Shown here: piece by piece, positions 1-64,000 of the stretch
Layout: each line of letters opens with the position of its first letter
How positions within the stretch are numbered: position 1 is the stretch's first letter
Assembly (NCBI GenBank): GCA_945860565.1
Contig: CAMAQS010000002.1
Location: 1,951 to 65,950, forward strand
Length of the DNA stretch: 64,000 nt
Direction of reading: 5' to 3'
DNA from: Chitinophaga pinensis
GTDB taxonomy: Bacteria > Bacteroidota > Bacteroidia > NS11-12g > UBA955
The notes under the pieces: generated by a model
Seen by the model: the letters and a program-made list of their open reading frames with translations, nothing else
Told to the model about the DNA's origin: nothing
Databases searched by the model: none
Made by a program: the position numbers and the translations under genes

Positions 1-2
1 AA

Positions 3-187
3 CGTTATGGAGCATACACTGCCATGAATTACCATCATTGGGAAATTTGTAGAGATGCTTGCGCTGCCGGTGCTGAGCAAAAAGTACCGGTTTATGTATT
101 TTTAAAAGATGCGTTGATCCGAAAAATGGGTGAAGCTTGGTACAACGAATTAATCCAAATTGCAAAGGATTGGAATAAGCAACGCAA
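3..187 (+). CDS. C-terminal fragment of a CDS whose 5' end lies outside the window; product unknown
   Basis: Frame 3 is open from the window edge to TAA at 185-187 (...HWEICRDACAAGAEQKVPVYVFLKDALIRKMGEAWYNELIQIAKDWNKQRN*). Coding-like composition; I recognise no motif. Confidence 0.35.
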
Positions 188-1045
188 CTAACAAACCAAA
201 CAAGATATTAGTCCTGCAAACATAATTTGTTTGAGGTATTTTGAAATGTTGGAATAGTCTTCGGTGTTCTTGGCTTTATACATTTTAATTGCTATAAAAG
301 CAGCAAAAGGAAGTAAAATGACTGCAGAAAAAGCCAAAAATAGTATTTCATAAGATTGGAAGTAAATGATAGGCAATAAGAGTAGAGCCAAAAAAAAGGA
401 GATGAAAGAGAGTATTTTGGTTTTTTTAATTCCTTTTAAAAGGGGATAAGTGTTGTAGCCTTGTATTGCGTCACCTTCCATGTCTTCAATGTCTTTTATC
501 ATTTCGCGTGACAGGGTTATTAAAAAGGCAATGCATGCATATTCAGCAAAAAATGTTTTGGATACTCCATAAACACCGCGGGATGCCACATACACAACCA
601 TTCCAGCCATTAACGATATCAATAAGTTTCCTTGAAGGTTTTCTCCTTTAAAATCACTTGAGTAAAAGTAGAGTAAAACGGACATGGTTAAACATAAAAT
701 ACCCATTCCCAAACCAGTTAAAAAGCCAAAACCAATGCCAATTGTCGTAAGGATAGCGTAATAGATTCGCGCATGTTTAAGTTTTATAGACTTTGCAATG
801 ATGCGCTTATGGGGTTTATTAATGGTATCGGTTTCGATGTCGAAAATGTCATTTATAATGTAACCTCCTGAGGCTATTAAAATGCAAGCTAGGGAATTGT
901 ATAATGCTGCTGGATATCGAATATTTTCCCAATCGATAATGAGGTTATTGGTATATACTCTGGAGGCCGATAAATAAAACAATCCTTGAGTTAACAAAGT
1001 TAAAAGGAGATTGACAGGCCTGAGTATTATCCAATAGGCTTTCAT
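188..1045 (-). CDS. UbiA-family prenyltransferase (polytopic membrane protein)
   Basis: Multiple hydrophobic helices; the Asp-rich motif NDIFDIETDTINKPHKR matches the UbiA NDxxDxxxD signature. The stop overlaps the def start by 4 nt. Confidence 0.6.
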   Translation of the reverse strand: MKAYWIILRPVNLLLTLLTQGLFYLSASRVYTNNLIIDWENIRYPAALYNSLACILIASGGYIINDIFDIETDTINKPHKRIIAKSIKLKHARIYYAILTTIGIGFGFLTGLGMGILCLTMSVLLYFYSSDFKGENLQGNLLISLMAGMVVYVASRGVYGVSKTFFAEYACIAFLITLSREMIKDIEDMEGDAIQGYNTYPLLKGIKKTKILSFISFFLALLLLPIIYFQSYEILFLAFSAVILLPFAAFIAIKMYKAKNTEDYSNISKYLKQIMFAGLISCLVC

Positions 1046-1596
1046 TTACGGGGAGGAAATTTCATTTTGTATTGGGCTTTTGTAATTCCTTTGCTAATGT
1101 AATCTAATTTTCGCTTTAACATGCTTCTTTTTAGTGGGGATATTCTGTCGGTAAATAGGATACCTTCAATATGATCGTATTCATGTTGGATTATGCGTGC
1201 GGCCATCCCCCCAAAAGTTCGGGTATGTTCATTCCAATTGGCATCGAAATAGTGAATTGTAACATCTCCTTTTCGGCGTACATTTTCTCTTATATCGGGA
1301 ATACTTAGGCAGCCCTCTTCAAAGTCCCATTCTTCTCCAAATTCGTCTAAGATGGTAGGATTTATAAAAACCTCTTTGAATGCTGGGGGATGAATGTCTT
1401 CAATTTCTGAACCATCAACAATGAACAATCTGATAGGCAGGCCAATTTGAGGCGCGGCCAATCCAATGCCGTTGCTTTCGTACATGGTTTCAAACATGTT
1501 TTCGATTAGTGTATTTAAATTCTCATAATCAGGAGAAATGTGTTCTGATTTTTTTCTAAGTACGGATTGTCCGAAAGCGTATATAGGGAGTATCAT
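1042..1596 (-). CDS. def: Peptide deformylase
   Basis: The three canonical PDF motifs are present: GIGLAAPQIG, EGCLSIP and QHEYDHIEG (HExxH). Confidence 0.9.
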   Translation of the reverse strand: MILPIYAFGQSVLRKKSEHISPDYENLNTLIENMFETMYESNGIGLAAPQIGLPIRLFIVDGSEIEDIHPPAFKEVFINPTILDEFGEEWDFEEGCLSIPDIRENVRRKGDVTIHYFDANWNEHTRTFGGMAARIIQHEYDHIEGILFTDRISPLKRSMLKRKLDYISKGITKAQYKMKFPPRK

Positions 1597-2006
1597 GAAA
1601 TTTTCTGTAAATATGTTTGTAAAATAATGGTGGCTGCAACGGTATCAATGAGACCTTTTTCTTTGCGTTTTTCCTTTTTTTTACCCATTAAATGAATTTG
1701 GGTTTGTGCTTCTTTGGAGCTAAAACGTTCGTCAATGGTTTCGACGGGAATGGACGGATAATGTTGATGTAGCCATTCTATAAAATCAATGACATGTTGG
1801 GTAGCATGGGTGTCGTCACCCGTAAGCCTCAAGGGCATGCCAACCACGAAACAATCAACTTGTTCTTCTTTGGTATAATAGGCTAGCCAATCTGGAAAAT
1901 CGGGGGCAAATATTGTGTCGTAAGGCTGCGCGAACATTTTCAAAGGATCTGTAACTGCGATGCCAATTCGTTTAAGGCCATAATCAATGCCAATAATGCG
2001 CGACAT
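1593..2006 (-). CDS. ruvX: RuvX/YqgF Holliday-junction resolvase-like nuclease
   Basis: N-terminus MSRIIGIDYGLKRIGIAVTD is the YqgF/RuvX signature; about 137 aa; 4-nt overlap with def. Confidence 0.85.
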   Translation of the reverse strand: MSRIIGIDYGLKRIGIAVTDPLKMFAQPYDTIFAPDFPDWLAYYTKEEQVDCFVVGMPLRLTGDDTHATQHVIDFIEWLHQHYPSIPVETIDERFSSKEAQTQIHLMGKKKEKRKEKGLIDTVAATIILQTYLQKIS

Positions 2007-2048
2007 GCCGCAAAGATACGGTTATTTTTTTTTTATTGGGGACCATTC

Positions 2049-2090
2049 GTTGAAAACAAACAAGGCCATTTCAAATAAAATGGCCTTGTT
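2049..2090 (-). terminator. Rho-independent terminator downstream of groES-groEL
   Basis: Perfect 10-bp inverted repeat caaggccatt/aatggccttg (2061-2088). It is flanked by an A-run on the + strand, which is a T-run for the minus-strand transcript. Confidence 0.45.
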
Positions 2091-2112
2091 AAGATGTTTC
2101 AGAATAGGGAAA

Positions 2113-3762
<1,650 letters not shown>

Positions 3763-4038
3763 TTAAATAATTGCTAAAATGTCGCTTTCCTTCATAATTA
3801 GGTAATCCACTCCATCAAGTCCAATTTCGGTACCAGCATATTTACCGTAAAGTACCGTATCACCTGCTTTAACAGTCATGGGTTCGTCTTTTTTGCCTGT
3901 ACCCACTGCAATTACTTTTCCTCTTTGTGGTTTTTCTTTGGCGGTGTCTGGAATAATGATACCTGAAGCTGTTGTTTGCTCGGCGGCAACTGGTTCTATC
4001 AGAACTCGGTCGGCCAATGGTTTAATGTTCACTGACAT
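3763..4038 (-). CDS. groS: Co-chaperonin GroES (10 kDa)
   Basis: [30 protein letters not shown]..., 91 aa, immediately upstream of groL. Confidence 0.95.
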
Positions 4039-4150
4039 AATATTATCTTGTATTTTTTTAAGTATGTGTTTGGCACAAGAATTACCAATACTGTGCCATT
4101 TGAGTAAATCTGCAATTTGTGCAGAAAATTCTTCAAAAAGTGTCAGTTTG

Positions 4151-5389
4151 TCAGATTAGTGCCCCAATATAGACCGCTGCTTTTGCAATATTTGGCGTAG
4201 ACTTATTTATATGTATTGCTATCTTGTTTTTTATTTCACTATATTCTAAGGGAGACTTTTGCAGCACAAGCTTAATGTTATCGGCAATTTCTTTGGATGT
4301 TTTCCCACCAAAACCTATTTCTTCATCCATGAATTCATGAATTTCTGGCGATTTATAAGTAAGGGTTCCAAAAATTATTGGAATTCCAGATGCCAAAGGT
4401 TCAATACAGTTGTGCAATCCTTTGCCCAGTCCGCCGCCAATCACAGCGACTTTGGCCAATTTATATAGTCGACTCAGCAATCCAATACCATCGAGAATAA
4501 GTATATTGGCTTGTGCGAAGTTATTTCTAGAAAAACGGGTTACCCCATATTCTGAAAATTGATTTTCAATTTCTTGAAGATGAGATTCACTTATGTCGTG
4601 GGGTGCAATGATAATTTTCTGATTGCCTAGTATTTTATTCTGTCTTAAATATATTGATAAAGCCATCTCCTCTTCCTGCCAACTGCTACCGAGAATAAGT
4701 ATTTCCTTTTCATGGCAAAATTCCAGCAGTTCTTTTGGAATTGGAAAGTCCTGTAAATTTTGCAACTCTTTGGCGCGGGTGTAGCGAATATCGCCAAGAA
4801 GAATTGCATTAAAATCCATACCTTGGGCCAGTTTCATGGTGAGGTTGTCTTGTGCATAAAAAACACCAACCTGTTTTAGAACTTTACGCCAAAGTTGTGA
4901 CCATTTTTTTGTTAAAAAGTGATTTTCTCGTAACAAAAAATTCCAATATATTGTAGGAATTTTGGATTCAAATCCTGCTATTAAATGATTTAGCCAGAAT
5001 TCGTATTTAACAACAATTATTAAATCTGGGTTGATTGAATGAATCCATAATTTCGCATATTTTTTGGTGTCGGATAACATATAGAATTTTTGCGCATTAT
5101 CTGGTAACGTGGCATTTTCATATCCAGATGGTGAGAAAAAGGTGAAAATCCAATCTATATTGGGTGTCGTTTTGTTTAACTCATTAACCAAAGGCAGGCA
5201 CATTTCAAACTCACCTAAACTGGCCGAGTGAACCCATATTCTCTTGTTATTTTTGGGAGGGAAATTTTGAAGTTTTAAACGCGTGTTTTTGCGCCCTTGT
5301 TTTAAACGTTTGATTTTCGGGGAAAAGAGAGTCAATATGGATAAAACCACATTGCCAATTATAACCAATAGTGAGTAAAAGGTATTCAA
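4151..5389 (-). CDS. waaA: 3-deoxy-D-manno-octulosonic acid (Kdo) transferase
   Basis: The N-terminal [17 protein letters not shown] matches the KdtA WxHAASVGE motif. C-terminal GT-B-like region; about 410 aa. Confidence 0.7.
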
Positions 5390-5391
5390 AA

Positions 5392-6192
5392 TTATTCGGT
5401 GAAGTATTCAGGTTCGATTTGGTTGTCTCCAATTTTAATGGGAATGATGATGCCAAAATTTACTCCAAATCCATAATCTACGCTTCGATTATTCCTTGGG
5501 GTTTGGGTTGAAAAATCATAGGCACGCAGTAGGTTGTTTTGGCCTTGCGTTAAATCTAAACCTAAGACAAACGAGACTGAAGAATAATTAAAATATTGAA
5601 TTCTGATTTTTTCGCTGACTTGAAATCCATCTGATCGTCGGTCATACCCACCTAAATTCTCTTCTTCTAATTGTGGCAATTTGTCTAAGTCGAACACAAA
5701 CTTGGTGTAGTGATAGTGGTAACCTAGTCCAGCGCCGGCATGAAGCGTCCATGTTGTTTGGTTTTTTCGTTTAAGTACAATTGTTTTTAGACCGTAAATA
5801 TTGGTATGAAAACCGCGCATATATGTTCGAATAATGGCTGGATACCCTGTTATATCTAGCAAGGAACCATCTTCGGTGGTCATGCCAGTGTATAAATTCG
5901 TTGAATTTACGTTTGATCCGAGGTAAATATCGTGTTCAATACCGGCCACAAATTTATTTCGATGTTGGTATTCCAGACGAATGGGTACACTGGTATGCGA
6001 TGCATATCTCTCTGCCCATTTACCTGAGTTTTGATTTATGTTGAAACCTGCTTGTAAAAATAGCCATCTTTTATCTTTGATTTTAGGAGAAATCACTGAT
6101 TTGGAAGTGTCCGTATCCGTTTTTGCGGAAACGATATTCATCCCCCAAAAGGAAAAAAACAACAAGAATACAAGAAATGATGACTTTTGCAT
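5392..6192 (-). CDS. Outer-membrane beta-barrel protein (OmpA-like/PorT-like small barrel candidate)
   Basis: Signal peptide, alternating amphipathic strands rich in G/Y/F/T, C-terminal aromatic-rich segment. No specific family motif recognised. Confidence 0.4.
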   Translation of the reverse strand: MQKSSFLVFLLFFSFWGMNIVSAKTDTDTSKSVISPKIKDKRWLFLQAGFNINQNSGKWAERYASHTSVPIRLEYQHRNKFVAGIEHDIYLGSNVNSTNLYTGMTTEDGSLLDITGYPAIIRTYMRGFHTNIYGLKTIVLKRKNQTTWTLHAGAGLGYHYHYTKFVFDLDKLPQLEEENLGGYDRRSDGFQVSEKIRIQYFNYSSVSFVLGLDLTQGQNNLLRAYDFSTQTPRNNRSVDYGFGVNFGIIIPIKIGDNQIEPEYFTE

Positions 6193-6218
6193 GGTGTATA
6201 AAGTCCGAAAGTAAGAAA

Positions 6219-7010
6219 TTAATCTGTAGTTAGGATTGTTTGAGATAAAAACTGACGCAATACTTGGATAAATTCTTCGGGATTGTCGGCATGAACCCAG
6301 TGTCCGGCTTTTGAAATGGTTATATATTCAACCAATGGATAATGGGCATTGATGTAAGGTTTGTCATTTTCTTTAAGGTATCCACTTTTTTCACCGAGAA
6401 TAAAGAGGGTTGGAACATTGACCCGGTTGGTTAAACTAATTTCATCAATTATTTCGTGGTAATAGTTTTCAATTGCTTGGATATTTATTTTAAGTTGATA
6501 TCCACCTTGGGGAATGGCTTCAATATTTTTAAGCAAGAATTGACGAATGCTGAGCACAGAAGCATAAGGGGTAAGGGCTTCATCGGCTTCTTTTCTGTTT
6601 TGGATTTTGGTAAAATCGATGCTTTTAAAGGCATTGAAAAAATCCATGTGACTGGGAATATAGAGTTTGGGTGCTATGTCTACTATAACCAAGGCAGACA
6701 ATTTATTTGGATATTTTTGAGAGAAAACCATGGCCGTTTTTCCACCCATAGAATGTCCCAAAATAATGGCTTTTTCATCCCCCAAAAAACACATCAATTC
6801 ATATAAATCTTCTGCCATTGCGTTAAAAGAAGAATCGGAATGATGAAAGGATTTGCCGTGATTGCGTGCGTCGAGAGTAACCACTTTATATTGGGATGAT
6901 AGATTTGTGGCCACTAAGTGCCAGTTGTCTAACATCCCAAAAATACCGTGTAAAATATAGATTGGAGGTGCTGTTGGTTCGCCGTAAATTTTATGGTGAA
7001 CGAGTGACAT
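6219..7010 (-). CDS. Alpha/beta-fold hydrolase
   Basis: HGIFG oxyanion region and the nucleophile elbow ILGHSMGGKTAM (GxSxG). Confidence 0.7.
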   Translation of the reverse strand: MSLVHHKIYGEPTAPPIYILHGIFGMLDNWHLVATNLSSQYKVVTLDARNHGKSFHHSDSSFNAMAEDLYELMCFLGDEKAIILGHSMGGKTAMVFSQKYPNKLSALVIVDIAPKLYIPSHMDFFNAFKSIDFTKIQNRKEADEALTPYASVLSIRQFLLKNIEAIPQGGYQLKINIQAIENYYHEIIDEISLTNRVNVPTLFILGEKSGYLKENDKPYINAHYPLVEYITISKAGHWVHADNPEEFIQVLRQFLSQTILTTD

Positions 7011-7017
7011 TTGCGCC

Positions 7018-8148
7018 TTAAGCTAGAACTTCAGTTACAGGAGTGTAAGGCAAATTAAATGCATCACTTACGCCTTTGTAAACTACTTTTCCGTTAACCA
7101 CGTTTAGACCTAAAGTTAGGTCTGCACTGTCTTTGCAAGCTTGTGTCCAGCCTTTATTTGCCAATTGAAGGGCATAAGGCAGTGTTGCATTGGTAAGTGC
7201 AAGGGTAGAAGTATAAGGTACCGCACCGGGCATGTTTGCTACGCAATAATGAACTACACCGTCTACTACGTAAGTTGGCTCTGCATGTGTGGTTGGTTTT
7301 GAAGTTTCAAAACAACCGCCTTGATCGATGGCAACGTCAACAATAACAGAACCAGCTTTCATGGTTGGAAGCATGTCTTTGGTAATTAATTTTGGGGCTT
7401 TTGCACCGGGAATAAGAACGCCGCCAATAACCAAATCTGCAGTTTTTATTGCTTCTCTAATATTATATTCGTTGCTGTATTGTGTTTGTACATTGGCAGG
7501 CATAAAGTCATCAAGTTGTCTTAATCTAGGCAAACTCACGTCCATGATGGTAACACTTGCTCCCATACCAGCAGCCATTTTCGCTGCTTGTGTTCCGACA
7601 ACACCTCCACCTAAAACAATGACATTAGCTGGTTTAACACCAGGCACACCGCCCAATAATATACCCAACCCACCCATTGGTTTCTCTAAATATTTTGCAC
7701 CTTCTTGAATACTCATTCTTCCGGCAACTTCACTCATTGGCACCAATAATGGAAGTGCTCTATCTTTTTCAACCGTTTCATATGCCAAACAAACGGCGTT
7801 GGTTTTAATCATGGCATGGGTTAATGGCTCGTAAGAAGCGAAGTGGAAATAAGTAAACAACAATTGATTGTCGCGAATGAGTGCATATTCTTGTTCAATT
7901 GGCTCTTTCACCTTTACAATCATTTCAGCGATTGCATAAACTTCTTCTATGGTAGGAAGTAATTTAGCTCCATTTTGGATGTATTCTTCGTCTGAGAATC
8001 CACTTCCGTTGCCGGCATTAGCCTGTACATACACATTGTGTCCATGTTTTACGAACTCACGTACTCCGGCTGGAGTTACCGCTACGCGGTTTTCATTATT
8101 TTTAATTTCTTTAGGTACCCCGATTATCATGATATAAAATTGGGGCAA
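7018..8148 (-). CDS. ald: Alanine dehydrogenase
   Basis: MIIGVPKEIKNNENRVAVTPAGV... N-terminus, the NAD-binding VIVLGGGVVGTQAAKMAAGMGASVTIMD motif, about 375 aa. Confidence 0.85.
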   Translation of the reverse strand: MPQFYIMIIGVPKEIKNNENRVAVTPAGVREFVKHGHNVYVQANAGNGSGFSDEEYIQNGAKLLPTIEEVYAIAEMIVKVKEPIEQEYALIRDNQLLFTYFHFASYEPLTHAMIKTNAVCLAYETVEKDRALPLLVPMSEVAGRMSIQEGAKYLEKPMGGLGILLGGVPGVKPANVIVLGGGVVGTQAAKMAAGMGASVTIMDVSLPRLRQLDDFMPANVQTQYSNEYNIREAIKTADLVIGGVLIPGAKAPKLITKDMLPTMKAGSVIVDVAIDQGGCFETSKPTTHAEPTYVVDGVVHYCVANMPGAVPYTSTLALTNATLPYALQLANKGWTQACKDSADLTLGLNVVNGKVVYKGVSDAFNLPYTPVTEVLA

Positions 8149-8164
8149 AGATAAGGGCGAACTA

Positions 8165-9205
8165 TCAATTCACCTTCAAATTGACCCAATCATTTTGTAT
8201 TTTATGAAAGATCGTTTCTATAAGTTGGGGAGTTTGTATAAATTGAGGTTTTGGATGAATGGGTTGTTCAGATTTTAACCAATTGGAAACAATGAGAGAA
8301 AAGTGTATGTCGATTCTAGGAACAACCAAAACACCCATTTTTTCTAAGGCAGCGGCGTTGTATTGTTGTTCATATTGTCCTCGAATTGGAACTACAAGAA
8401 GTTTTTTATTCAAAAATAAAGCTTCAGAAGGCGTTTCAAAACCTGCACTGCAAATTACGCCATGGCAATGAATTAAGCTTTGGTTGAATTCATTGTGAGA
8501 TATTGGAAAAAAGTGCAAGTTCAAATCGGAGTATGGGGTGTCTATTTCTTTTGAAAAGATATGGAACTGCGTTTTGTTTAATCCATAAAAGTACTTTTTA
8601 AACTGGATTAAAGCATAATGAGGTAAATAAACACTAATGTGGCCTCTATCTGAGGGGTTTGCTTGCCACAATACATCTTTTATAACTGGTGGAAAAATCC
8701 AGTCTTCTGGTTGTTCAAAGTGAAAACCAATGTTTTGTTTTGACTTGCAGTAGTTTTTCAGAATCCATTGTTTCCATTTGCTTTTTTTAGGAGGTTTACT
8801 TGTTTCATTGGAGTGGAAACTGGCTTGATGTCCAAAATGGACAAATGGAATTTTTTTAATTTTGCAGGCCAATTGGCTAATAAATTCATAGTCAATTAAC
8901 ACTATATCATAAGATTCAACGGGTATATTTTTTGCATCTTTTACCAATTTTTTCGGGTGAATTTGTTTTAAAATTCGCAATTCATCCAATTTCCCACTTT
9001 TTTTATAAAAAAGGCTTAATCCGGAAAAGCGGTATTTTATTTCAAAGGGTAGAGACAATTCGGAATTGCTGCCACTAAGTAATATGTCAACCTCACCATA
9101 TTGTTTAAGCAGTGGAATAATTTCTTGAGCACGGGAAATATGGCCATTGCCTGTGGCTTGTATGGAATATAGAATTTTCATTTTTAAAGAGCGCTTTGAA
9201 TCCAA
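8165..9205 (-). CDS. Glycosyltransferase (MJ1255/TIGR00661-like GT-B family)
   Basis: MKILYSIQATGNGHISRAQEII... N-terminus typical of this uncharacterised GT family; overlaps the downstream lpxH-like gene by 22 nt. Confidence 0.5.
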   Translation of the reverse strand: MDSKRSLKMKILYSIQATGNGHISRAQEIIPLLKQYGEVDILLSGSNSELSLPFEIKYRFSGLSLFYKKSGKLDELRILKQIHPKKLVKDAKNIPVESYDIVLIDYEFISQLACKIKKIPFVHFGHQASFHSNETSKPPKKSKWKQWILKNYCKSKQNIGFHFEQPEDWIFPPVIKDVLWQANPSDRGHISVYLPHYALIQFKKYFYGLNKTQFHIFSKEIDTPYSDLNLHFFPISHNEFNQSLIHCHGVICSAGFETPSEALFLNKKLLVVPIRGQYEQQYNAAALEKMGVLVVPRIDIHFSLIVSNWLKSEQPIHPKPQFIQTPQLIETIFHKIQNDWVNLKVN

Positions 9206-10035
9206 AAAGCAACTTTTTCAGTAAGTACATCTGGGATTTTGGGAGTACTAGGAAATTCGAAATGTTCCTTGGCTTTCATTTGTCTTTGTTCGTATTGATA
9301 TATGGTCCAGTTGTTCTTTGAGTATTCCAAGCTGGTTAGGTTTTCAATCCAGTCCCCGCTATTTAGATAAGTAACGGTTTTTCCATTTTTTGTAATTTCT
9401 TTTTTCTGTGGCTGATGTATATGTCCACAAATAACATAATCAAAGTTTTTTTCCAATGCCAAATCCGCTGCGGTTGCTTCAAAATCCTCAATCCAAGCCA
9501 CTGCTTTTTTAACGCCATTTTTAATTTGTTTTGAGAAACTGCGCTTTTCTTTGCCCATGGCGGTTAAGATTTTATTTGTCCAATGATTCAACCAAATAAG
9601 AAGGTCATATCCTTTTCCTCCAAGTTTTGCAATTATTTTGGCGCTGCCCTGTGTAGTAGCATCGAATACATCACCATGAAAAATCCAGGCTTTGCGGCCA
9701 TCTAATTCTAGTACAAGTTTGTCATCAAGAATTAAATTGCCTACCTGAATGCCAGAATACTTGCGAAACGCTTCATCATGGTTTCCCGTAATATAATAAA
9801 CCAAAGTGCCTTGTTCCATTAACGACAATATTTCCCGAATGACTTGCATGTGGGCAGCTGGAAAATACTTTTTCTTGAATTGCCAGATGTCAATAATGTC
9901 CCCGTTTAAAACTAAAATTCTGGGCTGAATTGACTTCAGATAATGGACTAACTCTAGGGCATGACAGCCAAATGTGCCCAAATGTATATCGCTTAACACA
10001 CATACTTCTAAGGAACGTTTCTGTTGACTTTGCAT
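9184..10035 (-). CDS. lpxH: UDP-2,3-diacylglucosamine diphosphatase (LpxH family metallophosphoesterase)
   Basis: Calcineurin-like motifs in LpxH order: DIHLG, LNGDIIDIWQF, ITGNHDE, FHGDVFD, ICGHIHQP. Confidence 0.6.
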   Translation of the reverse strand: MQSQQKRSLEVCVLSDIHLGTFGCHALELVHYLKSIQPRILVLNGDIIDIWQFKKKYFPAAHMQVIREILSLMEQGTLVYYITGNHDEAFRKYSGIQVGNLILDDKLVLELDGRKAWIFHGDVFDATTQGSAKIIAKLGGKGYDLLIWLNHWTNKILTAMGKEKRSFSKQIKNGVKKAVAWIEDFEATAADLALEKNFDYVICGHIHQPQKKEITKNGKTVTYLNSGDWIENLTSLEYSKNNWTIYQYEQRQMKAKEHFEFPSTPKIPDVLTEKVAFWIQSAL

Positions 10036-10169
10036 TATAGCATCGAATCAACAAAACAAATATCAACAGAATGAGTATTTAACGTGACAGTTGTGTTAAT
10101 TGTAGATTGCCTAAAGGTTTCTATGCCAACCGTTTGGTAATATTTTGATTGCATTTAAGAAATGAGATA

Positions 10170-11360
10170 TTATTGATATAATTTCTTTGATATTTTTTGG
10201 GGGATGGCTTTCTTGTTTAGCATTACAGAAATGGTTTTATATTGAAAATAACTGTTGCTGGCAAATAAATAACCTTCAAGTGAATTTGTTGTACCCCAAG
10301 AATTTTTTACTTTATAATAATAGGTGCCTGATTTTTCTTGGTACAAACCCGTAATGTGCATTCCATGGTCGTCGGTGGTTTTTTGAGAGTCAAAAGCGGC
10401 CTGACGAAGGTCTTGAGTAATAATTAATTCTTGACAAGGTGTATTAAATACGGTGCTTATTTTTTCTGCGCCGGCAGAATTGAATTGTTTGGAATCTTCT
10501 CCTTTTTTGGTAATTAGGGAGTCGTGAATGGGAACAATGGCCAATCCATCTCTATGTGAAAATCCCTTTTCGCTTACATCCGTTGCCCAAGCAACTGTAA
10601 AACCTTCTTTTAATGCTCCATTCACGGTTTCACTTAGTTCGTTAAGGGGGATATTGTAGGCTGTTTGCATGGCCCAATTATCGGGTACTTCAATTGCAAA
10701 TGGTTTTTTATAGAAGGGATGATGCGTAAAGGAGGTCAAAACAATATAGTCATCGGTATTTATTTCCAATGAAGCTGCAAAGGTTTTAGGATTGTACATT
10801 TTGCCATTGTAGTTAAACTCGGTTGGTATTTTCCCTAAATAGGAATCAAGTATACCTTCGAAAGCTGTTTTCCATTCGTTGCCGTATTCTGCATTGGGAA
10901 CTTTGAGTAAACCATCCAAAAAAGATTTTAAAACCAAAACCAATTCTGTGTGATCGTGGCGTTTTTTATTGTTTATTAATCCACTGTAAACAGATTCTGG
11001 AACAATTCCGTATTTGTCTATCATATAAAGAATATCGTGACCTTCTCCACCTTGATCAAACTGGTGTTTCCCATTTAAACGAATATAATTTATGGCTTTT
11101 TCGATACAGGCGTTTCTGGCAATAAACATTTCCGATAAGTCAATTTGACCTTTGCCATTTTTGATTAATTCAGATTCTAACAAAGAAAGTGTAGAATAAC
11201 TCCAACAGGTGGCCGTTTTACATTGGTCTTTTACGTTGGTTTTATCAAGTTCAGCAATTTTTTCAAATTGGTAGCTGCTATTTGGTTTGTTGGTTGTTGT
11301 TTGGGCAAATACAGTTGGTAAAATGCATAAACTAAATAGGGTTAAAAATACAGGTTTCAC
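10170..11360 (-). CDS. Secreted papain-family (C1) cysteine peptidase, aminopeptidase C/bleomycin-hydrolase-like
   Basis: Signal peptide; the active-site region DQCKTATCWSYS (Gln-Cys-Trp); C-terminal His/Asn region; about 396 aa. Confidence 0.55.
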   Translation of the reverse strand: MKPVFLTLFSLCILPTVFAQTTTNKPNSSYQFEKIAELDKTNVKDQCKTATCWSYSTLSLLESELIKNGKGQIDLSEMFIARNACIEKAINYIRLNGKHQFDQGGEGHDILYMIDKYGIVPESVYSGLINNKKRHDHTELVLVLKSFLDGLLKVPNAEYGNEWKTAFEGILDSYLGKIPTEFNYNGKMYNPKTFAASLEINTDDYIVLTSFTHHPFYKKPFAIEVPDNWAMQTAYNIPLNELSETVNGALKEGFTVAWATDVSEKGFSHRDGLAIVPIHDSLITKKGEDSKQFNSAGAEKISTVFNTPCQELIITQDLRQAAFDSQKTTDDHGMHITGLYQEKSGTYYYKVKNSWGTTNSLEGYLFASNSYFQYKTISVMLNKKAIPQKISKKLYQ

Positions 11361-11389
11361 AATTTCAAAGATATGAATTTAACCCAAAA

Positions 11390-12400
11390 TCAGGCAATCT
11401 GGTTGTTTTGTTTGAAGGGTTTTCGAATGATGTATAAATTTTTCTTTCGAAAACGATTCACATAATATTTAAATAAGAATAACAACCACTTTGATCGGGT
11501 GAAAATAACAAACGAATTTTTAACAGGAATTGCACCTAAAGTGCTTTTAATTTCAGTACCTGTTCTGCCAAGGTTTAAAATAGTTGCTTTCTCAGATATG
11601 GCGAAATCAACCAAATCAGACAACATTCTTTGATACAATTTGTAATTGGGGTCTAAGTGTTCATTCATGCCTAAATGCATGGCAAATAAATGTTTACCAT
11701 CGATGATGCATGTAATAAAACCCACCAATTGATTGTTTAGATAGTATCCGAATACCTTAAAGTTGGGACCAAGGGCTTTGTAATAACAATGCAGTAATTC
11801 CGGTAAATTTTTACCTACTGCGACGGTTTTTTTCTGGAGGGATTGGAATAGTAGCGAACCACAAGCAGCAATCCATTCGTTGGGAGGAAGGGTATGAAGT
11901 GTTCTTTTTTCGATGGATTTACTGTCTGAAAGAACTTTTTGTGCACGTACCCGGTATTTTGAGCTAAAATCTGCCAAATAATCCTCGTAATTATTCCAAT
12001 TGGGTCGAATTGGCAGTATCATGAATGGTTCTGCTTCTATGGTTACGGCGTCTGGATATTGTGAATACCCTAAAATATTGGCAACGATGAACTGGCATTT
12101 TACAGTTCCTGAATCGAATTGTTCCATTCCTTTTCCGGGTAACAATTGCGGGAAAATCAAACCTGGGGCACAGGCGTTTCCAATTGTGCGAATTATGCCT
12201 TTATTACTTATCGCATTAAACGTTTTTAACAGTAAACGATTTATGTGCTTTCCAGTGGGTCTGCTTAACTCCATTGCACTAGTTGGATAAGACTTTCCAT
12301 TTATTGAAATACCACCGGAATAATTTGGAAAAATGTGAAAAATTGACTTTCCTAAAGATTCATTAATTTCTTGAATAAGGGCATTGTTGTGATTTTCCAC
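11390..12400 (-). CDS. Hypothetical protein (FemAB/GNAT-like acyltransferase fold candidate)
   Basis: Coding-like 336-aa ORF; weak resemblance to the FemABX/DUF2156 family. No diagnostic motif. Confidence 0.3.
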   Translation of the reverse strand: MENHNNALIQEINESLGKSIFHIFPNYSGGISINGKSYPTSAMELSRPTGKHINRLLLKTFNAISNKGIIRTIGNACAPGLIFPQLLPGKGMEQFDSGTVKCQFIVANILGYSQYPDAVTIEAEPFMILPIRPNWNNYEDYLADFSSKYRVRAQKVLSDSKSIEKRTLHTLPPNEWIAACGSLLFQSLQKKTVAVGKNLPELLHCYYKALGPNFKVFGYYLNNQLVGFITCIIDGKHLFAMHLGMNEHLDPNYKLYQRMLSDLVDFAISEKATILNLGRTGTEIKSTLGAIPVKNSFVIFTRSKWLLFLFKYYVNRFRKKNLYIIRKPFKQNNQIA

Positions 12401-12510
12401 TGCTCAAAGGTCTTTCAGATATGCTGAATCACGAATTAAAATCGTTAGATATTACTATTTCATCGTTTATTTTTCATTTTGGGGGATGTATATTTTGTTA
12501 AGCCGCAACA

Positions 12511-14349
12511 GTGTCTATTTTTGTAAATATGTCAATTATTTCAAATAAGTGGTCTTTGGTTGCAATTGCAGTTTTTTCAATTCAATCCTTAAGTGCCCAA
12601 AAAGTGGTTAAAGGTTATCCTTTAGTTCAAAGGTTGAATAGTTTTAAAGAAATTACCTTAACAACAGATACTACCAAGTTAAGCGAAGCAGAAAAACGTT
12701 GCGTTATGTATCTCATAGAAGCTGCGAAAAGTGCGGATGAGATATTTTGGAAACAAACATACATGGCTAAAAAAGATGCCCTAAAGGGAATTAAAAACGA
12801 TACTCTAAAGCGTTTTTTGGAGATTAACTATGGGCCTTGGGATCGGTTAAATAACGACAAACCGTTCATGGCAGGTGTAGGCGAAAAACCCAAGGGTGTG
12901 AATTATTATCCAGCGGATTTTGATCCCAAAATGGTGACTGAAGACATTAAGGAAAGGGTTTTATCACCGTACACCGTAATTAAAAACTCTCCCAAAGTTC
13001 CTGTTGACCCTGGTAAAAATCCCCCAAAAGAAGGAGAAATGATGGCTCCAATGGAAATGTTTCCATTAAAAAATGGGAATATGGTAACTGTTGAAGACTT
13101 TGGATTTGCCTATAATAAAGATATGAGAGAGCTCATTGCTTCATTGGAAAAAGCTGCCGATGCCATTGAATCTGAAGATGCCAAATTCGCCCAATTTTTA
13201 AGAATGAGGGGGGGTGCAATTATGACCAATAATTTAGTTATGTCGGATATTGACTGGTTAAATTTGAATTCTCATTTGGATATCATTATTGGCCCTATTG
13301 AGAATTACGAAGATAAATTAACTGGGCAAAAAACCGCCTTCGAAGCATACGTTTTAGTGAGAGATGTTGAATGGGGTGAAAAATTGAAAAAGTACATTGG
13401 ATATTTACCGGAGTTGCAAGCGGGATTGCCTGTTGATGCTCCATACAAGCCTGAATTGGCAAAGAATGAAGAATTATCGGGTGTTGATGAAGGTGCAATG
13501 GAAATGATTGAAGAGCCTGGTTTTCCACCCATGCCCAAACCGAAATCGGCACTGAGTCAATTGGCTGTTTTTGATGTGGTGTATTATGGTGGGGACTGTA
13601 ATTCTGGGAGTAAAACCATTGCTGTGAACTTGCCAAATGATGAAACAATTCAAAAGTATTTTGGGACAAGAAGATCGCAGTTGAAAAATGCCATGAAGGC
13701 TAAGTTTGACGAAATTGTTATGCCTATTTCAAAGACCTTGATTGTTTCAAATCAACAAGCAAATATAAAGTTCGATGCATTTTTTGCCAATGTCATGTTC
13801 CATGAAGTGGCACATGGACTGGGTGTAAAAAACTTGGTTTCTGATGCAAGTAAAACCGTAAGAGAAGCATTGGGCCCTGATTATTCTGCTATTGAAGAGT
13901 GTAAAGCAGATGTTTTAGGACTTTATATGGTTACAAAATTGGTTGAAAAGGGCGAATTGTCTGGGAAATTAGATGACTACTATGTTACGTTTGTGGCATC
14001 TGTTTTTAGGTCTGTTCGATTTGGAGCTTCAAGTGCCCATGGTAAAGCAAATATGATTACGTTTAACACGCTTTTGAATAAGGGTGCTATATCAAAAGGA
14101 CCAAAAGGATATTCGGTAAACGTAAATGAAATGAAAAATGTAATCGGCGCATTGGCGGCTGAGTTATTGGTTCTTCAAGGAGATGGCAATACGAAGGGTG
14201 TTACAACAATGTTGAGCACACGTGGTGTTGTTACCGAGTATTTGAATGCTGATTTGGCAAAATTGCAAAAAGCAAATATCCCCGTTGATTTAATCTTTAA
14301 ACAAGGGATGAAAGCAATGGGGTTACAACGTTTAGAGTTAAATAAATAG
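12511..14349 (+). CDS. Secreted zinc metallopeptidase, M49 (DPP III)-like
   Basis: Signal peptide. HEVAHGLG (HExxH) followed by EECKAD resembles the M49 HExxGH...EECRAE pair. The true start may be the second ATG at 12529. Confidence 0.45.
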   Translation: MSIFVNMSIISNKWSLVAIAVFSIQSLSAQKVVKGYPLVQRLNSFKEITLTTDTTKLSEAEKRCVMYLIEAAKSADEIFWKQTYMAKKDALKGIKNDTLKRFLEINYGPWDRLNNDKPFMAGVGEKPKGVNYYPADFDPKMVTEDIKERVLSPYTVIKNSPKVPVDPGKNPPKEGEMMAPMEMFPLKNGNMVTVEDFGFAYNKDMRELIASLEKAADAIESEDAKFAQFLRMRGGAIMTNNLVMSDIDWLNLNSHLDIIIGPIENYEDKLTGQKTAFEAYVLVRDVEWGEKLKKYIGYLPELQAGLPVDAPYKPELAKNEELSGVDEGAMEMIEEPGFPPMPKPKSALSQLAVFDVVYYGGDCNSGSKTIAVNLPNDETIQKYFGTRRSQLKNAMKAKFDEIVMPISKTLIVSNQQANIKFDAFFANVMFHEVAHGLGVKNLVSDASKTVREALGPDYSAIEECKADVLGLYMVTKLVEKGELSGKLDDYYVTFVASVFRSVRFGASSAHGKANMITFNTLLNKGAISKGPKGYSVNVNEMKNVIGALAAELLVLQGDGNTKGVTTMLSTRGVVTEYLNADLAKLQKANIPVDLIFKQGMKAMGLQRLELNK

Positions 14350-14361
14350 GAGAAGATATAG

Positions 14362-16455
14362 ATGAAAAAATGGATGTCATTGGGCGGAATTTCTGCCATT
14401 ATAGTGGTTTTGGTGTTTTGTAGCAACAAGCCGTTTTCGGCTGAAGAGCCATTGCTGAATAGTTTGTTGAATGCACTAAATTCCCAACATTACGCGCCAA
14501 AACAATTGAATGATTCATTTTCAAAGTTGGCCTATGAGAATTTGTTTGAAAATATTGATGGCGACAAACAATTTTTTACTGACCAAGACATGAAAAGGTT
14601 TAGTAAATACAAAACATCCATCGATGACCAAATTAGCAACGGTAGATTTGATTTTTTCGATACCGTTTGGACAGTGATGATGCGCAGATTGGATGTGATA
14701 GAACCTTTGGTAAAAGATGAGTTGAGCAATTCTTTAGATTATTCAAAATCTGTATCGTATGAAGTTAAAGATGAACCCACTAAATATGCCAAAGATTTAG
14801 AAGATTTAAAGTGTAATTGGAAAAATTGGGCGAGATACCAAACTGTGGATAGATTGTACCGCAAGATGGATCAGCAGAAGAAAATAAAACCAACAGACAA
14901 GGATTCCGTAAAGGTAGAACCTAAACCGTATGATACATTAGAGTTAAAATCAAGAATAGAAACTAAAAAATTTATTGGCGATTGGTTTAAACGTTGGAGA
15001 AAAATGGATAGAAAAGAACAATTAACTTTTTATGCCAATACCATCGCCGAAGTTTATGATCCACATACCAATTATTTCCCTCCAGAAGATAAAGCAAATT
15101 TCGATATTTCTATGACCGGAAAATTGGAAGGAATAGGCGCAACGTTGTCAGAGAGAGATGGATACGTAAAAGTTGAAAGTATAGTTCCAGGCAGTGCAAG
15201 TTACAAACAAGGTGATTTAAAAGCAGGTGACATGATTCTTAAGGTGGCACAAGGCAACAATGAGTTTGTGGACATCGTTGATATGAAACTAGATGATGCC
15301 ATTCAATTAATACGAGGCAAAAAAGGTACCACAGTTCGGTTAACGGTTAAAAAACCCGATGGTGCCATAAAAATAATTCCAATTGTTAGAGAGCAAGTTG
15401 TAATTGAAGAGAGTTATGCCCGCAGTGCATTGGTTAAATTTAAAGATTTGACCTTTGGAGTGATACAATTACCCAGTTTTTATGCCGACTTTTCTGCTCG
15501 AGGAAGAGGAAGAAATTGTTCAAGAGATGTTTCAATTGAAATTGAAAAATTGAGGGAATCAAGTGTCGATGGAATCATTTTAGACCTTAGAAACAACGGG
15601 GGTGGTAGTTTGGCTGATGCAATAGACATGAGTGGATTGTTCATTAAATCAGGCCCAATTGTTCAGGTTAAACGCCCAAAAGGACAAATTGATGTGGCGG
15701 AAGATCCTGATCAGAATATTCAATACAGTGGACCTTTGGTGGTTTTGACAAATAACTATAGTGCATCGGCTTCCGAAATTTTGGCAGCAGCCCTTCAAGA
15801 CTATGAACGTGCAGTGATTGTTGGAACCAAGAGTACATTTGGCAAAGGAACTGTTCAAACCATGATTCCCCTAGAAGGTGGTAAGTCTGAAGTATTTAAG
15901 AGCGGTTTAGGCGAATTGAAAATAACCATACAAAAGTTTTATAGAATAAATGGGGGTACCACTCAATTAATGGGTGTTATTCCAGATGTAATTGTTCCAG
16001 ACATTTATGACGGAATAAAACGAGGAGAAAAGGAAATGGATTATCATTTGCCATTTGATCAAATTAAACCTGCTCGTTATAACAAACAACGCATTAAAGG
16101 CTATGATGAGGCAATAAAACACGGAAGATTATGTGTTAATAATGAATCGTATTTTGAGGCAGTTACCAAAAGGTCTAAACAAATTGCCACCATTCGTAAA
16201 TCCATGAAGTACAATTTAAAATTGTCTGAATATGAAAAACAAATGGAAGCATTTAATAAGTTGGACAAGGAATTCAAGGATTTTAGTTACAAAACCCGCA
16301 CAGATTCAGTGTATGCCTTACCTATTGATTTAATGTTGGTAAAAGATGATGCATTAAAGACCACACAAAAAACAACATGGTTGAAAAGGTATGCGAAAGA
16401 TGCAGAATTGGATATGGCCGCCGAAGTATTGTATAATTGGGCAAAAAAGCCTTAG
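14362..16455 (+). CDS. prc: S41 carboxyl-terminal processing (tail-specific) protease
   Basis: PDZ region (GIGATLSERDGYVKVESIVPGSASYKQGDLKAGDMIL), the S41 motifs RNNGGGSL and SASASEILAAALQD, about 697 aa like Prc. Confidence 0.85.
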   Translation: MKKWMSLGGISAIIVVLVFCSNKPFSAEEPLLNSLLNALNSQHYAPKQLNDSFSKLAYENLFENIDGDKQFFTDQDMKRFSKYKTSIDDQISNGRFDFFDTVWTVMMRRLDVIEPLVKDELSNSLDYSKSVSYEVKDEPTKYAKDLEDLKCNWKNWARYQTVDRLYRKMDQQKKIKPTDKDSVKVEPKPYDTLELKSRIETKKFIGDWFKRWRKMDRKEQLTFYANTIAEVYDPHTNYFPPEDKANFDISMTGKLEGIGATLSERDGYVKVESIVPGSASYKQGDLKAGDMILKVAQGNNEFVDIVDMKLDDAIQLIRGKKGTTVRLTVKKPDGAIKIIPIVREQVVIEESYARSALVKFKDLTFGVIQLPSFYADFSARGRGRNCSRDVSIEIEKLRESSVDGIILDLRNNGGGSLADAIDMSGLFIKSGPIVQVKRPKGQIDVAEDPDQNIQYSGPLVVLTNNYSASASEILAAALQDYERAVIVGTKSTFGKGTVQTMIPLEGGKSEVFKSGLGELKITIQKFYRINGGTTQLMGVIPDVIVPDIYDGIKRGEKEMDYHLPFDQIKPARYNKQRIKGYDEAIKHGRLCVNNESYFEAVTKRSKQIATIRKSMKYNLKLSEYEKQMEAFNKLDKEFKDFSYKTRTDSVYALPIDLMLVKDDALKTTQKTTWLKRYAKDAELDMAAEVLYNWAKKP

Positions 16456-17115
16456 TTAATCCTTCCAAAGAGATTGGAAAAGAACTCCTGTTAGCACCAA
16501 GATCATCACATCTAAAGAGGCTAACAGGAGAATATCTTTATTCACTGAGCTTACAAGTACCGGATTAAATGCCTTTTTTGATGCTTTTATTCCAACCAAT
16601 AACAAAGGTAAAATAATAGGTAAACTCAATACAGGTGCGAGAAATCCAGCTCCTCCAGCTTTGGTTGCCACTGCTCCTATAAATGTAAATAGACTAGATA
16701 TTCCGCCGGTTACCAATAAGAGGATTGACAAATAAGTTGTTAAGTGTTCAACGGGTATGCCCATAAACCATCCAAAAAAGAGTAGGTTCACAGTTGTTAA
16801 AAACAACATACTAAGCCAACCATAAATCATTTTTGACCACAACATTTCTCCAGGTGATGAAAGTTGGTTCCAATAAATCCACCTATTTTTAGAAACCAAG
16901 GTAAAGCTTTTGGCTACGGCATTTAAGGTGCAAAATATGAGTGTTATCCAAAAAAGGCTATTCCAAGCATTTGAGGTGATTTTAGGCTGTGACAACATAG
17001 ACAACATGGCCATGGTGCCTAATTGCAGGATTGCGGATGCCAATATGCTCGGACGCTTAATATCGAGTGTCCATTCCATTTGAATAAGTACAAATACCTT
17101 TTTTATACTGCGCAT
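16456..17115 (-). CDS. Polytopic membrane protein, CcmB-like ABC-2 heme-exporter permease candidate
   Basis: Six predicted transmembrane helices. IGAVATKAGGAGFLAPVLSLPIILPLLLVG resembles the CcmB core. The start is moved to the internal Met (ORF track 17241) to remove overlap with accC. Confidence 0.4.
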   Translation of the reverse strand: MRSIKKVFVLIQMEWTLDIKRPSILASAILQLGTMAMLSMLSQPKITSNAWNSLFWITLIFCTLNAVAKSFTLVSKNRWIYWNQLSSPGEMLWSKMIYGWLSMLFLTTVNLLFFGWFMGIPVEHLTTYLSILLLVTGGISSLFTFIGAVATKAGGAGFLAPVLSLPIILPLLLVGIKASKKAFNPVLVSSVNKDILLLASLDVMILVLTGVLFQSLWKD

Positions 17116-17182
17116 CTTATTTACCTTCGCGAAGGTAAACCAAAATAATGGTCCCCAAACAAAGGAGTTAAATAGATAAATT

Positions 17183-18688
17183 ATGTTTTCAAAGATATTA
17201 ATAGCAAATAGAGGTGAAATTGCCATTCGTGTGATGCGCACATGCAGAGAAATGGGAATAAAAACAGTGGCCGTATATAGCGAAGCCGATGTGATGGCGC
17301 GTCACGTGCGCTATGCCGATGAGGCTTATTGTATTGGTCCCGCCGCTTCCAGTGAAAGCTATTTGAAAATGGATACCATAATTGAAGTTTGCAATAAAAC
17401 AGGAGCACAAGCAGTTCATCCAGGTTATGGATTTTTGTCCGAAAATGCAGTTTTTGCGCGCAAATTGCAAGACAATGGAATTGTATTAATTGGTCCAACT
17501 CCTGAGGCAATGGAAATAATGGGTAGTAAAATTGCGAGTAAACAGGCTGTCGAGAAATTTGGTGTTCCGTTGGTTCCCGGTATTAATGAGGCTATAGTCG
17601 ATGCCGATGAAGCTTTGCAAGTGGCAATAGACATAGGCTTTCCTGTATTAATTAAGGCCTCGGCAGGTGGTGGAGGAAAAGGGATGAGAGCAGTGTATCA
17701 AAAGGAAGAATTTTTATCGGCATTGGTAGCTGCGCAAAATGAAGCCAGAAGCGCTTTTGGTGACGATAGCGTCTTTATTGAAAAATATGTTGGAAATCCA
17801 AGACACATTGAATTTCAAATTATGGCCGATACTTTTGGCAATGTTTGTCATCTGTTCGAACGCGAATGTAGCATACAACGCAGACATCAAAAGTTGGTAG
17901 AAGAAGCGCCAAGTGTTGCCTTGACTGAGGAAATTCGTGCTAAAATGGGCGAGGCAGCTGTGAATGTTGCTCGGGCATGTAATTATACTGGGGCTGGAAC
18001 TGTAGAGTTCTTATTGGGTGACAATGGCAGTTTTTATTTTCTTGAAATGAATACGCGTCTACAAGTAGAACATCCTGTAACAGAAATGATAACCGGATTG
18101 GATTTGGTAAAAGAACAATTGAATGTGGCTTTCGGACTTCCGCTTTCATTTAATCAAAATGAATTAACCATAAATGGACATGCTATAGAACTAAGGGTTT
18201 GTGCGGAAAATCCATTTCAGCAGTTTTTGCCTAATGTGGGTACCGTGAATACCTATTTGATCCCAGCGGGACCCGGTGTTAGGGTCGATGATTGCATGGA
18301 ATCGAACATGGAAATTCCCATTTATTACGACAATATGTTGGCCAAGTTGGTGGTTTGGGGGAAAGATAGAAATCAAGCAATTGCCAGAATGAAAAGAGCA
18401 ATTCAAGAATATATTATTACTGGAATTCAAACTACTTTGCCTTTTGGAGAATTTGTGATGTCTCATCCCAATTTTATTTCGGGGGATATTGATACTCATT
18501 TTATACAGAATTTCTACCATCCCGAAAGTGAGTTTGAATCTATTACAGAAGAAGAACTGGCATTGTTGGCAACTGGTGTTGCATTCTTGTTTGAAGAAAC
18601 AAAATCTCAGCTTCAAAATTCAGTAGGGGAACAAAATAATCAGGCTGAACATTCAGCTTGGCAGACAAACAGAAGGTCTTCAAGATAA
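17183..18688 (+). CDS. accC: Biotin carboxylase (acetyl/propionyl-CoA carboxylase subunit)
   Basis: MFSKILIANRGEIAIRVMRTCREMGIKTVAVYSEAD, an ATP-grasp fold, and EMNTRLQVEHPVTE. Confidence 0.9.
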   Translation: MFSKILIANRGEIAIRVMRTCREMGIKTVAVYSEADVMARHVRYADEAYCIGPAASSESYLKMDTIIEVCNKTGAQAVHPGYGFLSENAVFARKLQDNGIVLIGPTPEAMEIMGSKIASKQAVEKFGVPLVPGINEAIVDADEALQVAIDIGFPVLIKASAGGGGKGMRAVYQKEEFLSALVAAQNEARSAFGDDSVFIEKYVGNPRHIEFQIMADTFGNVCHLFERECSIQRRHQKLVEEAPSVALTEEIRAKMGEAAVNVARACNYTGAGTVEFLLGDNGSFYFLEMNTRLQVEHPVTEMITGLDLVKEQLNVAFGLPLSFNQNELTINGHAIELRVCAENPFQQFLPNVGTVNTYLIPAGPGVRVDDCMESNMEIPIYYDNMLAKLVVWGKDRNQAIARMKRAIQEYIITGIQTTLPFGEFVMSHPNFISGDIDTHFIQNFYHPESEFESITEEELALLATGVAFLFEETKSQLQNSVGEQNNQAEHSAWQTNRRSSR

Positions 18689-18694
18689 ATTAAG

Positions 18695-19627
18695 ATGCCG
18701 CATGTATTGATTGTGGACGATGTTCATTCCTGTTTGATAGAAGGGCTTCAGGATAATGGTTTTCTGGTGCACTATGAACCAGATATTCGGAGTGAAGATA
18801 TTGTTTCGTTTATAAATGCCAAGAATATTGAAGGTTTGGTAGTACGCAGTAAATGTTTCATCGGCGAAGTTTTTCTGAAATCGAATTCAAGTCTTAAATG
18901 GATTGCCCGGGCTGGGGCTGGAATGGATAATATTGATGAAAAATCGGCCACCGAAAAAGGAATAATCTTACTGAACGCAGGCAATGCCAATTCAAATGCG
19001 GTTGCCGAACATACATTGGGCATGATTATTGGGGCATGTCGAAATTTGACAAAATCACACAATGAAGTGATTCAGGGCATTTGGGAAAGAGAAGGAAATC
19101 GGGGAGTTGAAATAAGTGGAAAAAAGATAGGAATTATCGGATTTGGGAACATTGGTTCGCTGCTGGCTCAAAAATTAAGTGTTTTGGGTATGCAAGTTTT
19201 TGCTTTTGATAAGTATAAGAAGAATTTTGGATACGCCGGTGTAAAAGAAGTGGATTTGCCCTCTTTAATGGAAGAGGTCGAAATTTTAAGCTTACATGTG
19301 CCTTTAACAATAGAAACGACCAACATGATTAACGACGAATTTATTGAAGGTATGAAGAAGCCATTTTTGCTCATAAATACAGCGCGTGGACCTGTGGTTA
19401 ACTACGAATCTGTTCTCAACGGTTTAAATAGTGGAAAAGTTACAGGCTTATTAGGCGATGTTTTTGAAGTAGAGCCACCATCAAAAGGTACGGAAAAACA
19501 AACAAAACTATTTCAAGATTTGTGTCATAAAAGAAATGTAATGTTTTCGCCACATGTTGCAGGATGGACGGTAGAAAGTTATCGACGAATTTCTGAGGTA
19601 TTGTTACATAAGATATTGAAATTGTAG
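18695..19627 (+). CDS. D-isomer-specific 2-hydroxyacid dehydrogenase (PGDH-like)
   Basis: NAD-binding GIIGFGNIGSLLAQKL, the catalytic region TARGPVVN, and HVAGWT. Confidence 0.8.
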   Translation: MPHVLIVDDVHSCLIEGLQDNGFLVHYEPDIRSEDIVSFINAKNIEGLVVRSKCFIGEVFLKSNSSLKWIARAGAGMDNIDEKSATEKGIILLNAGNANSNAVAEHTLGMIIGACRNLTKSHNEVIQGIWEREGNRGVEISGKKIGIIGFGNIGSLLAQKLSVLGMQVFAFDKYKKNFGYAGVKEVDLPSLMEEVEILSLHVPLTIETTNMINDEFIEGMKKPFLLINTARGPVVNYESVLNGLNSGKVTGLLGDVFEVEPPSKGTEKQTKLFQDLCHKRNVMFSPHVAGWTVESYRRISEVLLHKILKL

Positions 19628-19787
19628 AAGTTGGACATTACTGTGACAAATTTCCAATTTCTATACATAAAAATGAGTGATTTTCCTAGTAAAATAAAGT
19701 TGGTAAATCTTAGTTTTTTCGATAAACTTGCCAATTAATGCGTGGAACTTTTTCGCGTTTTATAGAATTAATAGAATACACGAACAT

Positions 19788-22700
19788 ATGAAGGATAAAT
19801 TACTCAGATTAGTATTTACAGCAGCGTTGGGATTGGTGTCCGTTTTTGCACAAGCACAAACCAACTTTGCAGATTTTCGCGTGAAAGCAAGCGATGGAGA
19901 TGGAAAGCCATTGAGTGGGGTGAACGTTAAAATGTATTTAAATGACATTTTAAAAACATCAGATACCACGGACAGTGATGGAAATGCCTTGTTTCAAACG
20001 TTAAACCCGGGAACATACCGTGTTGAACTGTCAAAAACTGGATTTTCTACCCAAAAATATGACGAAATGCAACTAAATGTGGGACTAAATGAGCCCTTGC
20101 AAGCTACCATGACAAATCAAATGGGTGCAGTAATCATTACCAAAAAGAGTACTGGTAAAGTCATAAAGCTGGAAAACAATGATGTCACCATGACTGGTGG
20201 AGCGGCAATTAATAGCGGTCGAAGAGGCATTGGTGCCATCACAGCAACCAATTCTGCAATTATTGAATCTAGACAAGGTATTTCTGTGAGGGGTACACGT
20301 TCAGATGGTAATGGAACATTCATCGACGGGATGAGAACTACAGGTTCCGGTGCAGTTCCTTCATTGGGTGTGGACCAGCTCTCCGTAAATATTGGGGGTA
20401 TTCCTGCCATGTATGGCGATTTAACAGGTGGTGCGTTTTCTTACACAACCAAAAGCGCTACAGAAAAAACGGTTACCATTTTTGAAGGCATTACTTCTAC
20501 TTTGTTAGATCCTTATGGGTACAATTCGGTTGAAGGTTTTATATCTGGACCACTTTGGACAAAAGAATATAAAAACGAAGAAGGCAAAACAGAAAAATTG
20601 GTAAAATTGGGGTATACACTTAACGGAAACGTAGGGTATTACAACGACCCTGATCCAACCAGAACGGGTGTATATGTTTTAAAAGAAGATAAATTAAAAG
20701 AAGTTGAAAACAATCCGTTGGTATTTACACCCAATGGGTTCGTTCACAGCGCATCTTATTTGAAGGAATCAGATTTTGAACGTTTGGCGGCCCGTCCTAC
20801 ATCTGCTCAATATAATGGCAACTTTATTGGTAAATTAGAGTTTAATCCAACGAAATACGTTTCAGTAACTGCATATTCAAGTTATTTTTATGGTGGAGGC
20901 CGTAACGCTACGAACTCAATCATGAACTTTAATGACAATGCCCGAACTGACAACCATACCTTTAGGGCTTACTTACAGTTCAAACAAACCTTTAAGGTGA
21001 AAAAAGAAAGTACCGTAAAAAGTGCCTTTTATACCATCCGTGCAGAATATCAAAATGCGTTTTCTCAGAGTAGAAGTGCAGAGCATTTGGATAACTATTT
21101 TGATTATGGTTATGTTGGAACTTTCCAATCTTACCCTACTCCAGTATTTGCCTATGCAAACTACGATCAACAACAGAATCCAAACAAAGAGCCACGTGTA
21201 GTGCGTGATCAAAACGGCAATTATGTTCAATTACGCAACTATTGGGATCAAATAGGATTTTCAGATACATTGTTAACTTTTAATGCAAGTGAATTAAATC
21301 CTATTCGTGCCCGTTATACTCAAAATATATACGATTATTACGATAGTCGCGGATTCAGAGTTGCAAGTCCACAAACGATTTTGTTAAGTCAGGGTATGTT
21401 GAATGGGTACAATCCGAATCCAGTGTATTCCTTGTGGGCAACCCCAGGAACCATTCCTAACGTTTGGGCTAAATCACAAACTGAAAAATATTCTGTTTTT
21501 GCTTTAGGACAAATGCAATACAAACCTAAAACTGTAAACGGAAGAGAAAGACCTCCACACGATTTACAAGCTGGTTTTTATTATGAGCAAAACATTAACC
21601 GCGGTTACAATCTAAATGCCAATGGTTTATGGGTGTTAATGGGGCAGTTAATGAACAAACACATTTCCGAATTAGATGTGAATAACCCAATTTTAAGTTA
21701 TGACGCAAACGGAGTGTTTACAGATACTGTGAGATACAATCGCTTAATAAACTATGGGGAACAGTCTAATTTTGACCGCAATTTCCGCGATAAGTTAATC
21801 TCACAAGGTGCCAAAGACGTTTATGGAAATTTGGTGAACGAAAGAACATTTGTGGACATCAACTCATTTAAGCCAGGAGATTTTAACATCAACATGTTCT
21901 CAGCAAATGAATTGTTGAACAATGGTAATGGTTATGCCAACTATTTTGGATATGACCATTTAGGTAATAAAGTGAACGGAAAACCAAGTATCAATCAGTT
22001 CTTGAACGATCCAAGTAAACGTACCATCGGTGCATTTCAACCCATTTACATAGCGGCTTGGTTGCAAGACCAATTTCAGTTTAAAGATTTGATTTTCCGC
22101 TTTGGTCTTCGTATGGAAAGATACGATGCCAACCAAATTGTGTTGAAGGATCCTTACAGTTTATATCCAATTCGCACTGCTGCTGAAGTGAAAAAAATTA
22201 ATGGTCTAGATGCAGTTCATCCTTCCAACGTTTCAGATGATGCCTACGTGTATGTAAACGACATGCAATCACCTACAAAAATCATTGGTTATAGAGAAGG
22301 TGATAAGTGGTACAATGCCGATGGTTCTGAACAAAGAAATCCAGAATTTTTAGCCAACCAAACTACCAACGGTAAAATTGCTCCCTATTTGGTAGATTAC
22401 AACAAACAAGAAGTAACTGATAAAACCTTTACCGACTATACCCCGGCCATTAATTTATTGCCCCGTATTTGGTTTTCATTCCCATTGGAACCTAAAAAGA
22501 AAACTTTCTACGTGAGTTATGATGTGTTGGCACAAAGACCAAATGCCGGTGCATCTTTTGTTTCTGTAGATGACATCTATTTCATGAAATTCCGTCAAGG
22601 TTCAACCATAGCAAATGGTTCCTTGGGCTCTCGTCTTAAAACAGATTATGAGGCAGGTTACAAACAAATTATTGGTAAAAAAGAGAATAAAGGTTTAGAG

Positions 22701-23537
22701 TTAAGTGTTGCGTATTCAGAAATTAGAAATGATTTTGGTTTGTATCAAATCAACCAAGGTTATCCTGTTACTTATACAACCTACAGAAACATCGATTTTG
22801 CTACCATAACCAGCTTTAGAGGTAATGTTTACATTCGCGATATTGGTCCCTTAACATTGTCTGCAAGTTATATGTTGCAGTTTGCGGATGGAACAGGTTC
22901 GAATATCAATTCACAGGCGGCATTGATTGCCAGCAATCAACCTAATTTGAGAACTGTAATTCCTTTGGGGGATTTGGATATTCGCCACAATATTAAATTG
23001 TCTTCTACTTGGGCTTGGGGTGGCGGACGCGATTTAAACCGCAAGAATTTATACAAAGGTCCAATGTTGTTTGGCAAGGAAATATTTAAATTTACAAGCA
23101 TCAATATCATTGCAAACACCTACAGTGGTGGACCATATACTCCAACAACCCGTGCGGTTCAAATTGGAGCAGTGGATAGAGCCCAAATTAAGGGTGTACC
23201 ATTTGGAGCGCGTTTGCCTTGGCAGTATAACTTCGATTTAAACTTTACCAAAGGATTCGAGTTGACCCGAAGTGGTGCAAAAAACCCTATTCAATTTAGT
23301 GTTTTCTTGTGGGTGAACAATGTGTTAAATACATGGAATGTATTGGGTGTATTCCCATTCACAGGACAGCCCAACGACGATGGATTCTTGAATTCACAAA
23401 ATGGGCAACTTCTTGTTAAAACGCAGGTGGATGCTCAAAGTTATACCGATTTATATCGCTTGTTTTTAAATTCTCAAACTGGCAACTGGAATGCTCCAAG
23501 AACCATCCGTTTGGGAGTGCGTTTTAATTTAAATTAA
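19788..23537 (+). CDS. Giant TonB-dependent-receptor-like outer-membrane protein (CarboxypepD_reg domain, plug, long barrel)
   Basis: Signal peptide (MKDKLLRLVFTAALGLVSVFAQA), a carboxypeptidase-regulatory-like domain (GTYRVELSKTGFSTQ), a plug-like ISVRGTRSDGNGTFIDGMR, then about 1000 aa rich in beta strands. Start moved to the internal ATG; the ORF track begins at 19728. Confidence 0.6.
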   Translation: MKDKLLRLVFTAALGLVSVFAQAQTNFADFRVKASDGDGKPLSGVNVKMYLNDILKTSDTTDSDGNALFQTLNPGTYRVELSKTGFSTQKYDEMQLNVGLNEPLQATMTNQMGAVIITKKSTGKVIKLENNDVTMTGGAAINSGRRGIGAITATNSAIIESRQGISVRGTRSDGNGTFIDGMRTTGSGAVPSLGVDQLSVNIGGIPAMYGDLTGGAFSYTTKSATEKTVTIFEGITSTLLDPYGYNSVEGFISGPLWTKEYKNEEGKTEKLVKLGYTLNGNVGYYNDPDPTRTGVYVLKEDKLKEVENNPLVFTPNGFVHSASYLKESDFERLAARPTSAQYNGNFIGKLEFNPTKYVSVTAYSSYFYGGGRNATNSIMNFNDNARTDNHTFRAYLQFKQTFKVKKESTVKSAFYTIRAEYQNAFSQSRSAEHLDNYFDYGYVGTFQSYPTPVFAYANYDQQQNPNKEPRVVRDQNGNYVQLRNYWDQIGFSDTLLTFNASELNPIRARYTQNIYDYYDSRGFRVASPQTILLSQGMLNGYNPNPVYSLWATPGTIPNVWAKSQTEKYSVFALGQMQYKPKTVNGRERPPHDLQAGFYYEQNINRGYNLNANGLWVLMGQLMNKHISELDVNNPILSYDANGVFTDTVRYNRLINYGEQSNFDRNFRDKLISQGAKDVYGNLVNERTFVDINSFKPGDFNINMFSANELLNNGNGYANYFGYDHLGNKVNGKPSINQFLNDPSKRTIGAFQPIYIAAWLQDQFQFKDLIFRFGLRMERYDANQIVLKDPYSLYPIRTAAEVKKINGLDAVHPSNVSDDAYVYVNDMQSPTKIIGYREGDKWYNADGSEQRNPEFLANQTTNGKIAPYLVDYNKQEVTDKTFTDYTPAINLLPRIWFSFPLEPKKKTFYVSYDVLAQRPNAGASFVSVDDIYFMKFRQGSTIANGSLGSRLKTDYEAGYKQIIGKKENKGLELSVAYSEIRNDFGLYQINQGYPVTYTTYRNIDFATITSFRGNVYIRDIGPLTLSASYMLQFADGTGSNINSQAALIASNQPNLRTVIPLGDLDIRHNIKLSSTWAWGGGRDLNRKNLYKGPMLFGKEIFKFTSINIIANTYSGGPYTPTTRAVQIGAVDRAQIKGVPFGARLPWQYNFDLNFTKGFELTRSGAKNPIQFSVFLWVNNVLNTWNVLGVFPFTGQPNDDGFLNSQNGQLLVKTQVDAQSYTDLYRLFLNSQTGNWNAPRTIRLGVRFNLN

Positions 23538-23554
23538 TTTAGAAAGGATTAGTA

Positions 23555-26500
23555 ATGAACATGAAAAGAACCGGACTTATATTGCTAGGATTAAGCATTG
23601 TCCAAATCGCTTTTTCTCGCCCAGTTGAAAATATCAAAGGGGTAGGAAAGAAAATTATTACAAAAAGAGCGGGTGCTTTCGCAAATACTTGTGATCCAGC
23701 TTCAGCTTCTGTGGATTTGGACATCAACAACGTGCGCACCAAGTTGCTCAATGGGGGTGATATGTGGTGGGATTTGAACAATCCCAAATACGAAATACCC
23801 AAGATTAGTGATCCAAATGCAGTAAGAAAACATTCTCTGTTTGCTGGAGCTATTTGGATTGGCGGAAAAGACAATGGAGGGAATCTTAAATTGGCTGCCA
23901 TGACATACCGACAGTTTGGATCTGATTTTTGGCCTGGGCCTTTGGACACAACCACTGCGGCAACAGATCCTTTGCGTTGTAAATCTTATGACCGCATGTG
24001 GAAGGTTACACGCGATGAATTGGAAGAGTTTGAAAATTCAAAATATTTAACACAAAGTGCGGGTATTCGAGATTGGCCAGGTGGAACAGACCGTGCTGTT
24101 AAAATTGGTGCAGAAGCGGCTTATTTGGCTCCCTATAAGGAAGTTGTTCAAGACATGGTTTACAATCCTTTTGATGGAGAACATCCTGTTCTAGATGAAC
24201 GCAGACCCAATGCAGACAATGGCGTGGATAAACAACCCGACATGTTTATTTGGTGGGTTTATAATGATAAGGGAAATATTCATACTGAATCAACTGGTCA
24301 ACCCATTGGTGTGGAATGTCAAACCACAGCATTTGCGTTTGCTACAAATGATGAGGTGAACAATATGACCTTTTATTCTACCAAAATTATCAACCGTGGT
24401 TTTACCACCTTGAACGATTGTTATATGGGACAGTGGGTAGATGCCGATTTAGGTAACTATGCCGATGATTACGTGGGATGTGATGTGGGTAGAAGTTTGG
24501 GTTTCTGTTACAATGGCGACGACGACGACGAAGGAGTATTAGGTTATGGATTGAATCCACCAACAATTGGTGTGGATTATTTTGAAGGTCCTACAGATAC
24601 TGCGGGCAATCAAATGGGATTGAGTCACTTTATGTATTACAATAACAACTCTGATCCTATTCAAGGGAATCCAGATAGAGCCAATCCAAATAGCTTTTAT
24701 AACTTCTTAAGAGGTAAATGGAAAGGTGGTCAGAATGTAACATGGGGCGGAAACGGTTTTGGTGGTGCACGTACAACCAACTATATGTTCCCCGGTTGCA
24801 CAGATCCGGCTTTTGCAGGTGAATGCTGGGATGAAAAATCTGCAGGAAATCCGCCTGCCGATAGACGTTTCATACAATCAACAGGTCCTTTTGTTTTAAA
24901 ACCGGGACAAATCCAACGCATCACTGTTGGGGTAGTTTGGGCTAAAACAACCTCGGGTGGTGCACAGGGGTCTTTGAATTTATTGAAATTGGCTTCAGAT
25001 AAGGCACAAACCTTGTTTAACAACAATTTTAAAATATTGGATGGACCAGATGCACCAGATATCGAGATTCAAGAATTGAACCAAGAATTGGTATTGAAAT
25101 TTTTGAATACCAATTCAACCAAAGTAGAAAATTATACCGAAAAATATAAAGATGCGAACAACCGTGAGTTGACGTATAAGTTTGAGGGTTATGTCGTGTA
25201 CCAATTGAAAGATGGAACAGTGAATACAGGTGATTTGGATAATATAGATAAAGCACGTTTGTTGTTCCAATGTGACGTTGAAAATAAGCGTGGACAAATC
25301 ATCAATCGTGTTTTTGATCCTAAACTGTCTCAACTTATTCCAGTTGAAAAGGTGGATGGAGCAGACAATGGAATTCAACATACGTTTAGCATCAAAAATG
25401 ATTTGTTTGCTACTTCTTCTAATACTTCGCTCATAGATTTTAAAAATTATTATTATATGGTTTTGAGTTATGCCATTTTATCGGATGATTCATTGCAAAC
25501 AGATCCAAATCAGTTTTTGGCTGGTAGAAGAAATATAGGTGTTTACAGAGCCACTCCACACAAAACGGAACCTGAAAACTTTGGTACGGAATTACAATCG
25601 GTGTATGGAAGCGGTCCAAGTTTAACCCGTATTTCTGGTAGAGGAAATGGCGGGATGTCCTTGGAATTTACAGAAGAAACAGTGAAAGAAATCCTTTCAA
25701 ACAATGTGGTTCTATTTCCTAAATATATTAACGGTGCTGGTCCAGTTAAAATAAAAGTGGTGGACCCATTGAAAGTGCCAAAAGCCAAATTTGAATTTTT
25801 CGTAAAAGAGAGAACGGCATCAAATTTCACAGCCTTAAGGGATTCAATGACATCAAATGCGGATTGGATTTTAGTTAAAAAAGGCGAAAATGGCAATGAT
25901 ACTATATTCTCAGATACCACATTGAAGCAACGTTTTGAAAGCGTACAAGGAAGGAGAAGTCTATATAATGCTACGAAAGAAACATTGGCCGATTGGGGAT
26001 TAAGTATTGAGGTAAATCAAGTATTTAATCCTGGTGAAAATGCCGCTGCAGACCCTTCAAATGGTGTGCTTGACTGGAATGTAGAATGGGAGGACAATGG
26101 CAGACAATGGTTAACTGCAGTTGTAGACAATGATGCTCAAAGTACTGCAACATCGGGTAGTATTTGGTTAAATTGGATTCGTGCTGGAAATAATGGTAGA
26201 GGTGTTAGCCCATTGGATGGTTATATTCATGACTTTTTCCAAAGCGACGGAACAACGCCATTGGATCCAGGTCAGGCATTTGAACGTATTTGGAATGGTC
26301 GAATTGCGCCTTACGGATTAACCGCTCGTGAAAAATACAGTTCAGTAGCTGGCAGAAACACATTTGGTTTTGCATGGTCAGGCAATACGTCTTGGTTGCA
26401 GAATCCTTTGGCTGAAATCCACTCTTTTGAATTGGTTATTACCAAGGATAAATCAAAATGGACCCGTTGTCCTGTTCTTGAAATGGGTGATGATGAAGTG

Positions 26501-27484
26501 AAAAACTCTACTGAAGGCCAAATGGCTAAATTCAATATGCGTTTGGCTACCTCAAAAGATAAAGATGGAAACGACATTCCTGGCAGCCAAGGTTTGAGCT
26601 ATTTCCCCGGTTATGTTATCAATTTGGAAACCGGTGAACGCATGAACATTGCATTTAGTGAAGACAGTTATTTGGGTGGCGAAAATGGTCGTGATATGAT
26701 TTGGAATCCAACAGATGTAGTTATCAACGACAATGGAAATTATCCAGCCATAGGTGGAAAACACTTCTTATATATTTTTGGAAGTGGTAAAGGTGGTATA
26801 ACCCGCAACATACAAGGGGAAAGATATATGGGCGAAAGCGAAGCTAGTTTTGATAGATTCAAAAAAGGATTGCAATCAACCACTCCAGGTGGGGCACCTG
26901 CGAATCTTGAAAAAATTAGAATGATGTCTCAAGTAACATGGGTTATACCAACCTACTTGGCTTCTGGTTATTCCATGAAAAATGGTATTCCTCCAACAGA
27001 TGTTAAAATCAAAGTACGTGTGCGTAAAGCCTATACAAACTTTGAAACAGGTGATGACAGAAATGCCGTTAAAGATGGAAGTGGAAATGTTCGCTATAGT
27101 TTGCCAATGTATGAGTTTGACGGAGCGGAAATTGCACCAAAAATTGGAAATGACATTGAAACCAAAAACTTGGATCTGGTGAATGTTGTTCCCAATCCTT
27201 ATCGTGGGTACAGTAAATACGAAAATAGCCCTATCGATTCTAGGGTGAAAATCACCAACCTACCACCAGATTGTACCATTACAATCTTTGATATGGCTGG
27301 TAACCTTATTCGTAAGATCAATAAATCGGATGAGTTCACTTATTATGAGTGGGATTTGAAGAATAACAGCAACGTTCCAATTGCGAGTGGTTTGTATTTG
27401 ATACACGTTAAAGCACCAAATTTGGGAGAAAAAGTTGTTCGTTGGTACGGTATTATGCACGCAGTAGATTTAGACACCTATTAA
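23555..27484 (+). CDS. Large (1309 aa) secreted protein with T9SS type A C-terminal sorting domain; PorU-like role possible by synteny but catalytic motif not seen
   Basis: Signal peptide. The C-terminal 90 aa (VVPNPYRGY...ITIFDMAGNLIRKI...SGLYLIHVKAPNLGEKV) fit the Por_Secre_tail pattern. Lies 17 nt after the upstream gene and 4 nt before the PorV-like gene. Confidence 0.5.
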   Translation: MNMKRTGLILLGLSIVQIAFSRPVENIKGVGKKIITKRAGAFANTCDPASASVDLDINNVRTKLLNGGDMWWDLNNPKYEIPKISDPNAVRKHSLFAGAIWIGGKDNGGNLKLAAMTYRQFGSDFWPGPLDTTTAATDPLRCKSYDRMWKVTRDELEEFENSKYLTQSAGIRDWPGGTDRAVKIGAEAAYLAPYKEVVQDMVYNPFDGEHPVLDERRPNADNGVDKQPDMFIWWVYNDKGNIHTESTGQPIGVECQTTAFAFATNDEVNNMTFYSTKIINRGFTTLNDCYMGQWVDADLGNYADDYVGCDVGRSLGFCYNGDDDDEGVLGYGLNPPTIGVDYFEGPTDTAGNQMGLSHFMYYNNNSDPIQGNPDRANPNSFYNFLRGKWKGGQNVTWGGNGFGGARTTNYMFPGCTDPAFAGECWDEKSAGNPPADRRFIQSTGPFVLKPGQIQRITVGVVWAKTTSGGAQGSLNLLKLASDKAQTLFNNNFKILDGPDAPDIEIQELNQELVLKFLNTNSTKVENYTEKYKDANNRELTYKFEGYVVYQLKDGTVNTGDLDNIDKARLLFQCDVENKRGQIINRVFDPKLSQLIPVEKVDGADNGIQHTFSIKNDLFATSSNTSLIDFKNYYYMVLSYAILSDDSLQTDPNQFLAGRRNIGVYRATPHKTEPENFGTELQSVYGSGPSLTRISGRGNGGMSLEFTEETVKEILSNNVVLFPKYINGAGPVKIKVVDPLKVPKAKFEFFVKERTASNFTALRDSMTSNADWILVKKGENGNDTIFSDTTLKQRFESVQGRRSLYNATKETLADWGLSIEVNQVFNPGENAAADPSNGVLDWNVEWEDNGRQWLTAVVDNDAQSTATSGSIWLNWIRAGNNGRGVSPLDGYIHDFFQSDGTTPLDPGQAFERIWNGRIAPYGLTAREKYSSVAGRNTFGFAWSGNTSWLQNPLAEIHSFELVITKDKSKWTRCPVLEMGDDEVKNSTEGQMAKFNMRLATSKDKDGNDIPGSQGLSYFPGYVINLETGERMNIAFSEDSYLGGENGRDMIWNPTDVVINDNGNYPAIGGKHFLYIFGSGKGGITRNIQGERYMGESEASFDRFKKGLQSTTPGGAPANLEKIRMMSQVTWVIPTYLASGYSMKNGIPPTDVKIKVRVRKAYTNFETGDDRNAVKDGSGNVRYSLPMYEFDGAEIAPKIGNDIETKNLDLVNVVPNPYRGYSKYENSPIDSRVKITNLPPDCTITIFDMAGNLIRKINKSDEFTYYEWDLKNNSNVPIASGLYLIHVKAPNLGEKVVRWYGIMHAVDLDTY

Positions 27485-27488
27485 TTTT

Positions 27489-28607
27489 ATGCTGATGAAA
27501 AAAGTTTTTAAAAATATAAAAATTGCAAGCTTGGGTTTATTGCTTCTAGGCACGAACATGGCTTATGCTGGAAACCCTGAAAGACAAGGTCAAGCAGGGG
27601 TGGCTCAATTGACCATAAATGGTTGGGGTCGTTCAAGTGGATTTGGTTGGGCAAGTGGAGGTAGAGTTACAGGTGCCGAAGCAATGTTTATGAATGTTGG
27701 TGGATTAGACCGCATGGAAAATAAGACTGAACTAGTTTTTGCCCGTACAGAATGGTTAATGGGTTCTGGAATTGGAATCAACAATTTGGGTTTCGGAATA
27801 AAAATGGGTGAAGATGGTTCCGCTGGTACCTTGGGTGTGCAAGTAATGCAATTTGGTATTGATCCAATTGAAATTACTACTGAAGAGAATCCTTACGGTG
27901 GTATTGGAACTTATAGAGTTAACATGACCAACATCGGCGTTTCTTACAGTAAGAGTTTCAGTAATAGCATTTCTGCAGGTGTAACTGCCCGCTTGGTTTC
28001 AGAAGGCATTCCGGATGCAAGTACTTCAGGTTTTGCGCTTGATGCCGGGGTTCAATACACCACTACATTGTTGCCAACTGCCAATAAATTGAAAAGAAAT
28101 GACTTTAAGTTTGGAATTTCAATGAAAAATATTGGTCCAGATTTGTCCTATTCTGGCGATGGCTTAAGTTATAAAGCCTTAATTCAGAATGGTACTTATG
28201 AGAAAACGATTCAAGTAAAAACAGACGTAGTTAAGTTGCCCGCATTGTTAAATATTGCCGCTTCTTATGATTTTAGATTGGATTCTGATCCCAACCAGTA
28301 CGACAATAAATTGACGGTAGGTTTTGGTTTTACGAACCATTCTTTTAGCGCAAACCAAACGACACTCTCAGTGGAATACGATTATAAGAAAATGTTGAGT
28401 ATACGCGGTGGTTACTGTTATCAAGATGGAATCCTTTCAGAAGACACAAGAACATCAGCGTTTACTGGGCCTTTCGCTGGAATTAGTTACGACTGGCACG
28501 TGAATGATGAGAATTTAGTGTCGTTGGATTATAGCTACAGAGCGACAAATCCATTTAATGGAGTTCATTCTTTTGGGATTCGTATCGGATTAGGTAAAGC
28601 AGAATAA
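27489..28607 (+). CDS. porV: FadL-family outer-membrane beta-barrel, PorV (LptO)-like T9SS shuttle protein candidate
   Basis: Signal peptide. N-terminal AGNPERQGQAGVAQLTINGWGRSSGFGWASGG...AMFMNVGGL matches the FadL/PorV N-terminal hatch pattern. Glycine-rich amphipathic strands; about 372 aa. Confidence 0.5.
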   Translation: MLMKKVFKNIKIASLGLLLLGTNMAYAGNPERQGQAGVAQLTINGWGRSSGFGWASGGRVTGAEAMFMNVGGLDRMENKTELVFARTEWLMGSGIGINNLGFGIKMGEDGSAGTLGVQVMQFGIDPIEITTEENPYGGIGTYRVNMTNIGVSYSKSFSNSISAGVTARLVSEGIPDASTSGFALDAGVQYTTTLLPTANKLKRNDFKFGISMKNIGPDLSYSGDGLSYKALIQNGTYEKTIQVKTDVVKLPALLNIAASYDFRLDSDPNQYDNKLTVGFGFTNHSFSANQTTLSVEYDYKKMLSIRGGYCYQDGILSEDTRTSAFTGPFAGISYDWHVNDENLVSLDYSYRATNPFNGVHSFGIRIGLGKAE

Positions 28608-28631
28608 GAATTTTATTATATTTGTAAATTG

Positions 28632-28668
28632 GTTGCATCAATACTTCAATTGGTGCAACTTTTTTTTT
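28632..28668 (+). terminator. Rho-independent terminator after the PorV-like gene
   Basis: An 11-bp stem with one mismatch (gttgcatcaat/attggtgcaac), followed by T9. Confidence 0.45.
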
Positions 28669-28703
28669 AACATTTTAACCATTTAAACAGGAAGGAAAAT
28701 TTT

Positions 28704-29177
28704 ATGAGTGATTTACAGTATTTTACTCAAGAAGGCTTAGATGCCATCAAAGCAGAGCTAAGTGAATTGAAACACATAGAGAGACCAAAAATCATTCAAG
28801 CCATTGCAGAAGCAAGGGACAAAGGGGATTTAAGCGAAAATGCAGAATATGATGCTGCCAAAGAAGCCCAAGGTCATTTGGAAGACAAAATTGCACAGAT
28901 AGAAAATCTAATAGCAAATTCTAGAGTGATTGACAGCTCTATGCTAAACACCGAAAAAGTGTGTATTTTATGTAAAGTAAAAGTTCAAAATCACAACGTT
29001 GGTAAGGAAGCAGTGTATCAGTTGGTATCAGAAAAAGAAGCCAATATCAAGGAAAATAGGATTTCAGTTAAAAGTGCCATAGGCAGCGGCTTACTTGGAA
29101 AAGCCAAAGGCGATGTGGTAGAAATTCAAGTGCCCGCTGGTATTGTTAAATTAGAAGTTTTAGATATTTTTATATAA
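28704..29177 (+). CDS. greA: Transcription elongation factor GreA
   Basis: The coiled-coil N-terminus LTQEGLDAIKAELSELK...DLSENAEYDAAKEAQ and the C-terminal FKBP-like domain. Confidence 0.9.
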   Translation: MSDLQYFTQEGLDAIKAELSELKHIERPKIIQAIAEARDKGDLSENAEYDAAKEAQGHLEDKIAQIENLIANSRVIDSSMLNTEKVCILCKVKVQNHNVGKEAVYQLVSEKEANIKENRISVKSAIGSGLLGKAKGDVVEIQVPAGIVKLEVLDIFI

Positions 29178-29181
29178 TCTT

Positions 29182-29577
29182 ATGGCTACCATCTTCACTA
29201 AAATTATCAATGGCGAAATTCCTTGTCATAAAATTTTCGAAGATGAAAATCATTTGGCATTTTTAGATATTCAACCCCTCGCTATGGGACATGTGTTGTG
29301 CATACCTAAGCGGGAGGTTGATTATATTTTTGATTTAAGCCCCAAAGAAACGGCTGAATTATGGCAATTTACTCAGCCCATTGCCAAGGCCATTCAAGCC
29401 GCCATCCTTTGTAAAAAAGTAGGAATTGCCGTAATTGGTCTTGAAGTTCCACACGCGCATATACACTTGGTCCCTTTGCAAAATGTCGGAGATATTAACT
29501 TCTCCAAAGCAAAGTTGACCCCAACAACTGAAGAATTAACCGAAGTAGCCGAGAAAATCCGAAACGCCCTTCTTTAA
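29182..29577 (+). CDS. HIT-family (histidine triad) hydrolase
   Basis: GHVLCIPKREV and the HxHxH-like HAHIHLVP motif. Confidence 0.85.
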   Translation: MATIFTKIINGEIPCHKIFEDENHLAFLDIQPLAMGHVLCIPKREVDYIFDLSPKETAELWQFTQPIAKAIQAAILCKKVGIAVIGLEVPHAHIHLVPLQNVGDINFSKAKLTPTTEELTEVAEKIRNALL

Positions 29578-29709
29578 AGCCGGTTGATTCGTTAGGTCTT
29601 CTTTACGAGACCCCAAAACTCGAAGAAATAAGCACTTTAATAAAGAAAGCATATCTCATTGATATGGTGACCGAATTGAATTGTGTGAAACTCCTGATTC
29701 CAAAGTGAT

Positions 29710-30561
29710 TTGTTTAGTATTAGATTTTCTAGTGCATATTCTGGGTTATACAACCTTGTTTCCCTTATTTTTGCTATTATGTATCCTGAATTGATAAATA
29801 TTGGGGGCTTTTCTATATACAGTTACGGATTCTGCATCATGTTTGGTGTGTTTTTAGGGTTCTTGTATTTGTATAGGCATAGGGCAAAGTTCATTCCGAA
29901 TTCTGATAAAATCAGTGGATTAATGTTGCTTTGTTTTGTTAGTGTTTTTGTGGGTGGTAAAGTCTTTTATTTTCTTGAAAGACCTGGGTATTACATTGAG
30001 AATCCATCGTCTTTTTTTGAAAACATCGGACAGGGTTTTGTGTTTTATGGGTCCTTTTTATTTACCATTCCCGCTTTAATTTGGTGGTTGCGGAAGAATA
30101 AATATCCACTTTTGTATTCCTTTGATTTTATAGGTATTGCAGGAGCATTGGTGCATGGTTTTGGTAAGATAGGCTGTTTTCTAGCTGGATGTTGCCACGG
30201 TAAAGTATGTTCTCCAAAATGGGGTGTTGTTTTCAATCATCCAAAAACAGTTGCGAATCCAACTGGCGTGCCACTTTATCCAGTTCAATTGTGGGATGCC
30301 TTAATGATATTGAGCATAGTACTCATCATGATTTTTTACCGCAGTAGAAAGAAGTTTGATGGCGAGTTATTCTTGATTTATACATTGTTATATGCAATTG
30401 GTCGTTTTGTGACTGAAAATTATCGTGGAGATGATGCAAGGGGTTTTCTATTCAATGGGGCAATAACACATAGCCAACTCATTGCACTCTTACTTATTAT
30501 TGCCGCGGGTATTTTGTATGTTTTGGGATGGAAATCTAAAAGAAAGGTTGTATTTCCTTGA
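29710..30561 (+). CDS. lgt: Prolipoprotein diacylglyceryl transferase
   Basis: Polytopic; HGFGKIGCFLAGCCHGK matches the Lgt signature region. Confidence 0.75.
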   Translation: MFSIRFSSAYSGLYNLVSLIFAIMYPELINIGGFSIYSYGFCIMFGVFLGFLYLYRHRAKFIPNSDKISGLMLLCFVSVFVGGKVFYFLERPGYYIENPSSFFENIGQGFVFYGSFLFTIPALIWWLRKNKYPLLYSFDFIGIAGALVHGFGKIGCFLAGCCHGKVCSPKWGVVFNHPKTVANPTGVPLYPVQLWDALMILSIVLIMIFYRSRKKFDGELFLIYTLLYAIGRFVTENYRGDDARGFLFNGAITHSQLIALLLIIAAGILYVLGWKSKRKVVFP

Positions 30562-31664
30562 AATTTTCAGACATTGTAGGACAAGAATTGTTAAAACATC
30601 GCTTGGCAAATGGTGTTTTGTCGGGTAGAATTCCACATGCTCAGTTGTTTATTGGACAGTTGGGTTTTGGGGGATTGGCTTTGGCTTTGGCCTATGCTCA
30701 ATTTGCGAATTGTACAAATAAAATGGGTGAAGAATGTTGCGGAGAATGCAATTCTTGCAGAAAGATGCAAACATTTACTCACCCCGATTTGCATTTTGTG
30801 TTCCCATTTCCGGCAGATAAATCTAAATTGTCGACGGATTTAATGGAACCATGGCGAAAAGCATTAAATCATAATCCTTATATGACTTACAGTGATTGGA
30901 TGCGTGCGTTAGATGCAGAGAAGAAACAGGGTAATATTCCCATCTCTGAAGTGAGGGACATTTTTAGACGCTTGTCTTTAAAATCTTTTGAGGCAGAGTA
31001 TAAAATAATGGTATTGTGGTTGCCCGAGTACTTAGGACAAAGTGGAAATGCGTTGTTAAAATTAATTGAAGAACCACCAGAGAAGACTTTGTTTTTGTTG
31101 GTTTGTGAAAATGTTGAGCGCGTTCTGGCCACCATAATTTCGCGTACACAACCGGTGCGCATTCCCCCAATAGGAACAACTGAACTCACACACTATTTAA
31201 CTGAAATAATGCAGGTAGCGCCCAATGATGCACAGCGCATTTCAGTTATGTCGCATGGTAGTTTTCGTTTGGCCCAAGAATTATTAACCGAAGCTGAAAG
31301 TCCATACTTTGAGCAATGGCGCAATTGGATGGCATTGTGTTATACGCGCAAAATTGGGGAAGCCACAGTCTGGGCCGACAATATGGCAGCAAATGGGAAA
31401 GAAATGTTAAAAGGATTCTTTTTATATGGTTTGGAAATTTTGAGAGGGGTTTTAGTGAGCGGATATGTTGCTGAATTAAACACCTGGACAGGCAAAGAGA
31501 AAGAGTTTATTGAGCGTTTTAGCCAGTTGGAAATACCCTCTGAGAACATTGAAAAAATGGTAACCGCCATTGAAACATCGCTCATGCATATAGAGCGAAA
31601 TGCAAATGTTAAAGTGGTTCTGACGGATTTGTCATTTGTGATGACAAGAAATTTAAAAAAATAG
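30558..31664 (+). CDS. holB: DNA polymerase III delta' subunit (clamp-loader AAA+ protein)
   Basis: HAQLFIGQLGFGG, the Zn-module CGECNSCRKMQTFTHPD, and a SRT-like ISRTQPV motif. Confidence 0.75.
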   Translation: MKFSDIVGQELLKHRLANGVLSGRIPHAQLFIGQLGFGGLALALAYAQFANCTNKMGEECCGECNSCRKMQTFTHPDLHFVFPFPADKSKLSTDLMEPWRKALNHNPYMTYSDWMRALDAEKKQGNIPISEVRDIFRRLSLKSFEAEYKIMVLWLPEYLGQSGNALLKLIEEPPEKTLFLLVCENVERVLATIISRTQPVRIPPIGTTELTHYLTEIMQVAPNDAQRISVMSHGSFRLAQELLTEAESPYFEQWRNWMALCYTRKIGEATVWADNMAANGKEMLKGFFLYGLEILRGVLVSGYVAELNTWTGKEKEFIERFSQLEIPSENIEKMVTAIETSLMHIERNANVKVVLTDLSFVMTRNLKK

Positions 31665-31732
31665 TATTTTGTTGGGCAACCATTTTAAACCAAAAACAAT
31701 CTTGCTATAAATCCGCGAGATGGAATTACAGA

Positions 31733-32272
31733 ATGGCAATAGAAAACCATACCAACGAGAGGGAACTTGTAGAGAATTGCGTAAAAGGAGTGAAGTCCGC
31801 ACAAGAAGCATTTTACCTACAGTTTTCTGGTGTTTTGTTTGCAATCTGTCTTCGATATTCAACGGACAATGAAATGGCCCAAGATATGTTTCAAGATTCA
31901 ATGATAAAAATATTCCAAAAGCTTCGAGATTTTCGATTTGAAGGTTCTTTGGAAGGTTGGCTTAAAAGAGTCTGTGTAAACCATTGTTTGGATTCTCTTA
32001 AACGGAGTAAAGCAAAATTTAATGAATCTATCGATGAAGCCCATTCGAATATAGAGTCTGAATTCAAAACCGATTCACAGATTCAAATGAATCAACTAAT
32101 GGACTTGCTTCAAAGATTGCCTGTCGGATACAGAACAGTATTCAACCTCTACGCCATTGAAGGATACACGCACAATGAAATAGGAGTTTTATTGGGGATA
32201 TCTGAAAGTACAAGTAAAACGCAGCTTTTTAAAGCAAGAAAATGGTTACAACAATATTTAAATCATGGGTAA
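31733..32272 (+). CDS. ECF-type RNA polymerase sigma-70 factor
   Basis: Region 2 (FQDSMIKIFQKL...WLKRVCVNHCLDSLKR) and region 4 HTH (YTHNEIGVLLGISESTSKTQLFKARKWL). Confidence 0.8.
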   Translation: MAIENHTNERELVENCVKGVKSAQEAFYLQFSGVLFAICLRYSTDNEMAQDMFQDSMIKIFQKLRDFRFEGSLEGWLKRVCVNHCLDSLKRSKAKFNESIDEAHSNIESEFKTDSQIQMNQLMDLLQRLPVGYRTVFNLYAIEGYTHNEIGVLLGISESTSKTQLFKARKWLQQYLNHG

Positions 32273-33380
32273 TCCAAATGAATCAAATATAGACAACTTG
32301 TTCAGAAATGAATTGGGTAAGGCATCGGTGCAACCCCCAGCTCAACTATGGGCAAATGTTTCCAGTCAAGTTGGGACCCATTCTGCTGCTGCACAAACTG
32401 TTGCAGTGAAAGCTACTGTTAGTTCAGTTAAAATATTGTCTTGGATAGCCGCTTCGGTCGTTTCCATAGCTGCAGGAGTTGTAGTTTACAATCATTTGGG
32501 AGAAAAAAACATCCCCCAAAAAACAAAAGAAACGACTCTTTCTAACCCAAGTCAGAATATTTCAGAAAAAGCACAGTTGACATCCCCCAAAACTGAAAAA
32601 GCCGAAGGAATAAAGTTTGCTAAACCAGCACCACCGCTGCCTGATTTTTCAAGAAGTGTGTTTTTCAGAAGTTTGCCGAATGACAATGTTGAATCTCAAG
32701 GACAAATGGGTAAAGTTTTATCAGACGAATACGTAAAAGTTAATACTGAAAATCAAGGAGTAAATAACCAGATTAAGGATAACGAAGTCTCCCCAATATT
32801 TGCGAATTCTGCGAAAAATAATTCGATAAAATGCCGCGGTTATTACGAAAAAACAATAACCCAACCTGCAGAAAATGCAGTTGAAATTGGAATAAGCGGC
32901 TTAAAAGGAGAATACACTGTAGACTTCGGAAATGGTAAAACTATGAAGAGTTCGGGTGAAATGTTAACCTTTAAGTGTGAGTATTATGTAAGATCTGCGC
33001 AATATTTCAATGTGAAAATTGGAGCAAAAATGGATGGGCTTTGCAATGATTCCCAAATGGTGAAGGTTTTTGTTCGCCCTAATGAAGATGAAAGTCAAAC
33101 CTTAATTCCCACAGTCTTTACTCCAAATGGAGACGGCAAGAACGATTCATTTTTTGTTCGGATTATACGTCCAGAGAAATTCGAACTGGTTGTGATTGAT
33201 TTAAAGGGTTCTATTGTTTTTAAAACCAATGAATTAAATCACAAGTGGGACGGTAAATACCAAGGGGTAATGTGTAAGGAGGGTGTGTACAGTGCAATTA
33301 TTCGAAGCCAGTATTCAGGAGAAAATAAAGAAAATATTCAAAGAGTTAAAGTGAATTTAATGTATAATAACAACGATTAA
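32265..33380 (+). CDS. Bitopic anti-sigma-like membrane protein with extracytoplasmic PKD-like + CHU_C (T9SS type B C-terminal) domains
   Basis: The start overlaps the sigma gene stop by 8 nt. A roughly 55-aa hydrophilic N-terminus, then one transmembrane helix (ILSWIAASVVSIAAGVVVY). A PKD-like YTVDFGNGKT. The C-terminal LIPTVFTPNGDGKNDSFFV...GVYSAII... is a CHU_C/gliding-associated CTD. Confidence 0.5.
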   Translation: MGNPNESNIDNLFRNELGKASVQPPAQLWANVSSQVGTHSAAAQTVAVKATVSSVKILSWIAASVVSIAAGVVVYNHLGEKNIPQKTKETTLSNPSQNISEKAQLTSPKTEKAEGIKFAKPAPPLPDFSRSVFFRSLPNDNVESQGQMGKVLSDEYVKVNTENQGVNNQIKDNEVSPIFANSAKNNSIKCRGYYEKTITQPAENAVEIGISGLKGEYTVDFGNGKTMKSSGEMLTFKCEYYVRSAQYFNVKIGAKMDGLCNDSQMVKVFVRPNEDESQTLIPTVFTPNGDGKNDSFFVRIIRPEKFELVVIDLKGSIVFKTNELNHKWDGKYQGVMCKEGVYSAIIRSQYSGENKENIQRVKVNLMYNNND

Positions 33381-33516
33381 CTTAAGCAAAATAGTAAGAA
33401 AAGAAATTAAAATTATGAAACAGTTAGATAAATATCAAAAAATCCTCAGGCCAAATGCTTTGGCTTTATGGAGTAAATCGCCTATTTTTGAAATTTTACA
33501 ACCCAAATTAGAAAAT

Positions 33517-36500
33517 ATGAAAGGATTGTCCTTGTTAATGAAAGGTTTAATGGTGGTGCTTTTTACCACTGTTTTTTCGGTGAATGATGTATTGGCGCAG
33601 ACTTGTGTGATTACGTATGACGGTTCTGCCTGTGTGGGTGTTCCTATTCGTTTTACGGGTTCTGCCTCTGGTACCGGACACGAATGGACCTTTACAGATG
33701 GTGGAGTAGACAACAAAACCAGTGGTACAGTAAATGTAAACTTTGCCTTTAAAACGGCGGGTACAAATAAAGTAACCTACATTACAACAGTAAATGGAAC
33801 TAAGTGTACGGCAACTTTAAACATTACAATCAAAGAGAAACCAGAAATTAAATTAAACATTATTACATTAGACAGTCAATGTTTTTTGAACAACCTGTTT
33901 TGTTTTACAGACAGCACCAAAAATAAGAATGGCGCAAAGATTGTAAATACCAAATATGTTGTTTCTGATGGTCAGTTGTTTGAATATGATTTTCCACCAT
34001 CAGTGATGCCAAATCAATTGTGTTTTTCAATTCAAGACGTAAGAGGTGGTTCATTTGACTTATATACTGAAACAGTAGACGAAAATGGTTGTGTAGATAC
34101 CATGAACTGGAAAGGTGCTGTATTTGTTCGCGAAAAAATTGGTGCGGCATTTACAAGTAACAAACCAGTACAATGTGATAGTGTACAAGCCAAAATTAAA
34201 AATGTTAGTAGAATTAGCCAAAGTGCAGTGAAAAGCATTATTTGGTATTGGGGGGATGGTTCAACAAGTACCGAATGGGGTCCAGATATTAACAAATGGT
34301 TTTATGGACAAGGTGTTTATGATTCCAAAATGATTATAGAAACCTATGATGGATGTAAAGATTCATTTAAAATGTCAGCGACTGCTACTGTATTCCAGTC
34401 TAAAGCTCGAATAATAACCGATAAAGATTCTACTTGTATTTCTGCACCCGAAATTAAATTCTCTGTAAATGTGGTACCATCAGGTGCTTCTGGATTGTTG
34501 TGGAATTTTGGTGACCCGAATTCTGGTCCACAAAACACTAATGTCAGAACATGGTCTCCTGCTCACTCATTTACAGGCTTAGGCCCATTTTTGATTCGTT
34601 TGTCTTATACGCATCCAATTTGTGGTCCACAAGAGGCATACGATACAATTATTATATTGGGACCCTCTTCAGGCATTGAAGCGGCCTTCCAAAGAGTGCC
34701 AGATTGGCAAGTTTTCCAGTGTCCAAAGGACATCATGGATACGGTATTCTTTACCCGAAATTTATCAACTTTTTACCATAACGACCACGATTATACCGAC
34801 GACGATAGTACGTTCTACAAAGCTGGGGGTTCTGCATTGGGTCATAATTTCCAAAAGGCACCAAATGGTAAACCCATTCAAATTTGGCAAAAGCCTTTGC
34901 GCAATGAAAAGAATCTCAATGGAACATCAACTGTTTATGCAGGCGGAACCATTGCACCAGGTGGCGGAAATGATGCATTAAAACGTGAACGCGTTTGTGC
35001 CACTCGACTATGGGATTTTGGCGATAATTTTGGTTCGAAATGTACGACGGATATTACACGAAACAAGAATATAAATGTAAACTGTGCGTTTTCTCATGAT
35101 TCCACACCTTTTCACTATTATAAGTCATGGGATTTGGTGTTGTTATCTGATTTCAAGAGTGCTCCAATGGAAGATGCAATCTTTATAGACAGCAACGGTT
35201 TATGTAAAAGAGTAAATATTTTCCCTGATACATTTTTCTATATTTTTTATGATACAATCGTTACCATTCCTCAAACGGCTGCGGATAGTGCTGATTATTT
35301 AGCCAGTGGAATAAAAGGAATTGCTTCATACAAAAAAGAGAAGGTGTTTAAAGGAAAGGGTGAACGCTTCATGGAAGACTTTGTGATAATGAGACTTCGC
35401 GCCGGTGACACTGCATGGGTGAGTCCTGTAGGGGGATCTGGTTATTCTCGATTAATTGGTCCAAGGGATACATTGCTAAGACCAAAACAAACTGTTCAAT
35501 TGCGTTCTGATGGAGATTGGGCTGAATTTTTATATACTGTGCATTTAAAGAGAGATACTTTACCTAAAGCTGTATATGGAATACGCACGGCTAAAGGCGA
35601 AAAACCGAATATTATTGATTCATTTAAACGCATTCCTCAAGGAAAAATGGGCTTTGATTATTTTATTAATTATAACAGATGGAGACAATTGTACTATGCA
35701 AGAATTCCAGCATGTAACAATGTGAAATTAACACACAAAGATACTTGTCACCCATTGAAATGCGAAAGTGAAGCAATTAAACAACTTTCTATGCTACACG
35801 CCAATGCGGGTGGTGTTGGAAGTGGATTGATTAAAGACGCGGTAGAATGTTTGGGTTCTCAAAATCCATCCTATGGTGTTACATTTATATTGAGTGATTT
35901 GAAACCGGGATGTACTTTCACCGATGTTCAAATAAATTATGATACTTTTTGTGATCCGAATGCATGGGTAGGTTTGGCTGGATTGTCTCCAGGAGGCAGA
36001 CCTTTGAATCCTCCATTGCCATTCTGGAATACAGGTTACCAATTGGCAGGAAATCCTCCAAGTAGATATTCTCAAACGTATAGCCCATCTGCAGTGTGTA
36101 ATACAGCAACAGGTTGCGTTACCGTAGGTATCATTGTTGGTAATGGTATTGCTAAACCAGGTGGGAATAACGCTAAGCGTCCATTGTGTCAAGATACTCA
36201 GTACTACGATCGATTTGCTTGTTTCCCATTAATAGATACAGATTTTGAAATTGTAACACCTTTGAAAAATGCATTGGGTGATTATAAAATTTGTAAGTGG
36301 GATGAAATTATAGCAAGACCGATTAAAAATAATAAAACCAAAATTCGTGATTTGAAATCATTGCGTTGGTTGTTGCAAACCGGTGATGCTGCGCCAACTT
36401 GGTCTAGAAGCTGGAATACCTACATACAAGAAGATTATTTCCACTACCAAGATAAGGTTCCTGGAAAAAATCCAAAATACTTATACAACTATATGGTTCA

Positions 36501-38988
36501 AACCCGTGGTTCTGAAACGCCACGTCAGTTGGATTGCTCAGACGAGTGGTCTGATGGTACCTCTAAGCGTTTTGACGGTCCAGATACTTTATTCACTGCT
36601 GAAATAAGAGATTATACAATTGGTGCAGACGTTTCTGCTGTTTGGGATAGAATCAAAGGTCGTTTAGAAGCACGTGGATTTGATCCATTTGCAGTGCCCG
36701 ATACCACCATAGCAAAAATGATTTGGAATAACAAGGGAGTAATTGGATCTCCAAGTTCTGGTGCTTATGGTTGTATTGATACCGCAGGTTTTGGTAAAGA
36801 CATTAAATTCTACTTTATACCAAACCCAGATTCTACTACTGTTTTACACCATAGAGATTCTACCATTATACCTTTAGATTCTTGGGTTAACCCATTAACT
36901 AAACAAAAAATAGCCGCTTACAGATTTGTTCCACGTTGGTCTGGTTTTCATATTTTGAGTTTGAGTATGACATCTTCAAACGGTAAATGTGATAAAGTAG
37001 GTGCATTCCCAATTATAGTTGGTTTTGCCATGGGCTTAAAAATCGCCGATACATTGGTTTGTCAAGATCAAGGAAGCACGTTAAAAGTAGCTCCGGATTA
37101 TCGTTATTGGTCAACCGATCCACAAAATATGGGTCAATTCGACTGGAACTACTATTGGAATGCTGATCCAACTCAAAATCCAACACAATACGATTATTGG
37201 AAGGATGCAGCGCGTATTGCAGCTAGAAATCAAGGAGATACAAATAAAGAGTTCCGTACCCGTTGGGATTGGAGTAAAGCCGATGATGACATAAATGATC
37301 CTCAAACTATATTTGGTGGTTCACCTTATGGAGGGGCCGGTTCTGGAACTACAAATAATCCTTGGGTACAATTGGGTGGTGGTAGCACAATTTATTACAC
37401 CAACGATTCAGGAGTATATACCTTTAGAAATATTGCAGGTGACTCTACTGGTTGCCAAGATACCATTACTAAGCGCGTGTTTATCTCACGTTTAGATGTG
37501 AAATTTGACTTGAACCTCGAAGTGCCAAGTTGTAACTCCATCATTGAGTTCTTTGACTCTTCATTATTACATGATCCTTGTAATTGGGCAATTAAAAACT
37601 GTAATGGTCCTAGCCCAGTGACCTGCGATTTCGTAAATAAATGGTTTATTAATTGGGGTGATGGTTTAGACAACTATTACGAAAGAAATGCTTCAAATTT
37701 ACCTGGATTACCTCCTCGTATTGCACACAAATACACCCGCAATGGCTGGTTCCAGATTAAATATCGTTTGACCACCAAATTGGGTTGTGAAGATACATTT
37801 AGTCGTTGGTTAAAGATTCCTGGCCCACGTCCATCTTTCGAATTCACAACCAAAGCAGGAAACTTTGTTACCATTTGCGCAGGTGATAGCATTGAATTTA
37901 CAAACACAACCGACAGTGCTGGTCCTCAGTCTGATTGGACTTGGTACTTCGGAGATGGTGAAATTTTTAATTCTAGCACCAAACAGTTCTATCATGCTTA
38001 CAAGAATCCAGGAGTATACCGCATTTTCTTGGAACAATATGATAGTTTGATTGTGCCTCCGAATATTCGTAAATTCTGTCCAGCAATCTTCCCTGATACA
38101 CCTTTCCAAGCTGCATTCACTGTATTGGTATTGCCACGTGATTCAGTTAGAGGGTTGGTTTTGAGACCAAGTATTTGCCCAGGTGATAGCAACATATTCA
38201 TTGATAGCTCAGATGCAATTTTGAAAGTATATAAATGGAAATTTGAACACTATAGCAGTGCATTGGGTCAATGGGTAACAGACACCGCAACCACTACAAA
38301 CAGGCGTTATGCGAAGATGTTTAGTGATCCAGGTGTTTATCGTGTGACGCATTATGCAGAATATAATCCTTCACATCCTAGACCTTGGTGTCCTACAGAT
38401 TTGAAAACTATGAATTTCACAGTGGATTCAGTGGTTTCTGATTTTGACATCGATTCTTCAAACAAACCGGACTTTAATTTTACCCGTACTGATCTAAATG
38501 GCGTAGAATGGCGTTGGGGCTTTGGTCACCAATATGATATCACCAAGAACCAACCTCGTACCTTTATTGAAAATCTGAAATCAACCGATAGAATTGTTAA
38601 ATGGTCTTACGATAGTTCTAATGTGTATTGGGTTTGTTTAATTACCAAAAACTCAACTGGTTGTGAAGACACCATCTGTAAGAAGGTAACCGTAGACTTG
38701 TTTGTTTATTTGGCAAACGTCTTTACCCCTGGTAATGGTGACAATAAAAACGATGACTTTAGAGTGCCAATTCAAGGTCAAGACATCTTCGAAATTAGAA
38801 TCTTTAACCGTTGGGGTGAAAGAGTCTTCTTCTCTGAAGATCCGAAAGTTAGATGGAATGGTAAAATCAATAATGATGGACCAGAAGCACCTTCAGGAAC
38901 ATACTTCTATCAATTAGAATATAGATTTAAAGGAAAAGAGAAAGTGAATCGTGTGAATGGTTCAGTGAACTTGATTCGTCCTAACTAA
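33517..38988 (+). CDS. Giant (~1820 aa) cysteine/tryptophan-rich cell-surface protein with CHU_C (T9SS type B) C-terminal domain; adhesin-like
   Basis: Signal peptide (MKGLSLLMKGLMVVLFTTVFSVNDVLAQ), many repeated Ig/PKD-like modules, and the terminal NVFTPGNGDNKNDDFRV...GTYFYQLEY... CHU_C domain. The ORF track start at 33415 is trimmed to the signal-peptide Met. Confidence 0.7.
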   Translation: MKGLSLLMKGLMVVLFTTVFSVNDVLAQTCVITYDGSACVGVPIRFTGSASGTGHEWTFTDGGVDNKTSGTVNVNFAFKTAGTNKVTYITTVNGTKCTATLNITIKEKPEIKLNIITLDSQCFLNNLFCFTDSTKNKNGAKIVNTKYVVSDGQLFEYDFPPSVMPNQLCFSIQDVRGGSFDLYTETVDENGCVDTMNWKGAVFVREKIGAAFTSNKPVQCDSVQAKIKNVSRISQSAVKSIIWYWGDGSTSTEWGPDINKWFYGQGVYDSKMIIETYDGCKDSFKMSATATVFQSKARIITDKDSTCISAPEIKFSVNVVPSGASGLLWNFGDPNSGPQNTNVRTWSPAHSFTGLGPFLIRLSYTHPICGPQEAYDTIIILGPSSGIEAAFQRVPDWQVFQCPKDIMDTVFFTRNLSTFYHNDHDYTDDDSTFYKAGGSALGHNFQKAPNGKPIQIWQKPLRNEKNLNGTSTVYAGGTIAPGGGNDALKRERVCATRLWDFGDNFGSKCTTDITRNKNINVNCAFSHDSTPFHYYKSWDLVLLSDFKSAPMEDAIFIDSNGLCKRVNIFPDTFFYIFYDTIVTIPQTAADSADYLASGIKGIASYKKEKVFKGKGERFMEDFVIMRLRAGDTAWVSPVGGSGYSRLIGPRDTLLRPKQTVQLRSDGDWAEFLYTVHLKRDTLPKAVYGIRTAKGEKPNIIDSFKRIPQGKMGFDYFINYNRWRQLYYARIPACNNVKLTHKDTCHPLKCESEAIKQLSMLHANAGGVGSGLIKDAVECLGSQNPSYGVTFILSDLKPGCTFTDVQINYDTFCDPNAWVGLAGLSPGGRPLNPPLPFWNTGYQLAGNPPSRYSQTYSPSAVCNTATGCVTVGIIVGNGIAKPGGNNAKRPLCQDTQYYDRFACFPLIDTDFEIVTPLKNALGDYKICKWDEIIARPIKNNKTKIRDLKSLRWLLQTGDAAPTWSRSWNTYIQEDYFHYQDKVPGKNPKYLYNYMVQTRGSETPRQLDCSDEWSDGTSKRFDGPDTLFTAEIRDYTIGADVSAVWDRIKGRLEARGFDPFAVPDTTIAKMIWNNKGVIGSPSSGAYGCIDTAGFGKDIKFYFIPNPDSTTVLHHRDSTIIPLDSWVNPLTKQKIAAYRFVPRWSGFHILSLSMTSSNGKCDKVGAFPIIVGFAMGLKIADTLVCQDQGSTLKVAPDYRYWSTDPQNMGQFDWNYYWNADPTQNPTQYDYWKDAARIAARNQGDTNKEFRTRWDWSKADDDINDPQTIFGGSPYGGAGSGTTNNPWVQLGGGSTIYYTNDSGVYTFRNIAGDSTGCQDTITKRVFISRLDVKFDLNLEVPSCNSIIEFFDSSLLHDPCNWAIKNCNGPSPVTCDFVNKWFINWGDGLDNYYERNASNLPGLPPRIAHKYTRNGWFQIKYRLTTKLGCEDTFSRWLKIPGPRPSFEFTTKAGNFVTICAGDSIEFTNTTDSAGPQSDWTWYFGDGEIFNSSTKQFYHAYKNPGVYRIFLEQYDSLIVPPNIRKFCPAIFPDTPFQAAFTVLVLPRDSVRGLVLRPSICPGDSNIFIDSSDAILKVYKWKFEHYSSALGQWVTDTATTTNRRYAKMFSDPGVYRVTHYAEYNPSHPRPWCPTDLKTMNFTVDSVVSDFDIDSSNKPDFNFTRTDLNGVEWRWGFGHQYDITKNQPRTFIENLKSTDRIVKWSYDSSNVYWVCLITKNSTGCEDTICKKVTVDLFVYLANVFTPGNGDNKNDDFRVPIQGQDIFEIRIFNRWGERVFFSEDPKVRWNGKINNDGPEAPSGTYFYQLEYRFKGKEKVNRVNGSVNLIRPN

Positions 38989-39006
38989 TAGAGATTCATA
39001 CAAAAT

Positions 39007-39046
39007 AAAAAGAGGGGCTGCCAAGTATGGTAGCCCCTCTTTTATG
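39007..39046 (+). terminator. Rho-independent terminator (hairpin copy A)
   Basis: A 13-bp stem, aagaggggctgcc/ggtagcccctctt, with one G-U pair, followed by TTTTAT. Confidence 0.5.
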
Positions 39047-39189
39047 GGTTTTATTGAGGATATTTTACCAAAATAGCCGTTAGATTGCTCATGCCAATTT
39101 GTATTTTGACAGAGTATTTTTACTAAGGAAAGTCGATGTATACTAGTCGTAAATAGCAATATCGAAGTAGTTTAATTTGAATTTATGGT

Positions 39190-39229
39190 TTAAAATAGAA
39201 GAGGCTACCCCAATAGGTAGCCTCTTCTT
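39190..39229 (-). terminator. Rho-independent terminator for fhs (hairpin copy B, sequence-related to copy A)
   Basis: A perfect 12-bp stem, gaagaggctacc/ggtagcctcttc. A T-run follows on the minus strand. Confidence 0.45.
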
Positions 39230-39322
39230 GTAAGCGTTTTATTGATTTTAATTTACCCGAATGGACATTGGCTTGTTTCGTTAAATTTCACGAAGTCGAA
39301 ACTCTAAACTGCCATTTTAGAT

Positions 39323-40987
39323 TTAACTAAGCCCCGTGATTTTTCCATTTACAACATCCATTCCCAATGCGGAAGGCTCTTTAGGTAAACCAGGCATGCG
39401 CATGATGTCACCGGCAACGGCTACAACAAATTCTGCACCTGCATTGATAATAAGTTGGTCTATGCGAATGGTGAAGTCTTTTTCAATACCCACTTTTTTC
39501 GCATTGTCTGAAAAAGAAAATTGTGTTTTTGCTATGCAAACGGGCCATTTGTCTGCACCCATTTCCTGAATTTGCTTCAATGCGGTTTTGGCACCTTCTC
39601 CCAATATGATGTTTTTTCCACCGTAAACTTTTTGAACTATTTTTTCTATTTTGTTTTCAATGCTGTCTTCCAATTCGTATGTATGGTTAATTGGTTTTGA
39701 TGGATTGTTTTCTACGATTTCTACTACTTTTCTGGCAAGTTCAATGGCGCCATCTCCACCTTTGGAAAATCCTTGGTTGCGAGCAAAAGCGGCACCCAAT
39801 CCACTACAAAAATCTTCAACCATTTGAAGTTCTTCTTCTGTATCAAAATGGAATTGATTTAATGCCACTACCACAGTTTGTCCGAAGTTTTGTAAATTTT
39901 GAACATGTCGTTCTAAGTTTAACAAACCCTTCTTTAATCCATCCATATTTGGTAATTTAATTTCGCTTTCTGGAACCATACCATGCAACTTTAAACTCTG
40001 AGTAGTGGTAACTAAAACCGTCGCTTTTGGATTCAATCCTGCCGCTCTGCATTTTATATTTAAGAATTTTTCAGCACCCAAATCGCTTCCGAATCCAGCT
40101 TCGGTTACAGTATATTCGCTGTGTTGCAAGGCTGCATACGTTGCCATAATGCTGTTGCAACCATGTGCGATATTCGCAAAAGGTCCACCGTGAATAAAGG
40201 CAGCTCCTCCTTCTAAGGTCTGTACCAAGTTAGGTGATATGGCATCTTTTAATAGGGCCATGATTGCGCCGGTAACACCTAAGTCGTTTACCCTGAAAGT
40301 TTTCCCTTCAAAAGTATATCCCAATAGAATTTGACCGATTCTTCTGCGAAGGTCTACCATGGAAGTAGACAAACATAAAATTGCCATTATTTCGGATGCA
40401 GGAGTAATATCGAAGCCTGCCTCTTGAGGGATTCCGTTTGTTGGTCCCCCCAAACCAGAAAGAATATTCCGCAACGAACGGTCGTTTACATCCAACACCC
40501 TTCTCCATAAAACACGCTTTAGTTGAGTTGGTTTCCCGCGATGGTTGTATTGATAATTGTCTACCAAAGCAGCCAATGTGTTGTTTGCGGAAGTTATAGC
40601 GTGGAAATCACCTGTAAAGTGTAAATTGATGTCTTCCATTGGCAATACCTGCGAATACCCGCCGCCTGCAGCGCCGCCTTTCATTCCAAAGCATGGTCCC
40701 AAAGAAGGTTCTCTCAAAGCAACAATTGCATTTTTTCCAATTTTTTGCAATCCCTGCGTCAAAGCCACCGAAGTGGTTGTTTTTCCACTTCCACTTTTAT
40801 TTGGTGTGGTGGCGGTAACCAATATTAAATTGCTTTGGGCGATGCGGTTTTTGTCTGGGGTAAAATCAATTTTGGCTTTGTACTTGCCATACGGTTCAAG
40901 TGCATCTTGGTGGATGTTTAAATCATCGGCTACAGATTGTATTGGCCTCAATTTGGCCTGTTGGGCTATTTCAATATCACTTAACAT
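39323..40987 (-). CDS. fhs: Formate--tetrahydrofolate ligase
   Basis: MLSDIEIAQQAKL... N-terminus, the P-loop TPNKSGSGKTTTSVAL, about 555 aa. The ORF track start at 41170 adds a spurious 61-aa extension that overlaps mnmE. Confidence 0.9.
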   Translation of the reverse strand: MLSDIEIAQQAKLRPIQSVADDLNIHQDALEPYGKYKAKIDFTPDKNRIAQSNLILVTATTPNKSGSGKTTTSVALTQGLQKIGKNAIVALREPSLGPCFGMKGGAAGGGYSQVLPMEDINLHFTGDFHAITSANNTLAALVDNYQYNHRGKPTQLKRVLWRRVLDVNDRSLRNILSGLGGPTNGIPQEAGFDITPASEIMAILCLSTSMVDLRRRIGQILLGYTFEGKTFRVNDLGVTGAIMALLKDAISPNLVQTLEGGAAFIHGGPFANIAHGCNSIMATYAALQHSEYTVTEAGFGSDLGAEKFLNIKCRAAGLNPKATVLVTTTQSLKLHGMVPESEIKLPNMDGLKKGLLNLERHVQNLQNFGQTVVVALNQFHFDTEEELQMVEDFCSGLGAAFARNQGFSKGGDGAIELARKVVEIVENNPSKPINHTYELEDSIENKIEKIVQKVYGGKNIILGEGAKTALKQIQEMGADKWPVCIAKTQFSFSDNAKKVGIEKDFTIRIDQLIINAGAEFVVAVAGDIMRMPGLPKEPSALGMDVVNGKITGLS

Positions 40988-41108
40988 ATTCGTAAAAATA
41001 GTCTTTTTGAGAATACCAAACCAACTGTTTTCATTTTCTTGATTAGATTGTCCAAAATCACTGACACTAATTTCGTGAGATTCACATTCTAGCTGTAACT
41101 TTGTTTGA

Positions 41109-42488
41109 ATGAATATGTCAGATACAATTGTTGCAAGGGCTACGCCAGCTGGAATCGGTGCATTGGCCATCGTGCGATTGTCTGGCCCAATAGTTTTGAA
41201 TGTTTTGTCCCAACTTAACCGTAAAAATGGGTTTGAAATGGATTCACATACGGTTCGTTTTGCGCGTTTATACGATACATTGGGATTGATTGATGAAACC
41301 GTAGTTTCTTATTTTAAAGGACCGCGTAGTTTTACGGGGGATGATATATTGGAAATATCAACACATGGCAGTGATTACATTGTAAGTCGGTTAATCAACG
41401 CCTGTGTTTTGTTTGGATGTCGGTTGGCAGAACCTGGTGAATTTACACAGAGGGCATTTTTGAATGGCAAGATAGATTTGGCCCAGGCTGAGGCAGTTGC
41501 TGATCTAATAGCAGCTGAACACCGCTACGCGCACGATATGGCCTTAAATCAATTAAGAGGGGGTTTTTCGGGGGATATTTCATTGTTGAGGGAGCGTCTT
41601 TTGAATTTTACCGCACTAATTGAACTCGAATTGGATTTTGGTGAAGAAGATGTGGAATTCGCATCACGCTCTGAATTGCGCAATTTGGTTACATCCATCA
41701 AACAGAGAGTCGACGAAATGGGGGATTCATTCGCTCTTGGAAATGCACTGAAAAGAGGATTTACTTTAGTTTTAGCTGGCCGACCAAATGCAGGAAAAAG
41801 TACCTTGTTTAATTCATTGTTGAATGAAGACAAAGCCATTGTGAGCGATTTAGCCGGCACCACTCGTGATGCCATTGAAGACAATTTGAATTTATCCGAT
41901 TTTGTAGTGAGATTGGTTGATACCGCGGGCATCCGCGAAGCCACAGACGCCATAGAAAGAGAGGGCATTAACCGCACCTTCAAACACATTGAAGCCAGTG
42001 GAGCAACCCTGTATATTTTTGACGCATCGGAATTTGATTTTGAAGAACTCTTCGATGATTTACAAAAACTCCAGGCCAAAACCAATAGGGTATGGGTGGT
42101 AGCCAATAAAATGGATTTGAATGTGTCGGACTTGGATTTGTTGTCTACCAACATCCAAGCGAAAACCGGTTATCTGCCTTTATTTGTTAGTGCCAAAGAT
42201 AAAACCCAACTAAACGAGCTCAAAGCGGAAATTTCAAACCGTTTCAAACAAGATTTATCCGATTTAACCGACCAAACCGTGGTAACCAATGTCCGCCATG
42301 CCAATGCGCTAAACGCTTGTTCCGCGGAACTCGAAAGTTTGTTATACGGCATCGATAACGGTTTAACTGGCGATTTATTGTCTTTCCATCTCCGCTCGGC
42401 CATTTCATACCTTGCCGCCATTACAGGTAAGATAGACAATGAAGAGGTCTTGGGGACGATTTTTAGCAAGTTTTGTATCGGTAAATAA
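41109..42488 (+). CDS. mnmE: tRNA modification GTPase MnmE
   Basis: N-terminal IVARATPAGIGALAIVRLSG, the G-domain GRPNAGKSTLFN...DTAG...NKMD, and the C-terminal CIGK. Confidence 0.9.
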   Translation: MNMSDTIVARATPAGIGALAIVRLSGPIVLNVLSQLNRKNGFEMDSHTVRFARLYDTLGLIDETVVSYFKGPRSFTGDDILEISTHGSDYIVSRLINACVLFGCRLAEPGEFTQRAFLNGKIDLAQAEAVADLIAAEHRYAHDMALNQLRGGFSGDISLLRERLLNFTALIELELDFGEEDVEFASRSELRNLVTSIKQRVDEMGDSFALGNALKRGFTLVLAGRPNAGKSTLFNSLLNEDKAIVSDLAGTTRDAIEDNLNLSDFVVRLVDTAGIREATDAIEREGINRTFKHIEASGATLYIFDASEFDFEELFDDLQKLQAKTNRVWVVANKMDLNVSDLDLLSTNIQAKTGYLPLFVSAKDKTQLNELKAEISNRFKQDLSDLTDQTVVTNVRHANALNACSAELESLLYGIDNGLTGDLLSFHLRSAISYLAAITGKIDNEEVLGTIFSKFCIGK

Positions 42489-42501
42489 ATACAATGAAAA
42501 T

Positions 42502-43533
42502 ATGAATACTTCAACTGAATTTTTGAATCAGAATCGATTAATCGGTGATTCCTTGGCTGATAATATGGTTAATGAAATATTTGAAAAAAAGGATCAAGCT
42601 AATTTTTATAGGGTACTTCAGATGGATTCAACTGCTATAATGGAAGCAGAGGATTCGGAATTGAAATCTTTCCTTATGGATGTTCGGCCTTTGCCACAAT
42701 GGATTGACTCTAAGCGTATTTTAAAAGGACAAAAATTCTACAGGAAATTTGCCACGCCTATAATGACTTTATTAGGCGGCTTGTCCCTACCTTATTGTTA
42801 TGCAGCTTCCCCTGGTAACAAGGCCTTGTATTTGTCGGATAAGATGCGCAAATCTCCTGGAAAGCGATTGGTTGATACAGCAGATTTTATTATAACGGTT
42901 TCCACAGCCCTAAATATTTCAGAAAATAGCGAAGCTCAAATAAGTATTAATAAACTAAGGTTGATACATGCTATCGCCCGATATTATCTTCTAAATTCAG
43001 GTAATTGGTCTATGGAGTGGGGAACTCCAATCAATCAGGAAGACATGGCCGGGACCAATCTTGCCTTTTCATACATCATAGTTAATGGGTTACAGAAATC
43101 AGGTTATATGATTACGGAGCGTGAAAAAGAAAATTTTCTTGCATTGTGGAGGTACATAGGATACCAGCTTTATATCCAAGACGAATTACTTCCTTCCACA
43201 CTAAAAGAAGCAGAACTCCTTGAAAAAACCATCAGGAAACGACATTTCAAAGAATCTGAAGAAGGGTTTACGTTAGCAAAAGAATTGATTACATACTATA
43301 AAACAATGACCAAGGGCATGGATTCTTACCTTTTGGAATCTCAAATACGTTATTGTTTGGGCGCATTAGCCGCAGATTGTGTTGGTTTAAAGGCCGACAA
43401 ATTGAAAGATACCATTGTGCAAACACTTAATCTATTTCAGGAATCAACGAATTTTTACAAGGTTGATTCGGATAGCTTCACAAAAATGATGCAAAACCAT
43501 AAGCTACTGAAAAGTCAGTTGTCAAACCTGTGA
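42502..43533 (+). CDS. Hypothetical protein, DUF2236/MpaB-like oxygenase family candidate
   Basis: A 343-aa helical protein. RLIHAIARYYLL resembles the HxxxR core of DUF2236. Start trimmed to the ATG after the mnmE stop. Confidence 0.35.
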   Translation: MNTSTEFLNQNRLIGDSLADNMVNEIFEKKDQANFYRVLQMDSTAIMEAEDSELKSFLMDVRPLPQWIDSKRILKGQKFYRKFATPIMTLLGGLSLPYCYAASPGNKALYLSDKMRKSPGKRLVDTADFIITVSTALNISENSEAQISINKLRLIHAIARYYLLNSGNWSMEWGTPINQEDMAGTNLAFSYIIVNGLQKSGYMITEREKENFLALWRYIGYQLYIQDELLPSTLKEAELLEKTIRKRHFKESEEGFTLAKELITYYKTMTKGMDSYLLESQIRYCLGALAADCVGLKADKLKDTIVQTLNLFQESTNFYKVDSDSFTKMMQNHKLLKSQLSNL

Positions 43534-43903
43534 TGAAGTATTGAGGAAGGGGTCGTGTCACATTAATTATTTTGTTTTCGCCAATAGTGTCCCATTGATT
43601 TTTTCAATCTTCGTATTGCCGAATAAAAAAAGGAATCGACAGCGTCAATTGCTTTTTTAGTTATTAATGTCCTTTGTGCCTAGTTATAAATTCAACAATT
43701 AAAGCACTTCAAAATCAATCACTTAGTTTTGTTTAACACTTGTCCTAATGAACTTGACGACGTACAAGTAATCAGTACTTTGGATATTGAAATATATCTC
43801 AACAATTTGGTGTCTGATATTAATTGAGGGAAACGATTGATTTCAAGGGGACTTTTGGGCAAAATCGTTTTTCTATTGCATATTTTGAGTTTAAATAAAG
43901 CTT

Positions 43904-43938
43904 AAAAAAAATCCCTTCACTTGATGAAGGGATTTTTA
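43904..43938 (-). terminator. Bidirectional rho-independent terminator
   Basis: aatcccttca/tgaagggatt stem flanked by an A8 run and T5. Confidence 0.5.
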
Positions 43939-43961
43939 ATCTAATTCGAGATTAAGGAGTT

Positions 43962-44219
43962 TTACTTGTCGATTGATCCTAAAACTCTTTGCATAAATGC
44001 GTTCAATGCCTCTTTTTTTTCTGTGCCATCTAAAATGGATTTATTAACTTCTAAGGCGCCATACATATTTGAAATGAGTTCACCCAAAACATCTAATTCT
44101 TCGTCTTTTAGAGTAGGAACTTCAGTTAGAGATTCTAACACTTGAATGGCCTCTTCAATAAAGTCTGCATCTTTTTCAGCGATGAATTCAGTTAGGTGTT
44201 TAATTATGGGTAATTTCAT
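43962..44219 (-). CDS. Small acidic hypothetical protein, co-transcribed with the trx/prx pair
   Basis: 85 aa, helical and acidic. Lies 6 nt downstream of the thioredoxin gene. Confidence 0.4.
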   Translation of the reverse strand: MKLPIIKHLTEFIAEKDADFIEEAIQVLESLTEVPTLKDEELDVLGELISNMYGALEVNKSILDGTEKKEALNAFMQRVLGSIDK

Positions 44220-44225
44220 ATTGTT

Positions 44226-44534
44226 TTAAATGATTTCTTTCAATAATTCGGCCAAGACTTCGGCTTTGTTGGTTTGAGTTTGATTTACTAAAACACCGTT
44301 GTGGTATGTAGCAAAGGTGGGTAAATTCGAAACATTTGCCAACTTTCTAGATACTGGGTTTTTTTCAGCATCAATAACTACAAATTCGATAGATTCATTT
44401 TCTGAAGCCATTTTTTTGAATTTTGGTTTCATTATTTTACAGTTTCCGCACCAAGATGCCGAAAACTGTACTATCACCTTTTCGTTGCTGTTTAAAACAT
44501 CGGAAAGGGTGTCGGTTTCTAATTCAACAAACAT
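44226..44534 (-). CDS. Thioredoxin-like protein with variant CGNC active site
   Basis: FSASWCGNCKIMKPKF (CxxC). Start trimmed to the Met 12 nt after the prx stop. Confidence 0.7.
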   Translation of the reverse strand: MFVELETDTLSDVLNSNEKVIVQFSASWCGNCKIMKPKFKKMASENESIEFVVIDAEKNPVSRKLANVSNLPTFATYHNGVLVNQTQTNKAEVLAELLKEII

Positions 44535-44545
44535 ATTTGCAATAA

Positions 44546-45184
44546 TTAATTTGCAGCTAAATAGTTGGCAACACCGTCGCGGGTAGCGCTCATGGCTTCT
44601 TTGCCTTCTTCCCAATTGGCAGGACAAACTTCACCGTGGGTTTGAGTATGGGTGTATGCATCAATTAAGCGTAAATATTCATGTACGTTTCTTCCCAATG
44701 GCATGTCGTTTACACTTTCATGAAAGATTTTACCTGTTTCATCTACCAAATAGGTTGCGCGGTAAGTCACATTTGAACCTTCGTAAATGACAGTTTCCAA
44801 TTCATCCGAGTAATTCGAAGATTGAATGTCTAAAATACCCAAAATACTGCTAAGGTTGCGATTGGTGTCTGCAAGGATTGGATAAGTAACACCTTCAATT
44901 CCACCGTTGTCTTTTGGGGTATTTAACCAAGCAAAGTGTACCTCGTTCGTATCGCATGACGCACCAATTACTAGAGTATTTCTTTTTTCGAATTCTTTCA
45001 ATTCTGCTTGAAAAGCATGTAATTCGGTTGGACACACAAAGGTGAAATCTTTGGGATACCAGAACAAAAGCACTTTTTTGTTCTTTTCGGTAGCTTCTTT
45101 AAAGATGTTGATTGATAAGTTGTCGCCCATTTCAGACATAGCGTCTACAGCGATATTTGGGAATTGTTTTCCTACTAATGACAT
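44546..45184 (-). CDS. 2-Cys peroxiredoxin (AhpC/Prx1 family)
   Basis: The peroxidatic FTFVCPTEL motif and a resolving-Cys region (EVCPANW). Confidence 0.85.
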   Translation of the reverse strand: MSLVGKQFPNIAVDAMSEMGDNLSINIFKEATEKNKKVLLFWYPKDFTFVCPTELHAFQAELKEFEKRNTLVIGASCDTNEVHFAWLNTPKDNGGIEGVTYPILADTNRNLSSILGILDIQSSNYSDELETVIYEGSNVTYRATYLVDETGKIFHESVNDMPLGRNVHEYLRLIDAYTHTQTHGEVCPANWEEGKEAMSATRDGVANYLAAN

Positions 45185-45292
45185 AATGATTATTTTATAC
45201 AACAAAGTTACAAATAAGAACCCTGCTTGGTTTTAAAATGGTGTTATTTTTATCGATAGTTTTAGTTGGCTAAACAGATTCCAATTTAATAG

Positions 45293-45332
45293 ACAAAAAA
45301 AGCCGTTTTGTTTTTACAAAACGGCTTTTTTA
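45293..45332 (-). terminator. Bidirectional rho-independent terminator
   Basis: A perfect 11-bp stem, agccgttttgt/acaaaacggct, flanked by an A-run and T6. Confidence 0.5.
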
Positions 45333-45352
45333 AAATCTATGATAAATATTAA

Positions 45353-45730
45353 TTATTTTGGCTTTCTTGCACCTCTTGTTTCAACACCTTTTTTCTCAGT
45401 GGTGCTTCCAGTATTAGAAGTTGTTACTTTAGAACTAGTAATACTAGTTGTAGTAGCTGCAGGTTTTGAGCTAGAACTTTGTGTAGCACTAACATCGTTT
45501 TGACCTTTTAAATTGGTGTTAGCCGATTTAGTAGTACCATTAGCATTGATGGTTTTACCGTCAGTAGCATTGTTAGATTTGTTGTTGATGGTGCTGTTTT
45601 CTTTGGTAGAACCAGTTTCAACGTCTGCTGATCTTCTTCCAACAACAGATTTTGGTGGTTTTTGAGCTGATACAGTTAATACTGTGAAACCAGCAAGTGC
45701 GAATAAAGTTGTTTTTAAAGTATTTTTCAT
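45353..45730 (-). CDS. Secreted low-complexity (S/T/N/K-rich) protein, likely disordered
   Basis: A signal peptide, then about 100 aa rich in Thr, Ser and Asn with a basic C-terminus. A 380-bp AT-rich region lies upstream. Confidence 0.45.
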   Translation of the reverse strand: MKNTLKTTLFALAGFTVLTVSAQKPPKSVVGRRSADVETGSTKENSTINNKSNNATDGKTINANGTTKSANTNLKGQNDVSATQSSSSKPAATTTSITSSKVTTSNTGSTTEKKGVETRGARKPK

Positions 45731-46123
45731 AAGTTTTAATTTGTGTAAAACGAAACAAGTAAATATTTTTTTAAAAACCTAATTTTTTTTTTCAATTTCT
45801 TATTTTGTTAACATTTGTTTTTGATTTTGTTTGATTTTTGGAAATTGGAATTGAGCAAACTTTGATATATATTTTACCCTTATTTGAGTTTTGTAATTTG
45901 GCCTCTTTACGCAATTTTATTCACCTTTGGAATTGTTATAAAATAGAAAAGAGCCTTTTAATAATTCTATTTTTGTCTTATAAGAAACTTTTACTTAAAC
46001 ATTAATTTGATAAACTGCTAAAAGTGCTGCTTTTAGTATTTTTTTAGAGAAAACTGAATTCAAAATTATGAGGTTTTATTTTTTAGTTGAAAGCCTATCA
46101 TTTCTTTATTGTATTTTTTCACA

Positions 46124-47101
46124 ATGAAAGCGTACCATTTTCTTAAATTTCTATTTTTGTTCGCATGTGCAATGGGTGTTGTGAAGAAGAATCACGCACT
46201 GCATCTAACATCCCCCCAAAACAATAAAATCAAAGTTTGTTGCGGTGAATTGATTGTAATAGATACTTTTCCGAGTGCAAAAATTCCGCCAAGAACAGTC
46301 GCTATTTGGCTTCCAAGTAATTATTCAAGCAGTCAAAAGTATCCAGTTTTCTATTTTCACGATGGTCAAATGTTGTTTGATAGCCTAAGTACTTGGAATA
46401 AGCAAGAGTGGGGTGTGGATGAGGTTTTTAGTAGTATAAACCATGTAACTGGTTCCCCTTATTTTCCTAATGCAATTGTTGTTGCAATTTGGAACAATGG
46501 AAAGGATAGACATTCTAATTATTTTCCTCAAGCACCGTTAAATGGTTTAGACTCTCTAAAATGGTCGAGTTTGATGTCATTAAAACGTGGTGAATTTCCT
46601 TTGTTTTCTGGAAGTTTGTATTCTGATAATTATTTGGACTTTATAGTTCAAGAATTAAAGCCATATATTGATGGGCATTACTCGACGCTTACCGATAAAA
46701 GCAATACTTCCATTGCTGGTTCAAGTATGGGTGGATTGATTTCGATGTATGCTGGGGTTAAATATCCCCAGATTTTTGGTAATATTATATGCCTATCGAC
46801 CCATTGGATCGGGATTTTTGACGCCAAAGAACTGGCGATTTTTCCTTATTTTGAGAAATATTTAAAAGACAATCTTGAGATTTCAGATGGTACACAAAAG
46901 TGGATTTTCACTCGTGGTGGGGTAGGTTTAGATGCCTTTTATGAACATCCTCAGAATTCTGTAAATAAACTGTTTTTATCGAAGGGATATGTTGAAAATA
47001 AGTCGTTTTACTATCGATTATTTCCGGATTTAACGCACAATGAAAGGGCTTGGAATGCTCAATTGCCTTATGTGTTAAACTGTATTTGGTCTGAAAATTA
47101 A
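46124..47101 (+). CDS. Putative esterase (esterase-D/enterochelin-esterase-like alpha/beta hydrolase)
   Basis: Signal peptide, the GxSxG elbow IAGSSMGGLISMY, and a conserved His near the C-terminus. The ORF track start is a TTG at 46109. Confidence 0.6.
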   Translation: MKAYHFLKFLFLFACAMGVVKKNHALHLTSPQNNKIKVCCGELIVIDTFPSAKIPPRTVAIWLPSNYSSSQKYPVFYFHDGQMLFDSLSTWNKQEWGVDEVFSSINHVTGSPYFPNAIVVAIWNNGKDRHSNYFPQAPLNGLDSLKWSSLMSLKRGEFPLFSGSLYSDNYLDFIVQELKPYIDGHYSTLTDKSNTSIAGSSMGGLISMYAGVKYPQIFGNIICLSTHWIGIFDAKELAIFPYFEKYLKDNLEISDGTQKWIFTRGGVGLDAFYEHPQNSVNKLFLSKGYVENKSFYYRLFPDLTHNERAWNAQLPYVLNCIWSEN

Positions 47102-47586
47102 GGCTTTCTGTGGTTTGGGGGGATATTTTGTCTTGGCCCTTTTTTTGGCGTAAATAGTTCAGGGAGTTGCTGTGATAATTGTTTGAATAGCACTTTTTGC
47201 TCTTCAGATGTACACAATGATTTTATTTCTCTAATGTGAAAAATTCTCTGTTTTTCTATTCCCCTTGTGAGATTTGTAATTGAATCTAAAATAAGATTGT
47301 TTTGCAATTCATCCAAATCTTGACTGTATAGTTTTCTGCGAAAATCGCGTATCTTTTTTTCTGCTCTGAATACGAATAGTCTGTCATTGTCTACCATTTC
47401 ATCATATTTTGAAATCTGATCTTCTGTGAGTTTCAGATAATTAATAATATATAATTTAGGACCACCGGGACCGTGGGGTTTTGGTGGTAATTGGTTTGTT
47501 GACTGTAGTATGAGGGTGACTACCAGGCCAATATTTACAATTAAACCACCAATACCGATTATTTTCCAAAAGCGTTGGACTTGCAT
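47098..47586 (-). CDS. Membrane-anchored periplasmic LTXXQ-motif (Spy/CpxP-like) protein
   Basis: An N-terminal transmembrane helix, then LTEDQISKYD and SEEQKVLFK repeats. Confidence 0.5.
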   Translation of the reverse strand: MQVQRFWKIIGIGGLIVNIGLVVTLILQSTNQLPPKPHGPGGPKLYIINYLKLTEDQISKYDEMVDNDRLFVFRAEKKIRDFRRKLYSQDLDELQNNLILDSITNLTRGIEKQRIFHIREIKSLCTSEEQKVLFKQLSQQLPELFTPKKGPRQNIPPNHRKP

Positions 47587-47588
47587 AT

Positions 47589-47864
47589 TTAATAAATTTG
47601 ATAAGATTCAATTTGAACGATATTTTTCAATTCGTTTGAGACATTCGTGTTCAATGATGGCTGTGTTTTTTGTTGGTATTGTTTTGTAACACAAAGCGTC
47701 GAAATAAGCCAAATGGCTGCTACCGGCCAGAGCCAGTTTAAACTAATGTTTAATTCTGTTCTGTTTTTTTGTGCTTCTTTAAGTTTATATATGTTGGTGT
47801 TAACATCAAAATGCGGATATTCAGTTGAAGCCATGACTTCGTTAATCCAATTTTCTTTTTTCAT
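47589..47864 (-). CDS. Small single-pass membrane protein, candidate anti-sigma factor
   Basis: 91 aa, a roughly 45-aa cytoplasmic N-terminus then a transmembrane helix (WLWPVAAIWLISTLCV). Sits between the ECF sigma gene and the LTXXQ gene. Confidence 0.35.
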   Translation of the reverse strand: MKKENWINEVMASTEYPHFDVNTNIYKLKEAQKNRTELNISLNWLWPVAAIWLISTLCVTKQYQQKTQPSLNTNVSNELKNIVQIESYQIY

Positions 47865-47905
47865 TTTTATGCCTTTTAGTGTGTTAGACGATTAAATTAT
47901 GTATT

Positions 47906-48496
47906 CTATTCGGAGTCACCGTAAATTTGATCGAATTTTTGGGACAATTGTTCTTTGATTTTTGACATTGTTCTAAATCGGATGGATTCAACTGCTTTAA
48001 TTGATTTAGATAATATTTCTGAAATTTCTTGATTTGATAATTTTAGTTCCCACGACAATCTGAAAACCCATTGTTGTTCTTGGTTCAATGTATTTAAAAC
48101 TTCGTACAATAAAAGTTCTAGATTTTCATGGATAATTCTACTGCTTGGATTAGAACTATATTGTTCCGTTTGATTGTGTTCGATCTCTTCGATGTTTTTA
48201 GCTAATTCAGTGCGATCGAAGGTTCTTTTTTTCCTGTTTAGAGCTTTAAAATAATCTTGAATTTTCCTATATGTTATTTTGTATATCCAGGTTTTAAGTT
48301 GTGCATCTCCCCTAAATTGACCGTGTTTGTCGAAAACAATCAGAAAAACATCTTGAACTATTTCCTCTGCATCTTCTTTGTTTAATACCTGAGAATAGGC
48401 CAGTTTGAAAACAAAAGGAGCCAATGATTGATAGAGTTTTTCAAATTTTTGAATTGTCACGAATGAAGCGAAAATACACTTTTTAAGTGCACGCAA
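47906..48496 (-). CDS. ECF-type RNA polymerase sigma factor
   Basis: Region 2 (VQDVFLIVFDK...WIYKITYRKIQDYF) and region 4 HTH (LSNQEISEILSKSIKAVESIRFRTMSKIKEQL). Confidence 0.75.
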   Translation of the reverse strand: MRALKKCIFASFVTIQKFEKLYQSLAPFVFKLAYSQVLNKEDAEEIVQDVFLIVFDKHGQFRGDAQLKTWIYKITYRKIQDYFKALNRKKRTFDRTELAKNIEEIEHNQTEQYSSNPSSRIIHENLELLLYEVLNTLNQEQQWVFRLSWELKLSNQEISEILSKSIKAVESIRFRTMSKIKEQLSQKFDQIYGDSE

Positions 48497-48519
48497 AAAG
48501 TAATGTTTAAGTCATTGTG

Positions 48520-49410
48520 TTATTTTGTATTTCTCAGACGCTCAAAATACATGTGTTTAATGATGCCATCGGCCAATCCAATTTTTGGTACAAAAATTTG
48601 ATTGGAATTGGACCATTTTAACAAATGAATATAAATATGCAGCGCTGGAACAATAACATTGGCGCGGTCTTCGCGCATGGCAAACTCATGCATTCTTTGT
48701 TCTAATGTTAGCTGACTCATTTGAGAGAACAATGATTCGAAGAAGTCTAATTTTACAGGCTTTCCTTCTTTGCGTTTCGATAAAGAAAAGAGCTTGTTTA
48801 TATTCCCTCCACTACCAATTATTTTAATGGGTTGATGATTGTACAATTCAGTTTTTGCAAATTGTTTCATCCTGTTCCATTCAGTATTGTTCCATTGGTT
48901 GTTCAATAATCGAATTGTTCCAATGTTAAACGATTCTTTTACAGAGACTTCGTTGTTTACGAGAACGGTAATTTCAGTACTTCCACCACCTACGTCTATA
49001 AATGCCAAATTTTCTCCTTTTACAGGTAAGCTAGCGAGATGATTTTCGTAAATAATGGTGGCTTCTTCTTGGCCAGTGATTACCTCTATTAGAATATCTG
49101 TTTTATCTTGGATTTCTTTAATTACCTCCTTGGCATTTTTGGCATCGCGCATGGCAGATGTTGCACAAACTCTAAATTCTTCAACTTGATAAACAGTCAT
49201 TAAAATTTTAAATGCATTCAATGTTTGAAGAAGCATCTCTTTTTTTTGTGTGCTAATTAAACCTGTAGTAAACACTTCAAAGCCAAGTTGTAAAGGAATT
49301 CTTACAAGATTTAACTTGGTAAAATCGACTTCTTTTTCACCGTACTTTTCAACTTGGGATATAAGCAATCTTGCTGCGTTGGAGCCAATATCTATACTTG
49401 CGAGAATCAA
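48520..49410 (-). CDS. ppx: Ppx/GppA-family exopolyphosphatase
   Basis: ILASIDIGSNAARLLI (actin-like ATPase fold) and DVGGGSTE. Confidence 0.85.
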   Translation of the reverse strand: MILASIDIGSNAARLLISQVEKYGEKEVDFTKLNLVRIPLQLGFEVFTTGLISTQKKEMLLQTLNAFKILMTVYQVEEFRVCATSAMRDAKNAKEVIKEIQDKTDILIEVITGQEEATIIYENHLASLPVKGENLAFIDVGGGSTEITVLVNNEVSVKESFNIGTIRLLNNQWNNTEWNRMKQFAKTELYNHQPIKIIGSGGNINKLFSLSKRKEGKPVKLDFFESLFSQMSQLTLEQRMHEFAMREDRANVIVPALHIYIHLLKWSNSNQIFVPKIGLADGIIKHMYFERLRNTK

Positions 49411-49793
49411 AATATTTCTTTCAAAAATACGATAAGGAATTCGGAATAAAGTGAAGGAGAGAATTTATTTTAGTGATATTTAAAAATGTTATATTAATAA
49501 GTTATTTATTTAAAAAATAAGAAACCCCTCTGTTAGGAGGGGTAAGGGTTAAGGGTAAGATCTGTAAGGTCAAATTGTATATAAATATCTGCAATTTTTT
49601 ATACACAAATTGATTTAAAATTAAAAGTTCACCAAGAAAAGAAAATAAGATTTGTCAATTTTTGAAGATGTTTTACATGTTCATCATATCAACAATAAAG
49701 ACTGTACAAAAGCCGTGCCAAAAAATACGGTTGGTTAATAAATTTGTGATTTTTCAAAAAGAAGTTTTGCAAATATTTGTGAAAACCCTAAAT

Positions 49794-51866
49794 TTAAGGG
49801 TATTCTTTGGAATGCAAGTAATCGTAAATGGCAATTTGTGAGCGCACAGCTATTGCATTTTGAGGAACTTCAACATATTCGTTTTTTTGGAAATTGTCGA
49901 GAATACGGGCCTTCACATTTTCACTTAATTGAATATTTAAAATGTCTATTAATTCTTTACTAAGGGTCTTAGAAAAAATGGGACAAGCCACTTCGACCCT
50001 ATGGTCTAAATTCCTAACCATCCAATCGGCCGATGAAATATACACCAATGGATTTTGGTGGTTATTGAAAACCAATATCCTTGCATGTTCTAAATATTGG
50101 TCTACAATGCTTATTGCATTAATTGGTTTTTTGAAGTTTTTAGATTCTGTTAAAGCGGTACAAATACCCCGGATAATTAGTTCAACCTGCACCCCAGATT
50201 TGGCTGCTTTGTGTAATGCGTTAATGAGTGAATCATCTACCAAGCTATTTAACTTAAGTGTTATTTTTCTGCTGTGACGGTGATTTCTACGCATCATTTC
50301 TTTGTGAATCAATTCTAAGAAATGTGCGCGCATAACGTTGGGAGAAGGGATAAGGGTTTTACAATATTTTAATCGCTCCAAATTGGGTTTTGGTGATTCT
50401 AAACAATCAAATATTCGATTTAAATCAGAGATGATGTTCGCTTTTGTGGTGAGCAACATGTGATCACCGTAAACTTGTGCGGTTCCTTCATGTAAATTTC
50501 CAGTTGATATGAAACCATATTGTACGGTTTTATTAAATTCACGTTTTTTGATAACGCAAATTTTAGCGTGTACTTTCATGTCTGGCAAACCAACATGAAC
50601 GGTAATTCCTTCTTCTTCCAGAATTGATTTCCATTGTAAATTGGCTTGTTCATCAAATCGAGCCTTTAATTCAATAATTACAGTGACTTTTTTGCCATTT
50701 CTTACAGCATTTAACAAGGCGTTAATTATTTTAGAATCTTTGGCCAATCTATATACCGTTACCCTAATGCTTTGAACAAAAGGATCAATTGCAGCTTCTC
50801 TCAACAAATCAATGACAGAATCAAATGAATGGTATGGAAAATGCAACATTACATCTCTGTTCTCAAGCACATCCATTATTCTACAGGGTTGTTTAAGCAG
50901 TGGATGAACAAATGGACGAGGTCTTGGGGTAATATCGCTAAATACAGATTTGGGGAAGTCCATAAAAGCCCTGAAATTGTGAATTCTGCCTCCCGGCATT
51001 AGATTGTCTTTTTTAGACAAGTTTAACCGTCTAATCAGATAATCTAACAATTGGGGCTCGATTTTTTTGTCGTAAGCAAATCTTGTTGCTTTTCCTTTTG
51101 AACGGCGTTTTAAGTTTTTTTCTAGGTCTGCAATGAGATTGCTTTTTATGTCGTTATCTAAGTCAATTTCAGCGTCTCTTGTAAGTTTAATTATATAGCT
51201 TTTAAATCGATTAAAACCAAATGGGGCAAATAAGAATTTTAGATTGTAACGAATGATGTCTTCTAAAAGAATAATGTGAGTTTCTTTACCAGAAAATGGC
51301 AAAATTACAAATCTAGGCACTTGATCTTCAGGTATTTGGATGAGTGCATACCTCTGCAACATGTGGTTTTGAGCATTTCCCAACATGCATGCCAGATATA
51401 TTAATCTATCCTTTAACATAGGCGCATTGGGCATACTTTCTACCATTAAAGGAACAATTTGGGATCTTACTTTTTCTTCAAAGTAATTTTCAACCCAAAT
51501 TTTTTGTTCTGCATTTAATTGCCTTTCTGTTTTCAGGAAAATATTATATTGTACAGCCAATTCCCCAATAATATCTTGGAATGTTTGGTCAAATGATGTT
51601 TGTTGACGAGCAACAACTTCTTGAATATTTGCAAGTATTTTCTCGGGATGATCTTCTAAGTGTATACGGGCAGTGGTTTTATCTAAGCGCAACATTTTAT
51701 TTAATGTACCCACTCTAACTCTGAAAAATTCATCCAAATTGTTGGAAAAAATTCCTAAAAATCGCAAGCGATCATACAAATGCACGTTTTCGTCTTGCGC
51801 TTCTTGCATGACTCTTTCGTTAAATGCAAGCCAACTTATATCCCTTATTATTTTAGTTTTTATCAC
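49794..51866 (-). CDS. ppk: Polyphosphate kinase 1
   Basis: FNERVMQEAQDENVHLYDRLRFLGIFSNNLDEFFRVRV, about 690 aa, with PLD-like C-terminal domains. Confidence 0.92.
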   Translation of the reverse strand: MIKTKIIRDISWLAFNERVMQEAQDENVHLYDRLRFLGIFSNNLDEFFRVRVGTLNKMLRLDKTTARIHLEDHPEKILANIQEVVARQQTSFDQTFQDIIGELAVQYNIFLKTERQLNAEQKIWVENYFEEKVRSQIVPLMVESMPNAPMLKDRLIYLACMLGNAQNHMLQRYALIQIPEDQVPRFVILPFSGKETHIILLEDIIRYNLKFLFAPFGFNRFKSYIIKLTRDAEIDLDNDIKSNLIADLEKNLKRRSKGKATRFAYDKKIEPQLLDYLIRRLNLSKKDNLMPGGRIHNFRAFMDFPKSVFSDITPRPRPFVHPLLKQPCRIMDVLENRDVMLHFPYHSFDSVIDLLREAAIDPFVQSIRVTVYRLAKDSKIINALLNAVRNGKKVTVIIELKARFDEQANLQWKSILEEEGITVHVGLPDMKVHAKICVIKKREFNKTVQYGFISTGNLHEGTAQVYGDHMLLTTKANIISDLNRIFDCLESPKPNLERLKYCKTLIPSPNVMRAHFLELIHKEMMRRNHRHSRKITLKLNSLVDDSLINALHKAAKSGVQVELIIRGICTALTESKNFKKPINAISIVDQYLEHARILVFNNHQNPLVYISSADWMVRNLDHRVEVACPIFSKTLSKELIDILNIQLSENVKARILDNFQKNEYVEVPQNAIAVRSQIAIYDYLHSKEYP

Positions 51867-51977
51867 GCTGAGTTAATTCTATACTGTTCGCAAAAATATT
51901 ATTAATCTTTTATCTGCAATGTTAAGTTTATGGAGTTTAAGAACTCACTTAAATTCTACGAAATATAAAAAATATAC

Positions 51978-52745
51978 TTAATTACTTATTGCCAATCCAA
52001 TTTGTCCTAAATCTTGAATTTCCGCTGAAAATGATAAATGTCCAGAAATAAAATGAGCGGAGGTGGCCGCACCAGCCATCACATACATTCCCTTTTTTAA
52101 TGGAATTTTGTAAGTTTCTGCCAATCGCGTTGCCGCAGACAGTGCTTTCCAAGGGTCACCTAAAATATCATTACTGGAACCTGATTCTACAATTGTTTCA
52201 TCTATCAATAAATCAATTTTTAGATCAGACAATGAGGTTTGTATTGGCATTATCTCACCAATTGCAAAACCCGCCGAAGAACAATTGTCGGCTACAACAT
52301 CCTCCAAAGAAAACTTAAAATTTTCATATCGTGAATCTATGATTTCAATGGCCGCCGCTATGCCAGATACCTTTTTTTTGACTTCATCTACGGTCAATTC
52401 CCCTTCAATATCTTCAGAGAGAATAAAACAGATTTCTGGTTCGGCTCTTGGGTGTATAAATTTACTTAAAGTAATTTTATCATTATTCGCAAACAACATA
52501 CTACTTGTTAGTTGACCAATTATCATGTCACTAACTCCCATTTGTAACATTTTTGCTTCTGAAGTAAAACCCATTTTAACGCCAATTAATTTTTCGCCCT
52601 CTTCATGTCGTAGTGCGATTTCTTTATGTTGGATTTCGTATGCTTGGGATAGGGTTATACTGTGTTTTAAGCTAATTTGTTCAGTTGCGTTGGCCGATTT
52701 TACCGCTTTGTGTAAGGTGGTTGCGAGTAGATTTATATCAATCAT
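51978..52745 (-). CDS. 2-keto-4-pentenoate hydratase / 4-oxalocrotonate decarboxylase family protein (MhpD/XylJ/XylI-like), paralogue 1
   Basis: The family core KLIGVKMGFTS...MLQMGVSDMIIGQL, about 255 aa. Confidence 0.65.
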   Translation of the reverse strand: MIDINLLATTLHKAVKSANATEQISLKHSITLSQAYEIQHKEIALRHEEGEKLIGVKMGFTSEAKMLQMGVSDMIIGQLTSSMLFANNDKITLSKFIHPRAEPEICFILSEDIEGELTVDEVKKKVSGIAAAIEIIDSRYENFKFSLEDVVADNCSSAGFAIGEIMPIQTSLSDLKIDLLIDETIVESGSSNDILGDPWKALSAATRLAETYKIPLKKGMYVMAGAATSAHFISGHLSFSAEIQDLGQIGLAISN

Positions 52746-52838
52746 GAAACAAAGTTACGTCATTTATTTACTTCTGAGTTGAGATTCAAAATCAACTATT
52801 TTTAAGACTTCTACTTACCTTTGAAGTAAGTTTATAGC

Positions 52839-53615
52839 ATGACAGAGATTGAAAATATTGCACAAAGTTTATGGAATGCCCAAATATCAAGAATGCCTAT
52901 TGCGCCTATACGGACATTGATTGGCGAATCTAATATTGAATTGGCCTACCAAATTCAACAGTTTAACGTGAACAGAGTTTTAAATTCTGGCGGTAAAAGA
53001 GTGGGGGCAAAAATTGGCCTAACATCCTTTTCTGTACAACAACAATTGGGGGTTAGTCAACCGGATTTTGGAATACTTTTTCAGCATACTCAAATACCAA
53101 ATGGTGGTTCTTTTCCGGCTATCGAAATTTTGCAACCCAAAGCAGAAGCAGAAATTGCTTTTGTTTTAAATAAAGGTATAAATAATAGGATAGAGGATAT
53201 TTCTGAATTGATCTCATATATTGATACCATTTGCGCAAGCATTGAAATAGTAGGTTCACGCATCGAAAATTGGAATATTGGTATCACCGATACCGTCGCA
53301 GACAATGCTTCTGCAAGTCATTTTGTGTTGTCTGACGAAAGAATAGATGTAAATGGTTTTGATTTTGAGGGATGTAAAATGGAATTGTTAAAAAACGGCG
53401 AGTTGGTTTCAAATGGGGTAGGCAGTGCGTGTCTTGGAAATCCATGGAATGCAGTTATGTGGTTGGCAAATACCATGATTGATTTTGGTACGCCATTGCA
53501 AATGGGTGACATTATATTGTCGGGGGCATTGGGCCCAATGATTTCGATACATGCTGGTGATGATATTCGCGCTAGTGTTTCCGGATTGGGTGAAGTAAAT
53601 CTAAAATTTAGTTAA
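52839..53615 (+). CDS. 2-keto-4-pentenoate hydratase / 4-oxalocrotonate decarboxylase family protein, paralogue 2
   Basis: RMPIAPI...[29 protein letters not shown] closely matches the XylJ/MhpD consensus. Confidence 0.7.
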
Positions 53616-53619
53616 AGTT

Positions 53620-54564
53620 GTGAAAAATACAAAAATCAAAGTCGCCATAATTGGTTCAGGAAACATAGGAACCGATTTGATGATAAAAATTATGCGCAAG
53701 TCTGAATTGTTGGAAGTTGCTGCATTTGTTGGTATTGATCCGAATTCAGATGGTTTATTGAGGGCAGCAAGATTGGGTGTGCCAATTACGCATGAAGGAA
53801 TTGACGGACTAATGGCAATGGAAAATTGGAATGAAATTTACTATATTTTTGATGCTACTTCTGCCAAAGCACACATAATAAACAATGAAAAAATTCAAAA
53901 ATATCCCAACAAAAGAGTTATCGATTTAACACCTGCAGCAATTGGTCCTTTTCTTGTGCCACCTGTGAATTTTTCTTCACTTCAAAATGAAAATAATGTG
54001 AATATGGTTACCTGTGGCGGACAAGCAACAATACCGATTGTGGCAGCAGTATCGCGTGTTGCGAAAGTCCATTATGGAGAAATTGTAGCATCTATTGCTT
54101 CAAAATCAGCCGGACCAGGTACTCGAGCCAACATTGATGAATTTACTGAAACCACTTCAAAAGCCATTGAAGTAGTTGGTGGGGCGGCAAAAGGTAAAGC
54201 CATAATTGTTTTAAATCCTGCTGAACCTCCAATGGTAATGCGTGATACCGTTTTTACTCTTAGCGAACAAGCCAATAAACAAGAAATAGTGAATAGCATA
54301 CACGCTATGGTGCAGGAAGTTCAAAAGTATGTTCCAGGTTATCAATTGCATCAAGAGGTTCAATTTGAAGACATAAATACTCCGGTGTTTATTGAAGGTG
54401 TTGGTTTAATATCTGGTTTAAAAACAACGGTTTTGCTTAAAGTAGTTGGAGCAGGACATTATTTACCCGAGTATGCTGGAAATTTAGATATTATGACTAG
54501 TGCCGCTTTGGCCACTGCCGAAAGAATGGCGTTAAAACAAATGGAAGGAATTAGCAATGCATAA
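53620..54564 (+). CDS. Acetaldehyde dehydrogenase (acetylating), MhpF/DmpF family
   Basis: [22 protein letters not shown], the catalytic region TCGGQATIP, about 314 aa; overlaps the aldolase gene by 8 nt. Confidence 0.85.
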
Positions 54565-55567
54565 TATTTATATTCAAGATGTTACACTTAGAGATGGTCA
54601 ACATGCCATAAAACATCAATATACCAAAGATCAAATGTTGCAAATTGCCAAATCTTTGGATGATGCAAAAGTAGATGCAATTGAAGTGGCCCATGGTGAT
54701 GGTTTATCTGGGGGAAGTTTTAATTATGGTTTTGGTGCCCATACCGATTGGGAATGGCTAGAATCAGTGGCTTCTGGGTTAAAACATGCAAAATTGACAA
54801 CCCTATTGTTACCCGGAATTGGTACCATTCATGATTTGAAAAAAGCAAGTGAAATAGGAGTAAAATCTGTACGAATTGCAACCCATTGCACGGAAGCAGA
54901 TATTGCAGCTCAACACATTGCCGCGGCAAGAGATTTAGGAATGGATGTGGCTGGCTTTTTAATGATGGCCCACATGAATGATCCCATTTCTTTGGCCAAA
55001 CAAGCTAAATTGATGGAGAGCTATGGTGCACATTGTGTTTATGTAACCGATTCTGCTGGTGCATTATTAATGGATGGCGTGAGAGATCGTGTCAAAGCAT
55101 TTAGAGATGAGCTTTTGCCAGAAACGGAAGTTGGAATTCATTGCCACCATAATTTATCCTTGGGTGTAGCCAATACCATTGTTGCATTACAAAATGGGGC
55201 AAATAGACTTGATGCGTCATTGGCAGGAATGGGTGCTGGTGCTGGGAACGCACCTTTGGAGGTGTTAATAGCTGTCTTAAATAGAATGGATATCCACAAT
55301 CCCTGTGATTTATTTGCTCTGATGGATGCCGCCGATGATTTAATTCGTCCACTACAGAATAGACCAGTAAGAGTGGATAGAGAAACACTTTCGCTTGGAT
55401 ATGCGGGGGTGTATTCTAGTTTTTTACTGCACAGTGAAAAAGCAGGACAACAATATGGACTAGATACTAGAGAGATTTTGGTGGAATTGGGCAAGCGCGG
55501 CATGGTTGGAGGACAAGAAGATATGATTATTGATGTTGCTTTAGATCTTAAAAAGTCTAAAAATTAA
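54557..55567 (+). CDS. 4-hydroxy-2-oxovalerate aldolase, MhpE/DmpG family
   Basis: [18 protein letters not shown] (DRE-TIM fold), about 336 aa. Confidence 0.88.
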
Positions 55568-55648
55568 GTCTTCTTCTGTTATTGTGGACTTTTCTTCGAT
55601 GAATCATTTTTGATTCTATATTAAACAATTTAACTTTGCCTAAAATAT

Positions 55649-56293
55649 ATGAAAATTATTTCTGTTAAAAACGTAGCTTATTTAATGTTAGGTTCTTACC
55701 TAATGACTAGTTGTATTAGCTCTCAAGAAGCTTATGACAAATCGAAATTATCAGGATATGTAGGAACCCAAACCAAAGATATCCTTGCTAAAAACCCACC
55801 TGTTGCCAATACAAGTGCTGTTGAAAAACGCATTGATGAAGTTGAAGTGAAAGTGAACACTGTGGATGCCAACAATAAAAAAGCAGCTGAAATAGTGGCA
55901 AACTTAGAAAAAAAATTGTCTGAAATTGAAATGATTGAAAAAGAACAAATTGCTGAATTTGAAAGATCAAACAATGCAGTGGTGTTTTTTGAAGTAAATT
56001 CAGCCAAATTATCTACCAGTGCCATGCAAGAATTATATCGCTGGAAATCTAGCATAGACAAGAGTAAAACATCACAGAAATATGCTGTTTCAGTGTTTGC
56101 GTCTGCAGATAAAACGGGTTCGGCTAAAACAAACGATAAACTGCGTCAGAAAAGAGCAGAGTCTGTGCGTGATTTTTTGGTAAATGTGTTAGGTGTTAAA
56201 GAATCGGTTTCAGTTACGACCAATCAACCTGCATTTTCTAAAGAAAACGATGTGGATAGAAGAGCTGTAATATCTGTTACCGTAAAAGATTAA
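55649..56293 (+). CDS. OmpA-family lipoprotein (coiled coil + OmpA-like C-terminal domain)
   Basis: A lipobox-like ...LMTSC, a coiled-coil segment, and a C-terminal VVFFEVNSAKL...ADKTGSAKTNDKLRQKRAESVRDFL resembling OmpA_C. Confidence 0.5.
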   Translation: MKIISVKNVAYLMLGSYLMTSCISSQEAYDKSKLSGYVGTQTKDILAKNPPVANTSAVEKRIDEVEVKVNTVDANNKKAAEIVANLEKKLSEIEMIEKEQIAEFERSNNAVVFFEVNSAKLSTSAMQELYRWKSSIDKSKTSQKYAVSVFASADKTGSAKTNDKLRQKRAESVRDFLVNVLGVKESVSVTTNQPAFSKENDVDRRAVISVTVKD

Positions 56294-56398
56294 AATATTT
56301 TATTTCAAATTTATAAATTGGCCACCTTTTGGTGGCCTTTTTTGTTTCTTTTGGGGGATATTTTTCGAAGATTAAATTTTGTTTTGTACCTTTTCAAA

Positions 56399-59300
56399 AT
56401 GATTTTAAAAGAGAAAATTCTCTCAATTGCCCTTTTAGGTTGTGTTTGTTGTACGACGCTTTCTGCCCAAGGAATAAAGAATATAGTTCCTTTGCAAGGT
56501 CAGAATCCCCCAAAATCAGAAAAGGTCAATCCTGTTAAACTTAGCAGTTACGTAAATCCGTTTATTGGAACCGGAGGACACGGACACACTTTTCCAGGAG
56601 CGGTGGCTCCATTTGGAATGGTTCAGTTGAGCCCAGATACACGAAATGACGCTTCTTGGGATGGGTGTGGGGGGTATTACCGCAATGATTCTTTCATTTT
56701 GGGTTTTTCTCATACCCATCTTTCAGGTACAGGTGTTTCTGACTTTGGTGACATATTAATGCAACCTGCTATAGCCCCACTTTTTGAACCAAATGAGTAT
56801 AAACAACGATTTGTTCATGAAACAGAAACGGCAACAGCGGGGTATTACCGCGTTTTTTTTGAAGAACCCAAAATTAGAATTGAATTGACCGCGACTGAAC
56901 GTACAGGTTTTCAAAAAATTACTTATGCCTCAAATACGGAACAATGGCTAATTATAGACTTGAAACATAGAGATAAGTTGATTTCTCACAGTTTGAAATT
57001 TGACGAATTTAACAACCAAATATCAGGACATCGACAAAGTAAAGGTTGGGCAGATAATCAATGGGTGTATTTTGTAAGTTCGTTTTCAAAACAGATCATT
57101 AAACACAAATACAATCGAGATAGTAGTGCAGTAGCCCTCTATTTTGGGAAAATGAATGATCCAGAAGAACTAGATAAAAACTTGAGTCTTGTGGTAAGTA
57201 CCACTTTGTCTTTTACTTCTTTAGAAGGGGCAATGGCTAATAATGCATTTGAATTTAATCGATTAAGATATAAAGATTTCGATGAGCAGTTTATGACTAA
57301 TTCTCCAAATTTTGTTGCTTTTGAACGGGCAAAAAGTTATGTGAGCAATTTATGGGATTCTGAACTTGGCAGAATTGTAATTAGTGATGAGGCCATTCAA
57401 TACAATGCACCAAATCAACATGGATTACAATTGAAATCTCGAGACGAAAAAATGAAAAATAGGAGGAAGTTTTATACGGCCTTGTATCATTGTTTTATTC
57501 ATCCATCTTTGGCTTCAGATGCCGATGGGAAATATAGAGGGAGAGATATGAAAATCCACACGGCCGACCACCCATATTATCACGTTTTTTCGCTGTGGGA
57601 TACTTATCGAACTTTACATCCACTGTTGAATATAATTCAAAAAAGTAGAAGTGCCGATTTTTTAAAGACCATGTTGTTGCAATACCGTGATGGCGGAAAA
57701 TTGCCCGTTTGGGAACTTGCTTCTTGTGAAACAAATTGTATGATTGGTTTTCATAGCGTTGCTGTATTTGCTGACGCTATAAACAAAGGAGTTCCTTTGG
57801 ATTTAGACACCGTGATGCTTATTAAGGCATTGAAAGCAAGTTCGGATGCAAAAGAAATAGATTATACATACCAAATACCGATTACGAGAGAATTGTTGAC
57901 TTTGTATAATCTTCATTTGGGATATATTGATGTATTAAAAACTGCTGAATCTGTTTCAAAAACATTGGAATATGCTTATGATGATTGGTGTAATAGTGAA
58001 ATATGCAGGCTTTTAAGCTATGATTCATTATCTAAAGTTTTTTTATTAAGAAGTGAAAGATGGAAGAATCTTTTTGATTTACAAACCCTAAGTATGAGAC
58101 CCAAACAGAATGGAAAATGGTTAGAGCCCTTTGTTAAATCAGAAGTAAATAATTATTATACGGAGGCCAACGCTTGGCAATACAATTTTGCAGTTCCTCA
58201 GAATTTACCTGATTTAATTACTGCAATGGGCGGTGAAGAATCGTTTCAGAATCAGTTGGATTCATTGTTCTATGGATCTGATAAGCTTTCAGGAAGGGAA
58301 CAAGCAGATATTTCCGGTTTGATTGGACAGTATGCCCATGGAAATGAACCAAGTCATCATTTAGTGTATTTGTATAATTACGTGCAAAAACCGCAAAAGA
58401 GTCAACAGTTAATTTCGAAAATCATAAATGAGTTTTATGAAAATTCACCAGAGGGACTTATTGGAAATGAGGATTGTGGTCAAATGAGCGCTTGGTATGT
58501 AATGAGTGCTTTGGGATTTTACCCTGTTTGTCCAGGGTCAACGGAATATTCATTGGGTTATCCGCTCTTTCCAAATATCACCATTAAAATGGAAGATGCA
58601 GATGACATACAGATTAATAGGGATTTAATGCCCAACGAGTTGTTATGGACCAATGCATTTAAAGAGGGTTATTTCGAGTTAAGTGAAGATTCTGTCCGAA
58701 AAAATTACAAGGTAAATTTTGGCTCAGAATTTCCAGAGAATTTAAAAACGCTTCGACCATCAGCACACTTTATCAATGAATCTTATTTGATGATTCACAG
58801 ACGATTGGATTTTAAATGGAAAAATGCAGTTACTGATTTACCAACCAATTATGGTAAAGTATATCAAACCGTTGGAAGTTTCGAGCCCCAAGTCCCTGAA
58901 ATTACTGCACCCAAATTAACAAATAATGGAGAAATTTACAGGATTATTATCAGGGTTTCAAAAAAGACAAAAGGATATGTTCATTTTTTTCTAAGGAACA
59001 TGGATTCGCCCGTGAATACTGATTCTTTGGGCCTAAATCAGTTTTTCACTTCAAGAGGTATCTACAATTTGAATGAAGGTAAATCAGATTCTTCAGATGA
59101 AAATTCCAATTTTTATTTTATTAAATCTACGGGATCAAACTTGTTCTGGACCTGTTTTGCGCAAACCTCAGACAAAACCAAACTAAGAGAAGTTCCATTT
59201 ACTGCAACTTATATTCAAGAAAGACCAAATAATTATAAAGTAATTGATTTAAAGGGTCAGTATAACGTACAATACCACGGTGGCGGAAAAGAAGGTTTGG

Positions 59301-59737
59301 TTGATGGAATTATAGGCTCCGATAATTGGCGTGCGGGAAACTGGCAAGGTTATCAGAATCAAGATTTTGAAGCAATCGTGGACTTAGGAGCCATGACAGA
59401 AATAAATTATTTAGGCATGCGCTTTTTGACCGATGTCGGTGCTTGGATATATTTACCTAAATCAATGGAGATTGAATATTCTACCGATGGCGTTGAATAT
59501 AAAAAATTTAATGGTTTTACATTTACCAATTTCGGGTATGAAGGCTCTCAAGTTGTACCAATTATAGTGGGGTCAAAAAAGCGAAGCCTTAAAGCCCGTT
59601 ACATTCGATTTAAGGCAGTAAAATACGGAAAATTGCCCAATGGGCATCCTGGGTTTGAATCAAATGGAGATGCTTATATTTTTATAGATGAATTAATTAT
59701 AAATCCAGAAGTAATGGAGCAGCTTTTGCACCGTTAA
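56399..59737 (+). CDS. Glycoside hydrolase family 92 alpha-mannosidase with C-terminal F5/8-type-C (discoidin)-like extension
   Basis: Signal peptide and the GH92 N-terminal signature NPFIGTGGHGHTFPGAVAPFGMVQLSPDT. An extra C-terminal region of about 350 aa carries RAGNWQGYQNQDFEAIVDLG. The ORF track start at 56318 is trimmed to the signal-peptide ATG. Confidence 0.85.
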   Translation: MILKEKILSIALLGCVCCTTLSAQGIKNIVPLQGQNPPKSEKVNPVKLSSYVNPFIGTGGHGHTFPGAVAPFGMVQLSPDTRNDASWDGCGGYYRNDSFILGFSHTHLSGTGVSDFGDILMQPAIAPLFEPNEYKQRFVHETETATAGYYRVFFEEPKIRIELTATERTGFQKITYASNTEQWLIIDLKHRDKLISHSLKFDEFNNQISGHRQSKGWADNQWVYFVSSFSKQIIKHKYNRDSSAVALYFGKMNDPEELDKNLSLVVSTTLSFTSLEGAMANNAFEFNRLRYKDFDEQFMTNSPNFVAFERAKSYVSNLWDSELGRIVISDEAIQYNAPNQHGLQLKSRDEKMKNRRKFYTALYHCFIHPSLASDADGKYRGRDMKIHTADHPYYHVFSLWDTYRTLHPLLNIIQKSRSADFLKTMLLQYRDGGKLPVWELASCETNCMIGFHSVAVFADAINKGVPLDLDTVMLIKALKASSDAKEIDYTYQIPITRELLTLYNLHLGYIDVLKTAESVSKTLEYAYDDWCNSEICRLLSYDSLSKVFLLRSERWKNLFDLQTLSMRPKQNGKWLEPFVKSEVNNYYTEANAWQYNFAVPQNLPDLITAMGGEESFQNQLDSLFYGSDKLSGREQADISGLIGQYAHGNEPSHHLVYLYNYVQKPQKSQQLISKIINEFYENSPEGLIGNEDCGQMSAWYVMSALGFYPVCPGSTEYSLGYPLFPNITIKMEDADDIQINRDLMPNELLWTNAFKEGYFELSEDSVRKNYKVNFGSEFPENLKTLRPSAHFINESYLMIHRRLDFKWKNAVTDLPTNYGKVYQTVGSFEPQVPEITAPKLTNNGEIYRIIIRVSKKTKGYVHFFLRNMDSPVNTDSLGLNQFFTSRGIYNLNEGKSDSSDENSNFYFIKSTGSNLFWTCFAQTSDKTKLREVPFTATYIQERPNNYKVIDLKGQYNVQYHGGGKEGLVDGIIGSDNWRAGNWQGYQNQDFEAIVDLGAMTEINYLGMRFLTDVGAWIYLPKSMEIEYSTDGVEYKKFNGFTFTNFGYEGSQVVPIIVGSKKRSLKARYIRFKAVKYGKLPNGHPGFESNGDAYIFIDELIINPEVMEQLLHR

Positions 59738-59756
59738 TTATATTAATATTGCACCC

Positions 59757-60458
59757 ATGGATCGCAACGCTTTACATCATACCATTCCTATTGGTAGTTA
59801 TGATTGGATTTTTATAAACGGGATGTTTGTTTTAGGGTGCTTGATTGTTTTTTTGTTGTCGTATAAGGCATCAGCAAAGAGATTAACTTGGGTGAGGTAT
59901 GGATTGGTAGGTTTGTTAAGTGGGAATTTTGTTGTGAACCAAGTATTTGCCCTTGTCACTAATACTTGGCAGAAGGAGGTTCACTTGCCCTTTCATTTGT
60001 GTTCATTTTCAGTTTTTTTAGCAATTTATACATTGTTAAAAAAATCACAATGGTCGTATGAATTTTTGATTTTTTGGAGTTCTGGGGCCATACAGGCATT
60101 CATTACACCAGAAATTCCAGGAGGCTATTCTTTGTATAACTTATGGGAATATCTAATAGGCCATGGTGGTGTGATTATTGCGGCATTTTTCAGTACAATT
60201 TTCCTGAAGTATGAAGCAAGACCCCGTTCTTGGTTTAAGGTGTTTTTACTAACACAGTTTGCATTGCCCTTTGTCGGATTCTTTAATTGGTGGTTGGATG
60301 CCAATTATATGTTTATTTCACAGAAACCCAATGCGAACAATCCATTTATAATTGGTGAATGGCCTTATTATATTATTGGTTTAGAATTTGCCGTTTTATT
60401 GCATTTTTATGCATTTGATTGGATTCATAAGAGGGTTGGTAGTGTAAAGTGGATTTAG
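59757..60458 (+). CDS. Polytopic integral membrane protein (TIGR02206/YwaF-like)
   Basis: Six or seven hydrophobic helices; no catalytic motif. Confidence 0.45.
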   Translation: MDRNALHHTIPIGSYDWIFINGMFVLGCLIVFLLSYKASAKRLTWVRYGLVGLLSGNFVVNQVFALVTNTWQKEVHLPFHLCSFSVFLAIYTLLKKSQWSYEFLIFWSSGAIQAFITPEIPGGYSLYNLWEYLIGHGGVIIAAFFSTIFLKYEARPRSWFKVFLLTQFALPFVGFFNWWLDANYMFISQKPNANNPFIIGEWPYYIIGLEFAVLLHFYAFDWIHKRVGSVKWI

Positions 60459-61307
60459 TCTGTAATTGAGTAAGGTATTCATATCGAACAAGCTCTTTTA
60501 AGCTACGCTATTTGTGTTGTTTTCTCTTAATCGTTTAATATACATTGGCCTGACTCGTTCTTTAATAGGTCGGTCTAAATCAAGAATAATGTGGAGTAAT
60601 AAGCAAAAATTAGGCTATTTTAGAGATGTTGTTCTCTAATGGACAAAGATTAGGCTGTTTATTTTTTTAGAATATTGAATATCTAGTCAGATTTTTACAA
60701 GTTGGATTAAACGGAAACAAGCAATGCTGTGTGTCAACTTGTCGAGGATATTCCCAATGACCAATAAAAATATCATCGAAGGGGCCATAATTGGTCCTTT
60801 TGATATTTTTTGAGGTCTTTGAACCTTTAAAACTCCGCATTGTACTTGTGTTTGCGCCTCCCTAAAATTCCGTATCGAGCGGCCTTGTTTGGCTGCCAAT
60901 TGGGCATGCGTTTGCTTGCCGTTTGCAAATTGATCCATAAAACAGAAGGACTGTGCCTTTTGCCCACCAAGAAATACTTATCGCAATCATGACATTTTAT
61001 AGTTGCTTGCCATTTTTAAATCCATTTCTCTTTAAAATTTGGCTATTGCATTGAAAACATTTTTCCAATCATAATCTTTGAACCAGTTCAAAGCTATAAC
61101 CAATAAGTCATGCAGCTATTTTCAGCCTGAAATTTGTCTATTAATCCCTTTTTATTTTTGAATCGTATTGCCTTTGTCTATTAGAGCTCGCTAAAGAACT
61201 AGAGTGTTTTTGCTTTTCAAATTTTAAACATATAATCTGACATATACATCAGGGATAAGGTGCACTATATATTTGATGTATTGAGGTTTAATTTGAATGT
61301 TTTATGC

Positions 61308-61345
61308 AAAAAAAAAGGCTGTCTTTCTAAGACAGCCTTTACTTT
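61308..61345 (-). terminator. Rho-independent terminator for the minus-strand cargo/small-ORF transcript
   Basis: aaggctgtctt/agacagcctt stem preceded by an A9 run (T9 on the minus strand). Confidence 0.5.
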
Positions 61346-61361
61346 TTATAATTTTTAAAAA

Positions 61362-61547
61362 TTACTTGTTGTTTTTATTACGAAGACGATAAACGCCATA
61401 GGTAATTGCAGAACCAACAACAGTGAAGATTCCACCGTCTACAGGTACTTGTTGAATGTCTGGATCGTCAGGAATACCTTGAGCGAAGATGAAATTAGTT
61501 GCTAAGAATGCAAGGAGCGTAACTAAGAATTTAACATTTGATTTCAT
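61362..61547 (-). CDS. 61-aa small protein: signal peptide + acidic linker + Gly-Gly/hydrophobic/basic C-terminal tail
   Basis: MKSNVKFLVTLLAFLATNFIFAQ (signal peptide), GIPDDPDIQQVPVDGG, a hydrophobic IFTVVGSAITYGVY, and a basic RLRNKNNK tail. Lies 40 nt downstream of the T9SS cargo gene. Confidence 0.35.
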   Translation of the reverse strand: MKSNVKFLVTLLAFLATNFIFAQGIPDDPDIQQVPVDGGIFTVVGSAITYGVYRLRNKNNK

Positions 61548-61587
61548 GGTGCAAATATACTATTATTTTTTTATTTTTTAAAATTGA

Positions 61588-64000
61588 TTATTGAATGATT
61601 AACGTTTTGTTTTCGGTATGTTGTTCTCCTTGTAGTACTACAAAATACATGCCACTTTTTACATTTGATGGTAATTCGATTGAATTTACACCAAAATTTC
61701 TAGAAATTTCTTTGGTAAATACTTGCTTACCTGTTGCATCATAAAGAGTTACAGTTCTCAAATTATTTTTAGCATCATTCGTTACATTGAATGTGTTTGT
61801 ACTAATTGGATTAGGATAAATGGCATAAGAACTTACAATTAAATCTCCATCTACAGAAGTCGTATTTTTTGTAAATAACAACTCAAATCTATCTTCTCTG
61901 AATTTATCGGTGTCTCCAATTGTAAAAGCTATTTTACCATCATTTTCAACATCAACAATACTGTTTGTTAGTTTATCGACCATTTGAATTCTGTATGGTT
62001 TTGTCGCTTCAGTACAAGTAGAAAATGCAATATTGAAATCTTTTGGCGCTAATTTAGGGAATTTAATTCTCAAAGGAACCGTGTAAGTTCCACCTAAAAC
62101 ATCGGTTAAGTTTGCTCTACGATCTAAAGTTAACCATTGATTGTTATTTGTAACAGAACCAATAGCCAATGAACCAGCATATAGTTTAACCATATCGTAG
62201 TCATCGCCGTCATTGGTAACACCTTCATAATCCATGTTGTATTGCATAGAGAAACCATCTGCATCAGATAACGTATCTGTTTGATAGGTCATGTACAATT
62301 TTAATTCATTGCATGAAGGGGTTGTTTCTTCTTGAACTCCATTAAAGTTTTTAGTAGAAGACTGCATAAAAGGATCTTTCACTGATTCAGTGAAATTCAA
62401 GCTTGAACCATTGTTTTTTGCCAACACGAAGAATGAAGCACCGGCAGAAATTATTTTAGAACGATGACGTTTCTCTGTAGTGTTTTGTGTATAGTGGGCT
62501 GCTCCTGATCTACCTGGAGCGCTACCTGCGATTGAACTATCCCAAGTATTGTATGTTTTGGCAATGGCATCATATATATAGTACTTATTGAAAATAGCAT
62601 TGTTATTTCCATTACACAATGTCCGGAAGTTTATATTTGATGGATAAGGATTTGAGACCCAATTAAAACCATCTAGTCCAGAATTATTGCCGCTAGTTTT
62701 AGAAAGTGTATATGAAGCATTTCCAGTATGTAATTGGCCTTTAACTTTTACAGTATTAAAGTTTGCCAAAGCACTGGTATCTCCCAATCCATTGTCAATC
62801 GTCCCTCTGAAAAATACTAACAAGCCTCTACCAAATGGTACATTTGTAGGCGTATTACCTGAAGCATAAGGCGACCAAGACTGTGTTGGTTCGTTCCAAT
62901 GGTAAATTGAATGTGTGCAATAGCTACAAGTTGTTGTAAATGAATCTGCATTTGAGCCAGTCACATTCCCTGTTGTAGTGATATCATCTGCAAACTGAGA
63001 CAAATTCACGCCATTTTTTAATGGTACACCGAAGCCACGGTAAGAACGGCGAGTGGCATTAAACATTTCAAATACTGCTCCACCTGTTATCGCTGCACTG
63101 GTTCCCAATGTATTTAACTGTCCATATGCTTTAGATCCAACTTTCTCCGTTGCTTTCAATTGTAAATTTGGGACCCAAGAATTGAAGGCTGAGGAGGAGT
63201 TGCTTGAGGGAGCATTTGAAACTAAAGTTGCAGAATTACTCAGTGTTAAAACGGAATAAATGGGCAGTGTTCTATTTAACGTCAATGTTGAAGTTCGGCC
63301 AGAACCAACAGTAACATTCATACTTGAATCAATTTCTAATGTACCAGTCGTGCCATTAATGCTTTGATTTGCACCTCGTAAGAATAAGGTATTTGTTCCA
63401 GTGGAAGGTGTAAAGGACAATGTGCCGCCAACAGTATGGATATTTCCTATGAAATTGTGTGTTCCTGCTCCGCTGAACAGGGTTCTACCTGCAACATTTG
63501 TAAATCTACCTGTAACACGTGTTGTATTGGTGGCAGGTACAATAATATTTAATTCCCCAGCACCTGTTTTTCTATAAAATGCCAAAGTATCCACGATGAA
63601 ATCATCGCCTGTGGTGGATGAATTTAATCCAACAGTCCATGCGGTATTAGATGAACATCTAAAAGTTACATGATTACGTGGGAATATTTTGAATTGGTTT
63701 ATTGATTGTGTTAAGTTCGATATATCAATTGTGGTATTTCTAGTAGTAGTGGTAGCCAAATCTACAACCAAAATATCATTTATAGAAACAGTTGTTCTAG
63801 TAGGTGCCCAGTTAGCCGCAATTTTATATGAACTGTCTGTTCCAGAAGCTGGTTCAATCCATGTGTACACACCTGCCGCTACTTTATTTACCGTAACATT
63901 GATATCAATAGCGCCGTTTGAATTGTAGGAACAACTGTTTCCTCTAGTACCCAAAGCCAAACGAATTCTGTTCTTTTCAACTCCAGCTGATGTTCCTATA
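61588..64000 (-). CDS. Secreted beta-helix-like surface protein with T9SS type A C-terminal domain; 5' end outside window
   Basis: The frame is open to the window edge upstream of the TTG at 63960. Internal parallel-beta-helix-like repeats. The C-terminal YPNPISTNTFNV...TVTLYDATGKQV...SGMYFVVLQGE...KTLIIQ is Por_Secre_tail. Confidence 0.7.
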   Translation of the reverse strand, partial: IGTSAGVEKNRIRLALGTRGNSCSYNSNGAIDINVTVNKVAAGVYTWIEPASGTDSSYKIAANWAPTRTTVSINDILVVDLATTTTRNTTIDISNLTQSINQFKIFPRNHVTFRCSSNTAWTVGLNSSTTGDDFIVDTLAFYRKTGAGELNIIVPATNTTRVTGRFTNVAGRTLFSGAGTHNFIGNIHTVGGTLSFTPSTGTNTLFLRGANQSINGTTGTLEIDSSMNVTVGSGRTSTLTLNRTLPIYSVLTLSNSATLVSNAPSSNSSSAFNSWVPNLQLKATEKVGSKAYGQLNTLGTSAAITGGAVFEMFNATRRSYRGFGVPLKNGVNLSQFADDITTTGNVTGSNADSFTTTCSYCTHSIYHWNEPTQSWSPYASGNTPTNVPFGRGLLVFFRGTIDNGLGDTSALANFNTVKVKGQLHTGNASYTLSKTSGNNSGLDGFNWVSNPYPSNINFRTLCNGNNNAIFNKYYIYDAIAKTYNTWDSSIAGSAPGRSGAAHYTQNTTEKRHRSKIISAGASFFVLAKNNGSSLNFTESVKDPFMQSSTKNFNGVQEETTPSCNELKLYMTYQTDTLSDADGFSMQYNMDYEGVTNDGDDYDMVKLYAGSLAIGSVTNNNQWLTLDRRANLTDVLGGTYTVPLRIKFPKLAPKDFNIAFSTCTEATKPYRIQMVDKLTNSIVDVENDGKIAFTIGDTDKFREDRFELLFTKNTTSVDGDLIVSSYAIYPNPISTNTFNVTNDAKNNLRTVTLYDATGKQVFTKEISRNFGVNSIELPSNVKSGMYFVVLQGEQHTENKTLIIQ

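Follow-up and report, generated by a model that had tools for sequence, protein, structure and literature searches.

In SusC/SusD, BtuB-BtuG and XusA-XusB, Bacteroidota complexes of a transporter and a surface lipoprotein, the gene for a TonB-dependent transporter bearing a CarboxypepD_reg domain lies beside the gene for a large, surface-exposed partner. [quoted passage not shown] Members of the PorP/SprF family are PorV-like barrels used for particular substrates, and type B cargo commonly requires a barrel of this type (PMC10202324). In the Porphyromonas gingivalis attachment complex, the T9SS-exported proteins PorZ and PorU carry type A-like tails that remain uncleaved and stay bound to PorQ and PorV, 14-strand barrels of the PorV/PorQ family, and a review has proposed that cognate PorV-like barrels shield such tails from cleavage (PMC10202324). 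TonB-receptor-like outer-membrane proteins, namely the T9SS component PorF (PG0534) and its Cytophaga hutchinsonii homologue CHU_1606, have been linked functionally or physically to PorV, C. hutchinsonii PorV co-purifying with the PorF-related protein in co-immunoprecipitation (PMC8564354). Closest in gene order is tonB-hypA-hypB in the alginate utilisation locus of Rhodothermus marinus, whose three genes specify a TonB-dependent receptor (2805 nt), a protein with a T9SS type A sorting domain (2181 nt) and a member of the PorV/PorQ family (1056 nt; PMC9530828, legend to Fig. 2), and which is uncharacterised and passes without comment in that paper (PMC9530828).

Here, we describe a trio of genes from Chitinophaga pinensis whose order and annotations are identical to those of tonB-hypA-hypB, so that the architecture itself is already on record, uncommented. 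The likeness is one of order and annotation; the Rhodothermus proteins are much smaller and are encoded inside a polysaccharide utilisation locus (PMC9530828). With the attachment complex, the trio shares a protein that carries a type A-like tail and would be exported by the T9SS, and a barrel of the PorV/PorQ family, but the body of the secreted protein (gene 2) has no PorZ or PorU/C25 similarity, the barrel (gene 3) fails the PorV, PorQ and PorV2 cut-offs, and the operon adds a TonB-dependent transporter (gene 1), which is not part of the attachment complex. Like SusC/SusD and its counterparts, the trio sets a transporter gene beside that of a large partner predicted to be surface-exposed; unlike in those systems, the partner has no lipobox, is a putative T9SS substrate and comes with a separate barrel gene, gene 1 lacks a SusC/RagA match in NCBIfam, gene 2 lacks a SusD-like domain, and no utilisation-locus enzymes or regulators are found near the trio. 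From sprB-sprF it differs in the type A-like tail of gene 2, in the PorV/PorQ family of gene 3 and in the transporter within the unit. As a unit, the trio appears to be uncharacterised by anyone.

The operon and its two outer-membrane proteins

The stretch of DNA that was analysed, hereafter the window, comprises 64,000 nt of C. pinensis (GCA_945860565.1 CAMAQS010000002.1:1951-65950). ORF calling places genes 1, 2 and 3 co-directionally on the + strand at 19788-23537, 23555-27484 and 27489-28607, with intergenic gaps of 17 nt between genes 1 and 2 and 4 nt between genes 2 and 3. The open reading frame of gene 1 spans 19728/19788-23537; the ATG at 19788 yields 1249 aa, and this start agrees with the N-termini of the orthologs. 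Downstream of gene 3, a terminator scan detected an intrinsic-terminator-like hairpin (28631-28670, + strand) with a 12-bp stem at 28631-28660, a 6-nt loop and a subsequent T8 run. The short gaps and the single terminator after gene 3 indicate one operon, and both the arrangement and the motifs quoted for each of the three genes in a preliminary description of this DNA were recovered. Other T9SS cargo, both type A and type B, is encoded within the window, which argues for the presence of a T9SS.

The 1249-aa product of gene 1 (19788-23537, + strand) is a TonB-dependent-transporter-like outer-membrane protein, as judged from the open reading frame, an AF2 model, Foldseek and HMM searches with homologues. 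Behind a signal peptide (aa 1-23) come an N-terminal domain and a TonB-box-like strand, and then a plug and a predicted barrel of ~22 strands into which long loops are inserted. The N-terminal extension is a CarboxypepD_reg domain (aa 35-109; 19890-20114, + strand), as previously proposed (PF13620, 42.6 bits; cut-off 32.3). It precedes the hydrophobic strand GAVIITK (aa 113-119; 20124-20144, + strand), whose position and pattern suggest a putative TonB box: at one alignment position between the N-terminal domain and the plug, 22 gene 1 orthologs feature a V/I-rich strand (AVIITK, EVVKK, PVVIR, KVVVR or similar). The core plug motifs, from ISVRGTRSDGNGTFIDGM (aa 165-182) to GGIPAMYGDLTGGAFSYTTKS, cover aa 165-223 (20280-20456, + strand), are conserved in orthologs and align with the Plug matches of distant homologues, at ~aa 133-222.

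The earlier view of gene 1 as plug-containing and TonB-receptor-like holds by way of its relatives, but not by direct model matches. In gene 1 itself, CarboxypepD_reg is the sole match in Pfam and NCBIfam, with plug and barrel undetected; NCBIfam returned nothing at E<=0.01, and so neither a SusC/RagA nor a T9SS component model. Full-length homologues with 31-35% identity and the same trio context, however, pass Pfam Plug (PF07715) and TonB_dep_Rec_b-barrel (PF00593). The AF2 model of aa 114-1249 (pLDDT 83, pTM 0.80) retrieves PfeA, PhuR, Cir, BtuB and other transporters from the PDB in Foldseek (E ~1e-22, target-normalised TM 0.6-0.78), among them the B. thetaiotaomicron transporter-lipoprotein complexes 8bmx and 9gbc, and DSSP assigns ~22 long strands C-terminal to the plug. 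On the basis of the distant homologues and the predicted structure, plug and barrel can be considered established, and gene 1 is predicted to have a genuine TonB-dependent-transporter fold with enlarged extracellular loops, not a new type of translocon or barrel. To call the barrel 'giant', as was initially done, is an overstatement: the protein has a normal plug and ~22 strands, with an N-terminal domain and long loops.

Gene 3 (27489-28607, + strand) encodes a 372-aa outer-membrane barrel of the PorV/PorQ family with a signal peptide at aa 1-26; AGNPERQGQAGVAQL and AMFMNVGGL sit within aa 27-73. The family model NF033709 scores 116.1 bits (cut-off 90) over model positions 2-324 of 326 and is matched by 27/27 gene 3 orthologs, while the PorP model finds weak matches in only two of these. 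A profile of the orthologs retrieves F. johnsoniae PorV (6h3i_F, E 7.8e-11) from the PDB and no other convincing chain; neither a FadL nor a BamG chain appears, and FadL/Toluene_X (PF03349) gives no Pfam match to gene 3 at E<=0.01. The PorV/FadL-like character first noted from the N-terminus is therefore confirmed through the PorV/PorQ family model, with the FadL model unmatched, and full-length family homology suggests that the fold is a 14-strand FadL-like barrel, of the kind whose extracellular loops would bind a T9SS C-terminal domain. Three closer assignments were rejected: PorV proper (56 bits against the NF033710 equivalog cut-off of 250), PorQ proper (37.2 bits; NF033711, cut-off 220) and PorV2 (36.5 bits; NF052325, cut-off 325). 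Passing the family model and failing all three equivalog cut-offs marks gene 3 as a separate paralogue.

The secreted protein and its C-terminal tail

Gene 2 (23555-27484, + strand) encodes a 1309-aa protein, predicted to be secreted, with a Sec signal (aa 1-21) and no lipobox, a beta-rich body of ~1180 aa (aa 22-1204) and a C-terminal tail of T9SS type. Its more than 6208 relatives are annotated 'hypothetical', although one ortholog carries the nr name T9SS type A sorting-domain protein; the body alone has 7355 clusters at 50% identity (E<=1e-3), all unnamed. Pfam finds no domain in the body even at E<=1, including no SusD-like domain, NCBIfam gave no relative for it, and a PDB sequence search returned no relative. 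The AF2 model (pLDDT 83.4, pTM 0.67) has only weak, partial fold matches in the PDB, to glycoside hydrolases and phosphorylases (E 9e-5 or weaker, query-normalised TM <=0.18). In our reading, these echoes may reflect merely a shared beta-sandwich, such as accompanies the catalytic domains of those enzymes; no catalytic domain is recognisable from the fold matches or Pfam. What gene 2 does feature is conservation: between orders its identity is still 46-50%, and invariant sites number in the hundreds, with many acidic, aromatic and histidine residues among them. Its most conserved block is acidic, extending from WVDADLGNYADDYVGCD to YNGDDDDEG (aa 294-327; 24434-24535, + strand), and is near-invariant across 42 orthologs, with the sliding-window conservation peaking at 0.87 at aa 301-330. 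This block is a candidate metal- or ligand-binding site, by inference only.

Gene order and protein sizes, with a tail-bearing protein of ~1300 aa followed by a PorV-like protein of ~370 aa, mimic porU-porV, and the preliminary description had offered as one option a divergent PorU/PorV attachment locus. Gene 2 would then be the sortase of the T9SS, and gene 3 would serve the organism as its general PorV shuttle. Another porU or porV was seen neither in the window of 64 kb nor in related loci amounting to 1.55 Mb, but since the DNA sampled covers very little of each genome, the absence of a canonical pair says little. The sequence of gene 2 argues against a sortase: Peptidase_C25 (PF01364) and PorU (NF033707) do not match it, and among 12 orthologs the PorU model touches the tail region of two only (E ~1e-3), with no C25/PorU signal beyond the tail. 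The missing clan-CD dyad that had already raised doubts is indeed missing, as the invariant His and Cys residues stand in neither HG nor AC context, and the listed PDB matches of the gene 2 model include no gingipain-like or PorU-like structure. Together with a PorV score for gene 3 of 56 against 250 bits, this largely refutes a porU-porV locus, which we now consider very improbable; the trio is not the known PorU/PorV sorting locus. The other option in the preliminary description was a PorV paralogue dedicated to a single large T9SS cargo, alongside a barrel with a plug. It agrees with all findings, from the 27 family matches among 27 gene 3 orthologs to the synteny with gene 2 and the transporter. 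The original interpretation is thus partly supported.

The tail itself (aa 1205-1309; 27167-27481, + strand) reads as a putative T9SS sorting domain of type A that is divergent and PorZ-like. It contains VVPNPY, ITIFDMAGNLIRKI and GLYLIHV within aa 1211-1285, and the orthologs end in an invariant DLD(S/T)(F/Y). The Por_Secre_tail-like end initially recognised is sub-threshold in gene 2 itself (TIGR04183, 20.7 bits with a cut-off of 23; Pfam Por_Secre_tail PF18962, 14.4 bits with a cut-off of 27), but stands at the family level, where 11/12 orthologs match TIGR04183 at E<0.01 (best E 4e-6), supporting assignment to type A from sequence. The PorZ model NF052228 gives a higher score, 32.7 bits (E 2.8e-8), over model positions 668-750 of 757, which correspond to the tail, and its C-terminal part is matched by 9/12 orthologs; gene 2 fails the PorZ cut-off of 260 bits and has no match outside the tail, leaving the two beta-propellers of the model unmatched. 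Among the weak PDB hits, no T9SS protein other than PorZ (5m11) appears (E 0.06), and against a cargo tail of generic type encoded elsewhere in the window, E is only 0.08. By these comparisons, its likeness to the retained PorZ tail is closer than that to a generic tail (32.7 versus 20.7 bits).

How conserved the tail is bears on whether it could be retained. Its mean column identity is 70%, and its identity to the window sequence is 62.5%, compared with 31.7% for the preceding linker; its conservation equals that of the catalytic-looking core and is double that of the linker, which fits a domain with a permanent partner. The alternative would be a dedicated shuttle only, in which gene 3 is a private PorV-like carrier that picks gene 2 up at the translocon, gene 2 then loses its tail by cleavage and becomes a released or LPS-anchored extracellular enzyme, and the transporter imports the products without a stable three-protein complex. 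Such a role would be in line with the shuttling of type A cargo by PorV (as cited in PMC12578637), the barrel requirement of type B cargo (PMC10202324), the enzyme-like set of invariant acidic, aromatic and histidine residues in gene 2, and the faint resemblance in fold to glycoside hydrolases and phosphorylases. However, the tail, including its extreme C-terminus, is too conserved for a disposable signal and unlike a generic cargo tail of the same genome, and gene 2 shows no recognisable catalytic domain; we consider a shuttle without tail retention unlikely.

A possible tail-tethered partner for the transporter

The analysis shows a transporter fold for gene 1, places gene 3 in its family, finds a tail of T9SS type on gene 2, and reveals an operon that is very strongly conserved and syntenic. 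On this basis, we propose that the three products could form a composite outer-membrane machine. Gene 1 would be a TonB-energised importer with enlarged extracellular loops. The gene 2 protein would leave the cell by Sec and then, via its C-terminal domain, by the T9SS; this domain would stay uncleaved and be captured by the dedicated gene 3 barrel, as PorZ is on PorQ and PorU on PorV. That the gene 3 barrel holds the gene 2 tail is probable. The barrel would then tether the ~1180-aa body on the cell surface, beside or over the transporter, where the body might bind or process a ligand and pass it to gene 1 for TonB-dependent import; ligand capture by the body is a guess. The outcome would be a functional equivalent of SusC/SusD or a transporter-lipoprotein pair, with a T9SS-delivered, barrel-anchored partner in place of the lipoprotein. 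That the tail is retained and binds gene 3, that gene 2 physically associates with gene 1, and what is transported in which direction are all inferred, and we hold the mechanism as a whole, that of a tail-tethered secreted partner on a private PorV-like barrel serving a TonB-dependent transporter, with slightly less than even confidence.

If this mechanism is true, the surface partner of a transporter would arrive via type IX secretion instead of lipoprotein export, a way not yet described. More speculatively, and with doubt outweighing confidence, many environmental Bacteroidota may use a core uptake or processing machine whose T9SS-supplied partner is fixed on its uncleaved tail by a private PorV-family barrel. 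The partners would constitute a very large family (~1300 aa, thousands of clusters), unlike anything solved in fold and activity, and the design would recur with other cargo in utilisation loci of related phyla, for example in Rhodothermus.

Conservation and genomic surroundings

The trio is kept in nearly all of 91 related loci, usually flanked by a 2-hydroxyacid dehydrogenase gene upstream and greA-HIT downstream. Gene 1 lies directly upstream of gene 2 in 76/80 related loci and gene 3 directly downstream in 77/82; the arrangement is far beyond chance. A gene 2 relative is present in at least 586 species genomes, and the trio is conserved in hundreds of Bacteroidota species, mostly uncultured; it was retained down to 33-39% identity and in every distant representative sampled and is apparently single-copy across very divergent genomes. 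Pairwise distances among the three proteins correlate at r 0.86-0.955, versus r 0.47-0.82 with flanking genes, which are short and hence noisier, making this co-variation weak evidence.

This synteny also bears on whether the three genes are linked at all. If they were unrelated neighbours, gene 3 could be a generic FadL-type channel for hydrophobic compounds or a subunit of BAM that resembles BamG, while gene 2 could be T9SS cargo of an ordinary sort, either an adhesin or a protein of S-layer type. S-layer proteins are among the large T9SS cargo of a size similar to gene 2. The 14-strand fold, moreover, is common to PorV, FadL and BamG (PMC12578637, PMC12611786). However, gene 3 has no Toluene_X/FadL match in Pfam, and what its profile retrieves from the PDB sequences is PorV rather than FadL or BamG; gene 2, with 46-50% identity across orders, is conserved far beyond what is typical of an adhesin or S-layer protein exposed at the surface; and the synteny is near-invariant across deep divergence. 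A chance neighbourhood is disfavoured, and we give it hardly any weight.

The flanking genes are housekeeping genes: 2-hydroxyacid dehydrogenase, greA, HIT and ruvC. In two distant loci, OmpH-OmpH-MurI are found a few genes upstream of the trio. No regulator, glycoside hydrolase or inner-membrane transporter is encoded near it, which speaks against the nutrient-uptake mechanism proposed above, and the high conservation and apparent single copy would also fit a role in envelope biogenesis or as a T9SS accessory. The trio might then be a module for T9SS support or envelope maintenance, with gene 1 akin to PorF, gene 3 to PorV/PorQ and gene 2 to PorZ as a tail-retaining accessory, and would act in secretion, in attaching cargo or in handling glycans or LPS at the surface, not in importing nutrients. 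Its appeal lies in the PorZ-like tail, the housekeeping setting of an apparently single-copy trio, the OmpH-OmpH-MurI genes, and the co-purification with PorV of a PorF homologue that has been called a TonB-dependent receptor (PMC8564354). On the other hand, the gene 2 body falls outside the PorZ model except for its tail and has no PorU match, gene 3 is below the PorQ and PorV equivalog cut-offs, and none of the NCBIfam T9SS component models match gene 1. In its 1249 aa, gene 1 also retains the canonical plug intact, together with a TonB-box-like strand, whereas PorF is reported to measure ~91 kDa and to be plugless (PMC8564354), size and plug being the points on which the two were compared. 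We judge an accessory module to be rather improbable, and retain the tail-tethered partner as our preferred reading. The only true exceptions to the synteny are two solo gene 2 paralogues (L068 and L078), which have no transporter or barrel of their own, and which, as a point against the preferred reading, indicate that the gene 2 protein can be encoded without adjacent partners.

Organization and conservation of the three-gene unit

The three-gene arrangement of the preliminary description is borne out. Gene 1 (19788-23537, +), gene 2 (23555-27484, +; a 1309-aa ORF) and gene 3 (27489-28607, +; a 372-aa ORF) are separated by 17 and 4 nt, and the unit is closed by a terminator-like hairpin at 28631-28660, with a 12-bp stem followed by eight T. 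The mechanical ORF of gene 1 begins at a TTG at 19728; the ATG at 19788, which gives a protein of 1249 aa, agrees with the ortholog N termini in the gene 1 alignment. Sec-type signal peptides, read directly from the sequence, are present on all three products, and all three lack a lipobox cysteine. As the quoted peptide motifs were also all found in their places, the first observation is confirmed.

In the window, the trio is preceded by genes for an S41 tail-specific protease, a biotin carboxylase and a 2-hydroxyacid dehydrogenase, and followed by greA, a HIT protein gene, lgt, holB and an ECF sigma factor gene, beyond which two proteins with type B T9SS tails are encoded. G+C content ranges from 32 to 42% in the window, and the trio does not stand out as a compositional island. 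Neither an Rfam nor a tRNA scan of the window gave a match, and a sigma-70 promoter scan did not rise above shuffled expectation. Since the window encodes T9SS-tailed cargo, the organism has a type IX secretion system (T9SS); one generic type A cargo (61588-63960, -; 790 aa, TIGR04183 49.5 bits) was used as an internal comparison for gene 2 and its divergent tail. Neither canonical porU, porV, porQ or porZ nor other T9SS machinery genes were found among the window ORFs scanned, a subset of those of at least 150 aa, and a canonical PorV query (a fragment of F. johnsoniae PorV) retrieved only gene 3 orthologs, at 23-27% identity, from the window and 1.55 Mb of related loci.

A single scan of GTDB species genomes confirmed at least 586 relatives of gene 2, the best 80 of which all come from uncultured Bacteroidia, Flavobacteriales or Chitinophagales-type assemblies, many from lakes and rivers. 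Neighbours were tallied in 91 loci, over informative cases. Gene 2 has gene 1 immediately upstream in 76 of 80 and gene 3 immediately downstream in 77 of 82; greA comes after the trio in 72 of 76 and the dehydrogenase before it in 57 of 63. The distance criteria used account for most of the misses, which are artefacts. The true exceptions are two solo gene 2 paralogues with unrelated neighbours, L068 (7932-11753, chromosome OZ244977.1; 47% identity) and L078 (7989-11861; 46% identity), both of which have the tail and neither of which has a neighbouring transporter or PorV-like gene. Chromosome OZ244977.1 (3.79 Mb) has a full trio (locus L065) in addition to its solo copy, and a small generic type A cargo lies just upstream of the solo gene in L078. 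OX044357.1 is a further complete genome with the trio. Among five distant gene 2 representatives from an exhaustive search (37-46% identity, 1248-1687 aa), a 350-400-aa gene occupies the gene 3 position in all five, greA follows the trio in three, and a gene 1-sized ORF precedes gene 2 wherever the contig reaches far enough upstream. Pairwise protein distances within the trio correlate with one another at r 0.86-0.955, compared with 0.47-0.82 against flanking genes, and at 0.6-0.875 once the housekeeping trend is removed. This pattern favours coupled evolution of the trio weakly, because short control genes are noisier.

Two observations on these loci are of separate interest. An OmpH-OmpH-MurI block, which in Bacteroidota usually follows bamA, is found just 5′ of the dehydrogenase and trio in two distant genomes (L001, 2852-4873; L002, 2927-4903); the upstream neighbourhood in the window differs from this arrangement. 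Furthermore, several public assemblies carrying this clearly Bacteroidota locus (for example L004, L007, L021 and L031) bear titles such as ‘uncultured Rhizobium sp.’, ‘uncultured Bifidobacterium sp.’ or ‘Chitinophaga pinensis’, and such record titles are unreliable as taxonomy.

Assignment of the three products

CarboxypepD_reg (aa 35-109) is the sole domain recognised in window gene 1 in the Pfam and NCBIfam searches; the NCBIfam search returned no match at all, and thus none to a SusC/RagA model, and a PDB sequence search gave nothing meaningful. Its distant homologues (31-35% identity over the full length, 1212-1252 aa), placed in the same trio followed by greA-HIT, pass Pfam Plug, and two also pass TonB_dep_Rec_b-barrel. 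An AlphaFold2 model of aa 114-1249, built from 29 sequences (pLDDT 83, pTM 0.80), matched only TonB-dependent transporters in a Foldseek search of the PDB, namely PfeA, PhuR, Cir, FepA, BtuB and the Bacteroides BtuB and XusA complexes (E ~1e-22 to 1e-18; TM 0.6-0.78, normalised to the shorter targets). DSSP assigns to this model a plug and then about 22 long strands, among which large inserts occur at roughly model residues 388-445, 498-640 and 668-773. The plug motifs ISVRGTR..G..FIDG and GG(I/V)PA(M/Q)YGD.TGG are conserved, and every one of the 22 aligned orthologs has a V/I-rich strand at the TonB-box position, after the N-terminal domain and before the plug. Taken together, the plug, the strand number, the fold matches and the motifs show that gene 1 encodes a genuine though long transporter of Bacteroidota architecture. 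The plug-containing barrel of the earlier proposal stands, on the Plug matches of the homologues and on the predicted fold. Gene 1 represents neither a new class of barrel nor a translocon; a Sov/SprA-like translocon is ruled out by the plug and the 22-strand transporter fold.

Gene 3 passes the PorV/PorQ family model NF033709 (116 bits, cut-off 90) over its full length and falls far below the equivalog cut-offs for PorV (56 of 250 bits), PorQ (37 of 220) and PorV2 (36.5 of 325). The same pattern holds for all 27 orthologs, and NCBI uses the name ‘PorV/PorQ family protein’ for orthologs. In the PDB, the ortholog profile matched F. johnsoniae PorV (6h3i_F, E 7.8e-11); FadL and BamG chains were absent from its matches, and Pfam Toluene_X was not matched by gene 3. 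On these grounds gene 3 is a distinct paralogue within the PorV/PorQ family. In the BAM complex, BamG is the FadL-like subunit and BamP resides in the periplasm (PMC12611786); BamG as the identity of gene 3 is ruled out by the profile search, which matched PorV.

The C-terminal tail of gene 2 (aa 1205-1309) in the window stays under both cut-offs for a type A tail, with 20.7 bits for TIGR04183 (23 required) and 14.4 for Pfam Por_Secre_tail (27 required), and scores higher, at 32.7 bits (E 2.8e-8), against the C-terminal end of the PorZ model of NCBIfam. With 11 of 12 orthologs matching TIGR04183 (best E 4e-6), the proposed type A tail is supported at family level; nine of the 12 match the PorZ tail. 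The PorU model was touched by two of the 12, in the tail region alone and at E ~1e-3, and the suggestion that gene 2 might be PorU is not sustained. When a profile of 21 tails was searched against the PDB, PorZ (5m11, residues 688-745, E 0.06) was the sole T9SS protein among the weak matches; alignment of this profile to the generic type A tail of the 61588-63960 cargo was marginal (E 0.08), and neither that cargo nor one from L078 matched the PorZ model. Identity to the window sequence is 62.5% in the tail versus 31.7% in the linker before it. With 31 near-invariant sites in 105 residues, a mean column identity of 70% and a nearly invariant extreme C terminus, DLD(S/T)(F/Y), the tail ranks with the most conserved regions of gene 2. 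We conclude from these comparisons that it is probably a specialised type A-like sorting domain, and its strong conservation is more suggestive of a lasting contact than of a signal that is discarded after use.

The body of gene 2 has many relatives and few names. A word-indexed search found more than 6208, of which the best 120 align at 48-98% identity, nearly all of them over the full length. Most of these are unnamed; the others, with one exception, are called ‘hypothetical protein’, and just one of the 120 has a precomputed Pfam domain. One ortholog is labelled as a T9SS type A sorting-domain protein in nr. Searched exhaustively without signal peptide and tail (aa 22-1204), the body retrieved 7355 clusters (50% identity, E<=1e-3), 2364 of them with E<=1e-30. 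Ten distant representatives are named only ‘hypothetical protein’ in cluster look-ups and derive from metagenome-assembled genomes, with no cultured carrier found among them. At E<=1, Pfam recognised tail models and nothing else in 12 orthologs, and neither the protein nor its profile had a meaningful match among PDB sequences. An AlphaFold2 model of aa 22-1204, built from 44 sequences, is mostly beta (pLDDT 83.4, pTM 0.67). In the PDB this model has only weak, partial fold matches (E 9e-5 or weaker, TM <=0.18 normalised to the query), to GH116, GH94 and related glycoside hydrolases and phosphorylases, which we take to reflect shared beta-sandwich topology, not homology; no gingipain, PorU or PorZ structure is among the matches listed.

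Conservation of gene 2 is high and patchy, peaking at aa 61-120 (NNVR..LNGGDMWWDL), 241-330 (W.D.DLGN..DDYVG.D .. YNGD..DEG..GYG.NPP) and 1017-1053 (FPGY..N..TGER......EDS.....NG.D..WNPT), a pattern that suggests candidate binding or catalytic sites. Catalytic sites would suit a gene 2 product that is a cleaved and released enzyme, with gene 3 acting as a shuttle only; given the conservation of the tail, we consider this improbable. A 1687-aa gene 2 variant (L089, 7861-12924) contains an additional region matching PSII_BNR, a BNR/propeller-type family. Around it lie the dehydrogenase, the transporter and the PorV-like gene typical of these loci, and domain insertions into the body are therefore tolerated.

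Possible roles of the trio

Of the two options first put forward, a divergent PorU/PorV locus fails on each defining feature tested. The other, a PorV paralogue dedicated to one large T9SS cargo and coupled to a plug-containing barrel, fits what was found: a transporter, a substrate with a conserved, PorZ-like tail and a private barrel of the PorV family, the three being inherited together. Several published pieces bear on this. PorQ holds PorZ and PorV holds PorU, both of which retain their tails, cognate PorV-like barrels have been proposed in a review to shield retained tails from cleavage, and PorP/SprF proteins are described as PorV-like barrels for specific substrates (PMC10202324). In Cytophaga hutchinsonii, a TonB-receptor-like PorF homologue co-purifies with PorV (PMC8564354), and surface partners are normal for Bacteroidota transporters (PMC12611786). 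With the conserved trio and the failure of the PorU/PorV option, these pieces lead us to favour, at a little less than even confidence, a reading in which gene 2 would be delivered by the T9SS as a surface partner, anchored by a barrel and serving the TonB-dependent transporter encoded by gene 1. What speaks most against nutrient uptake is that the neighbours are housekeeping genes and that no enzymes or regulators lie close by. The main rivals of the favoured reading are a role of the trio as a T9SS accessory or in the envelope, and the shuttle-only reading of gene 3 with a cleaved, released enzyme; both seem to us unlikely.

The components belong to known kinds (transporter, T9SS cargo, PorV-family barrel), and cognate barrels for retained tails have been suggested previously. 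Neither gene 1 nor the body of gene 2 is named by a curated model (Pfam, NCBIfam June 2026), the PDB searches found no solved structure related to gene 2, and our literature searches found no paper analysing the trio and no functional study of a PorV paralogue beside a transporter. The same three-gene order is drawn, without discussion, for an alginate utilisation locus of Rhodothermus marinus (PMC9530828), and a figure legend on hmu gene clusters of Porphyromonas species lists T9SS type A sorting-domain and PorV/PorQ-family genes, the legend giving no positions (PMC12106395). The trio makes up a large outer-membrane module that is conserved and has so far gone entirely uncharacterised; it offers a clear hypothesis open to testing, with no mechanistic surprise demonstrated yet.

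If the anchored-partner reading is true, PorV-family barrels would do more than shuttle cargo in general or take part in the attachment complex: they would also be modular anchors through which T9SS-delivered proteins become fixed subunits of other outer-membrane machines. This would give Bacteroidota TonB-dependent transporters a second route to extracellular partners, beside surface lipoproteins. With its thousands of clusters, no Pfam domain and no solved relative, gene 2 represents one of the larger families of the phylum without annotation, set in a fixed housekeeping neighbourhood in abundant, mostly uncultured freshwater and marine lineages. The trio also raises testable questions, namely what determines the cleavage or retention of a T9SS tail and what role a non-canonical PorV paralogue has.

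Other features of the window

Downstream of the trio, the ECF sigma factor gene (31733-32272, +) overlaps by 8 nt the gene of a 371-aa protein that combines a weak anti-sigma N terminus (19.5 bits) with a type B T9SS tail (CHU_C 50 bits; TIGR04131 33.9 bits, cut-off 35), and is itself followed by a type B-tailed protein of 1857 aa (33415-38988, +). An anti-sigma-like protein with a secretion tail is unusual. The mechanical ORF of a formate-tetrahydrofolate ligase (39323-41170, -) overlaps the start of mnmE (41109-42488, +) by about 60 nt; because the ligase model matches only from residue 62, the real start probably lies further downstream, and the overlap is probably an ORF-calling artefact. 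Further along, an acetaldehyde dehydrogenase and an HMGL-like aldolase with a DmpG-type communication domain form a pair (53620-55567, +), and a 1139-aa GH92-family glycoside hydrolase (56318-59737, +) lies 3′ of this pair after a 214-aa ORF.

Follow-up and report, generated by a model that had tools for sequence, protein, structure and literature searches.

A putatively autoregulated operon of an uncultured Bacteroidota with an ECF21-like sigma factor, a probable anti-sigma factor carrying a T9SS type B-like domain, and a large T9SS surface protein

Introduction

The locus described herein raises the question of why a protein whose gene overlaps that of an ECF sigma factor ends in a domain of the type that sorts cargo through the T9SS. 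Three open reading frames follow one another on the forward strand of a 64-kb stretch of DNA from an uncultured member of Bacteroidota (hereafter, the window; all features below are on this strand): 31733-32272 (179 aa), 32265-33380 (371 aa), and 33415-38988 (1857 aa). We consider it probable that they form an autoregulated operon, in which an ECF21-like sigma factor is encoded together with the cognate anti-sigma factor and a large surface protein of T9SS type B, and that the anti-sigma factor docks on the T9SS. The organism has this system, as shown by genes in the window for type A CTD proteins and a member of the PorV/PorQ family.

Results

The first gene (31733-32272) encodes a protein matching Sigma70_r2, Sigma70_r4_2, and TIGR02937 (92.3 bits), and its stop codon shares 8 nt with the start of the next gene (ATGggTAA), in agreement with the sigma gene and overlapping neighbor proposed in the initial annotation. 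This sigma factor is 41-45% identical to those partnered with other CHU_C anti-sigma factors, and its relatives in named Bacteroidota genomes (37-52% identity) include partners of Dma-type anti-sigma factors; on sequence grounds, it appears to be ECF21-like. Approximately 30 nt upstream of the start codon is a candidate ECF-type promoter (31676-31702) with the -35 element GCAACC (31676-31681), a 17-nt spacer, and the -10-like element ATCT (31699-31702). The motif GCAAC[CT]-N16/17-(G)CATCT occupies the same upstream position in 53 of 73 related sigma genes, including 24 of the 25 in the CHU_C class. When the window's lineage was left out of PWM training, this site scored 21.3, the highest value in the window, while the maxima of shuffled sequences averaged 14.7 (sd 2.3), and the region was almost invariant in two related loci (L001 and L009). 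GCAAC-N17-CATCT is a conserved, putative ECF-type promoter by which the sigma operon may be autoregulated.

The 371-aa protein starts with a 56-aa hydrophilic N-terminus and one transmembrane (TM) helix, continues with a disordered linker of approximately 125 aa and a beta-module, and ends in a CHU_C domain. Residues 1-55 (32265-32429), presumed to be cytoplasmic and to bind the sigma factor, matched no Pfam family. In an hhalign comparison, the N-module together with the TM helix aligned with Dma-type partners of related sigma factors, which carry a C-terminal OMP_b-brl_2 barrel, at a probability of 98.6% and an E value of 1.4e-15, and the motif NIDNLFRNEL...VQPPAQLWANV is kept across families. 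Kyte-Doolittle analysis with a 19-residue window placed a maximum of 2.13 at residues 57-75 (ILSWIAASVVSIAAGVVVY; 32433-32489), the sole segment exceeding 1.6 in the protein, which matches the annotated hydrophilic region of approximately 55 aa followed by one TM segment. A structure model, of low confidence overall (mean pLDDT 45), contained helices at residues 6-18 and 27-33 of the N-module and at residues 55-76, the latter covering the TM segment. Since the hydrophobic segment is preceded by an N-module of approximately 50 aa that is conserved family-wide, it is not the cleaved signal peptide that the initial annotation had regarded as fatal to its proposal. In the CHU_C class, K+R is 1.2 before and 2.0 after the TM helix; the positive-inside signal is weak, while the net charge still favors an N-in orientation.

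The linker (residues 77-200; 32493-32864) showed no secondary structure in the model (pLDDT <35), with 73% of its residues being disorder-promoting. No other part of the protein evolves as fast (dN/dS 0.22-0.66, with 57-63% identity to L009 at the nucleotide level), and the distance between the TM helix and CHU_C is 106-228 residues in 23 of 25 family proteins (median 185). The following beta-sandwich module of an unassigned family (residues 201-275; 32865-33089), modeled with strands at residues 205-271 (pLDDT 54-77), had been described as PKD-like; however, no match to PKD was obtained even at E<=10, and a fold search with this low-confidence model gave weak matches to single PKD domains (target-normalized TM-scores of 0.5-0.6). 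The best BLASTP alignment of the module to the cargo had an E value of 0.058. Its dN/dS was 0.08-0.11, and minimal family members lack it.

The C-terminal domain (33105-33380) matched Pfam CHU_C (PF13585) at residues 281-353 with 50.3 bits (cut-off 27), which bears out its assignment, while the TIGR04131 score of 33.9 was just short of the cut-off of 35, a value exceeded by related family members. It is the most constrained segment of the protein (dN/dS 0.05-0.06, indicating strong purifying selection), and the hallmark motifs FTPNGDG.ND, W.G, and G.Y.Y are kept. In contrast, the [ND]RWG loop was present in 1 of 25 and 0 of 136 anti-sigma CHU_C domains versus 13 of 15 cargo domains; the window protein has DLKG at this site. 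As judged from these motifs, anti-sigma CHU_C domains form a subclass of their own, marked by the missing [ND]RWG loop. Within the window, the CHU_C domain of the anti-sigma factor and that of the cargo share 32% identity, which is no closer than unrelated pairs, whereas the anti-sigma domain of L005 is 48% identical to that of its own cargo and at most 37% identical to any other. The view of the anti-sigma factor as a miniature of the cargo is, thus, not supported: its beta-module is optional and unlike PKD or cargo in sequence, and its CHU_C domain belongs to a different subclass.

The third gene (33415-38988) encodes a protein with three PKD_4 stretches and, as annotated, a terminal CHU_C domain (59.2 bits at residues 1766-1842; TIGR04131, 39.2 versus the cut-off of 35). 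The length of 1857 aa given for this adhesin needs to be amended because its start is probably ATG 33517 rather than 33415, yielding 1823 aa; a signal peptide, MKGLSLL..., begins at this codon, with the predicted form MKGLSLLMKGLMVVLFTTVFSVNDVLA/Q. Within the annotated 5' end is a putative housekeeping-type promoter (33460-33491), comprising TTTG (33460-33463), a 20-nt spacer, and TATTTTTG (33484-33491). Housekeeping promoters of Bacteroidota follow the consensus TTTG-N19-21-TAnnTTTG, and it is from this general background that we infer the function of the element. No substitutions were found in it among the window, L001, and L009, and positions 33484-33573 are the sole 90-nt bin with 100% identity in the 7.5-kb operon, the mean identity of which is 82.6%.

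Directly 5' of the adhesin gene, the PWM score did not exceed -9, and no ECF-type promoter was found; therefore, any control by the sigma factor would be exerted by read-through, and, taken together with the likely housekeeping promoter, the adhesin may be largely sigma-independent. This weakens the earlier suggestion that the sigma factor sets adhesin expression. An intrinsic-terminator-like hairpin with a 16-bp stem (8 G-C pairs) and a T-rich tail lies 3' of the cargo gene (39008-39043) and is the sole strong terminator in the operon; from the sigma gene to the end of the cargo gene, no terminator of comparable strength was detected, just a weak 3-GC hairpin at 33549. PorP/SprF-like genes were absent 3' of the cargo, among the typed open reading frames of the window, and in the related loci examined. 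Their absence near the adhesin had been correctly noted, but is not unusual: in F. johnsoniae, 3 of 12 type B substrates are "orphans" without an adjacent PorP/SprF gene (PMC12618676), and the 1857-aa protein is a regular type B cargo of this kind.

The sigma/anti-sigma arrangement is widespread in Bacteroidota. The CHU_C layout was found in 20 of 68 partners of related sigma factors in named genomes (Pfam CHU_C in 21 of 69 when the window's own partner is counted), 451 cluster representatives were retrieved at E<=1e-30, and the full architecture was present in 136 of the 139 short top matches. The anti-sigma gene is directly 3' of the sigma gene in every locus examined. The arrangement is far beyond chance: 25 collected loci that differ in genomic context share it, as do protein clusters numbering in the hundreds. 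As the initial annotation had pointed out for the window, CHU_C cargo genes follow the pair; this is the case in at least 12 of the 25 loci and across many lineages, the two genes being 3-69 nt apart (L004, L005, L011, L012, L014, L015, L018, L029, L074, and L081) and a second CHU_C cargo next in L014, L018, and L029. Orthologs of the window's cargo occupy the same position in L001-3, L009, L011, and L012. In several loci of the CHU_C class (L008, L019, L024, and L061), the next gene is diacylglycerol kinase-like and not a cargo. Alternative C-terminal modules within the same sigma group are outer membrane (OM) barrels, encoded in cis or next door, and indicate an OM-directed role.

In a single locus, L023, one gene encodes the anti-sigma N-module and, joined to it, an entire cargo protein in which the NRWG motif is intact; this sequence is from a nanopore-based metagenome assembly, and the fusion may be an artefact.

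Discussion

The homology of its N-module and TM helix to Dma-type proteins and its adjacency to a sigma gene in every locus examined make it very probable that the 371-aa protein is, as had been proposed, the cognate anti-sigma factor. By sequence comparison, the pair is a variant of the Dma/Reo class of Bacteroidota, in which an ECF21 sigma factor is accompanied by an anti-sigma factor consisting of an N-module, TM helix, disordered tether, and OM module (PMC10927553), with CHU_C in place of the OM barrel. In Dma1 and Reo, binding of the sigma factor was experimentally shown and involves the N-terminal region, and the proteins span both membranes by way of a disordered tether (PMC10927553). 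Common to both are the restriction to Bacteroidota, an ECF sigma gene immediately upstream, a short N-terminal region for sigma binding, a single TM helix, and a long, disordered tether in the periplasm that leads to an OM-directed end module; moreover, the sigma factors of barrel-bearing partners share the promoter motif. However, Dma ends in an 8-stranded OMP_b-brl_2 barrel, whereas the window protein ends in a beta-sandwich and a CHU_C type B sorting domain, and, therefore, any link to the OM would be via the T9SS or a partner barrel and not by its own insertion. The presumed regulated neighbor is a T9SS adhesin in the window, but NigD-type or vesiculation genes in Dma, and the positive charges preceding the TM helix are much weaker than in the Dma class.

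In the mechanism we favor, the N-module would hold the sigma factor at the inner membrane at rest, by homology to Reo and Dma1, and the tethered CHU_C domain would reach the OM side and dock on the T9SS at its type B branch, where the partner would be a PorP/SprF-like barrel or the translocon. As an anchored protein with an altered sorting domain, the anti-sigma factor would not be released like cargo. A change in docking may then lead to proteolysis of the anti-sigma factor, by which the sigma factor would be set free; in our view, the most likely trigger would be an active T9SS that engages or pulls on the domain. The freed sigma factor would transcribe from GCAAC-N17-CATCT through its own gene, the anti-sigma gene, and the co-transcribed CHU_C adhesin gene. 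While the layout of the operon and its promoter may be read from the DNA itself, the functions assigned to them are presumptive. The proposed coupling is consistent with the binding of type B CTDs to PorP/SprF-like OM barrels (PMC9143113; PMC12618676) and with signaling by the PorA CTD to PorY in the periplasm, even when tethered to the inner membrane (PMC12152298).

Other explanations need to be considered. The CHU_C fold of a Dma-like pair may have lost every connection with the T9SS and now serve solely as a sensor in the periplasm; its ligand might, for example, be a cell-envelope or environmental compound or the adhesin's passenger part. A SprB CTD fusion was secreted only when all five conserved type B motifs were intact (PMC12618676), and with the systematic loss of the RWG loop, the domain could have left the secretion pathway altogether; the window protein is also under the TIGR04131 cut-off, none of the loci examined has a PorP/SprF gene, and several have no cargo gene after the pair. 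Nevertheless, we regard this as a possible, but rather unlikely explanation because the remaining hallmark motifs are under strong constraint, related members exceed the same cut-off, the L005 anti-sigma CTD is closest to that of its own cargo, and OM-barrel alternatives in the same sigma group indicate an OM-directed role; it also leaves the cargo genes directly 3' of the pair unexplained.

It is doubtful, to a greater degree, that the extracytoplasmic part is itself a T9SS substrate, exported after an initial cleavage or pulling and removed in a FlgM-like manner, such that sigma release reports a working secretion system. The tether that bears the sorting domain is of sufficient length to extend to the OM, C-terminal fragments of Dma1 were found in vesicles and proteolytic release was proposed for its class (PMC10927553), and the L023 fusion retains NRWG; on the other hand, loss of the RWG loop speaks against efficient export, cleavage sites in the anti-sigma factor are not in evidence, and L023 is one possibly artefactual case. 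We find it highly improbable that the 371-aa protein, with its hydrophobic segment as a signal peptide, is a common type of small T9SS cargo and that its gene is beside a sigma gene by accident. A start at GTG codon 48 would give MKATVSSVK and a hydrophobic stretch resembling a signal peptide, and annotation pipelines call such proteins merely type B sorting domain proteins; however, the approximately 50 residues preceding this stretch are conserved as protein in very divergent loci, are homologous to the Dma-type N-module, and match the family motif in 128 of 139 representatives. Residues 1-55 have a dN/dS of 0.17-0.44, the gene begins across the stop codon of the sigma gene, and a sigma gene is adjacent in every locus examined.

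Docking on the T9SS, the explanation we retain, has a parallel in the PorA-PorXY-SigP pathway of Porphyromonas gingivalis, in which a T9SS CTD also serves as a regulatory element feeding an ECF sigma factor (PMC7712824; PMC12152298). PorA is a free type A cargo, the CTD of which binds the sensor kinase PorY, whereas in the window the anti-sigma polypeptide itself includes a type B-like CTD; the PorXY two-component system acts through SigP on genes for T9SS components, whereas the obvious target here is the cargo gene. The C-terminal CHU_C domain with FTPNGDG.ND, W.G, and G.Y.Y is shared with canonical type B cargo that has a PorP/SprF-like shuttle (SprB/SprF and PG1035/PorP; PMC9143113; PMC12618676). 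Unlike such cargo, the 371-aa protein has a conserved cytoplasmic module and membrane anchor instead of a cleavable signal peptide, the [ND]RWG loop is missing from its CTD, and its gene is paired with a sigma gene. FecR and FlgM/sigma-28 are functional analogies only, in that anti-sigma activity is coupled to the OM or to a secretion machine. FecR receives its signal from an OM transducer, and FlgM, a soluble protein that is secreted in full, leaves the cell through the apparatus itself, the late genes of which are under its control. Neither has a sequence relationship to the window protein, which is associated with no TonB-dependent transducer or FecR domain. These analogies are partly based on the discussion in PMC10927553.

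The claim that such an anti-sigma factor had not been described was overstated because envelope-spanning anti-sigma factors with an OM module are known (Dma, PMC10927553). What appears to be new is a T9SS sorting domain in the OM-module position: the searchable literature yielded no description of an anti-sigma factor carrying one, and the papers on Dma do not mention the T9SS or CTDs. The layout of this operon suggests that gene control is wired to the secretion machine, and sigma-driven co-transcription with the adhesin gene would match the output of the adhesin to the secretion capacity of the cell.

Results

Regarding the three genes under study, forward-strand open reading frames of 179 aa (31733-32272), 371 aa (32265-33380), and 1857 aa (33415-38988) were found where the initial annotation had placed them, and the reported 8-nt overlap between the stop codon of the first gene and the start of the second was reproduced (ATGggTAA). 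The first product had been called an ECF sigma factor, and this identity was borne out by matches to Sigma70_r2 (40.9 bits), Sigma70_r4_2 (57.5 bits), and TIGR02937 (92.3 bits against a cut-off of 42.9). The protein conforms to the ECF (group IV) build of the sigma-70 family, which comprises only the sigma-2 and sigma-4 domains in approximately 180 aa, and falls outside NF058625, the GFO_1088/PG0214 family and its best NCBIfam equivalog, with a score of 92 against a cut-off of 130. The trio is flanked by housekeeping genes, with greA, a HIT-family gene, lgt, and holB upstream and fhs (opposite strand) and mnmE downstream; the host belongs to an uncultured lineage of Bacteroidota, and matches to its MnmE outside its own species-level relatives are approximately 66% identical.

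That the host has a type IX secretion system (T9SS) is shown by a PorV/PorQ-family gene in the window (27489-28607) and, elsewhere in it, proteins with a type A C-terminal sorting domain (CTD). On the forward strand at 19728-28607 lies a conserved cluster encoding a CarboxypepD_reg protein of 1269 aa, a protein of 1309 aa that ends in a weak type A CTD or PorZ-like region, and the PorV/PorQ-family outer-membrane protein (NF033709, 116 bits); the same gene order was found in the related sigma loci L001-3 and L009, and the cluster may be a separate T9SS-related module. Further along the window are aromatic meta-cleavage-like genes (52839-55567, forward strand) for an FAA hydrolase, an acetaldehyde dehydrogenase, and a DmpG-like aldolase, a GH92 mannosidase gene with an F5/8 type C domain (56318-59737, forward strand), and a gene (61588-63960, reverse strand) whose 789-aa product bears a T9SS sorting domain of type A (Por_Secre_tail, 42.5 bits).

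The 371-aa protein encoded behind the sigma factor had been described as an anti-sigma-like protein with a hydrophilic N-terminus and one transmembrane helix, and its first 56 residues are indeed hydrophilic and are followed by a single strong hydrophobic segment (residues 57-75). The sorting domain assigned to its C-terminus, CHU_C of the type B branch, was recognized by PF13585 (residues 281-353, 50.3 bits against a cut-off of 27) and fell marginally short with TIGR04131 (33.9 against 35), the latter cut-off being passed by the related proteins P0011, P0147, and P0017 and the partner in locus L055 (35.4-40.9 bits). No Pfam family, those of known anti-sigma domains (zf-HC2, RskA, RseA_N, and similar) included, matched residues 1-80 even at E<=10, and an NCBIfam "antisigma" model with a cut-off of 100 bits, NF052375, gave a weak match to the protein (19.5 bits, E 7.8e-4). 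In an AlphaFold model of the full-length protein, helices at residues 6-18 and 27-33 precede a transmembrane helix at 55-76, an unstructured stretch, and beta domains; because the mean pLDDT of this low-confidence model was 45, fold matches obtained with it were used as a hint only. The linker (residues approximately 77-202) is modelled with no secondary structure and a pLDDT below 35, consists of 73% disorder-promoting residues, and is the fastest-evolving segment of the protein.

This layout recalls the anti-sigma factors of the ECF21 sigma/anti-sigma pairs Dma1/Das1 and Dma2/Das2 of Bacteroides thetaiotaomicron and Reo/EcfO of Bacteroides fragilis, which consist of an N-terminal sigma-binding region, one transmembrane helix, a long disordered tether, and an eight-stranded outer-membrane barrel, and for which sigma binding by the N-terminal region and spanning of both membranes have been demonstrated (PMC10927553). 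When the N-module (residues 1-55 in the 371-aa protein) and the transmembrane helix of the CHU_C-bearing anti-sigmas were compared by hhalign with those of the class bearing OMP_b-brl_2, the probability was 98.6% (E 1.4e-15), the comparison set being barrel-bearing partners of related sigmas, which correspond to the Dma family and served as a proxy for Dma1 and Reo themselves. Pfam and NCBIfam domain searches revealed no OMP_b-brl match in the 371-aa protein, the C-terminus of which is CHU_C. By its predicted domain content, it is a Dma-like anti-sigma factor with CHU_C in place of the barrel, and since the defining barrel is missing, we file it as a sister architecture outside the Dma family proper.

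Ordinary cargo with a cleaved signal peptide, including the possibility of a GTG start at codon 48, was also considered for this protein. The hydrophobic segment starts at residue 57, behind the conserved N-module, and the protein appears to lack a cleavable N-terminal Sec signal peptide. The ordinary-cargo reading was rejected because the 50 or so residues ahead of the segment show conservation at the protein level and share homology with the N-module of the Dma type. Topology was not settled by the positive-inside rule, the signal being weak in the CHU_C class: among all loci and the partner proteins P0141-P0286, lysine plus arginine in the 15 residues before versus after the transmembrane helix numbered 3.8 versus 1.0 in Dma-type and other partners and 1.2 versus 2.0 in the CHU_C class, in which the net charge was still +1.2 before and -0.6 after the helix.

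Two descriptions of the periplasmic portion were not supported at the sequence level. The segment at residues 201-275, which had been called a PKD-like module, matched no PKD HMM at E<=10, and its best BLASTP alignment with the cargo had an E-value of 0.058; Foldseek, using the AlphaFold model (pLDDT 54-77 across this beta-module), returned weak matches to single PKD domains (TM-score 0.5-0.6 normalized to the target, E 0.02-0.07), and the predicted fold may be Ig/PKD-like. The periplasmic portion had also been viewed as a miniature of the cargo; at 32% identity, the two CHU_C domains of the window resemble each other no more than unrelated pairs do, and similarity to the cargo is also lacking in the beta-module, so that this view was rejected at the sequence level. 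The corresponding CHU_C pair within locus L005 is 48% identical.

The conservation expected of the arrangement in relatives was found: close orthologues (69-96% identical) occur in the same synteny in metagenome contigs. Distant CHU_C-bearing matches lie directly 3' of an ECF sigma gene and share the build of N-terminal motif, transmembrane helix, linker, and CHU_C, with 106-228 residues between helix and CHU_C in 23 of 25 proteins. These loci occupy unrelated genomic contexts, their sigmas are mutually 41-45% identical, and most carry a large CHU_C cargo gene next; a 402-aa protein precedes a 1946-aa cargo in L004 and a 321-aa protein precedes an 879-aa SprB/PKD/CHU_C cargo in L005-7, and L008 holds the sigma/anti-sigma pair alone, followed by a non-cargo gene. 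A sigma-alignment scan covering one genome per species yielded 80 Bacteroidota loci with sigmas 37-52% identical; the gene content of every assembly concerned is of Bacteroidota type, and the gene 3' of the sigma almost always opens with [DE]xLF[RK]..L....P....W..[IV] followed by a transmembrane helix. Eight of these related sigmas are paired with OMP_b-brl_2 (Dma-type) anti-sigmas, which, together with the Bacteroidota setting, points indirectly to ECF21, a group confined to Bacteroidota and marked by a Reo/Dma-type anti-sigma gene 3' of the sigma, as a possible affiliation of the window's sigma. Pfam typing of 69 partners, including that of the window, assigned CHU_C to 21, an outer-membrane barrel (OMP_b-brl_2 or OMP_b-brl) to approximately eight, and PKD_4 to eight. 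The sigmas partnered with CHU_C proteins form two clusters in a rough neighbour-joining tree, from which we consider the association to be stable rather than sporadic.

An exhaustive HMMER search with the full-length profile against 1.84 billion cluster representatives retrieved 451 proteins at E<=1e-30. Among the best 150 matches were 139 short proteins, 136 of which have a transmembrane helix at residues 25-110 and a C-terminal CHU_C and 128 of which have the N-terminal motif; CHU_C-class anti-sigmas are thus widespread, amounting to hundreds of clusters at 50% identity. In NCBIfam and source annotations, these proteins are named only as "T9SS type B sorting domain-containing" or "gliding motility-associated". 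At least one cultured strain, Crocinitomix catalasitica ATCC 23190 (L055, NZ_JHXV01000015.1), carries such a system.

Two variations were observed among the related loci. In one Flavobacteriales clade (L014, L015, L018, L022, L023, and L029), a tandem duplication of the N-terminal motif, LF[RK]E[RK]F.GHE..V.P..W..I, precedes the transmembrane helix. Loci of the non-CHU_C type (L031-L089) encode short anti-sigma-like partners of 216-330 aa, and the next gene is a separate OMP_b-brl_2 gene in 11 of 39 and a 4HBT thioesterase gene in nine of 39; a short partner beside a separate OMP_b-brl_2 gene points to a "split Dma" system, the barrel of which is supplied in trans.

When the CHU_C domains of 25 anti-sigmas were aligned with 15 from cargo proteins encoded at these loci, a consistent alteration emerged. 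The motifs FTPNGDG.ND, W.G, and G.Y.Y are retained in both groups, whereas 13 of 15 cargo domains and only one of 25 anti-sigma domains have the [ND]RWG loop (Fisher p = 1.1e-7), and none of 136 cluster representatives has RWG within its last 100 residues. The window's anti-sigma domain retains FTPNGDGKND, WDG, and GVY and has DLKG in place of the loop. It is also the most constrained part of that protein, with a dN/dS of 0.05-0.06, against 0.08-0.11 in the beta-module, 0.17-0.44 in the N-module, and 0.22-0.66 in the linker. Secretion of an SprB-CTD fusion in Flavobacterium johnsoniae requires every one of the five conserved motifs (A-E) of the type B CTD (PMC12618676), and we infer that the RWG loop is one of the five. 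The sole anti-sigma domain with an intact NRWG belongs to a 1084-aa protein in locus L023 (L023:9530-12781), in which an anti-sigma N-module (54% identical to that of L014) runs into an entire NIDO-PKD-CHU_C cargo, which shares 56% identity with the second cargo of L014 and L029. Either the two are fused in nature or the nanopore-based assembly has produced an artefact.

Upstream of the sigma start, by approximately 30-60 nt, 53 of 73 loci have the motif GCAAC[CT]-N16/17-(G)CATCT; among CHU_C-class loci, the count is 24 of 25. A PWM trained without the window's lineage ranked the site at 31675-31705 first in the 64 kb (21.3; shuffle maxima averaged 14.7, sd 2.3), and this site is nearly invariant among orthologues. 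Autoregulated ECF operons are usually marked by a putative promoter of this form. The second match, at 20243-20273 on the forward strand (21.2), was rejected as a real ECF promoter and is probably due to chance, being inside a coding region, at codon 172 of the CarboxypepD_reg/TonB-plug-like giant gene at 19728-23537, with a score close to the shuffle maximum of 21.0.

The PWM indicated no ECF-type promoter directly 5' of the cargo gene, where the best score was -9. There is no strong terminator between the three genes, and a strong one (39008-39043) lies 3' of the cargo gene. Elsewhere, only 3-69 nt separate the anti-sigma gene from the cargo start, and the cargo N-terminus is itself a signal peptide; these short gaps together with the lack of a strong terminator lead us to conclude that a cargo gene, when present, is as a rule co-transcribed with the sigma and anti-sigma genes. 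Such a cargo gene is found in at least 12 of 25 loci (window and L009 counted). Some of these operons have two type B cargo genes, the second of which encodes CHU_C with NIDO or CUB/P-domain plus PKD and lies at L014:13717-15843, L018:13409-15958, and L029:13571-15760.

The 1857-aa protein had been designated as a type B cargo, and it carries CHU_C (59.2 bits; TIGR04131, 39.2 against 35), an intact NRWG, and three PKD_4 stretches. Its signal-peptide-like segment begins at Met35, and the true start is probably the ATG at 33517, where a typical signal peptide begins. The 100 nt 5' of this ATG have zero substitutions among the window, L001, and L009. The same holds for the stretch at 33455-33575, which overlaps the annotated first 34 codons, and 33484-33573 is the sole 90-nt bin with 100% identity over the 7.5-kb operon (mean 82.6%). 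Just 5' of the ATG, the 33455-33575 stretch contains TTTG-N20-TATTTTTG, which we take to fit the Bacteroidota housekeeping promoter consensus. The stretch is probably a promoter or leader rather than coding sequence, and an additional housekeeping-type promoter would probably add sigma-independent expression of the cargo in the window.

The initial annotation had remarked that no PorP/SprF-like gene follows the cargo gene and regarded this as unusual. None was found after it, the next gene being fhs on the opposite strand, or among the typed ORFs of the window, and none follows the cargo genes of the related loci or occurs in any locus examined. This is not unusual because F. johnsoniae likewise has three "orphans" among its 12 type B substrates, the shuttles of which are encoded elsewhere (PMC12618676).

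Discussion

The present results place a T9SS sorting domain at the end of a protein that is otherwise built like an envelope-spanning anti-sigma factor. The initial annotation had held such a protein to be undescribed, and no description of it appeared in the openly accessible literature searched; the Dma papers contain no mention of a T9SS sorting domain in the position of the outer-membrane module. Envelope-spanning anti-sigmas that end in an outer-membrane-directed module have been known since 2024, and the sorting domain in that position appears to be the new part.

Several elements of a possible mechanism are established by homology or sequence: a predicted sigma-binding N-module at the inner membrane, a tether that would be long enough to cross the periplasm, a conserved and altered type B domain at its end, a putatively autoregulated promoter, and cargo genes predicted to be co-transcribed. 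Type B CTDs bind PorP/SprF-like outer-membrane barrels (PMC9143113, PMC12618676), a CTD acts as a periplasmic ligand in sigma regulation by PorA-PorY-SigP even when tethered to the inner membrane (PMC12152298), and proteolytic release after a signal on the outer-membrane side has been proposed for the Dma proteins (PMC10927553). In the reading that we prefer, the tethered RWG-less CHU_C domain would remain unreleased after docking on the type B branch of the T9SS, and altered docking would lead to degradation of the anti-sigma; the docking itself, its partner, and the direction of the signal are what we infer. The freed sigma would drive the operon, and adhesin output would consequently follow secretion capacity. 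Docking on a PorP/SprF-like barrel would be a third solution beside a barrel in cis and an adjacent barrel gene.

Beside this preferred reading, we consider two others. One is that anti-sigmas with a secretion-incompetent (RWG-less) CHU_C on a periplasm-spanning tether form a large, so far unrecognized class that probes the T9SS, and that engagement or pulling by the energized T9SS or a PorP/SprF shuttle destroys the anti-sigma, so that the sigma switches on the co-encoded adhesins; we advance this tentatively, as a possibility that falls well short of being probable. The other, the main rival to our preferred reading, is that the CHU_C domain no longer takes part in the T9SS pathway and works in the periplasm as a sensor unrelated to it, which we consider unlikely. 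The proposed coupling to the T9SS is directly testable because C. catalasitica ATCC 23190, a cultured strain, carries the system.

Since CHU_C-class anti-sigmas are annotated as ordinary cargo, genome surveys overcount cargo proteins and miss a layer of regulation. The class also represents a natural experiment, in which the sigma-binding module and tether were kept, the barrel was swapped for an altered sorting domain, and the neighbour is a T9SS adhesin, and it bears on what Dma-type envelope-spanning anti-sigmas sense. The RWG-less signature provides a handle on the CTD features that separate docking from translocation. Furthermore, the system bears on how the production of T9SS cargo is matched to secretion capacity, for which the known circuit is PorXY-SigP-PorA of Porphyromonas gingivalis. 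If the proposed probing of the T9SS is true, it would constitute a secretion-competence checkpoint for this system, which may be comparable in logic to that of FlgM/sigma-28 in the flagellum.
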